Notes under the pieces: generated by a model
The model's database searches: none
What the model was told of the DNA's origin: nothing
The model's input: the letters and a program-made list of their open reading frames with translations, nothing else
In this document: positions 1 through 64,000 of the stretch, piece by piece
Layout: each line of letters opens with the position of its first letter
How positions within the stretch are numbered: position 1 is the first letter of the stretch
From: an uncultured Gemmatimonadales bacterium
GTDB lineage: Bacteria; Gemmatimonadota; Gemmatimonadetes; Longimicrobiales; RSA9
Assembly: GCA_963741945.1 (NCBI GenBank)
Contig: CAVUKA010000001.1
Span: forward strand, 898,560-962,559
Reading direction: 5' to 3'
DNA: 64,000 bases
Position numbers and translations under genes: made by a program

Positions 1-1590
1 GGAGCCCTTCAGGTCCTCTTCGAACGCCGCGTAGGCGTTGTTGATGGTATAGGAGCGGAGTGCCTGCTCGCGAGTGAGGCGCTGGTCCGGGTCGAAGGGG
101 GTTCCGTCAGGGAGGGTGCGGGAGACCGAAGCCCAGTAGCTGTTGAGCGGATTCACGTCCTCCACCGGGGTGTCGGTCCCGTTGGTCACCACGGCGCCGG
201 TCTTCCACAGCTCCTGCCAGCGGTAGGCGCCGGTGTGCGCCCGCTCGTCGCCGATGCGCTTGGGCACCCAGGGGAAATCGGATGTGGCGTGGACGCCCTG
301 CATGGCCGCGATCACGCCCAGGCTGGCGAAACGCGGGATGTCGGCGGGATCGAGGTGCTGGGCGTGCTCGATGCGCCAGCGCAGGCCGGTCCTGTCCGGA
401 TGCTCCGCCATCACCGTTTCGTAGATATCGAGAACTTCGCGGTTGGCACGGTCACCGATGGCGTGGGTGTTGACCTGGAAGTCGTTGGCGATGGCGATCT
501 CGGCCGCTTCCTTCACTTCTTCCACGGGCTCCAGGACCAGCCCGGTGCTGGACGGCATGTCGGTGTACGGGGCCAGCATCCACGCGCCGTGGGAGCCCAG
601 TGCACCGTCGATCTGCCGCTTGATGGAGCGCACCGTCAGGTGGTTGTTGCCCACGCCGATCATGCGGTACTCGGACAGGTGTTCCGCCATGGTCTGGTTG
701 CTCTCGCCGCGCACCATGACGTACAGGCGGATGGGCAGGGTGCCGGCTTCCGCCATGCGCCGGTAGCCGTCGATCACCCGGAATGACGCCCCGGCGTCGT
801 GGAAGGTGGTGATTCCTCTGGACAGCGCTTCGGTCGCCGCCAGCCGGACCACGCGCTGGAAGTGCTCCCACTTCTCTTCCTCGCTCATCCCCTCCCTGGA
901 CTCGGACAGGGCAGACGAGACCATGCGCTGCGCATTCTCCCGCAACAGGCCCGTGGGCTCGCCAAGAGCGTCGGTGAGAATCTCGCCCCCCTCGGGGGCG
1001 CGCGTCGCGCGGGTGATCCCGGCCAGCGCCATGGCGCGGGCGTTCACCAGCGAAGCGTGGCCGCTGGCGTGCTCCAGGATCACCGGGTTCAGGGGAGACA
1101 CAGTGCTCAGCGCGGCGTGGGTGGGTACCCCTTCCACGGCGTCGGCGGGAACGCTGTCCCACTTTTCCTGGTGCCACCCACGACCCAGTATCCATTCGCC
1201 GGGCGTGGCCTCGGATGCGGCCCTCCCGACCATGGCGACAATGTCGTCCCAGCTCCGAGCGGTCGTCAGGTCGAGCTCGAGCTGCGCTTCGCCCAGTCCC
1301 ATGAAGTGCCCGTGCCCCTCGATGAACGCGGGCATGACAAAGCTTCCACCCAGGTCCAGCACCCGCGTGTCCGGGCCGATGTAGCGACGGATGTCGGCGT
1401 CGCTCCCCACGGCCAGGATGCGGCCCCCTCTCACCGCGACCGCTTCCGCCGTGGGCTGGGCCGAGTCCACCGTGACCACGCGACCGTTCACCAGCGCCAG
1501 GTCCGCGGGCTCACGCACGTCGGCGGCGCACGCGGACAACCCCAGGGCGAGCGTGGCGCCCAGCACCACACTCCTGATCATTTCGTCCAT
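1..1590 (-). CDS. amidohydrolase-3 (YtcJ-like) metal-dependent hydrolase, predicted lipoprotein; C-terminus lies beyond window edge
   Basis: Absent from ORF track because no stop falls in the window. Own reverse translation from ATG 1590 (alt ATG 1581) gives MDEMIRSVVLGATLALGLSAC (lipobox), then FVMPAFIEGHGHF, NTHAIGDRAN and RIEHAQ motifs of the amidohydrolase superfamily. Frame stays open to nt 1; purine-rich SD upstream. Confidence 0.8.
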   Translation of the reverse strand, partial: MDEMIRSVVLGATLALGLSACAADVREPADLALVNGRVVTVDSAQPTAEAVAVRGGRILAVGSDADIRRYIGPDTRVLDLGGSFVMPAFIEGHGHFMGLGEAQLELDLTTARSWDDIVAMVGRAASEATPGEWILGRGWHQEKWDSVPADAVEGVPTHAALSTVSPLNPVILEHASGHASLVNARAMALAGITRATRAPEGGEILTDALGEPTGLLRENAQRMVSSALSESREGMSEEEKWEHFQRVVRLAATEALSRGITTFHDAGASFRVIDGYRRMAEAGTLPIRLYVMVRGESNQTMAEHLSEYRMIGVGNNHLTVRSIKRQIDGALGSHGAWMLAPYTDMPSSTGLVLEPVEEVKEAAEIAIANDFQVNTHAIGDRANREVLDIYETVMAEHPDRTGLRWRIEHAQHLDPADIPRFASLGVIAAMQGVHATSDFPWVPKRIGDERAHTGAYRWQELWKTGAVVTNGTDTPVEDVNPLNSYWASVSRTLPDGTPFDPDQRLTREQALRSYTINNAYAAFEEDLKGS

Positions 1591-1638
1591 GCCTCTCTCC
1601 CTGTTGATCGCCCCCGGCATCGTGCCGCGGGCGAGCGT

Positions 1639-2241
1639 TCACATGATTGCGAAAGCGTTCACCAGGCCCAGCCCCACGAGCGTGTTGAAGATGACGTTCC
1701 CGGCCAGAACGGCCGAGAAGATGCCGAGCAGCGGAAAGCCCAGGAATGCGAGTGGGATCACCAGGATCTCGTTGGGCGCCGGAATGAGCGCGGCGTAGAG
1801 GAACATGAGGAGGAAGGGCAGCCACGGCCGGCGACGCCGCAGCCGCTCCAGCTGCATCAGCCTTCCGTGCAGCCGCGGCGAGAAGACATCCCGTGCGGCG
1901 TGGCCGATCAGGTAGCCGAAGAGGTCCCCGAGCGTCATTCCGACTGCGATGAGCGCCACCGTCGGCACGGGCTGGAGCCCCACGTCCATGAAGAACGGGA
2001 GAAAGGCAATGAGCGGCACCGGCACCACGAGGTTGAAGCCACTGATGGCGGCGGCCGCGACCACGCCCGTGTACCCGAAATGCCGGGCGCCTTCGCGAAC
2101 GAAGTCGTGCTGGGCGGCATACAGGTTGACCCAGATGGCGAACGCCAGGACGAGCGCGAGGAGCCCCACCTTGAGAGCGAAGCGGAGTGCCGCGTGTGGC
2201 CGCGCGCGGCCCCGCCTCCGCGGATTCAGGGCAGCTCCCAT
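1639..2241 (-). CDS. DedA/VTT-like integral membrane protein (family tentative)
   Basis: The last 200 aa of ORF 1639..2796 are hydrophobic multi-TM (VVPVPLIAFLP...GDLFGYLIGHAARD). The upstream part of that ORF is an out-of-frame overlap with the GGDEF-EAL gene, so the start is moved to ATG 2241 (MGAALNPRRRG). Confidence 0.6.
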   Translation of the reverse strand: MGAALNPRRRGRARPHAALRFALKVGLLALVLAFAIWVNLYAAQHDFVREGARHFGYTGVVAAAAISGFNLVVPVPLIAFLPFFMDVGLQPVPTVALIAVGMTLGDLFGYLIGHAARDVFSPRLHGRLMQLERLRRRRPWLPFLLMFLYAALIPAPNEILVIPLAFLGFPLLGIFSAVLAGNVIFNTLVGLGLVNAFAIM

Positions 2242-4760
2242 ACGCGAAACCGGGCGGCAGCCGCGACGTCGCCGGGCATCGGCCGGGCCAACTGATAGCC
2301 CTGGGCCGACTTGCATCCGAGGATGCGGGCCATCCTGAACTGCTCGCGGGTCTCGACGCCCTCCGCCACGACTTCCATCTCCAGCTCGTCGGCGAGCGCC
2401 ACGATGGTACGGACGATCTCGCTGTTCTCGCCGTTCGCCCCGATCGCGCGGATGAAGGAGCCGTCGATCTTCAGGGTATGGGCCGCGAAGCGGTGGAGGT
2501 AGCTCAGCGACGAGTAGCCGATGCCGAAGTCGTCGATCATGAGGCGGACGCCCAGTTCGCGCAGCACCTCCATCATGTGAATGCTCGTCTCGGCCTGCTC
2601 CATCAGCACGTTCTCCGTCAGCTCCAGCCGCAGCGATTCCGGGGGGGCGCCCGTCTCGTCCAGCGCGCCCCGGAGCTGATCGATCATGTCGCGTTGCGAC
2701 AGCTGGGTGGCCGACAGGTTCACGGCCACGTAGGGACCCCGGTCGTCGGCGATCCACCACTCCCGGGCCCGGCGCGTGGCCTCGCGCAGCGTCCACCAGC
2801 TGATCGGGACGATGAGCCCCGTCTCCTCGGCCACGTCCAGGAACTCGTCCGGGCGAAGCAGACCGCGCTCCGGATGCTCCCAGCGCAGCAGCGCCTCGTG
2901 GCCCAGCAGCGACCCATCACTCAGCGACACGATGGGTTGATAGTGGAGCGTGAACTCCTGCCGCTCCACCGCACGGCGGAGCGCCGTCTCCAGCTCCATG
3001 ACGGCCACTGCCTGGTCGTGCATGGCCCGATCGAACACTTCACTCCGCGCCCGCCCCGCGTTCTTCGCGCGGTACATGGCAATGTCCGCGTCGCGCAGGA
3101 TGTCCTCGGCCTTGCGGTACTCCTCCGAGCTGACCGCGATGCCGGCGCTGATGGTGGCATAGACGTCGCGCCGGGCGATGCTGAAGGGAAGCCGCACGGC
3201 CTCGTGGATCCGGTCCGCCACCGCAGTGGCCTCCTCCACGTCGCTCACGCCGTCCAGCAGGAGCGCGAACTCGTCGCCGCCCACGCGCGCGACCGTGTCG
3301 CCGGGCCGGAGGCAGCCTTCCAGGCGCCGCCCGATCTCCACCAGCAGCTGGTCCCCCACGCCGTGCCCGAGGCTGTCGTTCACCACCTTGAACCGATCCA
3401 CATCCAGGAAGAGCACGGCAAACCCGGGCGTGTCCACCCGCCGCCCCCGCTTCACGAACTGGTTCAGGCGGTCCATGAAGAGCGCCCGGTTGGGAAGCCC
3501 GGTGAGGAGGTCGTGCAGAGCGTCGTGGAGCAGCCGGTCCTCCACCTCCTTCCGCTGCGTCACATCCCTCGCGTTCACCACCACGCCGTTCACGGATGCG
3601 TGGTGCAGCAGGTTGCGCCCGACGGCTTCCAGCGTGCGCCAGCCCCCTTCCCGGTCCCTGAAACGCAGTTCGAGCCGAGAGATCATCCCGGGCTGCCCCT
3701 CCGCCACGGCGAAGACCTCCTTCACGCGCGCCAGGTCTTCCGGATGGATGTAGTCGAACACGGACGTGCCGACCATTTCCTCGGGGGTGAAGCCGAGGAC
3801 CCGGCCCACGGATGGACTCTCGTACGCGATGGTGCCATCGGCGGACAGGATGGTGATGGTATCGAGGGCGTTCTCGATCAGCGCGCGGAAGTACTCCTCG
3901 CTCTCGCGCAGGGCGGCCGTCGACCGCTTCCGCTCCGTGATGTCCTCGATGATCCCCTCGTAGCCGACGGTCTCGCCGCCCGCGGCCCGGTGGGCCGTGG
4001 CGGTGATCAGGCAGTCCAGGACGTGACCGTCCCGGTCCGTGAGCCGGACTTCGTAGTTCCGGACCGAGCCGTTCTCCTCGATCGCGCGCTGGAAATGCTC
4101 GCGGTCGGCAGGATCGACGTAGAGCGCGCTGGCGTTCAGCCGCAGGAGCTCGCGGCGGCTGTAGCCGAACAGGTCCAGCATGGAGCGATTCAGGTCGACG
4201 AAGTCGCCGCTCCGGGTGGTGATGTAGAGCGCGTGCCGGGATTCCTCGAACAGCCGGCGATACCGGCGCTCGCTGGCGATGAGCGCCTCCTGCATCCGCT
4301 TCTGCTCGGTGACATCACGGAAGCTCCAGACGCGACCCACCACCCGCGCCCCGATCCGCTGCGGTCGGGAGAACCGCTCGATGACCCGTCCATCCCGGAA
4401 ACGGAGGACATCGTGTCCGGTCCGCTCGGGGTCCTCGTAGAGGGCACGCACCCGGTCCCTGAATGTGGTCGGGTCCTCCAGCTTCTCCACCACGTACTGG
4501 AGCGCCAGCTCGTCATCGGCCGCCGCGAGCACTTCCTCGGGGACGCCCCAGATCTCCACGAAGCGACCGTTGTAGCTGATGATGCGGCTATCCCGGTCCA
4601 CCACCAGAACGCCATCGGTGGTGGAGTCGAGCGCCGCCTTGAGGAGCGAGGCGGAGCGCTCCAGCCGCTCCTGCACCACGCGGAGCTCTTCAGCCTCCCG
4701 TGCATTCTCGTCGACGAGGTGCGGCTCCAGGTCGGACTCCCGGGTCGCGTCCATTTTCAA
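2226..4760 (-). CDS. PAS-PAS-PAS-GGDEF-EAL c-di-GMP signalling protein
   Basis: 844-aa ORF with repeated PAS-like segments, a GGDEF motif (RVGGDEFALLL), and EAL-domain motifs (HEALLRWEHP, DDFGIGYSSLSYL). Confidence 0.9.
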   Translation of the reverse strand: MKMDATRESDLEPHLVDENAREAEELRVVQERLERSASLLKAALDSTTDGVLVVDRDSRIISYNGRFVEIWGVPEEVLAAADDELALQYVVEKLEDPTTFRDRVRALYEDPERTGHDVLRFRDGRVIERFSRPQRIGARVVGRVWSFRDVTEQKRMQEALIASERRYRRLFEESRHALYITTRSGDFVDLNRSMLDLFGYSRRELLRLNASALYVDPADREHFQRAIEENGSVRNYEVRLTDRDGHVLDCLITATAHRAAGGETVGYEGIIEDITERKRSTAALRESEEYFRALIENALDTITILSADGTIAYESPSVGRVLGFTPEEMVGTSVFDYIHPEDLARVKEVFAVAEGQPGMISRLELRFRDREGGWRTLEAVGRNLLHHASVNGVVVNARDVTQRKEVEDRLLHDALHDLLTGLPNRALFMDRLNQFVKRGRRVDTPGFAVLFLDVDRFKVVNDSLGHGVGDQLLVEIGRRLEGCLRPGDTVARVGGDEFALLLDGVSDVEEATAVADRIHEAVRLPFSIARRDVYATISAGIAVSSEEYRKAEDILRDADIAMYRAKNAGRARSEVFDRAMHDQAVAVMELETALRRAVERQEFTLHYQPIVSLSDGSLLGHEALLRWEHPERGLLRPDEFLDVAEETGLIVPISWWTLREATRRAREWWIADDRGPYVAVNLSATQLSQRDMIDQLRGALDETGAPPESLRLELTENVLMEQAETSIHMMEVLRELGVRLMIDDFGIGYSSLSYLHRFAAHTLKIDGSFIRAIGANGENSEIVRTIVALADELEMEVVAEGVETREQFRMARILGCKSAQGYQLARPMPGDVAAAARFRVWELP

Positions 4761-4864
4761 ACGGCTTGCGTCTCGCTGGTTCAGTGGGGCCGGGCGGTGG
4801 GACCGGAGCGCACGCTAACGCGCACCCCACAGCGCCGCAAGCGCGACGACGCCCGCCCGCGCGC

Positions 4865-5737
4865 TCACTCGCCCGCATCCACGGCCGCCACGCGGCCCAG
4901 ACCCGCCCAGTCGATCTCGCCCCAGCCGCGCGCGGCGGCCGAGAGGAAGCGGTCGCGCAGGAGACTGGCAAGTGGGAGCGGCACTTCGGTCTCATCCGCG
5001 GCCCCCAGCGCGTAGCGCACGTCCTTCAGCCCATGCCGGAGCTTGAAGCCCGCCGGTTCGTAGCGCTGCGCCTCGATGAGCCCGCCGTAATTCTCGTAGA
5101 TCGGCGAGCGGAACAGGCGCGTTGCCACCGTGCGGAGGAACTCGCCCGTATCGATGTCGTAGCTGCGCACGAACGTGAACGCTTCCGCCATGGCCTCGAT
5201 GGCGGACGCCAGCAGGAAGTTCCCGGCCAGCTTCACCACGTTGGCCTGCTCCGGCTGCTCCCCGGCCGCCACCACTCCCTGACCCAACGCGTCGAACGCG
5301 GGCGCGCACGCCGACCGGACATCCTCACCGCCGCCCGCGATCACCCACAGCTTGGCCGCCTCCGCCGCCTCGGGGCGGCCGAATACCGGGGCGGCGATGT
5401 AGCGCTGCTCCCGCTCCGCGTGCGCGTCGGCGAGCCGTCGAGACAGGCCGGGGCTGATCGTGCTCATGGACGCGTGGATCGCCCCCGCCGGGAGCCCGGC
5501 CAGCAGACCATCGCTGCCGAACGCCACCCGCTCCACTGCCTCGTCGTCCGAGAGCATCGTGATCGCCAGCTCCGCCTGCCGCGCCGCTTCCTCGGGCGAT
5601 GCGGCGACGGTGGCGCCTTCCATCGCCTCCGCCTTCGACCGCGTCCGATTCCATACCGTTACGGCGTGCCCCTTCGCCACCAGGTTGCGCGCCATCGGTG
5701 CACCCATGCTGCCCATCCCCAGGAATGCCAGTCGCAT
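4865..5737 (-). CDS. NAD(P)-dependent beta-hydroxyacid dehydrogenase family oxidoreductase (3-hydroxyisobutyrate DH-like)
   Basis: Start trimmed to ATG 5737 (MRLAFLGMGSMGAPMARNL, Rossmann GxGxxG), preceded by GAGAGGAGAGAGG. 290 aa. The upstream 58 codons of the track ORF are Arg/Pro-rich. Confidence 0.85.
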   Translation of the reverse strand: MRLAFLGMGSMGAPMARNLVAKGHAVTVWNRTRSKAEAMEGATVAASPEEAARQAELAITMLSDDEAVERVAFGSDGLLAGLPAGAIHASMSTISPGLSRRLADAHAEREQRYIAAPVFGRPEAAEAAKLWVIAGGGEDVRSACAPAFDALGQGVVAAGEQPEQANVVKLAGNFLLASAIEAMAEAFTFVRSYDIDTGEFLRTVATRLFRSPIYENYGGLIEAQRYEPAGFKLRHGLKDVRYALGAADETEVPLPLASLLRDRFLSAAARGWGEIDWAGLGRVAAVDAGE

Positions 5738-5851
5738 CCTCTCTCCTCTCGCGTTCCGGTCCACCGGTCGGATCCCGCGCTCCACCATACGCATGCGGCG
5801 CGCCCCCTGCACCGGAACGCGGGACGCCCGAGGCTGGACCGGCACCGCCTG

Positions 5852-5894
5852 AAAACGGGTCGAGGGCGCCGGCCACGCCGTCGCCCTCGACCCG
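5852..5894 (-). terminator. rho-independent terminator candidate closing the cytochrome operon
   Basis: Perfect 13-bp stem CGGGTCGAGGGCG / CGCCCTCGACCCG (5856-5868 and 5882-5894), followed on the minus strand by TTTT (5852-5855). It lies about 18 nt after the stop at 5913-5915. Confidence 0.6.
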
Positions 5895-5912
5895 TCCGGC
5901 CCCTGCTGCATT

Positions 5913-7316
5913 CTACCGCCCGCGCCGGAGCACCCGCTGATGGAACGCGTCGGGCATCGACCGGATGTCCAGTGGCTGCGACGTGCTGTAGTGGCAGTAG
6001 GAGCAGAGGCCCACGTGCGGCACCGGCCCCATGGCGGGCGGTGAGGGCGGCGTCCTTCCGGACACGGCGTATGCCTCCTGCGCCCTGGCCACGGCGTTGC
6101 GGACGAGACGGTCGCTCAACTCCAGGTTGTGCTCACCGCCCGCGCGGGCGACCAGGTCCACATCCGCCCGCGCGGTGGCCAGCAGCGCCCGGGCGCTGTC
6201 CGGCGGATCCGGCAGCGCCTGCTCGGCTTGCCGCAGATACCGCTGCGCCGCGCCGAGCCGGGACTCGACGCCGCTCGTCCACCAGCCGAGCACCTGCGTA
6301 TACTCCTTCTCGTGGCACAGGGCGCACGCCTGCGCCTCGCCCCGGTACGGACCCACCGAGTCGGCTGCCGTCGGGATGTGACAGGACCGACACGTCACGC
6401 CCGCCAGAAACTTCGCGCTGGGCACCACATCCCCTTCCGGAGAGACGCCCAGGATCAGCTGCTGCTGCGCCGCGTGCACGCCCTGGTGGCACGCCGAGCA
6501 CACACTGCTCTCCGGCCACTGCCCGGGGCCATTCAGCTTCACGCCGTGCTCGGACGTGTGACAATCCGAGCAGATCAGGTCCACTGCCGAGCTCATCGCC
6601 GCCACCCGATGCATGTGCTTCTCGTGGCAGGAATTGCAGGTCACACCACTGTGCAGCGGATGGAGATCACGCCCCACGGCTTTCTGGTTCAGCGCGGCAA
6701 TGTCGGTATGGCACTCCCGGCAGCGCGCGCTCGCCACGTCCGTATTCGCCTCCGAGACGTCGTAGTGGCATCGCACGCATCCGATCTCCATCCACGGCAG
6801 CTCCGAATGCGACACCACCACGCCCTGGCTGGTGAAGCGGGAGTGGTTGGGCCGCTGATGGCACACGCGGCAATCCTCCGGGGCGCGGCTGGACACCTGC
6901 GACAGATGACAGAGGGTGCACGCATCCACCGACGGCTCCAGCGGCTCGCCGCCCGCGTCGTGCGTGTGGCACCCCGCGCACGTGGCCTCGACCGGTCCAC
7001 CCTCGCCGTGGTTCCGGTGGCGGAACTCCACCGTGGCCAACCGGACTTCCGGCGGACCGCCGGCTTCGTGGCAGCCGGAAGCCTGGCACGACGATGACGG
7101 AACGGTGGCGCGACCCCGCTCCCCTGCCGGGCCCTGGTGGCACGCGCGGCATGCGAGGTCCGCGTGCGGATCCGCGCGCTGGGCCGAAGCGGCCGGCGCT
7201 GCGGCCACGACCCCCGTGTCGGCGGCGTTCCCTCGCGATGCCCCCGGCCCGGCCGGCTCGCAGCCGGCCAGGGCGGCAGCCAACGCCAGCATCAGCGTCA
7301 GCAGAAGCTTACCCAT
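5913..7316 (-). CDS. periplasmic multihaem c-type cytochrome lipoprotein (12 CXXCH + 1 CX4CH)
   Basis: Start set to ATG 7316 (MGKLLLTLMLALAAALAGC, lipobox). Counted CRACH, CAGCH, CTLCH, CRVCH, CVRCH, CRECH, CNSCH, CSDCH, CSACH, CRSCH, CALCH, CSYCH plus CQASGCH. The upstream part of track ORF 5913..8120 is shadow sequence over the neighbouring gene. Confidence 0.85.
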   Translation of the reverse strand: MGKLLLTLMLALAAALAGCEPAGPGASRGNAADTGVVAAAPAASAQRADPHADLACRACHQGPAGERGRATVPSSSCQASGCHEAGGPPEVRLATVEFRHRNHGEGGPVEATCAGCHTHDAGGEPLEPSVDACTLCHLSQVSSRAPEDCRVCHQRPNHSRFTSQGVVVSHSELPWMEIGCVRCHYDVSEANTDVASARCRECHTDIAALNQKAVGRDLHPLHSGVTCNSCHEKHMHRVAAMSSAVDLICSDCHTSEHGVKLNGPGQWPESSVCSACHQGVHAAQQQLILGVSPEGDVVPSAKFLAGVTCRSCHIPTAADSVGPYRGEAQACALCHEKEYTQVLGWWTSGVESRLGAAQRYLRQAEQALPDPPDSARALLATARADVDLVARAGGEHNLELSDRLVRNAVARAQEAYAVSGRTPPSPPAMGPVPHVGLCSYCHYSTSQPLDIRSMPDAFHQRVLRRGR

Positions 7317-9346
7317 GTCATCATCCCGATCAGCAAGAGACCCAGTCCGAGAGCGAGGAACCCGAGGATGGCGGCCACCAGCGTCTGCCGCCGGTTCGGC
7401 GGCGGCGCGGGGGCATCCTGCTCCTGGTCCGCCGTCATCGCTCCGGCGCTGCGCGCCTCGATGTGGCCCAGGATGCGCGGGTGCTCCTCCTCCATGTACT
7501 CCACCGTCGCGCGGCCCGTGAACATCACCGCATCCAGGGGGAACTTCTCCGGCCGCAAGTGGACGTTGAAGAAGTGGATGGTGAAGATGAACAGGGTGGC
7601 GAGCATGGCCTCGTCGCCGTGCACCACCGTGGCCACGTTGAAGAACCAGCCGGGGACGAACCCGGCGAACAGCTCCGGCAACCAGAGCATGAGCCCCGTG
7701 CCGCCGATGATCGCCACGCCCCAGAACACGGCGAAGTAGTCGAACTTCTCCATGTAGCTGTAGCGCGCGAACCTGGGCCGCGGTCCCAGCCCCAGGAACC
7801 AGCGGAACTGGTTCGTGAAGTCCGTGATGTCCTGCGGGTGCGGCACGATCGAGTCGGGACCCCACAGTAGCCGGCGCCGATCCGGTGCCCGGATCAGTGC
7901 GCGGATCAGGTAGAACAGGTGCGCGGCGAAATAGCCGAACGTGATCGTCGCGCCGACGCGGTGCAGCAGCCCGGCCATGTGCACGCCGCCGAACAGGTGC
8001 ATCAGGCCCGCGGACCACGGCGCGCAGCTGAAGCGCAGTGGCATCCCGGTGAACACGAGCAGGAAGAAGGAGATGATCACCGCGGCGTGCGTCAGCCGGT
8101 GGTACAGCCGGAATCGCCACACGTAGCGCCCCCGCCCGCGCTGCGCCGCATCGAGCGCCACATCCCGGTTCGGCAGGCGGTATCCGTGACCGCTCTTCCC
8201 CCGCGCCGTGTCAATGGCGATGCGCAGGAGCCAGAGCAGCGTGTGCAGCCCGAACATGGCCATGGTCCCGACCAGGAGCCACGTCATGAACTTGTACGCC
8301 CAGTACAGCAGCGGATTGCGGCTCTTCTCGTGCGGATTCGCGTGCGGGTCGAATTTCGCGAACGACGCCGTCGCATCCGGGTGACACGTCCTGCACGTGG
8401 ACACCAGGTTCCCGGGCGCCACCGTCGACTGCGGATTGTCCGCGCCGTGAATCTGATGCGCGCCGTGACAGTCGGCGCAGGTGGCCGTGGCGGTCGAGCC
8501 CAGCGTCGTCGCCTGCCCATGGTATGAGTCCGCGAACGACTCCGCGTACTCCTCGTGGCAGCGCGCGCACGCCTGGACGGTCAGCTCCGCCGCGTGCGGC
8601 CCTGACGGACCCGCCGTCGGGTGGGCGCCATGGCACGCCGTGCACGTGGGCACCTCGACGTTGCTCAGCTCCACCCCGCCGCCGGCGGTCGCCGCCTTCA
8701 GCGCCAGCCCATGGACGTCAGTCTGCCACGCGCTCGCGATGGAGTCGTGGCACGCACCGCACGTACGCGGCTGCGACGCCGGGCTCAGCCTCGACTCGGG
8801 ACGGTCCGGCGGCATCGCCGCGTGCGGCGCATGGCAGGCGTAGCAGGGCGCTTCGCCCGCGTGTGGATCATCATCGCCCAGGCGCTGCGTCTCGTGGCAG
8901 GCGATGCACCGGTCGACCATTGCTGGCATGGCGTCACCGCCCATCTCCAGTGCGGCCGGCCGCGCCACCTGGTGCGTGGTGTGGCACTGCCTGCAGTCCA
9001 CGCCCGTCCGCCCGTCGCCGGCTGCATGCGCCCCCTCCCGCCACGTCGAAGCCACGTCCTCGTGACACGAGGCGCATGTCTGCGACGCCGCCTCCGCCGG
9101 GTGCGGGAACCGGTCGAACCCCGTGTGGCACCGCGAGCACGAGAACCCGGCGTGGGCGGTGCCGTCCAGCAGCGAGTCCGGGACGAGGAGCGCCCGCGCA
9201 TCAGCGAGACTGCGCGTGTGCTGTCTCAGCAGCTCCAGCTCACCGTGGCACTGGGTGCACGTAAGCGCCTGCTGCGCGGAGCCGGGCGACGCCCAGAGGG
9301 CCGCGGCCACCAGCACCGACAGCCCCATCGCGAGTCGGTGTCTCAT
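7298..9346 (-). CDS. multihaem cytochrome c (11 CXXCH) fused to FdnI/HydC-type cytochrome b membrane domain (CbcL-like)
   Basis: Signal peptide MRHRLAMGLSVLVAAALWASPGSAQQ and 11 CXXCH in the first ~330 aa. Then 4-5 TM helices with conserved His (RFRLYHRLTHAAV...FTGMPL, LLHRVGATITF..AAHLFY, VVHGDEAMLATLFIFTIHFF). ATGA overlap with the upstream regulator gene at 9343-9346. Confidence 0.9.
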   Translation of the reverse strand: MRHRLAMGLSVLVAAALWASPGSAQQALTCTQCHGELELLRQHTRSLADARALLVPDSLLDGTAHAGFSCSRCHTGFDRFPHPAEAASQTCASCHEDVASTWREGAHAAGDGRTGVDCRQCHTTHQVARPAALEMGGDAMPAMVDRCIACHETQRLGDDDPHAGEAPCYACHAPHAAMPPDRPESRLSPASQPRTCGACHDSIASAWQTDVHGLALKAATAGGGVELSNVEVPTCTACHGAHPTAGPSGPHAAELTVQACARCHEEYAESFADSYHGQATTLGSTATATCADCHGAHQIHGADNPQSTVAPGNLVSTCRTCHPDATASFAKFDPHANPHEKSRNPLLYWAYKFMTWLLVGTMAMFGLHTLLWLLRIAIDTARGKSGHGYRLPNRDVALDAAQRGRGRYVWRFRLYHRLTHAAVIISFFLLVFTGMPLRFSCAPWSAGLMHLFGGVHMAGLLHRVGATITFGYFAAHLFYLIRALIRAPDRRRLLWGPDSIVPHPQDITDFTNQFRWFLGLGPRPRFARYSYMEKFDYFAVFWGVAIIGGTGLMLWLPELFAGFVPGWFFNVATVVHGDEAMLATLFIFTIHFFNVHLRPEKFPLDAVMFTGRATVEYMEEEHPRILGHIEARSAGAMTADQEQDAPAPPPNRRQTLVAAILGFLALGLGLLLIGMMTWVSFC

Positions 9347-10695
9347 TCGTCCATTCCGTATTTCTTCAGTCGATTCCGAACCTGGTGACGACTCATCCCG
9401 AGAAGCCGCCCCGCTTCCGTCTTGTTCCCTTCCGCACGGCGGAGCGCCTTGGTCAGAAGCTCCTTTTCCAGCTCTTCCACATCGAGACCCTCCGGCCCCA
9501 GATCCAGCGCCCCCCGGCCCCGCCGCCCTTCACCACGCACCTCCGGTGGCAGCATCTCCGGCTTCAGCACCGACCCATCGGCCAGGAGGACCGTGCGCTC
9601 GATCACATTCCGCAGCTCACGCACGTTGCCGGGCCAGCGGTAGCCCTTCAGCAGCTCCATCGCCTCCGGGGAGACGTCCCGGATCTTCCGGCCCAGCTGG
9701 CGGTTGAACTCCTCTATGAACGTCAGGACGAGGGCCGGGATGTCCGAAGTACGCTCCCGGAGCAGAGGCAGCCGGATCGGAAAGACGCGGAGCCGGTAGT
9801 ACAGGTCCTCCCGGAACTCCTCTTTCTCCACTTCCGCCGCCAGGTCGCGATTCGTGGCGGCGATGAGGCGCGCGTCCACCACCAGGTCCTTGGTCCCGCC
9901 CACTCGCCGGAACCGCTTCTCCTCGATGAAGCGCAGCAGCTTCCCCTGGAGCCGGAGCCCCAGCTCTCCGATCTCATCCAGGAACAGCGTGCCGCCATCC
10001 GCCAGCTCCACCAGCCCCCGCTTCATCGTGCGGGCGTCCGTGAAGGCTCCCTTCTCGTGACCGAACAGCTCCGACTCCATGACCGTTTCCGCCAGCGCGG
10101 AGCAGGTCACGTTGATGAAGGGACCGTCGGAGCGCGGACTCGAATGATGGATCGCCTGCGCCAGCATCCCCTTCCCCGTCCCCGTCTCCCCTTCCAGCAG
10201 CACAGTGGTCCCCTCCGCCGGCGCGACCCGCTTCACCAGGTCGAACACTTCCCGCATCGCCGGGCTGCTCCCCACCACGTCCTCGCCCAGCCCTGCCTGC
10301 TCCCGCAGCGCCCGCACCTCCCGCTGCAGCCGCGTACGCTCCAGGGCGCCGCTGATCGTCGCGCTCAGACGGTCGAAGGAGAACGGCTTCTCCAGGTAGT
10401 CCACCGCCCCCGCGCGCAGCGCCCGCACGGCCGATTGCACCGTGCCGTGCGCCGTCATCACTACGCACACCGTCTCGCCCGTGGCCACCAGATCCTCGAG
10501 GAGACCGGTGCTCTCGCCGTCCGGCAGCTTGATGTCCAGCAGCGCCAGGTCGGGCGTGTGCTTCTCCAGCATCGGCCCCACTTCCGCCAGCCTGGACGCC
10601 GTCACCACGGCGTACCCCTCCCGCTCCAGCCGCTCCGCCGTCACCTGCCGGAGCAGATCGTCATCCTCCAGGATCAGGATTCGCGCGTTGGCCAC
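9343..10695 (-). CDS. sigma-54-dependent response regulator (NtrC family: REC - AAA+ - Fis-type HTH)
   Basis: REC (ILILEDDD, LALLDIKLPDG), Walker A GETGTGKG, ESELFGHEKGAFTDA (GAFTGA variant), and C-terminal HTH (AGRLLGMSRHQVRNRLKKYG). GTG start at 10695. Confidence 0.9.
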   Translation of the reverse strand: MANARILILEDDDLLRQVTAERLEREGYAVVTASRLAEVGPMLEKHTPDLALLDIKLPDGESTGLLEDLVATGETVCVVMTAHGTVQSAVRALRAGAVDYLEKPFSFDRLSATISGALERTRLQREVRALREQAGLGEDVVGSSPAMREVFDLVKRVAPAEGTTVLLEGETGTGKGMLAQAIHHSSPRSDGPFINVTCSALAETVMESELFGHEKGAFTDARTMKRGLVELADGGTLFLDEIGELGLRLQGKLLRFIEEKRFRRVGGTKDLVVDARLIAATNRDLAAEVEKEEFREDLYYRLRVFPIRLPLLRERTSDIPALVLTFIEEFNRQLGRKIRDVSPEAMELLKGYRWPGNVRELRNVIERTVLLADGSVLKPEMLPPEVRGEGRRGRGALDLGPEGLDVEELEKELLTKALRRAEGNKTEAGRLLGMSRHQVRNRLKKYGMDE

Positions 10696-12161
10696 TGGTC
10701 CCCTCCCCCGGCTCGGGCGATGCCGCTGGCGACGTCCGTCGCCTCCTCCCTGGCGCTCCCCACTGCCGGCAGCGTGATGCGTACGGTCGTGCCCTTCCCC
10801 TGCGCGCTCTCGATCTCCAGTGTCCCCTCGTGCGCGGCCACCACCCGGGCCACCAGCGGAAGCCCCAGACCCGTCCCGCCGGGCTTCGTCGAGTAGAACG
10901 GCAGAATCACTTTCTCCGTCTCCTCCGCCGCGATCCCCGGCCCGGTGTCCCGGACCTCGATCGCCGCACGCCCACCCTCCGGCCGCACCACCACCGTGAG
11001 AACGCCGCCCGACTCCATCGCTTCCATCGCGTTCAGGAGCAGGTTGAGGACTGCCTGCTCCAGACGATGCTGGTCACCGCGCACCCGCGGTGTGGCCGGG
11101 TCGTATTGCCGGTCCACCCGTCGCCCCGACGTGTCCGTCAGCCCCGCCAGCTGCACCATCGCGCTGTCCACGGCTTCCGCCACCTCGTACTCGTCGGTCA
11201 ACAGCTCCATCGGCTTCGCCAGCGTGAACAGGTCCTGCATCGTCTCCGCCAGCTTCTCCAGCTGCGCGTCCACCGCGCCCAGGAGCGTTTGCGCCTGGTC
11301 GTTCAGCTCGTACTCCTGCTCCAGCAGACCGACCGCCGACCGGATCGACGCCAGCGGACGCTTGAACTCGTGCGCCATCTCCGCCGCCATCTCGCCCACC
11401 TGCGCGAACCCCGCCTGGCTGGCCAGACGCTCCTCCTGCTCCGCCGCCTTCGCAGCCGATTCCCGCTCCTTGCGCACCAGGTCCACCACCGACGCCTCGA
11501 TCCGATCCAGCTCCGCCGAACCCAGTCCCGGCTCCGACGACAGGATCCCCGCCACCCGCTCCATCGGCGTCATCACCTCCCGCTCCAGCATCGTCGCCAC
11601 GATCAGGATCACCGCCGCAACACTCCCGATCAGCAGCAGCAGCCCGAGCTTCGCCGCCCGGTCCATCGCCGCCTCCAGGGGCGCCAGCGAGAAGTCCACC
11701 TCCAGCACCGCCGCACCCCCCGACTTGATCGGAAGAAACGCGTTCACCGCGTCCCCCGACTGCGTCCGCCGCGCCGTGCCACGCGCCGGTAGCTCCACCG
11801 GCGACGGCACCCACACCCCCGGCCGCTTCGTTCCCTCCTCCAGCACGTCCGTCGATACCAGCACCGTCCCCGACGTCCCGTAGACCCGCGCCGCCGTGAT
11901 CGATTCCAGCTGCGCCAGCTCCCGCAACGCCGACCGCGCCCGCGTCGGCTCCCCCGCCGACATCGCCGCCTCCACCGCCGAACGCACCGAAGCCCCGGCC
12001 AGCAGCGCCTGCTGCTCTGCCGCGGCCTCCGACTGCTCGCGCCAGTACCGGAACGTCAGCGGTGACCCGGCGCCGAACACCACCACCGCCGTTCCCACCG
12101 TCGTCAGCACCAGCTTGGTCCGCAGCGGCTGCCTCCGCAGTCGCTCGATCCACCGAATCAC
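10674..12161 (-). CDS. sensor histidine kinase (two TM, periplasmic sensor, HisKA-HATPase)
   Basis: H-box AHEFKRPLASI, N-box NLLLNAMEAM, G-boxes VRDTGPGI and GTGLGL. The track start is TTG 12251. I prefer GTG 12161 (VIRWIERLRRQ), which has GGAGG 4 nt upstream. Start is uncertain. Confidence 0.8.
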   Translation of the reverse strand: MIRWIERLRRQPLRTKLVLTTVGTAVVVFGAGSPLTFRYWREQSEAAAEQQALLAGASVRSAVEAAMSAGEPTRARSALRELAQLESITAARVYGTSGTVLVSTDVLEEGTKRPGVWVPSPVELPARGTARRTQSGDAVNAFLPIKSGGAAVLEVDFSLAPLEAAMDRAAKLGLLLLIGSVAAVILIVATMLEREVMTPMERVAGILSSEPGLGSAELDRIEASVVDLVRKERESAAKAAEQEERLASQAGFAQVGEMAAEMAHEFKRPLASIRSAVGLLEQEYELNDQAQTLLGAVDAQLEKLAETMQDLFTLAKPMELLTDEYEVAEAVDSAMVQLAGLTDTSGRRVDRQYDPATPRVRGDQHRLEQAVLNLLLNAMEAMESGGVLTVVVRPEGGRAAIEVRDTGPGIAAEETEKVILPFYSTKPGGTGLGLPLVARVVAAHEGTLEIESAQGKGTTVRITLPAVGSAREEATDVASGIARAGGGDQWPTRES

Positions 12162-12303
12162 CCGACCTCCGACGCCCGTGTCCTTGCGCGCGACTTCGCG
12201 CAATGTGTCGCCTGTAACCTGCGCGGTTCCGCGCACTCCGGTAGGGGGCAAACTACGCGGAAAATCGCGGGGGATTCCCCGACACTACCACGGCCACGAC
12301 GCC

Positions 12304-12336
12304 GGGACGGCCGGCCCGTGAGGGTCCGGCCGTCCC
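12304..12336 (-). terminator. strong GC hairpin between membrane-protein gene and kinase gene (terminator/attenuator candidate, no U-tract)
   Basis: 11-bp perfect arms GGGACGGCCGG (12304-12314) and CCGGCCGTCCC (12326-12336), with further CCC/GGG pairing inside the loop. Confidence 0.4.
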
Positions 12337-12374
12337 GCATCTGGTCGGCATCGACTGCGACGCTGCAGGCACGC

Positions 12375-13544
12375 TCAGCCGATGATCAGGAGCGCGGCGA
12401 GGGCGGTGGCATGGGCCACGAGCGCGGAGCCGAAACCGCGTCGCCAGAAGAGGAATCCGAAGGCGAGGGCGGGCACGGCCACCGTCGCCAGGACGAAGCC
12501 GGCGGTCATGGAAGCGCTCGGGAACCCGATCGCCATCACGCCGGGCAGGTAGATCAGGACCTGGGCGAGGGCACCGACGCCCACGGCCAGGGCGGCCGCG
12601 CGGCCGCCGCTCATGTGGAGCTCGCGGAGGAGCAGCCAGGTGACGGCCGTGACCAGGAAGAGCCGCAGCAGGACCTCGTCCAGGAGCGCGGTGGTCAGCA
12701 CGCCGGAGAGGCTGCTGGCCGGGAGCACATAGGCGCCCTGGTAGAAGGGAAGCGCGATCAGTGCCATGCCCACGCCCACCAGGACGGCCACTGCGATGCT
12801 CACGGCCGCGCTCCGCGTGCCACCGAACGCCACGCTGGGGGCCTGCACGGGCAGCCGCTCCAGCAGGATCAGCGACACCGTGACCAGCGGACCCGCCAGC
12901 CACAGCGTTGCGGTCACCGCCAGCAGCACCGCGCCCACCGGCGTCACGCGCAGGTGCACGCCCCAGAGCTCAGGCCGCTCCGCCAGGAACAGCGCCAGCA
13001 GGCCACCGAACAGCGCCGCAACGATCAGCGTGCCGGCCCGCGCGTTCGACCATGAGGCGTATGCACCCCGGATCCCGGTCCACCCCTGCTCGATCCCCAG
13101 CACCACCATCCCGATCCCGACCAGCCACGCCACCCCACACCCGATCAGCGGGGCCATCTTCCCCGTGTACAACGCGACTGACGTCATCCCGATCCACCCC
13201 GCCAGCAGCCACGACACCAGGAGCGCCGGAACCGCGTACACCGCAGCTAGCCCAAGCTGCCCCAGTGCCGCACGCCGATTCACGCCCTCCGGGCGGCCCA
13301 TCCATCCCAGCACCGCCCCGTGCGCGAACCCGAGCCCCGCACCCACCACGAACAGACCGCTGCACGTCAGAAGCAGCGCATGCCCGCTCAGCTTCCCTGC
13401 CAGCGTCATCGCCGCCACCAGGAAGCCACCCGTCAGCACGCCCCCCGCCGCCGCCCAGCTCACCGCTATTTTGCCAACCGGACCGATGCCCCGCCCCAGC
13501 GGGCTCGCTCCCTGGCTCGTGCCTTCCATCGTCGTCGTCGTCAT
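12375..13544 (-). CDS. polytopic membrane protein, function unknown; C-terminal region weakly CPBP (CAAX-protease)-like
   Basis: 389-aa ORF, hydrophobic throughout (about 10 TM by eye). DEVLLR resembles the CPBP EExxxR motif, and a later His sits in FGSALVAHATAL. The other CPBP motifs are not clear. Confidence 0.6.
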   Translation of the reverse strand: MTTTTMEGTSQGASPLGRGIGPVGKIAVSWAAAGGVLTGGFLVAAMTLAGKLSGHALLLTCSGLFVVGAGLGFAHGAVLGWMGRPEGVNRRAALGQLGLAAVYAVPALLVSWLLAGWIGMTSVALYTGKMAPLIGCGVAWLVGIGMVVLGIEQGWTGIRGAYASWSNARAGTLIVAALFGGLLALFLAERPELWGVHLRVTPVGAVLLAVTATLWLAGPLVTVSLILLERLPVQAPSVAFGGTRSAAVSIAVAVLVGVGMALIALPFYQGAYVLPASSLSGVLTTALLDEVLLRLFLVTAVTWLLLRELHMSGGRAAALAVGVGALAQVLIYLPGVMAIGFPSASMTAGFVLATVAVPALAFGFLFWRRGFGSALVAHATALAALLIIG

Positions 13545-13705
13545 CCTCGCCTCCCAGATCGAGGCCCGGTGCTCCGGGCCGTTGCTTCCGACCTTTCCTA
13601 AGTCAAGTCCGGGACCACTCCGGATTTGGACGACGTATTTCCTTTGCTACCAATGGCTTATGGCATTTCGTGCCGGGATCGTCCAGGGTCGGTGCGAGCC
13701 CGGAT

Positions 13706-13745
13706 CGCGCGATATCGCGCGGTTCGGCGCGCGTTAACGCGCGCC
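13706..13745. repeat. two adjacent perfect GC-rich palindromes in an intergenic region
   Basis: CGCGCGATATCGCGCG (13706-13721) and GGCGCGCGTTAACGCGCGCC (13726-13745). Each is its own reverse complement. Confidence 0.8.
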
Positions 13746-13918
13746 CGTTCGACACCGATGGGCGGTCCGACGTGGGTGGGTCGCGCGGTGCGGGACGGCG
13801 CGCGCGGCCTGGATATGGAAGGGGGGACGTTCGATGCTTCCCGACCACACGGTCGGGGCGCCAGGGAGCGCAGGCCCGGTCGGTGGCCCGGGTGCGCGCC
13901 CTGGACGGGCTCAGCGGC

Positions 13919-14410
13919 TCACGGACTCGTTTCGAGCGGTCCGGGGAGCCTGGTGCTGTCGGAGAGGATCTCGGGGCGGAGCTGATGCAGGATGTAGAAG
14001 GCGGCCGCATCGACTTGGCGGGGGGTGAGGCGCGAGATGCCCCAGCCCGGCATTCCGCCTCTGTGCCCGGTGAAGATCACGCGGCGCAGCTCCGCGATGC
14101 TGTCGAACCGGAACCCGGGGTCCACCAGAGACGGGGGGTGGAGGTCATACTCGCGGTCATAGTCGGTGTCGCCCCGGCCGACGGGGCCGTGGCAGCGGCG
14201 ACATATCTGCGCGAAGACCATGTTGCCGGCGTCCACGCGCTGGCGGTCGGATGCCCATTCGAGAGTGTCGAACATCGCCGGCGTGTATGCGCTGTCGGCG
14301 GCCTCGATGCGGGACTCTTCGGAGGGCGGCGAGAACTTGTGGTCTCCGCACGCGGAGAGCACGAGCGTCGCGGCGAGGGCGATGGAGAGGAGGGCTGACG
14401 AGCGGATCAT
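13919..14410 (-). CDS. monohaem class-I-like cytochrome c lipoprotein
   Basis: Start ATG 14410 (MIRSSALLSIALAATLVLSAC, lipobox). Single CRRCH with a downstream Met-containing segment (GGMPGW). ATGA overlap with the upstream gene at 14407-14410. Confidence 0.8.
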   Translation of the reverse strand: MIRSSALLSIALAATLVLSACGDHKFSPPSEESRIEAADSAYTPAMFDTLEWASDRQRVDAGNMVFAQICRRCHGPVGRGDTDYDREYDLHPPSLVDPGFRFDSIAELRRVIFTGHRGGMPGWGISRLTPRQVDAAAFYILHQLRPEILSDSTRLPGPLETSP

Positions 14411-14784
14411 CGCTCCGGCGACCGATCGGGATGGATCAGGCTTGCGCCGGGCGCCAGCTGCTGGGCCACGCTCATGGCGGAGTCGGCGCCGGCGGTGTTG
14501 CCGAGCGCGAGCTCGGCCATGTAGATGCCGAACCAGGCGGCAGCGAGGTCGGGCTGAAGCTCGACGGCCTGCCGGTACTGCGCGAGCGCGGCCTCGTAGT
14601 TGTTGGCGCGGTACGCGGCATTGCCGCTGTCCAGGGCGGCCGACACACCAGCAGGCAGGTTCGCGCGCTCGCTCTTCACCTCTTCGGCGCTGATGCTCCC
14701 GGTCTCCTGGTCGTCCGCGGAACCGCCGCACGCGCTGAGCGTGAGAACGGCGAGAAAGCCGATGCAGGCGACGCTGCGCTTCAT
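14407..14784 (-). CDS. small TPR-like lipoprotein
   Basis: Start ATG 14784 (MKRSVACIGFLAVLTLSACGG, lipobox). TPR-like helices (GNAAYRANNYEAALAQYRQAVELQPDLAAAWFGIYMAELALGN). ATGA overlap with the upstream stop at 14781-14784. It occupies the tail of track ORF 14407..16560. Confidence 0.7.
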   Translation of the reverse strand: MKRSVACIGFLAVLTLSACGGSADDQETGSISAEEVKSERANLPAGVSAALDSGNAAYRANNYEAALAQYRQAVELQPDLAAAWFGIYMAELALGNTAGADSAMSVAQQLAPGASLIHPDRSPER

Positions 14785-15542
14785 TTCCCCTCCGCGAGCT
14801 GAGTGCCGGCGCCGGGCTCCGGCCGGGCGGCCGTGGCCCGAGGGCGAGGCAGCACGTGGCATGCCTCGCAGTTCTCGCCGGGATTGTGGTTGACCATGCC
14901 CTGATGGCAGACCAGGCAGAAGGTGCGCGTCCGCGGCACCGAGGCCACGCTCGGTGGCGCAGCCTGGTGGCACCCGGAGCCGGCGCACCCGAGGTGGACC
15001 TGCGTATTGTGCGCCTGCGGCTTCGGCTGCGGATGGCACGCCATGCAGTTGCGCTGCGGCTGATGGTGCGCCGTGTGGCACTTCGAGCAGTCGACGTCCG
15101 CGGCACTCAGGGCGGTGCCGCCGGTGTGACAGTTCGTGCACGCCAGGCCCTCGTGGACCCGGTGCTGGAACGGCAGCGTCCGCACGGGCCGGTTCAGCGT
15201 TCCGATGGTGATGTCCATGGTCCGACGCACGCGAACCGTGAGCGATCGTACGGTCCGCTGACCATGACACCGCGTGCAGCTCGAGGCTACGGGCAGCGTG
15301 TGGTGGCACGACCGGCAGTCCTGGATGCTCGTGACCGTCAGCGCCCCGTGCTCGCGCTGCATGGAGTGACACGCCGTACAATCCACTCCCCGGTGCTGCG
15401 CGTGGTGAAACGTCACTGTGTCCTGCGGCGGCGCCAGCTCGGCCGAGACGCGCCGGATCCGCGTCGGCCGGGGCCGCCTCCTCGCCGTGAGCGGCGAGAG
15501 CCAGCCGGACGATGCCGGGATCGAGCGGACCGGCGGAGGCAA
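14781..15542 (-). CDS. multihaem cytochrome c module, c3/c7-like (8 CXXCH + 1 CX4CH); 5' boundary unresolved
   Basis: CTACH, CRSCH, CTRCH, CTNCH, CSKCH, CMACH, CLVCH, CEACH plus CAGSGCH. TVTFHHAQH..CTACH is typical of c3/c7 modules. The only start candidate is TTG 15542. This frame is closed by TGA at 15567-15569. Confidence 0.7.
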   Translation of the reverse strand: MPPPVRSIPASSGWLSPLTARRRPRPTRIRRVSAELAPPQDTVTFHHAQHRGVDCTACHSMQREHGALTVTSIQDCRSCHHTLPVASSCTRCHGQRTVRSLTVRVRRTMDITIGTLNRPVRTLPFQHRVHEGLACTNCHTGGTALSAADVDCSKCHTAHHQPQRNCMACHPQPKPQAHNTQVHLGCAGSGCHQAAPPSVASVPRTRTFCLVCHQGMVNHNPGENCEACHVLPRPRATAARPEPGAGTQLAEGK

Positions 15543-16560
15543 CCTGGATCGGGCCGCTGCGACGGATCATGGACAGCGGCCGTACCGGAGGCGGCGCATC
15601 CGTCTGGTAGATGTCCTGGTGACACTCCAGACAGTCGTGGCCGGTGGCATGGATCCGGAACTCGTGCGCCTTGTGGCAGTTGATGCAGTTCTCCAGCACG
15701 CCCGGGTCCAGCCCACGGTGGTACGGCGTCAGCGTATCCGGCTGGGAATGACAGCCGCCCTGGGAACACGATTGCACCGCCTGCTGCGGCGTGGTCTGCC
15801 GGTGCGGATCGTGGCACGCACCGCATTTCGCGTTGTGCGGCTCATCCGCCGGGAAATCCTTGACCAGCGCCCGCATCTGATGGCAGGACAGGCACTCGCT
15901 CGCGTCCGGCCGGATCGCGCTGGCCAGCTGGGCCGGCGTGGCCTCCTGCCCCACCTGCACCGTGAAGTCGTGACACGTGGCGCAGTGGATCGTGAGATTG
16001 CCCATCTTCCCGAGCCGGATCCGGGTGTTCTCGTGACACCCGGCCTGCCCGCACGTCTGGTCCGTGGGAGTGAACTCGTGCAGCCCCGAGGAATGGCACT
16101 CCACGCATTTCAGACCCTGCAGCGACGGGTCGTCCGACTGCATGTGGATCCGGTGCCCGGCCGTGTTCGCGACCTGCCGCCACTCTTCGGGGTTGCCCTT
16201 GATGTGGCACTCTGCGCACGCCGAGTTGGGCACGCTCGCGTGCGCCGTCAGCTCCTTCGGCTGCTCGACGATCTGCTTGAGCCCCATCTCGCTGCGCTGG
16301 ACGATGTTCGGGTGATGACAGGCCTTGCACCCGAGCCCCCGGTGCGCACTCTTCGCGAATCGCTGATACGGATCCTGCATGAGGTGGCATTGCAGGCAGA
16401 ACTGGTTGTCGTGCTGCACGTAGTTGTAGGTCCGGTACATGAAGACCGAGCCTACGGCCAGTGCCGCCAGGACAACCACACCACCCACCACCTGCACCCC
16501 GGTGGGGAGAGCGCGCAGACGCGCGACGAGCTTCGTTAGAAGTGCTCCAAGCCGAGTCAT
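15541..16560 (-). CDS. NapC/NirT/NrfH-family membrane-anchored multihaem quinol-dehydrogenase-like module (9 CXXCH + 2 CX4CH); 3' boundary unresolved
   Basis: N-terminal TM (VVGGVVVLAALAVGSVFMY) followed by FCLQCHLMQDPYQRFAKSAHRGLGCKACH, the NapC/NirT signature arrangement. Haem motifs stop near nt 15600, but there is no in-frame stop until 14407. The end given here is nominal (340 codons). Confidence 0.7.
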
Positions 16561-16757
16561 AGGTCACAGAAGGTAGGACAGCCCCGGTATACGGGCCAGT
16601 CGGGGATCGTCCCAAAGTGCACGCGGTGAAATCCCGCACGACCCGGACCCGCGTTCCCGCCATGGACGCCGCCGTTCAGCCGCTCCGACCCGCGCCGGAG
16701 CCGGACCGCGCGCTTCCGTAGCGAGGAATCCACCTCACGCACGATTGTCGTAGGATA

Positions 16758-16830
16758 TGGGCCGGGTGGGGCTCGAACCCACGACCGTTGGATTAAAAGT
16801 CCACTGCTCTGCCAGCTGAGCTACCGGCCC
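16758..16830 (-). tRNA. tRNA-Lys (anticodon TTT)
   Basis: Reverse complement GGGCCGGTAGCTCAGCTGGCAGAGCAGTGGACTTTTAATCCAACGGTCGTGGGTTCGAGCCCCACCCGGCCCA folds as a cloverleaf: 7-bp acceptor GGGCCGG/CCGGCCC, GTTCGAG T-loop, anticodon loop CTTTTAA. CCA is not encoded. Confidence 0.9.
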
Positions 16831-16920
16831 TCGCGCGCAAACTAAGCCCGTCCCCCTCACGGTATCAATGCGGCGCTTCCGCTCCGCCTCGCCACCCGCA
16901 TCCCGCCGGTCGGCGGGACG

Positions 16921-17382
16921 CTATTCGCTGCCCCGGTCGCGGACACCGGTCCCCGGGCTGGCCAGGTGGGCGGCGCTGTCCCGGGCCCGCTGGGTGCCGA
17001 GGAGGCAACCCACCACGGACGCGGCCATGAGCGCGAGGACCACGATCACGGTCCCGTTGGGGCTCAGGCCGGTCCACTGGCTCCACCCGAAGCCGAGCGC
17101 GACGACCAGGTTGACGAGCACCCACGCCACGAGTGAGGTCAGACCCAGCGCCACGCCATGGAGGATCGGCGCCTCCACGGTCCGGTAGCCGGTGAACCAC
17201 CCTCCGACCAGGAAGCCGACCACCACGGCGGCGATGGCCCAGGCGGAATCACGGCCCGGCTCGACGCCCATCAGTCCGAGGAAGATGAGACCGAACACCA
17301 CCACGGCCGTGACGGCGATGGAGACCAGCCAGCCGGCGAGCACGCGCACCGGGTGGACGTTCTGCAGATGCTCGGTATGCAT
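16921..17382 (-). CDS. small 4-TM membrane protein, unknown function
   Basis: 153-aa ORF with four hydrophobic helices. No motif recognised. Confidence 0.55.
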   Translation of the reverse strand: MHTEHLQNVHPVRVLAGWLVSIAVTAVVVFGLIFLGLMGVEPGRDSAWAIAAVVVGFLVGGWFTGYRTVEAPILHGVALGLTSLVAWVLVNLVVALGFGWSQWTGLSPNGTVIVVLALMAASVVGCLLGTQRARDSAAHLASPGTGVRDRGSE

Positions 17383-17391
17383 GGCGCTCCT

Positions 17392-18039
17392 TCAGTTGAG
17401 TCCGAGCGAGAGCTGGACGGGGACGAACGACCGGCGGTGGTGCGGCGTCGGGCCGAGCGCCCCGAGCGCGGTTACGTGCTCCGCCGTGCCGTAGCCCACA
17501 TTCGTCTCCCAGCCGAAGCCCGGGTAGCGCGGCGCGAGCCGCTTCATCAGCCGGTCACGGGTGGTCTTGGCAACGATGGACGCGCACGCGATCGTGTAGG
17601 ACTTCACATCGCCGCCCACCACGGCCGTGTGCTCGCACCCCAGCTCCGCGGGGAGGCCATCCACGAGGACGTGCTCCGGCCGCTCGCTCAGCCGCGCCAG
17701 CGCCCGGCGCATGGCCAGGTGCGTCGCCCTCAGGATGTTCAGCCGGTCCACCTCGCGAGGGCTCGCTGCCCCGACACCAATGCAGAGAGCCCGCCGCCGG
17801 ATTTCGACGACGAGCTCTTCGCGGACCTTCACGCTCAGCAGCTTCGAGTCCGTCACGCCCGGCACGCGGACTTCGGGCCGGAACATCACCGCCGCCGCCA
17901 CGACCGGGCCGGCCAGAGGGCCGCGGCCGGCCTCGTCGATGCCCGCGATACGGGTGACCCCGTCGGCCCACAGCTCCCGCTCGAGCGCCAGTGGAGCGCC
18001 CCGCCTTCGCCGCCTGTTCCCCGGGCCGCCTCCAGCCAT
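17392..18039 (-). CDS. rnhB: ribonuclease HII
   Basis: GIDEAGRGPLAGPVVAAAV catalytic motif. Conserved position after rplS. Confidence 0.9.
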   Translation of the reverse strand: MAGGGPGNRRRRRGAPLALERELWADGVTRIAGIDEAGRGPLAGPVVAAAVMFRPEVRVPGVTDSKLLSVKVREELVVEIRRRALCIGVGAASPREVDRLNILRATHLAMRRALARLSERPEHVLVDGLPAELGCEHTAVVGGDVKSYTIACASIVAKTTRDRLMKRLAPRYPGFGWETNVGYGTAEHVTALGALGPTPHHRRSFVPVQLSLGLN

Positions 18040-18052
18040 CGGCGACCGACCG

Positions 18053-18400
18053 TCAGCGCTGCTGCTTCTCCCGGATCCTCGCCGCCTTCCCGCGGCGAGC
18101 GCGCAGGTAGTAGAGTTTGGCCCGCCGAACGCGGCCGCGCCGCACCACCTTGATCGAGTCCAGCATCGGGGAGTGGAGCGGGAATACGCGCTCGACCCCG
18201 ATTCCGGCGCTCACTTTCCGGACGGTGAACGTCTCGTTCACACCGCCACCCTGCCGGCCAATGCACACGCCCTCGAACGCCTGCACGCGCTCTTTCTCAC
18301 CCTCGCGTACGCGCACGTTCACCCGGACTGTGTCTCCGGGCGCGAAATCAGGGAGCCCGTCCTGCAGCTGCTCCTGCTCGATCTGCCTCATTATGTCCAT
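18053..18400 (-). CDS. rplS: 50S ribosomal protein L19
   Basis: 115 aa. [29 protein letters not shown] and RRAKLYYLR are typical of L19. Confidence 0.95.
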
Positions 18401-18404
18401 ATCG

Positions 18405-19109
18405 CTAGCCTCGCTCCCGTGACTCCCATAGATCCGGCCGACGCTCCCGCGTCAGCTCCTCCGCCCGCTCGCGCCGCCACGCCTCGATACGGGCGTGGTC
18501 CCCCGACAGCAGCACTTCAGGGACCGTCAGGCCCCGATACTCCGCCGGCCTCGTGTACGACGGCGGACTCAGCATCTCATCGTCGTAAAAGCTGTCCGAC
18601 GCCGCTGACTCGTGCGTTCCCAGCGCGCCCGGCAGCAACCGGACCACTGCGTCCGTCACCGCCAGCGCCGCCACTTCACCGCCACTGACGACGAAATCGC
18701 CCAGCGACAACTCCTCCGTCGCCAGGCTTTCCGCGACCCGGTGGTCCACGTCCTTGTAGTGACCACACAGTAGCGTCAGCTCGCGCTGGACCGCCAGCCT
18801 GACGGCATGCCGGTGTCCGAACCGGCGCCCACGGGCGCTCAGCAGCACGATCGGGCCGTCCGGCCTCCCGGTGCCACCGCCGCCGCCCAGTGACTCCACC
18901 GCCTCGAAGAACGGCTCGGGCTTCATCACCATCCCCGTGCCGCCACCGTACGGCGTGTCGTCCACCGTCCGGTGCCGGTCATGCGTGAAGTCGCGCAGGT
19001 CCACCACGCGGTACTCCACCAGCCCCGCTGCCGCGGCGCGCCCGGGGATGCTCAGCGCGAGCGGCTCACGGAAGAAGTCTGGAAAGATGGTCACAATGTT
19101 GATGCGCAT
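18405..19109 (-). CDS. trmD: tRNA (guanine37-N1)-methyltransferase
   Basis: Start trimmed to ATG 19109 ([13 protein letters not shown]) with GGAGG upstream. [17 protein letters not shown] motif. Confidence 0.9.
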
Positions 19110-19189
19110 CCACCCCTCCTTCCGGATGGGCGGCAAGCCCCGCTGCCGTCCCATCGCCACGACCTCTCCTCGCCCGCCGATCAACGCCC

Positions 19190-19726
19190 TCAGAGGTCCA
19201 GCAGACCCTCCGGCGGATCGATCACCACGCGCCCACCCTCCAGGTCCACTTCCTTCACGACCCGGCTCGCGAACGGCACCAGGTGCACCCGGCCCGCCCC
19301 CTTCACTTCCAGCAGGTGGTGCGGCTCCGTCTCGAATACTTCCCGCACCCGACCCACTTCCTCACCATCCACCGTCTCGACGCGGAGGCCGAGGAGCTGG
19401 TGGTAGAAGACCTCCCCCTCCTCCAGCCCGGCCACTTCCTCCGCCGGAACCAGCAGGTAGCGCCCGGCGATGGCTTCCGCCGCATTCCGGTCCGCCACCC
19501 CTTCAAGCATCACCAGCACGCCGCCCTTGTATGGCCGACTGGCCTCTACTTCCAGCGCGTCCGGCGCCGCCCCGAGTCCACCCTCCCTGTCTCCCAGCAG
19601 CACCCGCGCACCCGGTGCGAACACCTCGGCCGGCCGGTCCGTGAGCAGCCAGATCTGGACTTCGCCCCGCGTGCCGTGAGCTTTGCTCACATGGCCGACG
19701 ACCAGGTACTTCGGATCGTCGCCCAC
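19190..19726 (-). CDS. rimM: 16S rRNA processing protein RimM
   Basis: VVGHVSKAHGTRGEVQIWLLTDRP N-terminal motif. Synteny rpsP-rimM-trmD. Confidence 0.85.
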   Translation of the reverse strand: MGDDPKYLVVGHVSKAHGTRGEVQIWLLTDRPAEVFAPGARVLLGDREGGLGAAPDALEVEASRPYKGGVLVMLEGVADRNAAEAIAGRYLLVPAEEVAGLEEGEVFYHQLLGLRVETVDGEEVGRVREVFETEPHHLLEVKGAGRVHLVPFASRVVKEVDLEGGRVVIDPPEGLLDL

Positions 19727-19732
19727 CGCGCG

Positions 19733-20416
19733 CTACTTCTCCTCGGTCTCGGTCTCGGTCTCGGGCTCGGCCTCGGTCGATGCCTCGGCCTCAGGCTCAG
19801 CTTCGGTCCCGGCCGCGGCTTCAGCTTCGGCCGAGGACTCGGTCGACGCCTCCTGCTCGGCCACGGGGGCTTCCGCGGCGGCTTCCACCTCCGGCAGCGC
19901 CTGCTCCGCGGTCGCGGCTTCCGCCACCTTGGGCGCCTCGGCCTCTACGGCGGCTTTCGTCTCGCCACCCGCCGTGGTCTCCGCCGGCTCCGCCTCGTCG
20001 GCTTCCGGCGCGGCCGCTTCCAACGGGTCCGTGGCGCCGCCCTTCGGAGCCGCTTCCGGAGCCGCTTCCGTCTCGTCGGTCACGGCCTTCGAGGTCGGAC
20101 GCCGCTCGGGCTTGGTCGCTGTCTTCAGCACCGGCGCGGCTTCGCCGGGGACGACGAAGCGCACATCCGAATCGCCGCCCTTCCGGGCCTTCCGCACCAG
20201 CGACGCGGCGCTGTCCGTGATCTCCGCACCCTTGCCCAGCCACTCGTCCACCTTCCCCAGATCCACGCGGAGAAGCGCGGGGCGTGTGCGCGGGTTGTAG
20301 AACCCGACTTCTTCCAGATAGACGCCGTCTCGCGGCGTGCTGCTCTCCGCCACCACCATCCGGTAGTACGGCTGCTTCTTCCGGCCTACACGCCGGAGTC
20401 GGATCCTCACGGACAT
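19733..20416 (-). CDS. rpsP: 30S ribosomal protein S16 with about 140-aa acidic Ala/Glu/Pro/Thr-rich C-terminal extension
   Basis: Start ATG 20416 (MSVRIRLRRVGRKKQPYYRMVVA). The S16 core is about 85 aa, followed by a low-complexity tail ending EAEPETETETEEK. Confidence 0.9.
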   Translation of the reverse strand: MSVRIRLRRVGRKKQPYYRMVVAESSTPRDGVYLEEVGFYNPRTRPALLRVDLGKVDEWLGKGAEITDSAASLVRKARKGGDSDVRFVVPGEAAPVLKTATKPERRPTSKAVTDETEAAPEAAPKGGATDPLEAAAPEADEAEPAETTAGGETKAAVEAEAPKVAEAATAEQALPEVEAAAEAPVAEQEASTESSAEAEAAAGTEAEPEAEASTEAEPETETETEEK

Positions 20417-20568
20417 TTGTACCTCGGTCTTCGGTCTGTTCCGGTTACCCGGGCCGGTCACCATTGCGGCCCATTCCTCCTCGCCGGGCTGAGCCCGGTA
20501 CTTCGCCGTCCTGTCGGAAGTCGATTCCGAACTCGAACCCGAATTCGCGACTCCGCTTCGGCTCGCTG

Positions 20569-21933
20569 CTAGCCCAGTCCCAGCCCTCCGCCCATCCCCA
20601 TCTTCCCGAGCGCGCCGCCACCCATCATTCCGCCCAGTCCCATCTTCCGCATCTGCTTCATCATCTTCTGCATCTGCTGGAACTGCTTCATGAGCTGGTT
20701 GATCTCCTGCACCTTCGTCCCCGATCCCTTCGCGATCCGCAGCCGCCGCGACCCGTTCAGGATCTGCGGCTTCGCACGCTCCTGTGGCGTCATCGAAAGG
20801 ATGATCGCCTCGACGTGCTTCAGCTTCCGCGGGTCCACCTTGGCGTTCTTCAGCATCTTCTTGTTCACGCCCGGCAGCATTCCCAGCAGCCCTTCCAGCG
20901 GGCCGAGCTTCTGCATCTGCCGAAGTGCGCCGAGGAAGTCCTCGAGGTCGAACTTCCCCTCCTCCGCCACCCGCTTCTGCAGCCGCTCGGCTTCCTCCAT
21001 GTCGAACGACTGCTGCGCTCGCTCCACCAGCCCCACCACATCCCCGCGCTGGAGGATCCGGTCCGCCATGCGCGACGGATCGAACACGTCCAGCGCGTCC
21101 ATCCGCTCGCCGATCCCCACGAACTTGATGGGCACGCCCGTCAGTCCCTTGATGGACAGTGCGGCGCCACCTCGCGCATCACCGTCCATCTTCGTCAGGA
21201 CCACACCCGTCAGTCCCAGCGCGCCGTCGAAGCCCTCCGCGATCTTCACCGCTTCCTGCCCCGTCATGGCGTCCGCCACCAGCAGCACTTCCGCCGGCCC
21301 CACGGCCGCCTTCACGCGCTGAAGCTCCTCCATCAGCGCTTCATCGATCTGCAGCCGGCCCGCCGAATCCAGGATCAGCGCCCGGATCCGCTCCGATTTC
21401 GCCCGCTCCAGCGCCCGCGAAGCCAGCGCCGCGACGTCCGTCTCCGCCCGGTCCGCGAACACCGGCACGTCCACCTGCTCGCCCAGCGTCTCCAGCTGGT
21501 CGATCGCCGCCGGACGGTACACGTCCAGCGCGGCCAGCATCGGCTTCTTCCCTTCTCGCTTCAGGCGACGCGCCAGCTTCGCCGCGGTCGTCGTCTTCCC
21601 CGAGCCCTGCAGCCCCACCAGGAGGATCACCGTGGGCGGAACCGGCGCCACCTCCAGCCCTACCCGCTCGTGCCCGAGCAGCTCCACGAGCTCGTCGTGC
21701 ACGATCTTCACCACCTGCTCGCCCGGCTTCACCGACTTCAGCACCTGCTCGCCCACCGCCCGCTCCCGGACCCTGTCCAGGAACCCGCGCGCGAGCTGGT
21801 AGTTCACGTCCGCCTCCAGCAGCGCGCGACGGATCTCCCGGAGCCCTTCGTCGATCATGGACTCCGTGAGCAGTCCGCGCTGGCGGAACCGACCCAGTAC
21901 GCCGTCTAGCCGTTCAGATAGCTCGTCGAACAT
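20569..21933 (-). CDS. ffh: signal recognition particle protein Ffh
   Basis: NG domain (GLQGSGKTTTAAKLA, DTAGR-like DSAGRL) and a Met-rich M domain (MKQFQQMQKMMKQMRKMG). Confidence 0.95.
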   Translation of the reverse strand: MFDELSERLDGVLGRFRQRGLLTESMIDEGLREIRRALLEADVNYQLARGFLDRVRERAVGEQVLKSVKPGEQVVKIVHDELVELLGHERVGLEVAPVPPTVILLVGLQGSGKTTTAAKLARRLKREGKKPMLAALDVYRPAAIDQLETLGEQVDVPVFADRAETDVAALASRALERAKSERIRALILDSAGRLQIDEALMEELQRVKAAVGPAEVLLVADAMTGQEAVKIAEGFDGALGLTGVVLTKMDGDARGGAALSIKGLTGVPIKFVGIGERMDALDVFDPSRMADRILQRGDVVGLVERAQQSFDMEEAERLQKRVAEEGKFDLEDFLGALRQMQKLGPLEGLLGMLPGVNKKMLKNAKVDPRKLKHVEAIILSMTPQERAKPQILNGSRRLRIAKGSGTKVQEINQLMKQFQQMQKMMKQMRKMGLGGMMGGGALGKMGMGGGLGLG

Positions 21934-22066
21934 CCCGAGCGCCCATGTGCGAGAATAACCGATGGGCAGACAATTCGCGCCCGTCCCCCGGTGGCCAAAG
22001 AGCCTATAAAGGTAGGCCGTCCGCCCCGCTAGCTCAAGCCCCCTGCCCTCCCGCTGTCAACGACGG

Positions 22067-22107
22067 ATAGAAACGTCCCCTGGGTTCAACGCATAGAAAT
22101 GTCCCCT
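22067..22107. repeat. 15-bp direct repeat (1 mismatch), 26-bp period, in the ffh / NRPS-operon divergent intergenic region
   Basis: ATAGAAACGTCCCCT (22067-22081) and ATAGAAATGTCCCCT (22093-22107). Confidence 0.75.
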
Positions 22108-22432
22108 CTGGTGGTTCTCATCTCTCCTCCCTGGGCCGGGGGTGAGGGTGCGGACAGGCCGCTACGCACGCGCTCGCATCTTCGACCATGTTCATGATGC
22201 AGCTGTGCTTCCAGGTCCGGACGAGGAGGGGTGCCACCATCTCGGGTGAAGACGTGACACGAAGCACACGAAGGGTCGAAGGGGCGCCAACGGTCGACGT
22301 GGGTGTCGACGAGTGGGCAGGCACGCATTATTCTAAAACGAGTTGGAAGTCCTCGTTTTCCAGCGCGCCCGAGGCCTGTCGGACCCGGATCGGCGCTGGA
22401 GTCCCGTGCGCGCCATCTACCTACATGACCCA

Positions 22433-24280
22433 ATGACTCCAGTCGACAATGGCGTGGAGAGCTCCGCTCTCGCGGCAGGAACCACCCTGCCGTCCATGCT
22501 CGCGATGCAAGCGCAACATGCGCCCACGGCTCCGGCAATCCTGGCGCCGCAACGCACGCCCGTATCATACCAGACGCTGCAGCGACGAGTGGGCGAGCTG
22601 GCTGCCGATCTCACGGACAGGGGCATCGGCCGCGGTGACGCCGTGGCCCTGGTCCTGCCGAATGGCCCGGAGTCGGCCCGTCTCTTTCTGGCGGCGGCTT
22701 CGGTCGGTGCGGCCGCGCCTCTGAACCCGGCGTATCAGGCGCCCGAGCTCGAGTTCTTTCTCGGTGATCTCGCGGCCCGGCTCCTGGTGATCGACGCCGA
22801 TCTGGACTCGCCGGCGCGCGACGTTGCGCGGGGACTGGGGATACCGGTGGTGGAGGCGGTGCGGGAGACGGAAGAGATGGAGGCGGGACTCGTGCGATTC
22901 GGCGGCGACGGAGCAGCAACCACGAGAGCAGCCGCCGACGGGCCCGGCGCCCACGATATCGCCCTTGTACTGCATACCTCCGGTACGACGTCGCGGCCGA
23001 AGCAGGTTCCACTCTCCCACGGCAATCTGATGGCTTCGGCCGCCCACATCGGCAGTGCCCTCCGCCTCAGCCAGGCGGACCGCTGCCTCAATGTGATGCC
23101 GCTCTTCCACATTCATGGGCTCGTCGCGGCCGCTCTCTCGTCGCTACGGGCGGGCGGCAGCGTGGTCTGCACGCCGGGATTCCATGCGCCCGACTTCTTC
23201 GCCTGGATGGAGGAAACAGAGCCAACGTGGTACACGGCGGTGCCGACCATGCACCAGGCGATCCTCGCACGGGCGCAGGCGAACCGGGCCGTGATCGATC
23301 GGGCCCGACTCCGGTTCGTACGGTCGTCCTCCTCCGCCCTCCCTCGCAGCACGCTGGCGGAGCTCGAGACCGTGTTCGCCGTGCCGGTGGTGGAGGCGTA
23401 CGGGATGACCGAAGCCGCGCACCAGATCGCGAGCAACCCGCTGCCGCCTGGAACGCGGAAGCCGGGGTCCGTCGGTCCTGCCGCAGGACCGGCCGTGGCG
23501 ATCCTCGGGCCGGCGGGAGAGCGCTTGGGCGCCGATCAAACCGGCGAGGTGGCGATCCGGGGCCCGAACGTGACCGCCGGGTACGCCCATAACCCGGAGG
23601 CGAACCGAACCGCCTTCGAACACGGCTGGTTCCGGACGGGTGATCAGGGATACCTGGACCGCGACGGATTCGTCTTCCTGACTGGCCGCCTGAAAGAGAT
23701 CATCAATCGGGGAGGCGAGAAGATCGCGCCCGTGGAAGTGGATGAGGCATTGATGGGACACCCAGGGGTGCAGCAAGCGCTGGCGTTCGCCGTCCGTCAC
23801 CCCCAGCTGGGTGAAGACGTCGCGGCGGCGGTGGTGCTCCGTGCGGGCGCGCACGTCGCGGAGCGGGAGCTGCGGGAGTTCGTAGCGACGCGCGTCGCGT
23901 ACTTCAAGGTCCCTCGCCGCGTGCTCTTCCTGAAGGAAATCCCGAAAGGCCCCACCGGCAAGCTCCAGCGGATTGGTCTGGCGGATCGATTGGGAATCCC
24001 GGCGTTCGATGCCGTACCCGTTGACGCGCCCCCTGTGGCGCCCCGGACGCCCGTGGAGGAGATCCTGGCGGCACTCTGGGGGCAGATTCTGCGATGCGAC
24101 CCGCCGGGGGTCTACGACAACTTCTTCGCGGCCGGCGGCGATTCGGTCACGGCTACGCAGCTCGTGGCGCGGGTCCGGGACTCGCTCCGGGTTGAGTTGC
24201 CGCTCCTGTCGTTTTTCGATGCACCCACGGTGGCCGACACCGCCGCGGAGATCGAGCGTCTCCTGGCTGCTGAGTCATGA
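22433..24280 (+). CDS. adenylate-forming enzyme (oxalate-CoA-ligase/AAE3/Pcs60-like) fused to a C-terminal carrier-protein domain
   Basis: LHTSGTTSRPK, MPLFHIHGL, EAYGMTEA, GWFRTGD, INRGGEKI and KLQR adenylation motifs. C-terminal FFAAGGDSVTATQL has the phosphopantetheine Ser codon at 24143-24145. The track start is TTG 22343; ATG 22433 is preferred. Start is uncertain. Confidence 0.85.
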   Translation: MTPVDNGVESSALAAGTTLPSMLAMQAQHAPTAPAILAPQRTPVSYQTLQRRVGELAADLTDRGIGRGDAVALVLPNGPESARLFLAAASVGAAAPLNPAYQAPELEFFLGDLAARLLVIDADLDSPARDVARGLGIPVVEAVRETEEMEAGLVRFGGDGAATTRAAADGPGAHDIALVLHTSGTTSRPKQVPLSHGNLMASAAHIGSALRLSQADRCLNVMPLFHIHGLVAAALSSLRAGGSVVCTPGFHAPDFFAWMEETEPTWYTAVPTMHQAILARAQANRAVIDRARLRFVRSSSSALPRSTLAELETVFAVPVVEAYGMTEAAHQIASNPLPPGTRKPGSVGPAAGPAVAILGPAGERLGADQTGEVAIRGPNVTAGYAHNPEANRTAFEHGWFRTGDQGYLDRDGFVFLTGRLKEIINRGGEKIAPVEVDEALMGHPGVQQALAFAVRHPQLGEDVAAAVVLRAGAHVAERELREFVATRVAYFKVPRRVLFLKEIPKGPTGKLQRIGLADRLGIPAFDAVPVDAPPVAPRTPVEEILAALWGQILRCDPPGVYDNFFAAGGDSVTATQLVARVRDSLRVELPLLSFFDAPTVADTAAEIERLLAAES

Positions 24281-25152
24281 GTCCCGGCAAGGAGTTGCGG
24301 AACCGACTGGAGGGGCGCGCGACGCTCCCCTTCATAGGCGTCTACGACGTCTTCTCGGCGTCGCTCGCCGGGCGCCATTTCGATGCCCTCTTCCTCAGCG
24401 GATTCGGCTTCGCCGCCAGCCACTACGGGCTACCGGACGTGGGGTTCGTGGCATGGCCTGACATGGTTTCACTGGTCCAGCGGATCCGCGCGATCCTGCC
24501 CCGGCACCACCTTCTGGTGGACATCGACGACGGCTACGGGGATCCCGTGGTGGCCGCACGCGTCGCTGCGACCCTCGAACAGGCGGGCGCGTCCGGTGTG
24601 GTCCTGGAAGACCAGCGCCGCCCCCGCCGGTGCGGTCATCTCGGCGGCAAGCAGCTCCTCGAGCTGGATGAGTACCGGCCCAAGCTGGAGCGGGTGCTGC
24701 AGGCCCGCTCCGACCTCTTCATCGTGGCCAGGACCGATGCGAGTGACCCACCGGAAGCGCTTCGGCGGGTGCGGGCATTCGCCGAAGCCGGCGCGGATGC
24801 GGTCCTGGTGGATGGGGTGGACCTCGACGTGGTCCGGACTCTCCGCGGAAAGGTGGACCGTCCTTGGGCATTCAATCAGATCGCCGGGGGCAAAGCCGAG
24901 CCGCGATCGCTTCAGGAGCTGAGTTCGGCAGGAATACAAATGGCCATCTACAGCACGCCTTGCCTGTTCGCCGCGCAGCACGCCATCGACCAGGCGTTGA
25001 CACAGCTCATGGCCGATGGCGGACGTCTCCCCGAAGTCGGCCCCGGCCGCCCCGGATTGGCTGACTGCAACGCCGTCCTCCAGGAAAACCTTGGCGGCGT
25101 GATGCACCCGGAAGCCGCGACGACTGCGGATTCCGGTCTACGGCCCCGCTGA
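24277..25152 (+). CDS. isocitrate lyase / PEP mutase superfamily enzyme, lyase-type active-site loop
   Basis: DIDDGYG and LEDQRRPRRCGHLGGK (the K/R-x-CGH gating loop of ICL, methylisocitrate lyase and oxaloacetate acetylhydrolase-type members). ATGA overlap with the upstream gene at 24277-24280. Confidence 0.85.
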   Translation: MSPGKELRNRLEGRATLPFIGVYDVFSASLAGRHFDALFLSGFGFAASHYGLPDVGFVAWPDMVSLVQRIRAILPRHHLLVDIDDGYGDPVVAARVAATLEQAGASGVVLEDQRRPRRCGHLGGKQLLELDEYRPKLERVLQARSDLFIVARTDASDPPEALRRVRAFAEAGADAVLVDGVDLDVVRTLRGKVDRPWAFNQIAGGKAEPRSLQELSSAGIQMAIYSTPCLFAAQHAIDQALTQLMADGGRLPEVGPGRPGLADCNAVLQENLGGVMHPEAATTADSGLRPR

Positions 25153-28100
25153 TGCCCATGGCCACTCCTCCGCCGGAAAGCCTGTCCCACCTTTCACCCG
25201 CGGCCCGCGATCTACTCGCCCGCCGTTCCCGCGCGGACGAATCGTCCTCAGCGGGCAGCGAGCCACTCAGGCATCGGCCGGGGGCCACCGAAGCTCCGCT
25301 CTCCTTCGGACAACAGCAGGTCTGGTTCTTTGAGCAGCTCGAGCCAGGCAGCGCGGTCTATCACCTGCCGAAGGAAGTGCGACTGCGCGGCCCTCTGGAC
25401 GTCCCGGCGCTCGAGCGGGCGCTCGGCGAGGTTGTCCGCCGACACGAGATCTTGCGCACGCGCTACGGCACGCTGGCCGATGGCGCGATCCGCCAGCTCG
25501 TCCTCCCGGCGGCCGGACGAGTGGAATTGCCGTGCGTCGATGTGACCGCGTCGGCAACGCAAACGGACGAGCCGTCGGACGGCACCCTGGCGCAACCCGA
25601 AGCGCTGGCCAGGGGCGAAGGCTCGCCGTGGCGGCGACAGGTCGGCCTCGATGCGCTGCGGCCCTTCGATCTTGCGGCCGGAGAAGTCTTGCGGGCAAAG
25701 CTGTATCGCTTCGGGTCCGAGGACCACCTGCTTCACCTGGTCTTCCACCACATTGCGTTCGACGGCTGGTCGATGGGAGTGTTCCTGCGCGATCTCGCCA
25801 GCGCCTACGGGGGCGCGCTGCGAGGGGATGCGACGTTGCCGCCTCTCCCGATCCAGTACGGCGACCATGCAGCCTGGGAAGTGAGTCGGCTGGAATCGGG
25901 CAGGTTCGATGACGTCATCGACTACTGGCGACGGCGCCTTCGCGGCGCTCCGCCGGAGTCGACCTTCCCTGCATCCCGTCCGCGGCAGGTGGACCGGACG
26001 TATGCGGCGGCACAGGAGCATCGCCGGCTCCCAGACCACCTGAAGAGCGCTCTCCATGACATGGCCCGTCGACAGAACGCCACCGAGTCCGCCGTGCTCC
26101 TGGCCGCGTTCCAGGTCCTCCTGGCCCGCCACTCCGGGGCGCGGGACGTCGTCGTGGGCGTGCCCGTCGCCGGCCGCACCCGCAGTGAGCAGGAGGACCT
26201 CGTAGGCTATTTCGTCAACATGTTGCCCGCTCGGTTGGACCTTGCCGACGACCCTTCGTTTCGTCAGGTGGTCGACCGGGTCCGGACCGGGCTCCTCGAG
26301 GGCTTCGACCATCAGACCGTGCCGTTCGACCGCATAATCTCCGACCTGCGCGTACATCGCGATGCCGGGATCACGCCGCTCTTCCAGGTGGCGTTCAACG
26401 ACCGGATTCTCCCGAACCAGGGAGCAGAGTTCGAAGGCCTGGACGTGGAGATGCGCGCTGGCTTCCACGCCCGGCACCTGCTTGATCTCAGCCTGGAGGT
26501 CGGGCACGTGGCCGGGACAATCGAGTGCGATCTGACGTACAGCCTGGAGCTGTTCGATCCGGGGTACGCCCGTACCCTCCTCCCTCAGCTCGAAACGGTT
26601 CTCCAGGCAATGATCGCCGACCCTGACGCCGCCATTACAGCGGCTCCCCTTCTTCGGCCGGCGGAGCGCTCACGCATCATCGAAGCGGGCCGGGGTCCCC
26701 GACGTCCAGTTCCTCCTTCGACCCTGATCCACGAGCTGGTGCAGGAGCAGGCCGCTCGGGACCCGGAAGCCAGCGCCATCATCGGTGACGAGGAAACGCT
26801 CACGTACGGAGAGATGAGGCGGCGGGCTGCAAGCCTCGCTGCGCGCCTGCGTAACGCGGGAATCGCCCCGGAGACGCGCGTCGGGGTCTTCGTCGACCGG
26901 TCTCCCGGACAGATCGTCGCCCTCCTCGGGGTCCTCGAGGCGGGCGGCGCCTACGTCCCCCTCGACCCATCCTATCCGCGGGAACGCCTGGCCTTCATTG
27001 CCCATGACTCGGGGATGGAGGCGATCGTCACGACGCGGCGGCTTCGCTCGCGCGTCCCCCTCGATTCGATCCCCGCCCTCTGTCTGGATGACCCGTCCAC
27101 GCCCGACGGCTCCGACGCGGCACCTGCCAGCGTCATCAGGAACGTGCCGTCGGACCCGCTGGCGTACATGATATACACATCCGGCTCCACGGGGACGCCG
27201 AAGGGAGTGGAAGTTACGCACGCCTCGGTGGCGAACCTCGCTGCGGCGGAGCGTGACCTGCTCCGCGTCGCGCCGGCCGATCGCGTGCTGCAGTTCTCGA
27301 CAATCAATTTCGACGTGTCCGTGGCCGAGATCTTCACATCCCTCACGGCCGGTGCGGCCGTGGTGGTGTGCACTCCCTCGATGCTCACATCCGTCCCGCA
27401 GTTCGTGCGCGCGTGCGAGGCGAAGGGTGTGACGCTGCTCTCCATGAGCACCGCCCTCTGGCACGAACTCGTGGTGTCTCTGGCCGAAGGCGATGTCGAG
27501 ATGCCGCCCGCCGTGAGAACCGTGATGATCGGGGGTGAAGCCGCGCGCCCGGACCGCCTTGAACTGTGGCGACGCCACGGCTCGGGCATACCCCTCATCA
27601 ACGGCTATGGACCTACCGAGACCACGGTCTTCGCAACTGCCCAGGACCTGACTCACCCGGTGGCCGGGGAGGACGCCGTTGTTCCGATCGGGCGCCCGCT
27701 GCACAACGTGGATGTACACGTCCTTGACGAGCGGATGGCTGTAGTGCCGGCCGGCGTTCCCGGAGAGCTGTACATCGGTGGCCTGTGCGTCGGCCGGGGT
27801 TACCATGATCGCCCGGAGTTGACCGCGGAGCGGTTCCTTCCGGATCCGTTCTCCGCACGACCGGGGGGACGCCTGTACAGGACGGGAGACATCGTGCGGC
27901 GACGCGAGGATGGCGCCCTGGACTTTCTCGGCCGTCGAGACAACCAGGTCAAGATCCGCGGGTTCCGCATTGAGGCCGGTGAGATCGAGGTGGCAATGGC
28001 TGCGCATCCCTCCGTGCGCACCGCCGTTGTCGTGCCGCGGCCCGATGGCGTGGGTGATCTCCGGCTCGTGGCCTACGTGGTGCCGGCCAGTGGCGTGTTC

Positions 28101-31100
28101 GACCGGCGCGTTCTCGCTGACCACCTCCGACGGTCGCTTCCCGAGTACATGATTCCGACGGCCTTCGTGCGACTCACGGAGCTCCCCCTCCTGCCCAATG
28201 GCAAGGTCGACCGGAAGGCACTTCCGGAACCTGATCCGGTTGGGGAAGCCGCGTTCGAGCCACCCCGGGGCCCCCGCGAGAGCGCGCTGTGCGAGATCTG
28301 GGAGAACGTGCTCGGTGTGCAGCCGATCGGACGGAACGTGGACTTTTTCGATGTCGGCGGCCACTCGCTGTCTGCCATGCTGGTCGTCGGCCGCGCGGAG
28401 GCGGCGCTCGGGATGGAGGTGCCGCTCCGGGCGATCTTTGAGCACCGCACCGTAGCGCGCCTGGCGGCCTTCCTGGAACGTGCAGAACGGGAACGGGGAG
28501 CTCTGTTCCCGCCGATCGAGACCGGGACCGATGTACCCGCCCCGCTCTCCTTTGCGCAGCGACGTCTGTGGTTTCTCGATCGGCTGGCACCGGGAAGACC
28601 AACGTACAACATCCCACTCGCGTTCCAGCTCCGCGGCCACCTTGATCCCTCAGCACTGCGCAGCGCCTTGCGACGGATCGTGGAGCGGCACGAGCCGCTG
28701 CGCTCATGGATCCGCGAGGGCGTCAGCGGACCCGTCCAGGTCGTCGCGCCTGCCGACCTGTTCGAGCTCGCCGTCGAAGAGGTCCCGGGGGGTCCTGAAG
28801 ACTCCCAACCCCGGGTGCTGCGCCGCCTGGAGGAGGAGGCGCACCGTGCGTTTCAGCTCTCGGACGAAATCCCGTTTCGCGCTCATCTCTTCCGGCTGGG
28901 CGCGCGCGAGCACGTGCTCTTCCTCTGCCTTCATCACACCGCTGCGGACGGCTGGTCCGTCGACATCCTCTTCGCGGAGCTTGAAGCGCTCTACGGCGCC
29001 GCCCTCGCCCGTGCGGAGCCGGACCTGCGGGCGCTCCCGGTCTCCTATTCCGACTACGCGAAATGGCAGCATCGGCACGAGGGTCTCCTGCAACCGGGCC
29101 TCGAGCGTTGGGTGAAGCGACTTCAGGGTGCGCGTGCGCTGGAGCTGCCCGTCGACCGCCCGCACACAGGAGTGCAGAGCGGCGCGGGCGGGGAGAGTCG
29201 AGCGCGGCTGGACGGCCACGTTCTGGAAGAACTGCGCGATCTCGCGCGAAGTGAGCAGACCACTCTCCACGTGGCACTATTGACTGCGTTCCACGTCATG
29301 CTTTCCCGGCTCAGCGGCCAGGATGACATCGTAGTCGGCACGCCCGTGGCGGGCCGCGTTCGGCCGGAGCTCGAGCCGCTCGTCGGCATGTTCGCCAACA
29401 CGGTCCCCATTCGCGTGGACCTCTCCGGCGAGCCGTCGTTCCTCGAAGCCTTGCGCCGTGTCCGCGCCGTGACCCTGGCGGTCTACGGTGATGAGGCAGT
29501 GCCGCTCGAAGCCATGGTGGAGGCCAGTGGGGTCGAGCGCGACGGCAGCGCCAATCCTCTGATCCAGGTGGCATTCGCGCTGGCAGCGGACGGTCGACGA
29601 GCGCCCCGGCTGCACGGTCTCGAGGTGGAGGACCTGGAGCTGCAGACGGCTACCGCGAAGTTCGACCTGTACCTCGCGGCCAATCCCAATGCCGATGGTC
29701 TTGCGCTGCGTCTCGAGTACGATGCGGACCTCTTCCAGGGCCGCACCGCCGCGCACCTCCTCGAGCTCTTCAAAACGCTGGTGTCCGCGGCTGTCGCGGA
29801 TCCCGAACGCCCCTTGGCGGATATCGACCTCTCCGACGACGAGGAGCGCCAATGGGCCGTCGACTGGAACCGGACCGAGCGGCCGTTCCCCGGCGACACG
29901 GTGCACGAGCTGTTCACCACGGTGGCCGCACGTACACCCGACGCTGTGGCCGTGGAGGACCCACACGAGCGACTTACATACGCAGACCTGGATGGCCGAA
30001 GCGCAGCGCTGGCCGGGCAGCTGGTGTCGCTGGGGGTGGAGGCGGGCGAGCGGGTCGGCGTGTTCATGGAACCGGGCGCGCCGCTGGTGGTTTCCATGCT
30101 GGGCATTCTTCGGGCGGGCGCCTGCTACGTTCCGCTCGACCCCGCACTCCCTGGCCAGAGACTGGCGCTCCTGATCGAGGACGCGGGCATCCGGCACGTA
30201 GTGGCGTCCGGCCGGGTTCCCCCCGGCCTCCGGGCGACGGGCGTCGAGATCGTGGAGGCCCGCGACGGTCGCGACCAGCGCCTCCGCGACGTGGCCCGGC
30301 CCGCTTCTGTCGCCGCAACCGCGAATGACCTCGCCTACGTCCTCTACACCTCCGGCAGCACGGGCCGGCCCAAGGGCGTGGCCGTACCGCATCGGGCAAT
30401 CGTCCGATTGGTTCGGAACTCCGACTATGTCGACCTCCGGACCGATGACGTGGTGGCGCAGGTCTCCACCCCCAGCTTCGATGCCGCCACATTCGAGATC
30501 TGGGGAGCGCTGCTGAACGGCGCCCGGCTGACCATCCCGGACAGCCGCCTGCTCTCGCCCCGGGAGCTCGAGGGGTTCCTTCGCGACCGAGGAGTGACAA
30601 CGCTGTTTCTGACCACGGCGCTCTTCAACCAGGTGAGCCGGGAGCGCCCCGCTGCATTCGGATCTCTGCGCCAGCTCCTCTTCGGTGGGGAGACCGCCGA
30701 CGCGGAGGCCGCCCGGCGCGTCCTGGATGGCGGCGCCCCGCCGAAGCGCCTGCTGCACGTCTACGGGCCTACCGAAAACACGACATTTTCAACTTGGTAC
30801 GCCGTCCAGCACGTACCGCCCGGTGCCGCCACACTGCCGATCGGGCGCCCGATCGCCAATTCCACCGCGTGGGTCATGGACGCGCGAGGAAAGCTGCAGC
30901 CACGGGGACTCTGGGGCGACCTGTACGTGGGCGGCGTGGGCGTGGCCGCCGGCTATCTCGGGGCGGCCGCGGCTGAGGCCGACCGTTTCGTTCCGGACCC
31001 GTTCGCAAATGCGCCCGACCGCCGGCTTTACCGGACCGGAGACCGCGCGCGCTGGAACCTGGATGGCGAACTCGAGTTTGGCGGTCGACTCGACACCCAG

Positions 31101-32579
31101 GTGAAGCTCCGCGGGTTCCGCATCGAGCTGGCCGAGGTCGAGGCCGCCCTTCGCCGCTCCGCGGGTGTGCGGGATGCCGTCGTCGCGCTCCGGGGCGAGG
31201 GGGCAGGGCGCCACCTCGTCGCCTATGTCGTGACCGGTGAGGACGCCGTGGACCGCTCGACGCTGCAGGACCAGCTCCGCGAGCAGATTCCGGCCTACAT
31301 GGTTCCGACGGCCGTGGTCGCCCTCGATGCGCTCCCCCTCACGCCCAGCGGGAAAGTCGATCGGCAGGCGCTCCCGGAGCCGGACCCGGTCAGGGTCGGC
31401 GGAGCTCGTCCACCTGGAGATCCTCTCGAGCGCCAGATCGCCGCCATATGGGCGTCTCTCCTCGGTGTCGAGGCCGTGAGCGCTCGGGACAGCTTCTTCG
31501 ACCTGGGGGGGAATTCGCTCCTCGCCCTGGAGATGGTTCGCCGCGTGGAGAGTACCACTGGCCGGCGCCTCGAGCTTCGGGCGCTATTCGAGGAGCCCAC
31601 TGTGGCTCATCTCGCCCGCGTGGTCGCCCGCGAGGCGACCTCCACCACCTCCTCCGTCGTCCAGGTGCGAGAAGGGGATCCTGGCGTCCCCCCCTTCATC
31701 TTCTTTCATGGTGACTTCAACGGTGCGGGGCTTTACACTCGCAGATTGTTGGCCGAGATCGATGAGAGTCAGCCGGTCTATATCGTCCACCCACACCAAC
31801 CGGGCGGGCCGGAGACGATCGAAGCCATGGCCCAGGACCTCTACCCCGCCGTGCGCCGTGTACGCCAACATGGCCCCTTCCGCCTGGGCGGCCACTGCAA
31901 CGGGGGCGTCGTGGCGTTCGAAATGGCCCAGCGACTCGTCGCGGCAGGCGAGACCGTGGACCTGCTGGTCCTGGTGGACGTGCCAGGTCGCAACATCGGC
32001 CTGGCGCGCTACGCCGCCTTCCTCGACCAGGTCGGTCATGCGGCCCGCCTCACCTCCGAACGCCGCCGCGCCCTCTTCCGGGCGACGCGTGGATCGGCTC
32101 AGCGGCTGGTGCATGGCTGGATGAGCGCGGGAGAAGGGGGAGGTTCGTATCTCGCCGCCCCGCGGCGAACTGTCTTTCTCAGCTCCTGGCTGGTCGGTGA
32201 AGCCCGCCGTGTCGCGACCCGTCTCTTCCACGCGGTCCGCCGATGGACGGGCGGCGCAGACGCGTCCCGGCCTCGCCACCCGTACGTGGAGCGACTCGAA
32301 CGAGCAGCCTACTTCGGTTTGGCCATGGAAGCCTACGTCCCCAAGCGCTTTGCTGGCCCGGTCGTCATCGTTGCGCCCGAGCAGGAGAGTACGGACTCCG
32401 TGTCCGTTTCCGCACCGGCTCGGCTCTGGGCCCGGGTTGCCGATCACGCCGAGGTGTTCCGGATCGACGGCGATCACCTGAGTGTGATCGCGGAGGACAG
32501 TCAGCCCTTCGGTCGTCTTCTCGCCCGTCTGCTGCGCCAGGCAGGGCGCCCGCTCCGGGGCGCCAACCCTCGTGAGTGA
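25152..32579 (+). CDS. non-ribosomal peptide synthetase, two modules: C-A-T-C-A-T-TE
   Basis: C1 HHIAFDGWS (nt 25746). A1 LAYMIYTSGSTGTPKGV. T1 GGHSLSA (Ser 28365-28367). C2 HHTAADGWS (28932). A2 LAYVLYTSGSTGRPKGV. T2 GGNSLLA (Ser 31515-31517). TE elbow GGHCNGG (Cys 31896-31898) with GDHLSV. No E domain motifs seen. TGATG overlap with the upstream gene. Confidence 0.95.
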   Translation: MPMATPPPESLSHLSPAARDLLARRSRADESSSAGSEPLRHRPGATEAPLSFGQQQVWFFEQLEPGSAVYHLPKEVRLRGPLDVPALERALGEVVRRHEILRTRYGTLADGAIRQLVLPAAGRVELPCVDVTASATQTDEPSDGTLAQPEALARGEGSPWRRQVGLDALRPFDLAAGEVLRAKLYRFGSEDHLLHLVFHHIAFDGWSMGVFLRDLASAYGGALRGDATLPPLPIQYGDHAAWEVSRLESGRFDDVIDYWRRRLRGAPPESTFPASRPRQVDRTYAAAQEHRRLPDHLKSALHDMARRQNATESAVLLAAFQVLLARHSGARDVVVGVPVAGRTRSEQEDLVGYFVNMLPARLDLADDPSFRQVVDRVRTGLLEGFDHQTVPFDRIISDLRVHRDAGITPLFQVAFNDRILPNQGAEFEGLDVEMRAGFHARHLLDLSLEVGHVAGTIECDLTYSLELFDPGYARTLLPQLETVLQAMIADPDAAITAAPLLRPAERSRIIEAGRGPRRPVPPSTLIHELVQEQAARDPEASAIIGDEETLTYGEMRRRAASLAARLRNAGIAPETRVGVFVDRSPGQIVALLGVLEAGGAYVPLDPSYPRERLAFIAHDSGMEAIVTTRRLRSRVPLDSIPALCLDDPSTPDGSDAAPASVIRNVPSDPLAYMIYTSGSTGTPKGVEVTHASVANLAAAERDLLRVAPADRVLQFSTINFDVSVAEIFTSLTAGAAVVVCTPSMLTSVPQFVRACEAKGVTLLSMSTALWHELVVSLAEGDVEMPPAVRTVMIGGEAARPDRLELWRRHGSGIPLINGYGPTETTVFATAQDLTHPVAGEDAVVPIGRPLHNVDVHVLDERMAVVPAGVPGELYIGGLCVGRGYHDRPELTAERFLPDPFSARPGGRLYRTGDIVRRREDGALDFLGRRDNQVKIRGFRIEAGEIEVAMAAHPSVRTAVVVPRPDGVGDLRLVAYVVPASGVFDRRVLADHLRRSLPEYMIPTAFVRLTELPLLPNGKVDRKALPEPDPVGEAAFEPPRGPRESALCEIWENVLGVQPIGRNVDFFDVGGHSLSAMLVVGRAEAALGMEVPLRAIFEHRTVARLAAFLERAERERGALFPPIETGTDVPAPLSFAQRRLWFLDRLAPGRPTYNIPLAFQLRGHLDPSALRSALRRIVERHEPLRSWIREGVSGPVQVVAPADLFELAVEEVPGGPEDSQPRVLRRLEEEAHRAFQLSDEIPFRAHLFRLGAREHVLFLCLHHTAADGWSVDILFAELEALYGAALARAEPDLRALPVSYSDYAKWQHRHEGLLQPGLERWVKRLQGARALELPVDRPHTGVQSGAGGESRARLDGHVLEELRDLARSEQTTLHVALLTAFHVMLSRLSGQDDIVVGTPVAGRVRPELEPLVGMFANTVPIRVDLSGEPSFLEALRRVRAVTLAVYGDEAVPLEAMVEASGVERDGSANPLIQVAFALAADGRRAPRLHGLEVEDLELQTATAKFDLYLAANPNADGLALRLEYDADLFQGRTAAHLLELFKTLVSAAVADPERPLADIDLSDDEERQWAVDWNRTERPFPGDTVHELFTTVAARTPDAVAVEDPHERLTYADLDGRSAALAGQLVSLGVEAGERVGVFMEPGAPLVVSMLGILRAGACYVPLDPALPGQRLALLIEDAGIRHVVASGRVPPGLRATGVEIVEARDGRDQRLRDVARPASVAATANDLAYVLYTSGSTGRPKGVAVPHRAIVRLVRNSDYVDLRTDDVVAQVSTPSFDAATFEIWGALLNGARLTIPDSRLLSPRELEGFLRDRGVTTLFLTTALFNQVSRERPAAFGSLRQLLFGGETADAEAARRVLDGGAPPKRLLHVYGPTENTTFSTWYAVQHVPPGAATLPIGRPIANSTAWVMDARGKLQPRGLWGDLYVGGVGVAAGYLGAAAAEADRFVPDPFANAPDRRLYRTGDRARWNLDGELEFGGRLDTQVKLRGFRIELAEVEAALRRSAGVRDAVVALRGEGAGRHLVAYVVTGEDAVDRSTLQDQLREQIPAYMVPTAVVALDALPLTPSGKVDRQALPEPDPVRVGGARPPGDPLERQIAAIWASLLGVEAVSARDSFFDLGGNSLLALEMVRRVESTTGRRLELRALFEEPTVAHLARVVAREATSTTSSVVQVREGDPGVPPFIFFHGDFNGAGLYTRRLLAEIDESQPVYIVHPHQPGGPETIEAMAQDLYPAVRRVRQHGPFRLGGHCNGGVVAFEMAQRLVAAGETVDLLVLVDVPGRNIGLARYAAFLDQVGHAARLTSERRRALFRATRGSAQRLVHGWMSAGEGGGSYLAAPRRTVFLSSWLVGEARRVATRLFHAVRRWTGGADASRPRHPYVERLERAAYFGLAMEAYVPKRFAGPVVIVAPEQESTDSVSVSAPARLWARVADHAEVFRIDGDHLSVIAEDSQPFGRLLARLLRQAGRPLRGANPRE

Positions 32580-33321
32580 GATCGCGCGTTCTGGTGAGCC
32601 GCCCCCGCTACAACCCGACGAGGTTCATGTCTGGCGCGCTGTTCTCGGGCTCGATCCAGCGGTCGAGCCAATGCTGGACCGTTTCCTTTCACATGCCGAG
32701 CACAGGCGCGCGACGCTGTTCCACCGGACAGCCGATGCCCGGCTCTTCCGCTTCGCGCATGGTTTCCTGCGACTGATTCTCGCCCGCTACACCGGCACCC
32801 TCGATCCAGGCGCGATCTCGCTGGCGAACGATGCTCGGGGAAAGCCGCGGCTTGCCCGCGCCAGCGGCTGCCGTCCTGTCGAATTCAATCTCTCGCATTC
32901 CGGGGATGCGGTCCTTGTCGCTTTGACCCGAACTCGGCACGTCGGTGTCGACGTCGAGACCCTGGATCGCGCGCCCGATGCCGAGGCCATCGCCCGTCGC
33001 TTCTTCGCTGCGCCGGAGCTGGCCCGCATTCTCGCCAGCCCGCCGGCGCAGCGTGCCGGGTTATTCCTGCGACACTGGGTCATGAAGGAAGCGTTCGTGA
33101 AAGGGTTGGGGCTCGGTCTCGGCGCCATCGACCTCAAGGCGTTCGCCATGGACCCCGACGCCACGAATGGACGCATCCATCCGCTCACGCGCGAGATGCA
33201 CCGGCACTCGAAGACCTGGGCAGTGGCCGAGGTCGCGGCCCCTGAGGGCCACGTCGCCGCCGTTGCCGTCAACACCCCCGTGCTCCGCTGGAAGGGCTTC
33301 GCCTGGCAAGGCCCGATCTGA
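32572..33321 (+). CDS. Sfp-type 4'-phosphopantetheinyl transferase
   Basis: FNLSHSGDAVLVAL, VGVDVE and WVMKEAFVKGLG motifs. GTG start overlaps the NRPS stop (32572-32579). Confidence 0.85.
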   Translation: MSEIARSGEPPPLQPDEVHVWRAVLGLDPAVEPMLDRFLSHAEHRRATLFHRTADARLFRFAHGFLRLILARYTGTLDPGAISLANDARGKPRLARASGCRPVEFNLSHSGDAVLVALTRTRHVGVDVETLDRAPDAEAIARRFFAAPELARILASPPAQRAGLFLRHWVMKEAFVKGLGLGLGAIDLKAFAMDPDATNGRIHPLTREMHRHSKTWAVAEVAAPEGHVAAVAVNTPVLRWKGFAWQGPI

Positions 33322-33358
33322 TCTGCCTTGCAACTTCGATCGCTTCGCCTCTTCGAGC

Positions 33359-33408
33359 CCTTCGTGTCACGCTGTTCGGGGAGCTGTTCCTTCGTGTCAC
33401 GCTGTTCG
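33359..33408. repeat. perfect 20-bp direct repeat with exact 30-bp period, upstream of the haem-motif sensor kinase gene
   Basis: CCTTCGTGTCACGCTGTTCG at 33359-33378 and again at 33389-33408. Additional CTTCG and GCTGTTC submotifs lie nearby. Confidence 0.85.
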
Positions 33409-33556
33409 CCGAGCCGTACGGGACCGCGCGGACGTTCGTCGCCCGCGCGGGGCGTTCCCCCACGTCGCTGCGGGTGATTTTCCTCCTTGACATGATGTTC
33501 CCTACAAATGAACCTCCAGTCGGGAAGCCCCTGCTGACCTCTGTCGTTGGAGGTTC

Positions 33557-35191
33557 GTGAGTTTCAAGAATCTGGGCACGCGGATCGCCCTGACCGCGGG
33601 TTTTTTCACGCTCGTCAGCGTGGGGCTCCTTTCGTTCATCCTGGTCCAGCGTCAGCGGGAGCAGGTGCGGGCGGAGGTCGTGCATGGCTCGGAGAGCCTG
33701 GCGGACGCCATCGCGCTGAGTGTGCACCGGGACATGCAGCTGAACCACCGCGGGGGCGTCCGCGAGATGCTCGAGACGGTAGGCCAGCACGAAGGCATCG
33801 CCGGCATTCGCCTGTACAACCGTGAAGGCCGCATCTCCTACTCTTCCGACCCGGCCGAAGTCGGGCGGGTGGTGCCCCGGAGCTCCGAAGCCTGCGTGAC
33901 GTGCCATGCCAACGGGCAGGCGACGGCAACCGTGGAGCCGGACCGCCGCTGGCGCATCTTCACGGGGCAGGATGGGGAGCGCCTGCTCGGGACGATCCAC
34001 GTGATCCGCAACGAGCCCGGGTGTCAGGGAGCCGGGTGCCACGCGTCGCCGGCACAGCAGAGCGTGCTCGGAGTCCTGGATGTGGCCATGTCCATGGCGC
34101 CCGTGGAGCGCCGCCTGGCCTCCGACACCCGCGACGCGCTCCTGATCTCCCTCCTCGCCGTCGCGGTGATCACGCTCCTCCTCGTGCTCCTGGTGCGCCG
34201 GAGCGTGCGTCGCCCGATCCAGCGGATGGTGAGCGCCACGCGGCGGATGGTGGAGGAGACGGGGTCGCTCCCCGTGCCCCGCGGGACGGCACCGGAGATC
34301 GCGATCCTGGCCGAGTCCTTCAACGAGATGATCGAGAGCCTGGCGAGCTCGAAGCAGCGCCTCGAGGACTGGGCGGAAACGCTCGAGGAGCGCGTCTCCT
34401 CGAAAGCGCAGGAGCTCCGGGAAGCCCAGTTCGAGGTGCTCCAGGCGGAGAAGCTCTCCTCCGTCGGCCTGGTAGCGGCCGGGATCGCCCACGAGCTGAA
34501 CAGCCCGCTCATGGCCATCATCACCTTCTCGCACCTGGTCAAGTCGGCCGTGCCCGATGACGAGGGCGCGCAGGAGGACCTCCGCATGATCGAGCGGGAG
34601 GCGAACCGCTGCGCGGCCATCATCCGGCAGCTCCTCGACTACTCGCGTAAGCAGGCGGAAGACCCGGAGACCCACCCCCAATCCGTGGCCCCGGTGCTCG
34701 AGCGGGCGCTCGAGCTGGTGAAGGTGGAGCTTCAGAATGGCGGCTTCCGGGTGACGACCGAGCTGTCGCCCGACCTCCCCTCCGTCGAGGTGAACGATCA
34801 GCAGCTCATGCAGGTGTTCGTCAACCTCATCATGAACGCGCTCCACGCCATGGGCGACGACGGTGGCGAGATCCTGTTCCGGGGCGACACCGTGCGGCGC
34901 GACGATTTCCCGAACGTGGACTGGCCGCTCCACGGTGGCACCGAAGCCGTCCGCATTCGCGTCCGGGACACCGGGCCCGGGATCGCGCGGGAGAAGTTCT
35001 CGAAGATCTTCGATCCGTTCTACACGACCAAGCCGGTGGGCCAGGGCTCCGGCCTCGGACTCGCCGTATCCCTCGGGATCGTACGCGGCTATCGGGGTAC
35101 GATCATGGTGGACAGCGATGGCGAGTCGTGGACGGAGTTCACGATCCTCTTGCCGACGGCGGAGAACCCTGCAATGGCCTTGACCTCATGA
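33557..35191 (+). CDS. sensor histidine kinase with extracytoplasmic domain carrying c-type haem-binding motifs
   Basis: GTG start with GGAGG upstream. TM1 (FFTLVSVGLLSFILV), sensor region with CVTCH (33893-33907) and CQGAGCH (34022-34042), then TM2 (LLISLLAVAVITLLLVLLV). HAMP-like linker, H-box AHELNSPLMAI, NLIMNALHAM, VRDTGPGI, GSGLGL. Confidence 0.85.
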   Translation: MSFKNLGTRIALTAGFFTLVSVGLLSFILVQRQREQVRAEVVHGSESLADAIALSVHRDMQLNHRGGVREMLETVGQHEGIAGIRLYNREGRISYSSDPAEVGRVVPRSSEACVTCHANGQATATVEPDRRWRIFTGQDGERLLGTIHVIRNEPGCQGAGCHASPAQQSVLGVLDVAMSMAPVERRLASDTRDALLISLLAVAVITLLLVLLVRRSVRRPIQRMVSATRRMVEETGSLPVPRGTAPEIAILAESFNEMIESLASSKQRLEDWAETLEERVSSKAQELREAQFEVLQAEKLSSVGLVAAGIAHELNSPLMAIITFSHLVKSAVPDDEGAQEDLRMIEREANRCAAIIRQLLDYSRKQAEDPETHPQSVAPVLERALELVKVELQNGGFRVTTELSPDLPSVEVNDQQLMQVFVNLIMNALHAMGDDGGEILFRGDTVRRDDFPNVDWPLHGGTEAVRIRVRDTGPGIAREKFSKIFDPFYTTKPVGQGSGLGLAVSLGIVRGYRGTIMVDSDGESWTEFTILLPTAENPAMALTS

Positions 35192-36651
35192 CCGACGAAG
35201 TGAGCTGGACCGAGCCCCCGCACGTGCTCGCCGTGGATGACGAGCAGGTGGTCTGCGAAAGCATCCGCCGCGTCCTCACCGGCGAAGGCTATGTGGTCAA
35301 GACCACCACCTCCCCGCGCGAGGGCCTCGACATGATCCGCAAGGAGACGTTCGACCTCCTGCTCCTCGACATCAAGATGCCCGAGATGGACGGGATCGAG
35401 CTCCTGCGCCGCGTCAAGGACCTGTCTCCAGAGACCGAAGCCATCGTCATTACCGGCTACGGCACCATCGAGACGGCCATCGAGGCCACCAAGCTCGGCG
35501 CCTTCGACTACCTCGAGAAGCCCGTCAGCCCCCCGGCTCTCATCGTCACCACGGCCCGCGCACTCGAGCGCAAGCACCTCGTCGATCTCACCCGGCGTCT
35601 CCGCTCCGAGCTCGACACCCGCTATTCCGTGGGCAACGTGATCTGCTCCTCCCCCGCCATGCGCAAGGTCATGGACCTCGTGGCCAAGGTCGCTCCCACC
35701 AACAGCACCGTGCTCATCACGGGAGAGACCGGCACCGGGAAGGAAGTCATCGCGCGCGCGCTCCATTACAACAGCCGTCGCAACGACGGGCCGTTCATCG
35801 TTGCCGACTGCGCCTCGCTCAGCGAGTCCCTCCTCGAGTCCGAGCTCTTCGGCCACGTCCGCGGCGCCTTCACGGGTGCCGCCAGGGACCGGAAGGGCCT
35901 CGCCGAGGCCGCGCGCGGCGGAACGCTCTTCCTCGACGAGATCAGCACCATCTCCCCCAAGGTGCAGGGCAGCCTCCTCCGCCTCATTCAGGAGCACGAG
36001 ATCCGACCCGTCGGCGCGGACAGGACCATCTCCGTCGACGTCCGCGTCATCGCCGCCACCAACCGCGACCTCCAGGAGCTCGTCGATGACGGCTCCTTTC
36101 GCGACGACCTCTTCTACCGCCTGAGCGTCTTCGCCATCCGCCTCCCGCCCCTGCGCGAGCGCAAGGAAGAGATTCCGCTCCTCGCCCACCACTTCGTCCA
36201 GCGCATCGGCGAAGAGGTCGGCAAGCAGATCGACGCCATCTCGCCCCAGGCCATGGCCCTCCTCGAAGCCCACGACTGGCCCGGCAACGTCCGCGAGCTC
36301 GAAAACGTCATCGAGCGCGCCGTCCTGCTCTCCGAAGGACGCACCATCCAGCCCCAGGCCGTTCCCCTCGCCGCCGAACACTCCGCGGCCCGCTGGGACG
36401 ACGTGCCCGACGACGCCGCCACCCTCGCAGAACGGAAGAAGGAGATCCGCGCCCAGGCCGTCGAGGACCTCGAGAAGCTGTTCGTCCTCAAGGCCCTCCG
36501 CGGCGCCGACTGGAACGTCTCCGAAGCCGCCCGCCGCGCCGGCATGCAGCGCCCCAACCTGCACGCCCTCATGCGCAAGTACGACATCACCACCCCGTCC
36601 GGCGACACCGGGGAAGAAGACACGGAGCAAGAGGGCGCCGGGGCATCCTGA
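35188..36651 (+). CDS. sigma-54-dependent response regulator (NtrC family)
   Basis: Start ATG 35188 (MTDEVSW), ATGA overlap with the kinase stop. REC (VLAVDDE, LLLLDIKMPEMDG), GETGTGKE, ESELFGHVRGAFTGA, HTH (AARRAGMQRPNLHALMRKY). Confidence 0.9.
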   Translation: MTDEVSWTEPPHVLAVDDEQVVCESIRRVLTGEGYVVKTTTSPREGLDMIRKETFDLLLLDIKMPEMDGIELLRRVKDLSPETEAIVITGYGTIETAIEATKLGAFDYLEKPVSPPALIVTTARALERKHLVDLTRRLRSELDTRYSVGNVICSSPAMRKVMDLVAKVAPTNSTVLITGETGTGKEVIARALHYNSRRNDGPFIVADCASLSESLLESELFGHVRGAFTGAARDRKGLAEAARGGTLFLDEISTISPKVQGSLLRLIQEHEIRPVGADRTISVDVRVIAATNRDLQELVDDGSFRDDLFYRLSVFAIRLPPLRERKEEIPLLAHHFVQRIGEEVGKQIDAISPQAMALLEAHDWPGNVRELENVIERAVLLSEGRTIQPQAVPLAAEHSAARWDDVPDDAATLAERKKEIRAQAVEDLEKLFVLKALRGADWNVSEAARRAGMQRPNLHALMRKYDITTPSGDTGEEDTEQEGAGAS

Positions 36652-36722
36652 CGCCTCTTCTCCACCCCCTCTTCGGACGGGGCGCCATGGCTCCATGGCG
36701 TCCTCCGATCCACCCCTCCTGA

Positions 36723-36747
36723 GGGTGTATATCCTTCGCATACACCC
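36723..36747. promoter_or_regulatory. upstream activator site candidate 1 (GTGTAT-N9-ATACAC palindrome)
   Basis: GGGTGTAT-ATCCTTCGC-ATACACCC, with perfect 8-bp inverted arms. Confidence 0.55.
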
Positions 36748-36838
36748 ATCGTGACCCCACCAAGAAGCACCCTAAGTCAATAGGCCACAACGCATTATGG
36801 ATACCCTGTCCCGATTCTCTCCCCTCCCCCGGCCGTGA

Positions 36839-36861
36839 GGTGTATACGGTCTGTATACACT
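36839..36861. promoter_or_regulatory. upstream activator site candidate 2 (GTGTAT-N9-ATACAC palindrome)
   Basis: GTGTAT (36840-36845), 9-nt spacer, ATACAC (36855-36860). Same core and spacing as site 1; centres are 115 bp apart. Confidence 0.55.
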
Positions 36862-36954
36862 CTCGCCCCTTCCAGGCCCCTCACCGCCCGATCGCACTAC
36901 CCGCTAACGCTTTGTGCACCAACGTGTTATGGAAATCGTGATAAAATTCCCATT

Positions 36955-36972
36955 TGCGGCACGACCGTTGCC
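36955..36972 (+). promoter_or_regulatory. sigma-54 (-24/-12) promoter
   Basis: tgcGGCACGaccgTTGCc: GG at 36958-36959 and GC at 36970-36971 (12-nt offset) fits TGGCACG-N4-TTGC. It lies about 45 nt upstream of ATG 37014 and downstream of the two palindromes and an AT-rich stretch (36921-36950). Confidence 0.7.
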
Positions 36973-37013
36973 CTCTACAAGGCCGAACGGGATCGGGTCC
37001 GGAGTGGACGGAG

Positions 37014-37442
37014 ATGGGCTGCCCGAGGAAGGAGGGGCCGGAAGTGGGAGCACGGGAACAAGGATCCACGGTCTTGCTGTCGGATGCTGGCGGCTACGGC
37101 GCGCTGGCGGGCCGGCTGTCGGGCTCCGGGCACGCGGTGGTGTGGTACTCGAGCCTGGAGGAGCTGCTCCGGGAGCATCCATTGTCGACGATTGCGGTGC
37201 TGGTGGTGCACGGCAAGGCGGCGCCGAAAGGGGTGCTGCTGGCCACGCTGGGTCGGATGAACCTGGAGTACCCGCGCATGCAGAAGGTGGCGGTGATGGA
37301 AGGTCCGCTGCCGCTGCCGATCGCCGAGTACCTGACCGCGTGCGGAGTGGAGCTGGTGTGGTCGGAGTCGCGGGAGGAAGCGTTGACGCGGCTGACGACG
37401 GTTCTGGAGCGTGTTCACGAGCGTGCGGGCTGGCTCGCCTGA
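37014..37442 (+). CDS. receiver-like (pseudo-receiver) domain protein lacking the phospho-acceptor Asp
   Basis: 142 aa from ATG 37014 (GGAG SD). Alternating beta/alpha pattern with G/C-rich third positions. STVLLSDAG replaces the DD pocket and IAVLVVHGK has His where the acceptor Asp is expected. No conserved Thr/Lys. TTG 36954 is rejected because it lies upstream of the sigma-54 promoter. Confidence 0.6.
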   Translation: MGCPRKEGPEVGAREQGSTVLLSDAGGYGALAGRLSGSGHAVVWYSSLEELLREHPLSTIAVLVVHGKAAPKGVLLATLGRMNLEYPRMQKVAVMEGPLPLPIAEYLTACGVELVWSESREEALTRLTTVLERVHERAGWLA

Positions 37443-37477
37443 GGCGGCGGTCCGCGCTTGAACGAAGGAGGAGCGAG

Positions 37478-38095
37478 ATGAGAAGGAACGGCAAGGTCCT
37501 GGTGGTGGACGACGAGGAAGCCGTCCGCACGAGCTGGAACCGCTACCTGTCGGAGCGCGACTTCGACGTGACGACGGCGGAAGACGGGAAGGTGGCCATG
37601 GACTGGCTCGCGCGTGAGCCGGTGGATGTGGTGGTTGCCGACCTGAAGATGCCGACTGTGAGCGGGATCGAGCTGCTGGAGTGGATGAAGGGTGAGGCGC
37701 CGGACACCCCGTTCATCCTGTTGACGGGTTTCGGGAACGATGACGTGAAGCGTCGGGTGCGGGAGCTCGGCGGGTTCGAGTACCTGGACAAGCCGGTGAG
37801 TCCGGAGGTACTGGCGGCCGTCGTCACGGCGGCCATGTTGAAGAAGGAGCAGGAGGAGTCGGCCGCGGCGGAGGCCGAGGCGGTGTCGCCGATGCGGGCG
37901 GAGCCGGAGCTGACGGAGTCGTCGGAAGCCGAGCGTGGTGCCATGGGCAGCACGGGCGAGGTCTTAACCGGCCTGGTGGTGGCGCCGATACTGGGTCTGG
38001 CGTTCGTGATGTTCCTGCCGGTGATCGGCTTCGCGGCGTTCTTCAAGGTCGCGGCGGAAGCAGTGAGCAAGCGGTTCAAGCCAGCGAACACGTGA
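37478..38095 (+). CDS. single-domain response regulator receiver with C-terminal transmembrane anchor
   Basis: ATG 37478 after GAAGGAGGAG. Canonical REC (VLVVDDEE, VVVADLKMP, ILLTGFG, EYLDKP), an acidic linker, then the hydrophobic helix VLTGLVVAPILGLAFVMFLPVIGFAAFF. Confidence 0.8.
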   Translation: MRRNGKVLVVDDEEAVRTSWNRYLSERDFDVTTAEDGKVAMDWLAREPVDVVVADLKMPTVSGIELLEWMKGEAPDTPFILLTGFGNDDVKRRVRELGGFEYLDKPVSPEVLAAVVTAAMLKKEQEESAAAEAEAVSPMRAEPELTESSEAERGAMGSTGEVLTGLVVAPILGLAFVMFLPVIGFAAFFKVAAEAVSKRFKPANT

Positions 38096-38116
38096 GCCTG
38101 AGAAGCTGAGGAGAAG

Positions 38117-40375
38117 GTGATGAGCGGATCCATGCGAGGGGCGGCCGGGGGTGCGGTAGTGCTGCTCCTCATGCTCCTGGGGGAGGGGGTCGGCGCCGGC
38201 GCGGTCCGAGCGCAGACGCCTCAGCAGAAGTACGTGGAAGGCGCGTGTGCGTCGTGCCACGACAGCGACGCGGTGCTGCGGGCGCAGGCGCTCCCGCATG
38301 CGAGCTCGGTGTCGTGCCTCGACTGCCACCACATGGGGCTCCAGACCACGAGCCGGGCTGCGCTGAAGGCCCGGCAGCTGGACGCCTGCCGCAGCTGTCA
38401 TGAGACGGAAGCGGCCGAGACCGGGCACGGAGCGGGGGACGCGACGTGCCTGGACTGCCATGTGATCCATGGCGAGCCGCGGCTGGATTGGGCGAAGAAG
38501 AGTCTCTCCGCCCGGTGCGCGTCGTGCCACGATACTCCGCACAAGCTCCACACCGGCGTCGAGGCGGGAGCACCGCTGTGCGTGGACTGTCATGATGTCC
38601 ACCATACGCGGCAGCGGGCGGCGCAAGAGGAAGTGCGCACGGCAGCGGCGACCGGCGACGTTTCCGAGGTTTCCGCGGGGGAAACCCCGCCGATGATTTC
38701 GGCGTGTGTGTCGTGTCACGAGGACGTCCATCCGTCGCATCCCAAGAAGGGGCGGGACGCGGTCGACTGCGTGCAGTGCCACGACCCGGACGCGGCCGAG
38801 CCGGTGGCGCGCGACAGTGTCCGTCTGGCGGCGGCGTGTGCCAGCTGCCACGAGGACGCGCACCGGACACACCAGGGCGTTGGAGAGGGTGCGCCGCTGT
38901 GCATAGACTGTCACTCGTTCGCGAACGACCCTCCCATCACCGAGCTCCCGGTGGCCGTGATCGCGGACCGCTGCGCGGTGTGCCACCCGGACGCCATGCA
39001 GGAATACCTGAGGGGGGGCCACTCCGTGGGGCTGACGTCGCACGCTTCGCACAAGAGCGTCCCCACCTGCCTGACGTGCCACGTGGACATGCTGGAGGGG
39101 GAGACGAACCGCGCGCCGAACCGCATGGCGGCGGCGAGCACGTGCATCGGCTGCCACAGCAACAAGAAGCTGGCGGAGACGTACGGACTGTCCACGACCG
39201 TGGTGACGTCGTACGAGGACGACTATCACGGCACGACGCTCGGCTTCATGAAGGCAGCCGGGTCGGCCGACTCCGTGGCCGTGCTCACCTGCGAAGACTG
39301 CCACGGCGCACACGCGGTGGGCTGGAGCAAGGAGAAGGTGGTGAGCGAGGTGTGCGAGCGCTGCCACAAGAACGCCAGCCCGAAGCTGGCGGGCGCGTGG
39401 CTCGGCCATGAGCCTCCTGGCCCGCACAACCAGCTGCCCACGTGGCTGGTCAGCATGTTCTACTATTTCCTGATTCCCTTCATGCTGATCGGGCTCTCCC
39501 TGATCATCCTCTACGAGGCGCTCCATGGGCAGCGCCACCGGGCGTGGTCACGGAAGGTCCGCTCCATCTGGGCGCGCCTCACGGGGAAGCAGACCGAGCG
39601 GCCGCGGATGATCAGGCGCTTCACGGTGTGGGAGCAGCTGCAACACGCCCTGGGGTTGACCACCTTCATCACACTCGTGGTCACGGGGTTGCCGCAGCTC
39701 CGGCCCGACCTGGCCACGGCCGATGCCATCATCGGGTTCTTCGGCGGAATCGGAACTACGCGGCTGGTCCACCGGATCGCGGGGTTCTCCTTCGCGACCC
39801 TGCTGGTCGTGCACGTCGGGCTCGCCATCGTGAACGCGATCCGCAAGCGCCGGATGCCGATCATGCTTCCCACGCTCGAGGACTTCGACAAGGCCGTCGG
39901 CACGGTCCGTCACTTCATCGAGAGCACGCCCAGGCCGAAGGTCGGGAAGTTCGACTTCGCGCAGAAGTTCGAATATGGCGGCCTGCTCATGGGCGGCCTG
40001 GTCATGACGTTCACCGGGATCGCCCTGGTCTGGCCGGAAGTGGCCACGCGCCTGCTCCCGGGCGAGTGGATGGCGGCCATGCGCACCATGCACGGCTACG
40101 AGGCCACGTTCGCCACGCTCGTGGTGGTCCTCTGGCACTCGTGGGGAGTGATCTTCCGGCCGGAGATCTTCCCGCTCGACACGTCGATCTTCACCGGCAA
40201 GGTGAGCGTGGAGCGGCTGAGGGAGGAGCACTGGCTGGAGTACGCGCGCCTCTTCCCGGAGGAGGCGGCTAAGGAAGCCGCGCAGGAAGCCGCAGAGCGC
40301 GCGGCCGGTGAAACATCGGGTCGGGGGGGTGCAGGCAGTGAGAAGGCGGTGCCGGACGCGCCGCCGAACGCCTGA
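38117..40375 (+). CDS. multihaem cytochrome c (15 CXXCH) fused to FdnI/HydC-type cytochrome b membrane domain (CbcL-like), paralogue of 7298..9346
   Basis: Signal peptide and 15 CXXCH in about 430 aa, then TM helices with His conserved relative to the paralogue (RFTVWEQLQHAL..VTGLP, LVHRIAGFSF..VVHVGL, MHGYEATFATLVVVLWHSW). Start is GTG 38117 or ATG 38120. Confidence 0.9.
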   Translation: MMSGSMRGAAGGAVVLLLMLLGEGVGAGAVRAQTPQQKYVEGACASCHDSDAVLRAQALPHASSVSCLDCHHMGLQTTSRAALKARQLDACRSCHETEAAETGHGAGDATCLDCHVIHGEPRLDWAKKSLSARCASCHDTPHKLHTGVEAGAPLCVDCHDVHHTRQRAAQEEVRTAAATGDVSEVSAGETPPMISACVSCHEDVHPSHPKKGRDAVDCVQCHDPDAAEPVARDSVRLAAACASCHEDAHRTHQGVGEGAPLCIDCHSFANDPPITELPVAVIADRCAVCHPDAMQEYLRGGHSVGLTSHASHKSVPTCLTCHVDMLEGETNRAPNRMAAASTCIGCHSNKKLAETYGLSTTVVTSYEDDYHGTTLGFMKAAGSADSVAVLTCEDCHGAHAVGWSKEKVVSEVCERCHKNASPKLAGAWLGHEPPGPHNQLPTWLVSMFYYFLIPFMLIGLSLIILYEALHGQRHRAWSRKVRSIWARLTGKQTERPRMIRRFTVWEQLQHALGLTTFITLVVTGLPQLRPDLATADAIIGFFGGIGTTRLVHRIAGFSFATLLVVHVGLAIVNAIRKRRMPIMLPTLEDFDKAVGTVRHFIESTPRPKVGKFDFAQKFEYGGLLMGGLVMTFTGIALVWPEVATRLLPGEWMAAMRTMHGYEATFATLVVVLWHSWGVIFRPEIFPLDTSIFTGKVSVERLREEHWLEYARLFPEEAAKEAAQEAAERAAGETSGRGGAGSEKAVPDAPPNA

Positions 40376-40406
40376 CGCCCGCGAGCCCCTGGCGACGCAT
40401 GGATCC

Positions 40407-40437
40407 GGGCCCGCCGACCGTCACGGTCGGCGGGCCC
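40407..40437. terminator. bidirectional terminator hairpin between convergent genes
   Basis: GGGCCCGCCGACCG-tca-CGGTCGGCGGGCCC: a 14-bp perfect stem between the cytochrome stop (40375) and the purA stop (40444). Confidence 0.6.
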
Positions 40438-40443
40438 TCGCCG

Positions 40444-41733
<1,290 letters not shown>

Positions 41734-41740
41734 GCGGTGA

Positions 41741-42943
41741 CTATGGCCCGCCGTCGCGCTCCCCCGCAAGACGCGATTTCCCGTCCGATGCCAGCATGCG
41801 CATCGCGGCGGCGAGCAGGGTCGCGCCATCGGCCGCTCCCCGGCCGTCCAGCCGCTCCGCGGAGTCGCCCGGACGATGCACGCGCAGGAGCGAGCGGCGA
41901 CGGCCTCGCAGCACCGTGAGGGCGGGGAAGCCGGCAGCGGCGAGCGGCACGTGGTCCGCGGTGAGCAAGCGCGGCAGCCGTTGCCGCCGCACGGGCAGCT
42001 CCAGCGCGCTCGCCGCGGTCAGGAGCGCCGCGGCCAGGTGAGGCGCGCTCCCCCGCCGCCGGGCCCAGCCGTATCCCTCGGCCACGTAGAAGGGGCCCTC
42101 GTCGTCCAGGCCGTCCACGTTGATCACGCCCTGCACCGGTGGCAGCCGGGTGGCCACGTCGCGGGCACCGGCAAGGTCCATCTCCTCGGCATCGGTGATC
42201 AGGAACGCGATGTCGCCCCGTTCCTCCCGCTTGGCCACAGCCAGCAGCGCGGCCAGGCCGGAAGCGTTGTCCAGCGCCCCCGGGGAGCTGTTGCTCACCC
42301 GACCGCCGGCGAGCACGATGCCGCACGCCACCAGCACGCCGCCCGCCGCGATCTGTGGAGCGCCGAGACCACCCACGCCGACCAGCTCCAGCGCCGCGAG
42401 CGCCACCAGTCCGAGCCAGGCCGCCACGGCCCCGGACGCCGCCAGGCCGCGCGCCAGCGTCGGGATGCTCTGCCCTTTCGAGTCGCGGTGCGCCATGAGG
42501 ATCCATCCCGGCCGGCGGCCGGGGCGCCGGAAGAGCAGATTGGCGCCCCGAACGCGCGCCCACGGGAGGCGTCTCGTGGCCAGACTCCCCAGCGCGATCG
42601 GCAGGAGGGCCAGCGCGAGCGTCGCGCCGAGCACGGCGAGTGCGGACACGGCGAGGCCGGTGCGCAGGAGCCACGTGGCCGCCACGCCGCCGAGGACGAT
42701 CGCGACCGCGGACGCCATCAGGCCGAAGCGGCCATGGAGCGTGGAAAAGGAGAATTCGAGCGTTTCCGCTTCGTACCCGAGCGCGGCGAAGCGCTCACGG
42801 AGTTCGGCCTCCACGGCATCCGCCCCCTCCGAGCCGCAAAGGCGGGGTCGAGCCAGCGCCCGCACGTGGTCGCGGATCTCGGAACGGTCGGTGGGCGGGA
42901 CTTCGGCGGCCTGCGCGCGGGCTTCCTGGATATCGATCGGCAT
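41741..42943 (-). CDS. M28-family metallopeptidase with inserted transmembrane segments
   Basis: M28 metal-ligand motifs ILMAHRDS, GALDNASG, DAEEMDLAG and TADHVPL, interrupted by hydrophobic stretches. Confidence 0.7.
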   Translation of the reverse strand: MPIDIQEARAQAAEVPPTDRSEIRDHVRALARPRLCGSEGADAVEAELRERFAALGYEAETLEFSFSTLHGRFGLMASAVAIVLGGVAATWLLRTGLAVSALAVLGATLALALLPIALGSLATRRLPWARVRGANLLFRRPGRRPGWILMAHRDSKGQSIPTLARGLAASGAVAAWLGLVALAALELVGVGGLGAPQIAAGGVLVACGIVLAGGRVSNSSPGALDNASGLAALLAVAKREERGDIAFLITDAEEMDLAGARDVATRLPPVQGVINVDGLDDEGPFYVAEGYGWARRRGSAPHLAAALLTAASALELPVRRQRLPRLLTADHVPLAAAGFPALTVLRGRRRSLLRVHRPGDSAERLDGRGAADGATLLAAAMRMLASDGKSRLAGERDGGP

Positions 42944-42964
42944 GACCCCGGCGTTCGGTTGACC

Positions 42965-43897
42965 TCAGATCAACCCTGCCTCCTGCATCACCCGGGCCAC
43001 GCCGGCGCGCTGCTTCTCGCTCAGCGGGCTCAGCGGCGGCCTGGGCGGGCCGCCTTCCCAGCCGAGGAGGTCCAGTCCGGCCTTCACGCCCCGGGCCCCG
43101 AACGCCGCCACGATGTCCCGGTGAGCCGGGGTGAGCCGCTCCTGGATTGCGCCGGCCTCCCGCAGCCGACCCGCCCGGAAGTGCTCCAGCATCTCGCCAT
43201 ATTCCACCGGAGCGAGGAGCCCGAGGGCGACGATGCCGCCCGCGGCTCCCATTTCGAGCGCCGCGTAAAGCAACGCGCCACTGCCCACGAACAGCTGGCA
43301 TGAGCCGTCGCAGGCCTCCGTGTACTCGGCGAAGCGCTTCAGGTCCCCGGAAGAATCCTTGATCCCCGCGATGTTGGGGTGGCGAGCGAGCTCCCCCATG
43401 AGGCCGGGATCGAGGGTGACGTGGGTGAACTTCGGCATGTGGTACACCAGCACGGGCACCGGCGATGCGTCGGCGACGGCCGTGTAGTGGTCACGCAGGT
43501 CCGCGGCGGACAGGGACACGCCGAAGTACGACGGCGGATGCACCAGCACGGCGTCCACGCCGGCGTCGGCGAAGCGCTTCGCTCGCCGGACCACTCCGCG
43601 CGTCGACTCGGCGCCCGCCCCGGCCACGAGCGGCCGCATGGATGGAATCACGTCGCGTGCGTATTCCGTCAGGCGCACCATCTCGTCTTCGTCCAGCAAC
43701 GCCCCTTCACCCGTGGAGCCGAAGACCACGAATCCGTCGATGGGAGTCTGCAGCCACCGGCGCAAGCTGTCGCGGAAGCTCACCGGGGCGATATCGCCCG
43801 TCACGGGGTCGAACGGCGTCGTCACGGGGACGAACAGGCCGGACAGCCACCCGTGGTCCGTTTCGCCTCGGCTCCGCTCCTCCGCTCGCTCAGGCAA
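42965..43897 (-). CDS. DapA/N-acetylneuraminate-lyase family (class I aldolase) protein, second paralogue
   Basis: GFVVFGSTGEGALLDEDE and general DHDPS-family layout. Distinct from the dapA at 48398..49294. Confidence 0.75.
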   Translation of the reverse strand: MPERAEERSRGETDHGWLSGLFVPVTTPFDPVTGDIAPVSFRDSLRRWLQTPIDGFVVFGSTGEGALLDEDEMVRLTEYARDVIPSMRPLVAGAGAESTRGVVRRAKRFADAGVDAVLVHPPSYFGVSLSAADLRDHYTAVADASPVPVLVYHMPKFTHVTLDPGLMGELARHPNIAGIKDSSGDLKRFAEYTEACDGSCQLFVGSGALLYAALEMGAAGGIVALGLLAPVEYGEMLEHFRAGRLREAGAIQERLTPAHRDIVAAFGARGVKAGLDLLGWEGGPPRPPLSPLSEKQRAGVARVMQEAGLI

Positions 43898-44951
43898 GGG
43901 TCCTCATCTTCAGCTCGAAGTCCGATGGGTTGCTGGCCGCCTGCTTGGCCACTTCGAAGTCCACCAGGCCCTTGGCCACCAGCTCCGTGAGATGCTGGTC
44001 GAAAGTCTGAGACCGGTACTGCTGGCGCCCTTCCGCAATCAGGTCCGTGATCTCCTCCATCCGCTGCGGATCCAGGATCAGGTCCCGGATGGTGGCCGTG
44101 GCGATCATCACTTCCACCGCCGCAATCCGTCCGGACCCGTCCTTGCGCGGCAGCAGTCGCTGGCTGATCACGGCCTGGATCGTGTCGGCCAGCCGGACGC
44201 GCACCATCTCCTGTTCCTCGCGTGGGAACACGGACACCACGCGCGTCAGCGTCTTCACCGCGTTCTGCGTGTGCAGCGTCGAAAACACAAGGTGCCCGGT
44301 TTCCGCCGCCTTCAGCGCGATGTCGATGGTCTCGGTGTCGCGCATCTCGCCCACGAGGATCGTGTCAGGGTCCTCGCGCAGCGCTGCCCGCAGCCCCTTG
44401 TTGAACGACTCCGTGTCCGTGCCCACTTCCCGCTGCGTGATGGAGCTCATGTTGTCCCTGTGCAGGAACTCGATGGGATCCTCCAGCGTCAGGATGTGGT
44501 GGGATCGGTGGTTGTTCACGTGGTTCAGCATGGCCGCGAGCGTCGTGCTCTTCCCCGCGCCCGTGATCCCCGTGACCAGCACCATCCCCCGGTTCGACAG
44601 CGCGATGTCCGACAAGACATCGGGGAGCGCCAGCTCCTCCATCGTCGGGATCTCCACCGGGATCACCCGCATGATGATCCCCATCGTCCCGCGCTGCCGC
44701 AGCACGTTCACCCGGAAGCGGCCCACGCCGGGCGCCCCCCAGGAGCAGTCGTAGTCTCGCAGCTTGTCGATGTTGCCCCGCTCCCATTCGGGAACGAGCT
44801 GCTGGGCCAGCTGGCGTGTCTGCGCCGGCGAGACCTGCTGCTTCGTGATCGGGACCAGGTCGCCATACACGCGCGCCCGGATGTAGTCACCCGCCTTGAT
44901 GTGGATGTCCGACGCGCCACGGCGGATGGCGCTTTTCAGGATCTCGATCAT
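43890..44951 (-). CDS. pilT: type IV pilus retraction ATPase PilT
   Basis: MIEILKSAIRRGASDIHIKAG, Walker A GITGAGKSTT, ILVGEMRD, FSTLHT. Confidence 0.9.
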   Translation of the reverse strand: MIEILKSAIRRGASDIHIKAGDYIRARVYGDLVPITKQQVSPAQTRQLAQQLVPEWERGNIDKLRDYDCSWGAPGVGRFRVNVLRQRGTMGIIMRVIPVEIPTMEELALPDVLSDIALSNRGMVLVTGITGAGKSTTLAAMLNHVNNHRSHHILTLEDPIEFLHRDNMSSITQREVGTDTESFNKGLRAALREDPDTILVGEMRDTETIDIALKAAETGHLVFSTLHTQNAVKTLTRVVSVFPREEQEMVRVRLADTIQAVISQRLLPRKDGSGRIAAVEVMIATATIRDLILDPQRMEEITDLIAEGRQQYRSQTFDQHLTELVAKGLVDFEVAKQAASNPSDFELKMRTLA

Positions 44952-44989
44952 GGCTTCAGATGTGAGAGGATCCGGGGATGAGACACAAG

Positions 44990-46021
44990 TTAATAGCCTT
45001 CAGCCACATCGACCACGTTCAGCAGGGGGCGTCCGCTGACCCAGCGGTCGACGTTCTCCCGGACCAGCCCCAGCTCACGCTCCCAGAATGCGTGGCTGTA
45101 GCCCGACGTGTGCGGTGTCACCAGGGCCCCCGGCGCGGCCCAGAGGGGGTGGTCGGGTGGCAGCGGCTCCTGCTGGAATACGTCCAGGGCGGCCCCCCGG
45201 AGGCGGCCATCCCGCAGCGCGTCCGCCAGCGCCTCCTCATCCACGATGCCTCCCCGCGATACGTTCACCAGCACGGCATCAGGGCGCATGCGCGCGATCC
45301 GGTCGGCATCCATGAGCCCGTGCGTGGCCGCGGTTTCCGGCAGCGCCAGGACCACGTAGTGGCTGCGGGCGAGGAGCGTCTCCAGGGCGTCGTCGCCCGC
45401 GAGAACATCGACCCCGTCCACTCCTTCGGACCGCCCGGGATGCCGCCGCGTGGCCACGACGTTCGCTCCGAACGCGCGTGCCCGCGTCGCCACGGCGCGC
45501 CCGATCCCGCCGAAGCCAATGATCCCCACCGTGCTCCGACCGAGCTCGCGAACCGGCGACGCCTCACGGTCGAACCAGCGCTTGTCCCAGCGCCGCTTCC
45601 GCTGGTTCGACACGGCGGTGTCCAGTCCACGGGCGAAATACAGCAGGTATCCCAGAACGGTCTCGGCCACGGGGACCGCATGGATGCCCGCGGAGTTGGT
45701 GAATACCAGGTCCCGTGCGCGCAGCTCGGGCGTGAGGGAGCCGCGCACGCCGGCCGCCGCGCTGTGGACCCAGCGCAGGGATCGACCCGCGCGGAGGAGG
45801 GCCGCGGGGATGCCGAAGCCCACGTAGACCTCGGCCCCCTCCACCGCGTTCAGCGAGGCGGCCGAAGCCCCATCGGCGCCATCGCCCCTGCCATCCGCGG
45901 GAGCGTCCACGACCACGAGCTCCCACTCCTCTGGCAGCGCGGTCCGGAGCTCCTCCACGAGAACGGGCGGCAGCGTGAAGATCGGCCGCGCGTCCGCCAG
46001 GTCGACCACGAGGCGGGGCAT
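44990..46021 (-). CDS. D-isomer-specific 2-hydroxyacid dehydrogenase family protein
   Basis: NAD-binding GIIGFGGIGRAVA, RGGIVDEEAL, and TPHTSG catalytic His region. Confidence 0.85.
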   Translation of the reverse strand: MPRLVVDLADARPIFTLPPVLVEELRTALPEEWELVVVDAPADGRGDGADGASAASLNAVEGAEVYVGFGIPAALLRAGRSLRWVHSAAAGVRGSLTPELRARDLVFTNSAGIHAVPVAETVLGYLLYFARGLDTAVSNQRKRRWDKRWFDREASPVRELGRSTVGIIGFGGIGRAVATRARAFGANVVATRRHPGRSEGVDGVDVLAGDDALETLLARSHYVVLALPETAATHGLMDADRIARMRPDAVLVNVSRGGIVDEEALADALRDGRLRGAALDVFQQEPLPPDHPLWAAPGALVTPHTSGYSHAFWERELGLVRENVDRWVSGRPLLNVVDVAEGY

Positions 46022-46701
46022 CAGCGACGCGCCACCCGCTCGACGCCCTCGATCTCCAGCAGGCGCTGCACGAGGGCGGCCGCGTTCCGGCCCGGGCCGA
46101 TGACGCGGTACTCCAGCGTGAGGTGATGCTCGCCCCGCTCAGCTTCGGACAGATGGTACTCGAAGGAGCCGGCCAGCGTCGACTCTACACGCGGCACGAC
46201 GTCCGTGCCCAGTGCGGCGGTGATCTGGACCACGTGCTCCTCCCGCCGCCGCAGCGCTGGCTCGATCTGCGCCAGCACCAGCAGCGCCACGATCACGAGT
46301 GCGGTGGCCACGACGGCATCGCCGTACGCCCCCGCGCCGACGGCCATCCCGATGGCCGCCACCACCCAGAGCGTGGCCGCCGTGGTCAGCCCTATCACGG
46401 AACCGCGCGACTGGATGATCGTCCCCGCCCCCAGGAATCCGATCCCGCTCACGATCTGGGCGGCGATCCGCCCCGGATCCGCCGTTCCCGCCGGGTTCCC
46501 CAACGCCGCCACCTCGAGGGACAGCTCGGTCACCAGCGCCGCCCCCAGGCAGATCAGGAGGTTGGTGCGAAACCCGGCTGGCTTTCCGCTCCATTCCCGC
46601 TCCAGCCCGATCATCCCGCCCAGCAGCGCGGCCAGGGCGAGGCGGCCGAAGAGTTCGGTATGGAGCCAGCCGAGGTCCGCAATTCCAGAGAGCTCCGGCA
46701 T
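46021..46701 (-). CDS. MgtC/SapB family membrane protein
   Basis: LALAALLGGMIGLEREWSGKPAGFRTNLLICLGAAL signature, with a soluble C-terminal domain. Confidence 0.8.
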   Translation of the reverse strand: MPELSGIADLGWLHTELFGRLALAALLGGMIGLEREWSGKPAGFRTNLLICLGAALVTELSLEVAALGNPAGTADPGRIAAQIVSGIGFLGAGTIIQSRGSVIGLTTAATLWVVAAIGMAVGAGAYGDAVVATALVIVALLVLAQIEPALRRREEHVVQITAALGTDVVPRVESTLAGSFEYHLSEAERGEHHLTLEYRVIGPGRNAAALVQRLLEIEGVERVARR

Positions 46702-46803
46702 CGGATCCTTTCGCGTGGCTCCAGGGTCGTGCCCGGCCGGTCACCGGGCTCGGAATATGGGGCTATGCTACCGCACCGCGCGCGCGGGGGCGAGGGGGGC
46801 GGC

Positions 46804-47511
46804 TCAGTCGTTCAGGCGCCGCAGCTCTTTCAGCAGGCTCGTCTTGTCCTTCGTCTTCGCATCCACCTTCTTGATCTCGCGCGCGGGCTGGCCCGCCACC
46901 ACGGTCATGGGCGGGACGTCCCGCGTCACCACCGCGCCGGCCGCAACCACGGACCCGCGGCCCACGGTCACCCCCTCGAGCACCACCGCGTTGGCCCCGA
47001 TCAGGACCTCGTCCTCGATCACCACCGGTTGCGCGCTCGGCGGCTCCAACACGCCGGCCAGGACCGCGCCCGCACCCACGTGACAGTCCCGACCCACCAG
47101 GGCGCGGGCGCCCACCACGCAGTTCATGTCCAGCATGGTCCCGGCGCCGACCACCGCGCCGACATTCACCACCGCCCCCATCATCCCGATCACCCGCTCG
47201 CCGATCTCCGCTCCCGCCCGGATGATGCAGCCGGGCTCGATGCGGGCGGGCACCTGTTTCAGGTCCAGCAGCGGGATGGCCGAGTTCCGGCGGTCGTTCG
47301 CCACGTGGTAGTACATGACGCTGCCGTGCTCCAGCACCTGTGCCACCGACTCCCACTCCCCTATCAGGATCGTCGTCCCCGTCCCTGCGGGAAACACCTT
47401 GACCCCGTTTCCGGGCTCCACTTCCAGCGTCCCGTCGTGGCGCACGTGCACCGTGACCGGGGTGCTCTTCTTCGCGTTCGCGATCAGGTCGCGGATCTCC
47501 TGATAGTCCAT
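46804..47511 (-). CDS. dapH: tetrahydrodipicolinate N-acetyltransferase (DapH-type)
   Basis: DRRNSAIPLLDLK, ARIEPG, and hexapeptide repeats (GAGAVLAGVLEPPSAQPVVIEDEVLIGANAVVLEGV) closely resemble Bacillus-type DapH as I recall it. Confidence 0.85.
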   Translation of the reverse strand: MDYQEIRDLIANAKKSTPVTVHVRHDGTLEVEPGNGVKVFPAGTGTTILIGEWESVAQVLEHGSVMYYHVANDRRNSAIPLLDLKQVPARIEPGCIIRAGAEIGERVIGMMGAVVNVGAVVGAGTMLDMNCVVGARALVGRDCHVGAGAVLAGVLEPPSAQPVVIEDEVLIGANAVVLEGVTVGRGSVVAAGAVVTRDVPPMTVVAGQPAREIKKVDAKTKDKTSLLKELRRLND

Positions 47512-47594
47512 GGGTTCGGCCTCGTGCTCGTGTTCGGGATCGTTGTCGGTGCCGCGCGAGCCGCGGGTGAGCCCCGCTCAGGTCCCGGCCGGAC

Positions 47595-48401
47595 TCAGCC
47601 GGTCAGTCCCAGCACGTCCGCCATCAGGTAGCGCCCCGGCTCGCGGCCGGCCAGCCAGCGGGCCGCGACCAGCGCGCCCTCGGCGAACAGCTCCCGGGTC
47701 TGCGCGGCATGGGAGAGGGCGATGCGCTCGTGTCCGCCGATGAAGTGGACCGTGTGCTCGCCGGCCACGTCGCCCCCGCGCAGCGCGTGGAATCCAATCT
47801 CACCGGTGGGTCGCGGGCCGGTCCGCCCGCTGCGCCCGTCCCGTCGCGCGTCCTCGAGATCGCCGCCCCGGCCGGCCGCCACCGCCCGCCCCAGGGCCAG
47901 CGCCGTGCCGCTGGGCGCGTCCTCCTTCCGCCGGTGGTGCGTCTCGACCACTTCCACGTCGTACGCCTCCGGGCCCAGCGCGCGCGCCGCCGTCTCCACC
48001 AGTCGCAGCAGGAGGTTCACGCCCACACTGAAATTCGCCGCCACGAGCACGGCGCCGGCGGCCGCTGCGCCGTCGAGCGCCGCTCCGGTGTCATCATCGA
48101 TGCCGGTAGTGCCCACCAGCAGGGCGCGCCCCGCCAGCGCGCCACCGTGGCGCCGGAGCAGCGTGGCCAGGTAGGCGGGGGCGGAAAAGTCGATCACGGC
48201 CGCGGCCCGCTCGATGAGCGGCCCGGCGTCATCCATGGACACGAGCGCATCGTAGCCCAGCTCGACGGAGTCGTGCTCGTCGGCGTCGGGGGCGATCCCG
48301 CCGATCCCGCGCAGGTCGTCCGCATCGCGGATGAGGGCGCCGAGCGTCCGTCCCATGCGGCCGGTCGCGCCGGAGACCACGATGTCGAGCGGCGTGCTCA
48401 C
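47595..48401 (-). CDS. dapB: 4-hydroxy-tetrahydrodipicolinate reductase
   Basis: VVSGATGRMGR N-terminal NAD motif, and EVVETHHRRKEDAPSGTA (the E-x-HH-x-K-x-DAPSGTA motif). GTGA overlap with dapA. Confidence 0.9.
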   Translation of the reverse strand: MSTPLDIVVSGATGRMGRTLGALIRDADDLRGIGGIAPDADEHDSVELGYDALVSMDDAGPLIERAAAVIDFSAPAYLATLLRRHGGALAGRALLVGTTGIDDDTGAALDGAAAAGAVLVAANFSVGVNLLLRLVETAARALGPEAYDVEVVETHHRRKEDAPSGTALALGRAVAAGRGGDLEDARRDGRSGRTGPRPTGEIGFHALRGGDVAGEHTVHFIGGHERIALSHAAQTRELFAEGALVAARWLAGREPGRYLMADVLGLTG

Positions 48402-49294
48402 GACCGCGGCTCCAGCCCCACACCTCTCGCCGCGGCCACGAGCCGGTCTCGCTCTTCCTGCGTCAGCGGCACGAGAGGGAGCCGGAGCGGCCCCACATCG
48501 AAGCCGAGCCAGCCGGTGAGCGTCTTGACGGGGATCGGGTTCGAGACGGCGAAAAGCGCTCGGATGAGCGGGAGGTAGCGCAGCTGGAGGTCGGTGGCGG
48601 TGCCCGTGTCGCCTTCCAGGTACGCGTGGACCATCCGGCTCGTGTCCGCCGGCGCCACGTTCCCCAGCACACTGATCACGCCCCGGCCGCCCAGGGACAG
48701 CACGGGCAGGACCTGGTCATCGTTCCCGCTCCACAGTGTGAGGCGATCCCGGACCAGCGCGGCAAGGTCCGCGATGAGCGACAGATCGCCCGAGGCTTCC
48801 TTGACCCCGAGCACGCGCTCGTCCTGCGCCAGCTCCGCCACCGTGGAGGGCGCGATCGGCACCGCCGTCCGCCCGGGCACGTTGTAGATGATGGCGGGCA
48901 GCTCCCCCGCGTTCATCACGGCCCGGAAATGCGCGATCAGGCCACGCTGCGGCGGCTTGTTGTACGGGGGGGCGCTGAGCAGCAGCGCGTCCGCGCCCGC
49001 CTTCCTCGCCCCTTCCGCCAGCCGCGAAACCATCGCGGTGTCGCTCCCGCCGCAGCCGGCGATCACCGGCACCTGACCCGCCACTTCTTCCGCCACCACG
49101 GCCACCGCTCGTGCCTGCTCCTCCGGCGTCATCACGGCCGCTTCACCGGTCGAGCCGCAGACGATCAGCGCGTCCGTGCCTTCGTCCATGTGGAAGCGGA
49201 CCAGCTGCCGCAGCACCGCCGCATTCACACCGCCCTCGTCGAACGGCGTGATCAGGGCCACGCCGGATCCGCTGAACAACGGTTCTCTTGCCAT
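48398..49294 (-). CDS. dapA: 4-hydroxy-tetrahydrodipicolinate synthase
   Basis: GSGVALITPF, VCGSTGEA, IIYNVPGRT. Operon with dapB. Confidence 0.9.
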   Translation of the reverse strand: MAREPLFSGSGVALITPFDEGGVNAAVLRQLVRFHMDEGTDALIVCGSTGEAAVMTPEEQARAVAVVAEEVAGQVPVIAGCGGSDTAMVSRLAEGARKAGADALLLSAPPYNKPPQRGLIAHFRAVMNAGELPAIIYNVPGRTAVPIAPSTVAELAQDERVLGVKEASGDLSLIADLAALVRDRLTLWSGNDDQVLPVLSLGGRGVISVLGNVAPADTSRMVHAYLEGDTGTATDLQLRYLPLIRALFAVSNPIPVKTLTGWLGFDVGPLRLPLVPLTQEERDRLVAAARGVGLEPRS

Positions 49295-49573
49295 TTACGG
49301 GTTGTTCAGGTCGTGGAGGTCGCCCGGCGTCGCATCGCCACCCGGGTCGTCGGTCGCCAGGTCCCGCTCCGTCATGTCCTCGAAATCCTCCTGCACCTCG
49401 TCCGGCGCCCTGGACGCATCGAAGCGGCGGAAGACCTGGTTCCCGCACTTCTCGCACGTGAGGTCCGGTGGCGGAGACTCCCCGTCCACGAACTCGTAAT
49501 CCCGCCCGCACTCCAGGCACGTCATCACCAGCACATCGTTCCGCTCCTCGCCGCCTCGTCCGCTCTCCGCCAT
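49295..49573 (-). CDS. small zinc-ribbon protein (CxxC...CxxC) with acidic tail
   Basis: ATG 49573 (MAESGRGGE). TCLECG and TCEKCG pairs. The upstream part of the track ORF is Arg/Pro-rich shadow. Confidence 0.5.
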   Translation of the reverse strand: MAESGRGGEERNDVLVMTCLECGRDYEFVDGESPPPDLTCEKCGNQVFRRFDASRAPDEVQEDFEDMTERDLATDDPGGDATPGDLHDLNNP

Positions 49574-49764
49574 GGCGCTGCTCCTTGGCTGCATTCCCGG
49601 ATCAACGCTGTCCCGAGCGCAAGATCTCTGCCGGCTTCTGTCCTGCCCTGCCACCCCGCCATATCTTCTTCGCGCCGCCGGCCCTGGCGCCTGCCCCGCG
49701 CCGTCAAGGATACCCGCACGAACCAGCGGCAGCAACGACCGGATCCCCCAACGGAGCCACGCGC

Positions 49765-50604
49765 ATGGACCCACGGGAGCTCGAGCGGGTCACCCTGGAA
49801 GCCGCCCGCAAGGCCGTCGACGTGCACGTCGCCGAAGCGGGCACGCTCGACCCGAGCGAATGGGCGGAGAAGGGCACGGCGGACTTCGTCACCCGGGTGG
49901 ACCGGGAGGCCGAGGCCCGGGTGGTGGAGCATATCCGCTCCTCCTTCCCCTCTCACGACATCCTGGCGGAGGAGTCCGCCGCGGTCGAGGATGCCGCAGC
50001 GCTCCGGGCGCGCTTCGACACGGCCGAGTGGCTGTGGATCGTGGACCCGCTGGACGGGACCACCAACTACCTCCACGACTATCCCATGTACGCCGCCTCC
50101 GTGGCCGTGGCGCACCGGGGCGACATCGTGGCCGGCGCCGTTGTCGACGGCACCACGGGCGCCGAGTGGAGCGCCCGGCTGGGGGATGGCGCCCGCCTCG
50201 ATGGCGAGCTGATCCAGGTGTCTTCCACGCAGCGCCTCGACCGCGCGCTCGTCGGCACGGGTTTCCCCTTCAAGGTGCTCCACCTCCTCCCGGCCTACCT
50301 CCGCCAGTTCAAGGCGGTCATCCGGCGCACCTCCGGCGTTCGGCGAGGCGGCTCGGCCGCGCTCGACCTGTGCCACCTGGCAACCGGCTGGCTCGACGGG
50401 TTCTGGGAGCTCTGGCTCGCCCCCTGGGACATCGCGGCGGGCACCCTCATCGTGCGCGAAGCGGGCGGGGTGGTCACGTCCGTGGACGGCGACCCGGACG
50501 TGCGCGCCGGCGGCGCGATCCTGGCCGGGAACCCGGCCATCCACCGCGAGCTCGGGCGGCTCCTGGCCACGGCAGCCGGAGCGCACGAGCCGGAAACCGG
50601 CTGA
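49765..50604 (+). CDS. inositol monophosphatase family protein (SuhB-like)
   Basis: ATG 49765 (MDPRELER). ILAEES, WIVDPLDGTTNY, and WDIAAG motifs. Confidence 0.85.
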   Translation: MDPRELERVTLEAARKAVDVHVAEAGTLDPSEWAEKGTADFVTRVDREAEARVVEHIRSSFPSHDILAEESAAVEDAAALRARFDTAEWLWIVDPLDGTTNYLHDYPMYAASVAVAHRGDIVAGAVVDGTTGAEWSARLGDGARLDGELIQVSSTQRLDRALVGTGFPFKVLHLLPAYLRQFKAVIRRTSGVRRGGSAALDLCHLATGWLDGFWELWLAPWDIAAGTLIVREAGGVVTSVDGDPDVRAGGAILAGNPAIHRELGRLLATAAGAHEPETG

Positions 50605-50712
50605 GCGGCGCCGGCCACCGCACTGGTTTGGCCCGGCGCCCGCGGCACGGCTACATTCGCCAGGCGACCAGCCGCCCCACCCCGACCCACGACAGAGACC
50701 GGAGCCGCTGCC

Positions 50713-53685
50713 ATGCCCCGAACACCGCCCCTCCCAGCGGGGGCTGCCGTCGCCATCACGCGCGCGGCCGCCCTCGTCGCCTGCGCAAGCTTCCTTCTCC
50801 CCGCGTCCTCCACCGCCCAGGCGCCGGACCGCCACGCGCGCGTCCCGGACCTCTACCGCGAGCTCGCGTTCCGCGAGATCGGCCCGGCGGTGACGGGCGG
50901 GCGCATCCACGACATCGAAGCGCTCCCGTTCGATCCGTCGACCCTGTACGTCGCGGCGGCCACGGGCGGGATCTGGAAGTCGACCAACAAGGGCACCACG
51001 TGGACCCCGATCTTCGATGATCAGCCGAACAGCACGTTCGGCGACCTCGCCATCGCCCCGTCGGACCCGAACGTGATCTGGGCGGGGACGGGCGAGCAGA
51101 ACAACCGGCAAAGCACGTCGTGGGGGAATGGCGTCTACCGGTCCACGGACGCAGGCAGGACGTGGACGCACCTGGGGCTCGCCCAGACGCGGCACATCGG
51201 CAGGATCGTCGTGCACCCCACGAACCCGGACGTGGCCTGGGTCGCCGCGCAGGGCAACCTCTGGGCGCCGGGCCCCGACCGCGGCGTCTACATGACGACC
51301 GACGGCGGGAGACACTGGCAGAAGACGCTGTTCGTGGACACGCTCACCGGCGCCACGGACCTGGCCATGGACGCCTGTGACCCGAACACCCTGTACGCGG
51401 CCACGTACCAGCGGCTACGACGCACCTGGGGGTTCAACGGGGGCGGCCCCGGGAGCGGGATCTGGAAGAGCACCGACGGCGGTCGCCAGTGGCAGCGGAT
51501 CGAGGCCGGCCTCCCGGCGGGTGATCGGGGGCGGATCGGCATCGCGGCCGCGGCCGACCTGTGCGGGATCGTGAACGCCATCGTGGAGCACCCAGTCGCC
51601 GGGGGCGTATACCGCACGGAGGACGGCGGGGCCACCTGGTCGCGGATGAGCGACCGCGACATCCGGCCCATGTACTACAGCACGATCTACATCGACCCGA
51701 CGGATGCCAACCGCGTCTACACCCTCGCCACCTACTCGGGTCGCAGCGAGGACGGGGGCCGCACGTGGACGGATGTGTCGGGCCGCATCGCCTACGACGT
51801 GGGCGTCCACAGCGATCACCACGCCATGTGGATCGACCCGCGCAACCCGGAGCACTACTACCTGGGCGGCGACGGTGGGCTTTACGAGACGTGGGACCGG
51901 GGCGCCAGCTACATCCGCATGAACAACATCCCGGTCGCGCAGGCCTACGCCATCGGCGCCGACATGCGGGACCCATACTGGCTCTACGTGGGGCTGCAGG
52001 ACAACCACTCGTGGATGGGCCCCAGCGCCACGCGCCACTGGGCCGGGATTCTCGGCGGCGACTGGCGGCAGATCGGGTTCAGCGATGGCATGTACCAGCA
52101 GGCCGACGCCAGCGGGCGCTACATCTACAGCAACAACGAGAACGGCGGCTACACGCGCGTCGACGCGTTCACGGGCGACCGCATGGACATCCGCCCGGTT
52201 CCGCCGGAGGAAGAGCCCGGGTACCGCTTCGACTGGGTGGCGCCCAGCCTCCTCTCCCGGCACGATCCGAACACGTTCTACGCGGGCGGCAACCGCCTCT
52301 TCATCTCCCACGACCGCGGCCTGACCTGGGCGCGGACGCCGGACCTCACGCGCCAGGTCGACCGGGACACCCTCACCCTCATGGGCGTACGGGGCGCCGA
52401 CATCACGATCTCGAAGAACGACGGCACGGCCAGCTATGGCGAGATCGTGACCATCGCCGAGTCGCCTCTGGAATCGCGGGTCCTCTGGGTTGGCGTCGAC
52501 GATGGCAGCCTGCTCGTCTCCCGGGATCGCGGCGACATGTGGACGCGGGTGGACCGCAACGTCCGCGGTGTGCCCGAGGGGACGTACGTCAGCCGGGTCA
52601 TCGGATCCCGGCGCGGCCCCGGCGTCGCCTACGCCACCTTCGACGCGCACCGTGATGGGAACTTCGCGCCCTACGTTTTCCGGACTTCCGACTTCGGCCG
52701 CACCTGGACGCCCCTCACTCACGGGCTGGACCCGGAAGGCTCGGTCAACGTGATCGTGGAGCACCCGGCCAACCCGGACATCCTCTTCCTCGGCACCGAG
52801 CACGCCCTCTGGGCTTCCAGCGACGCGGGTGGCTCCTGGCAGCGATTTGGCGCCAACCTTCCCACCACGGCCTATGACGACCTCCTGATCCACCCGCGGG
52901 ACGGCGACCTGATCGCCGCCACGCACGGCCGCGGAATCTGGATCCTGGACGATGCTTCGGCCGTGGCCCACGCCCCCGCGCCCGACGACGACGTCCTCTT
53001 CCCCGTCCGCGAGGCCACCATCAAGCAGTTCTGGAAGGACACATCGTATCGCGGGATGGCGGACTGGGCGGGCGGGAACCCGCCGGACGGGGCGATCCTC
53101 GACTATTTCCTGGCGCTCCCGGCAGAAAACGCTCGCCTTGTCATCACCCGCGGCGACGACACTGTTCGCGTTCTCGATGTCAGCGGCGGAGCCGGCGTGG
53201 TCCACCGCGTGGTCTGGGACCTCCGCCACGCGCCCCTGGAGCCGGGCACCCCGGCCACGTCTCCGAGCGACAACGCGGCGCTCCCGCACCCCACCGGTCC
53301 GCGCGGACCGCTCGTCTCCCCCGGCAGCTATGCGGTCACGCTCGAAGCGGACGGCCGTCGCGCTCGCCGCCCGCTCGTGGTGCGTGGCGATCCTCTCATG
53401 CCCATGCTGACCGGCGCCGACTACCGTGCCCGGGAAGCGTTTCTGCTCGGGACCATGGAGCTCCAGCGCCAGGCCGCGGCGGCCGCCGCGGCGCGCCCGG
53501 CCGGAGCCGACGGACGGGCTGATCTGGCGCGCGTCCGGCGCGAAGCCGGCGCGCTGTTCCGGGAGATGGAAGGCGGAGGCGTGCAGCCGGGCACGCTCTA
53601 CCCGCCGACGCCGGAGCAGCGGCGTCGGCTCGAATCGCTGCGCGAGCGTTTGACGGAGGCGAACGCGGGCGCCGGCTCGGTGTAG
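50713..53685 (+). CDS. secreted BNR/Asp-box repeat protein (sortilin/VPS10-like beta-propeller)
   Basis: Signal peptide. About ten SxDxGxTW-type Asp boxes (STNKGTTW, STDAGRTW, TTDGGRHW, STDGGRQW, TEDGGATW, SEDGGRTW, SHDRGLTW, TSDFGRTW, SSDAGGSW, etc.). Confidence 0.8.
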   Translation: MPRTPPLPAGAAVAITRAAALVACASFLLPASSTAQAPDRHARVPDLYRELAFREIGPAVTGGRIHDIEALPFDPSTLYVAAATGGIWKSTNKGTTWTPIFDDQPNSTFGDLAIAPSDPNVIWAGTGEQNNRQSTSWGNGVYRSTDAGRTWTHLGLAQTRHIGRIVVHPTNPDVAWVAAQGNLWAPGPDRGVYMTTDGGRHWQKTLFVDTLTGATDLAMDACDPNTLYAATYQRLRRTWGFNGGGPGSGIWKSTDGGRQWQRIEAGLPAGDRGRIGIAAAADLCGIVNAIVEHPVAGGVYRTEDGGATWSRMSDRDIRPMYYSTIYIDPTDANRVYTLATYSGRSEDGGRTWTDVSGRIAYDVGVHSDHHAMWIDPRNPEHYYLGGDGGLYETWDRGASYIRMNNIPVAQAYAIGADMRDPYWLYVGLQDNHSWMGPSATRHWAGILGGDWRQIGFSDGMYQQADASGRYIYSNNENGGYTRVDAFTGDRMDIRPVPPEEEPGYRFDWVAPSLLSRHDPNTFYAGGNRLFISHDRGLTWARTPDLTRQVDRDTLTLMGVRGADITISKNDGTASYGEIVTIAESPLESRVLWVGVDDGSLLVSRDRGDMWTRVDRNVRGVPEGTYVSRVIGSRRGPGVAYATFDAHRDGNFAPYVFRTSDFGRTWTPLTHGLDPEGSVNVIVEHPANPDILFLGTEHALWASSDAGGSWQRFGANLPTTAYDDLLIHPRDGDLIAATHGRGIWILDDASAVAHAPAPDDDVLFPVREATIKQFWKDTSYRGMADWAGGNPPDGAILDYFLALPAENARLVITRGDDTVRVLDVSGGAGVVHRVVWDLRHAPLEPGTPATSPSDNAALPHPTGPRGPLVSPGSYAVTLEADGRRARRPLVVRGDPLMPMLTGADYRAREAFLLGTMELQRQAAAAAAARPAGADGRADLARVRREAGALFREMEGGGVQPGTLYPPTPEQRRRLESLRERLTEANAGAGSV

Positions 53686-53693
53686 GAGCGAGA

Positions 53694-64000: not shown

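Follow-up and report, generated by a model that had tools for sequence, protein, structure and literature searches.

A conserved sigma-54 promoter with paired upstream palindromes is probably the target of an adjacent haem-motif two-component system in Gemmatimonadota

The locus raises the question of what controls the cytochrome operon that lies downstream of a sigma-54 activator gene, and in particular whether the DNA between them works as an enhancer read by that activator. Within the window (the whole 64-kb stretch of DNA that was analysed) the intergenic region carries a candidate −24/−12 promoter preceded by two copies of one palindrome, an arrangement that the first-pass annotation had described as enhancer-binding-protein geometry. 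This description is supported, as the proposed elements are conserved in place across orthologous loci, and on the sequence evidence we hold with good confidence that the sigma-54 promoter is under the control of the two-component system whose genes immediately precede it (Table 1). The comparison set comprises 14 independent Gemmatimonadota loci, drawn from the contigs of activator orthologues and of the pseudo-receiver family that heads the operon. A metagenome scan with the activator returned predominantly paralogues and added one usable orthologue, L144.

Table 1. Positions of the genes and of the proposed regulatory elements in the window
Feature	Position	Strand	Description
Large ORF	25152-32579		2,475 aa; counterpart in L161 is an NRPS (Condensation, AMP-binding, PP-binding)
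Phosphopantetheinyl transferase	32572-33321		
Sensor histidine kinase	33557..35191	+	TM-periplasmic-TM-HAMP-HisKA-HATPase_c (Pfam)
Sigma-54 enhancer-binding response regulator (activator)	35188..36651	+	REC-AAA+-HTH_8 (Fis-type); Pfam Sigma54_activat 5.8e-68, Response_reg, HTH_8
UAS-D (distal palindrome)	36725..36745	.	GTGTAT-N9-ATACAC; GTGTATATCCTTCGCATACAC; centre 36735; 223 bp upstream of −24 GG
E2 (second copy of E1)	36773..36797	.	TAA-N4-ATA-N5-CAA-N4-TTA; centre 65 bp upstream of UAS-P centre
UAS-P (proximal palindrome)	36840..36860	.	GTGTATAC-N5-GTATACAC; GTGTATACGGTCTGTATACAC; centre 36850; 108 bp upstream of −24 GG
E1 (putative bend element)	36905..36929	.	TAA-N4-TTG-N5-CAA-N4-TTA, palindromic; centre 41 bp upstream of GG
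Predicted sigma-54 promoter	36958-36971	+	cGGCACG-ACCG-TTGCc; −24 GG 36958-59, −12 GC 36970-71
Pseudo-receiver, first operon gene	37044..37442	+	132 aa; GTG start; RBS AGGAGG 37030-37035
Receiver protein	37478..38095	+	canonical DD/D/T/K; C-terminal transmembrane helix; Pfam Response_reg 2.6e-27; in all loci
Multihaem cytochrome c fused to C-terminal membrane cytochrome b (Ni_hydr_CYTB)	38117..40375	+	752 aa, 15 CXXCH (Pfam)

The promoter reads GGCACGACCGTTGC with an offset of 12 nt between the GG and GC dinucleotides, exactly as had been proposed, and cGGCACGACCGTTGCc agrees with TGGCACG-N4-TTGCW at 10 of 12 positions. Such a string is not improbable alone (exact GGCAC-N5-TTGC occurs twice in the 64-kb window against 0.63 expected, and at least two copies arose in 19 of 100 shuffles), so its significance comes from its position and conservation. 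The element is intergenic and oriented toward the gene start, with the GG 86 nt 5′ of the GTG at 37044 and 69-86 nt from the start across the orthologues scanned. A GG-N10-GC stands at the equivalent position in all 14 Gemmatimonadota loci, scoring 8-12 of 12 against TGGCACG-N4-TTGCW in 13 of them; the promoter of L144 is weaker (GGCAT-N5-CTGC, read by eye), and the 14-locus consensus is GGCAC.ccc.TTGCcttt. Transcription is predicted to start near 36983. A scan of 36500-37200 returned neither a sigma-70-like promoter nor an intrinsic terminator, and an Rfam scan of 36600-37200 gave no match at E ≤ 1, which argues against any known structured RNA here. Several orthologues have a stem-loop at the 5′ end of the leader (z down to −4.3), whereas the leader of the window itself, with z = −0.48, is not significantly structured, and the stem-loop was thus left out of the model. 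A regex search of the 64-kb window found no rpoN.

Upstream of this promoter both GTGTAT-N9-ATACAC palindromes are found as described, with their centres 115 bp apart and the proximal one at the reported distance of about 108 bp from the −24 element, measured from its centre to the GG. Their 9-nt spacers, which had been called identical, share their length but differ in sequence. A repeat finder recovered perfect 8-nt arms for UAS-D (GGGTGTAT/ATACACCC) and for UAS-P (GTGTATAC/GTATACAC, 5-nt spacer), and also paired the two sites as a direct repeat of 22 nt spaced by 115 bp. The exact motif has just these two copies in the 64-kb window, and when up to two mismatches are allowed three copies are present against 0.27 expected, a number reached in none of 100 shuffles. 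The consensus of 27 sites is gTGTATR-N7-YATACAc, in which position −8 is always G and position +8 always C, the spacers are unconserved, and G and C are equally frequent as the outer base. With at most one mismatch the motif matches 24 times in 183 kb of orthologous loci, against about 2.5 expected from the density in a control of 1.26 Mb of paralogous-activator loci, where 17 matches (one of them exact) are scattered. All 24 matches in the orthologous loci lie inside this one intergenic region, excluding the concern, raised with the original observation, that the motif might be a common genomic repeat. The intergenic DNA of these loci is otherwise poorly conserved.

The spacing of the sites relative to the promoter is also retained. 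Thirteen of the 14 loci keep 106-109 bp between the UAS-P centre and the GG; the remaining locus, L169, has a single palindrome at 116 bp. The distal palindrome is present in 13 of 14 loci, and in 10 loci it lies 220-224 bp from the GG. Both sites are dimer-sized inverted repeats with centres inside the range of about 80-250 bp upstream of −24 by which we recognized an enhancer. The two palindromes, 115 bp apart in the window, had been suggested to be helically phased. Phasing is only loosely conserved across loci: ten space the two sites by 113-117 bp, two by 102-103 bp and one by 81 bp. An RNA hairpin was rejected as the explanation for the palindromes: the arms conserve their sequence rather than their complementarity alone, and G-to-C changes at the outer base are uncompensated, which points to recognition by a protein.

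Which protein reads the sites is constrained by their form. In E. coli the SOS box is CTGT-N8-ACAG, and its half-sites CTGTAT/ATACAG recur in several proximal sites here (CTGTAT...ATACAG in L167 and L170), so that the palindromes might be taken for LexA-type boxes with a fortuitous GG-N10-GC nearby. This we regard as highly improbable, because the spacing is CTGT-N13-ACAG, 5 bp or half a helical turn longer than in the SOS box, the outer base is not biased toward C, and the promoter, more than 100 bp downstream of the sites, is conserved in its own right in every locus. The operon moreover encodes cytochromes and receivers, not repair functions. A LexA box was accordingly rejected for sites of the form (C/G)TGT-N13-ACA(G/C), with both spacing and context wrong.

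A second question is whether UAS-D belongs to the enhancer at all. The site lies 74 bp past the activator stop codon. It could instead act at the 3′ end of the transcript for kinase and activator, as a terminator or roadblock, or be an operator for autoregulation, leaving UAS-P alone to serve the promoter. Consistent with such a role, UAS-D is the site missing from L169, its distance to UAS-P (including the values of 81, 102 and 103 bp) varies more than the distance from UAS-P to the GG, and GlrR can do without the most distal of its sites (PMC3045617). Against it, UAS-D shares the consensus of UAS-P and is therefore not simply a hairpin, the scan of 36500-37200 contains no terminator-like structure, the interval from UAS-D to the GG stays at 220-224 bp in 10 loci, and in about half of the loci a further element, E2, is always found at one position between UAS-D and UAS-P, as would suit sites that cooperate. 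On balance we consider it unlikely that UAS-D lies outside the enhancer, and favor the reading in which both palindromes serve the sigma-54 promoter.

The DNA between enhancer and promoter contains the AT-rich stretch to which a possible bending function had been attributed. The stretch is real (GC 0.40 at 36915-36959 against 0.53-0.73 in flanking 30-nt windows), but the A/T run at 36930-36950 is kept by close relatives only, and the conserved putative bend element is instead E1, whose core CAA-N4-TTA is held at a fixed position between enhancer and promoter. The E1 centre falls at about −65 from the predicted transcription start. In a leave-one-out weight-matrix search of both strands E1 is the top match in 11 of the 14 loci and among the four best in the other three (L161, L165 and L172). 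Matches to WATCAANNNNTTR, the E. coli IHF consensus, average 6.93 of 9 positions against 6.16 ± 0.18 in shuffled sequence, an average reached in none of 300 shuffles, and they cluster at −35/−36 on the plus strand and at −47 on the minus strand, the two halves of E1. The best of these matches (7-8 of 9 in 10 of the 14 loci) are modest, and E1 is palindromic, unlike canonical IHF sites. We describe E1 as a putative site for a DNA-architectural protein resembling IHF. A regex search of the 64-kb window found no ihf or hup (HU/IHF) gene.

A leave-one-out weight matrix built from E1 also identifies E2, which the repeat finder also recovered as the direct repeat D2 formed by E2 and E1. E2 is the best site outside E1 in five loci (the window, L161, L001, L165 and L167; centre −64 to −66) and ranks third to fifth in four more. 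Its centre lies 64-66 bp upstream of UAS-P in 9 of 10 loci and 56 bp upstream in the tenth, L170. The layout in the window is therefore UAS-D, 50 bp, E2, 65 bp, UAS-P, 67 bp, E1, 41 bp, GG.

The candidate reader of the palindromes is encoded immediately upstream. As first annotated, the gene next to the promoter encodes an activator complete with its HTH domain. Its ATG at 35188 overlaps the stop codon of the kinase gene, and orthologues begin at the equivalent Met. The GAFTGA loop is intact (ESELFGHVRGAFTGA), and a regex search of the 64-kb window for further GAFTGA proteins returned this activator alone. Its best NCBIfam score, for AtoC, is 446.7 against a cut-off of 714; the protein also scores below the cut-offs for ZraR (419 vs 760) and GlrR (356 vs 763), and likewise reaches none of the equivalog cut-offs for NtrC, NtrX, NifA and NorR, which makes it a generic NtrC-family regulator rather than a named one. 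True orthologues (72-77% identity) occur in Gemmatimonadota assemblies only, all other relatives being paralogues at about 45% or less; the C-terminal 97 residues, compared with a protein database, returned 10 short fragments. In the partner kinase the periplasmic domain contains two putative c-type haem sites, CVTCH at residue 113 and CQGAGCH at residue 156. Both motifs, CXXCH and CX4CH, are kept in all nine orthologous kinases aligned, suggesting a haem-c sensor kinase. Among the collections searched, the kinase-activator pair is found in Gemmatimonadota only.

The recognition helix of the activator is conserved as GMxRPN[LF]HALMRK in 11 of the 12 orthologues for which the activator C-terminus is available. 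The exception is L165, where the adjacent activator is 43% identical with the recognition helix VDRATVYNKIKKYG, the kinase is 31% identical with the same haem motifs, and both palindromes are nevertheless kept. The persistence of the sites beside a divergent HTH weakens a one-to-one relation between helix and motif: in L165 one TGT...ACA-type repeat may be recognised by HTHs of different sequence, or else the sites may be occupied by some other protein. NifA is among the activators that recognise repeats of this type. Extended to all loci, the second possibility would have the promoter remain sigma-54-dependent with its palindromes bound by an activator encoded elsewhere, or by a repressor or co-regulator that modulates the enhancer. 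L170 could be read in the same direction, for here the two-component system and the operon are parted by other genes, and it is the operon, not the regulator gene, that both sites and the promoter have stayed with, at their usual distances. In L170, however, the kinase is within 5 kb, and the same recognition helix accompanies the sites in every locus but L165 where it can be read; activator sites are typically found about as far upstream of −24 as these (106-109 bp), and many activators with unlike HTHs, GlrR for example, read TGT...ACA-type repeats (PMC3045617). A different binder is unlikely in our judgment. Binding of both palindromes by the adjacent activator is the reading that the sequences make probable, and it is the L165 divergence that keeps us from rating it higher.

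The regulators, the intergenic region and the target genes recur together. The conserved module consists of the kinase, the activator, the intergenic region, the pseudo-receiver, the receiver with its transmembrane helix and the c/b cytochrome; the flanking genes differ between loci, indicating that the module behaves as one unit. The two genes of unknown function 3′ of the cytochrome (40399-43303) fall outside it. The first operon gene has no Pfam or NCBIfam match. Its AlphaFold model (pLDDT 79) adopts a (βα)5 CheY-like fold with receiver domains as the best Foldseek matches, and since the conserved phospho-acceptor Asp is lacking we refer to it as a pseudo-receiver. Its GTG start is backed by the lengths of orthologues and by L144. 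The family comprises 104 clusters, in which all source names that bear a taxon are Gemmatimonadota, Gemmatimonadetes or Longimicrobiales. The c/b fusion, a putative quinol oxidoreductase, is the third gene in all full loci and is split or partial in L171.

Taken together, these features most likely form a module in which a sensor kinase containing haem turns on the operon for a membrane cytochrome. The kinase, through its two c-haem-type motifs, probably senses a redox or ligand signal and would phosphorylate the REC domain of the activator. Activator dimers are predicted to bind both palindromes via the Fis-type HTH, and the phosphorylated protein would assemble into an active AAA+ ring. A DNA-bending protein at E1, joined in about half of the lineages by one at E2, may fold the intervening DNA and so bring the ring onto the sigma-54 holoenzyme waiting in the closed complex at the promoter. 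ATP hydrolysis would then open the promoter, and the resulting transcript would carry the three genes for the pseudo-receiver, the membrane-anchored receiver and the 15-haem cytochrome c/cytochrome b fusion. We infer binding, looping, signal and start site from the established mechanism of bacterial enhancer-binding proteins. The proposed mechanism is an ordinary one of the standard enhancer-dependent sigma-54 type.

The arrangement of E1 and E2 allows a more elaborate version, a two-tier enhancer, which we put forward tentatively and regard as possible but doubtful. Here a homodimeric IHF/HU-type protein of Gemmatimonadota would occupy E1 and E2, and through two successive bends both activator dimers would come to lie stacked on the sigma-54 holoenzyme, with the switch thrown by the kinase sensing through its two periplasmic c-type haems. 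If true, a CbcBA-like quinol oxidoreductase would be under redox-gated control, which would point to regulated low-potential or extracellular electron transfer in Gemmatimonadota.

The closest functional analogue is BccR of Geobacter sulfurreducens (GSU0598), a REC-AAA-HTH regulator that activates the sigma-54-dependent cbcBA operon (GSU0597-0593) at low redox potential (10.1101/2021.04.15.440034). In both systems a regulator with REC, sigma-54 AAA+ and HTH domains lies beside its apparent target, and, comparing our gene content with the published description, in both the sigma-54 operon encodes hypothetical protein(s), a response regulator and a multihaem cytochrome c followed by a cytochrome b. 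The two differ in that bccR is divergent from its operon, whereas the regulator here is co-directional and paired with a haem-motif kinase. In addition, c and b are fused here in a protein with 15 CXXCH motifs (CbcA has 7 haems), and the pseudo-receiver that heads the operon comes from a family so far known in Gemmatimonadota only. Gene fusions of c and b have been reported in other phyla (10.1101/2021.04.15.440034).

For the enhancer itself the nearest described design is that of GlrR (QseF) at glmY and glmZ in Enterobacteriaceae, where three TGTC-N10-GACA sites lie more than 100 bp upstream together with two IHF sites, and where the most distal site is the least conserved (PMC3045617). The two designs share an NtrC-family regulator and several TGT...ACA-type inverted repeats, located upstream of a sigma-54 promoter by more than 100 bp. 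In the GlrR system the two IHF sites lie in the intervening DNA, where the window has the putative, IHF-like E1. The designs differ in the repeat, 18-bp TGTC-N10-GACA at three sites as opposed to 19-bp TGTAT-N9-ATACA at two, and in the target, a small RNA for GlrR and a protein operon here. With the classic enhancers of the NtrC, AtoC and ZraR type, which have an IHF-assisted loop, the likeness lies in the domains of the regulator and its GAFTGA loop, in dimer-sized repeats some 100-150 bp upstream, and in a putative bend element before the promoter. The classic tandem sites of NtrC and DctD are adjacent, whereas those of the window are about 115 bp apart, which counts against the proposed reading, and in contrast to the NtrC, AtoC and ZraR systems the putative bend element here is palindromic and in about half of the loci duplicated between the sites.

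Gemmatimonadota are known mostly from metagenome-assembled genomes, and a literature search for regulatory work on the phylum found none. The locus supplies, for a Gemmatimonadota kinase-activator pair, a testable operator (gTGTATR-N7-YATACAc), a promoter, a probable bend element and a three-gene target. The combination of a 15-haem c/b target with a kinase bearing haem-c motifs makes the pair a candidate redox-responsive switch for a respiratory branch, and the module could serve to mark that physiology in Gemmatimonadota genomes from soil and sediment. Stand-alone homologues of the cytochrome b domain (40-45% identity) occur in other phyla. P0138, a distant homologue of the same domain, belongs to a split c and b gene pair adjoining a NarL-type rather than a sigma-54 two-component system, indicating that sigma-54 control is not universal for cytochromes of this kind.

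The kinase (33557-35191) has a periplasmic sensor domain with a CXXCH motif (residues 113-117) and a CX4CH motif (residues 156-162), both of which are kept in all nine orthologues, including the divergent kinase of L165, one of the orthologous Gemmatimonadota loci. No Pfam domain covers this region of the kinase, and the conservation of the two Cys-His motifs suggests a dihaem-c sensor.

The first gene of the operon belongs to a family known so far from Gemmatimonadota only, and its product has no match in either Pfam or NCBIfam. The predicted structure adopts a receiver-like (beta-alpha)5 fold that lacks the conserved phospho-acceptor Asp, and the protein is therefore described as a pseudo-receiver. 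The gene that follows encodes a true receiver with a C-terminal TM helix as an anchor. The cytochrome gene encodes a single polypeptide in which 15 CXXCH motifs are joined to a cytochrome b domain (Ni_hydr_CYTB) at the C-terminus. Its score reaches the cut-off of none of the named cytochrome families (for the DmsE-type, 76 versus 192). Homologues of the b-domain in other phyla (40-45% identity) are encoded by separate genes that follow a multihaem c gene.

At the boundaries of the module, the two ORFs that follow the cytochrome gene match nothing in Pfam or NCBIfam and have counterparts in none of the orthologous loci, including L161, the closest relative; together they may represent an insertion. 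On the other side, the equivalent of the 2,475-aa ORF in L161 is an NRPS and is the sole counterpart among the orthologous loci, and this ORF is therefore placed outside the module.

At the RNA level, in many orthologues the predicted leader begins with a stable GC-rich stem-loop (z = -2 to -4.3), and the leader in the window has no significant structure (z = -0.48). The near-perfect hairpin beyond the activator gene, with 11-nt arms formed by GGGCGCCATGG and CCATGGCGTCC, is not followed by a T-run and scored negative as an intrinsic terminator.

Features of the module, its surroundings and orthologous loci (window positions unless a locus is named)
Feature	Position	Strand	Context
2,475-aa ORF	25152-32579		followed by phosphopantetheinyl transferase gene; pair (25152-33321) immediately upstream of two-component system
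Hairpin	36680-36703		29 nt past activator stop codon
Window leader	36983-37046
Pseudo-receiver gene	37044-37442		first operon gene
Cytochrome fusion gene	38117-40375
506-aa ORF	40399-41919		directly 3' of cytochrome gene, same direction
475-aa ORF	41876-43303		3' of 506-aa ORF, same direction
Trehalose-6-phosphate synthase (GT20) gene	57310-58851		after YtxH-like gene
GGCACAGGCGTTGC	59149-59162	minus	second exact GGCAC-N5-TTGC match in window
TGGCACCAGACGTGCA	59330-59343	plus	opposite strand to GGCACAGGCGTTGC
REC-GGDEF gene	59408-60466
L165 activator gene	3332-4675
Leader with stem-loop, L165	4942-5003		5' leader
Leader with stem-loop, L167	4957-5003		5' leader
Leader with stem-loop, L002	7727-7790		5' leader
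Leader with stem-loop, L162	4943-5003		5' leader

Elsewhere in the window, two elements on opposite strands may constitute a pair of divergent sigma-54 promoters. The minus-strand element lies ~59 nt from the downstream gene for a YtxH-like small membrane protein (start 59090, minus strand), and the plus-strand element lies ~65 nt upstream of the REC-GGDEF gene; their surroundings contain neither an activator gene nor a palindrome.

Beside an otherwise typical module, the L165 activator shares just 43% identity with the window activator and differs from it in the HTH, yet the palindromes are kept. In both L165 and L170, a further orthologous locus, the module is adjoined by Fer4/NrfD, GCV_H and cytochrome c3 genes.
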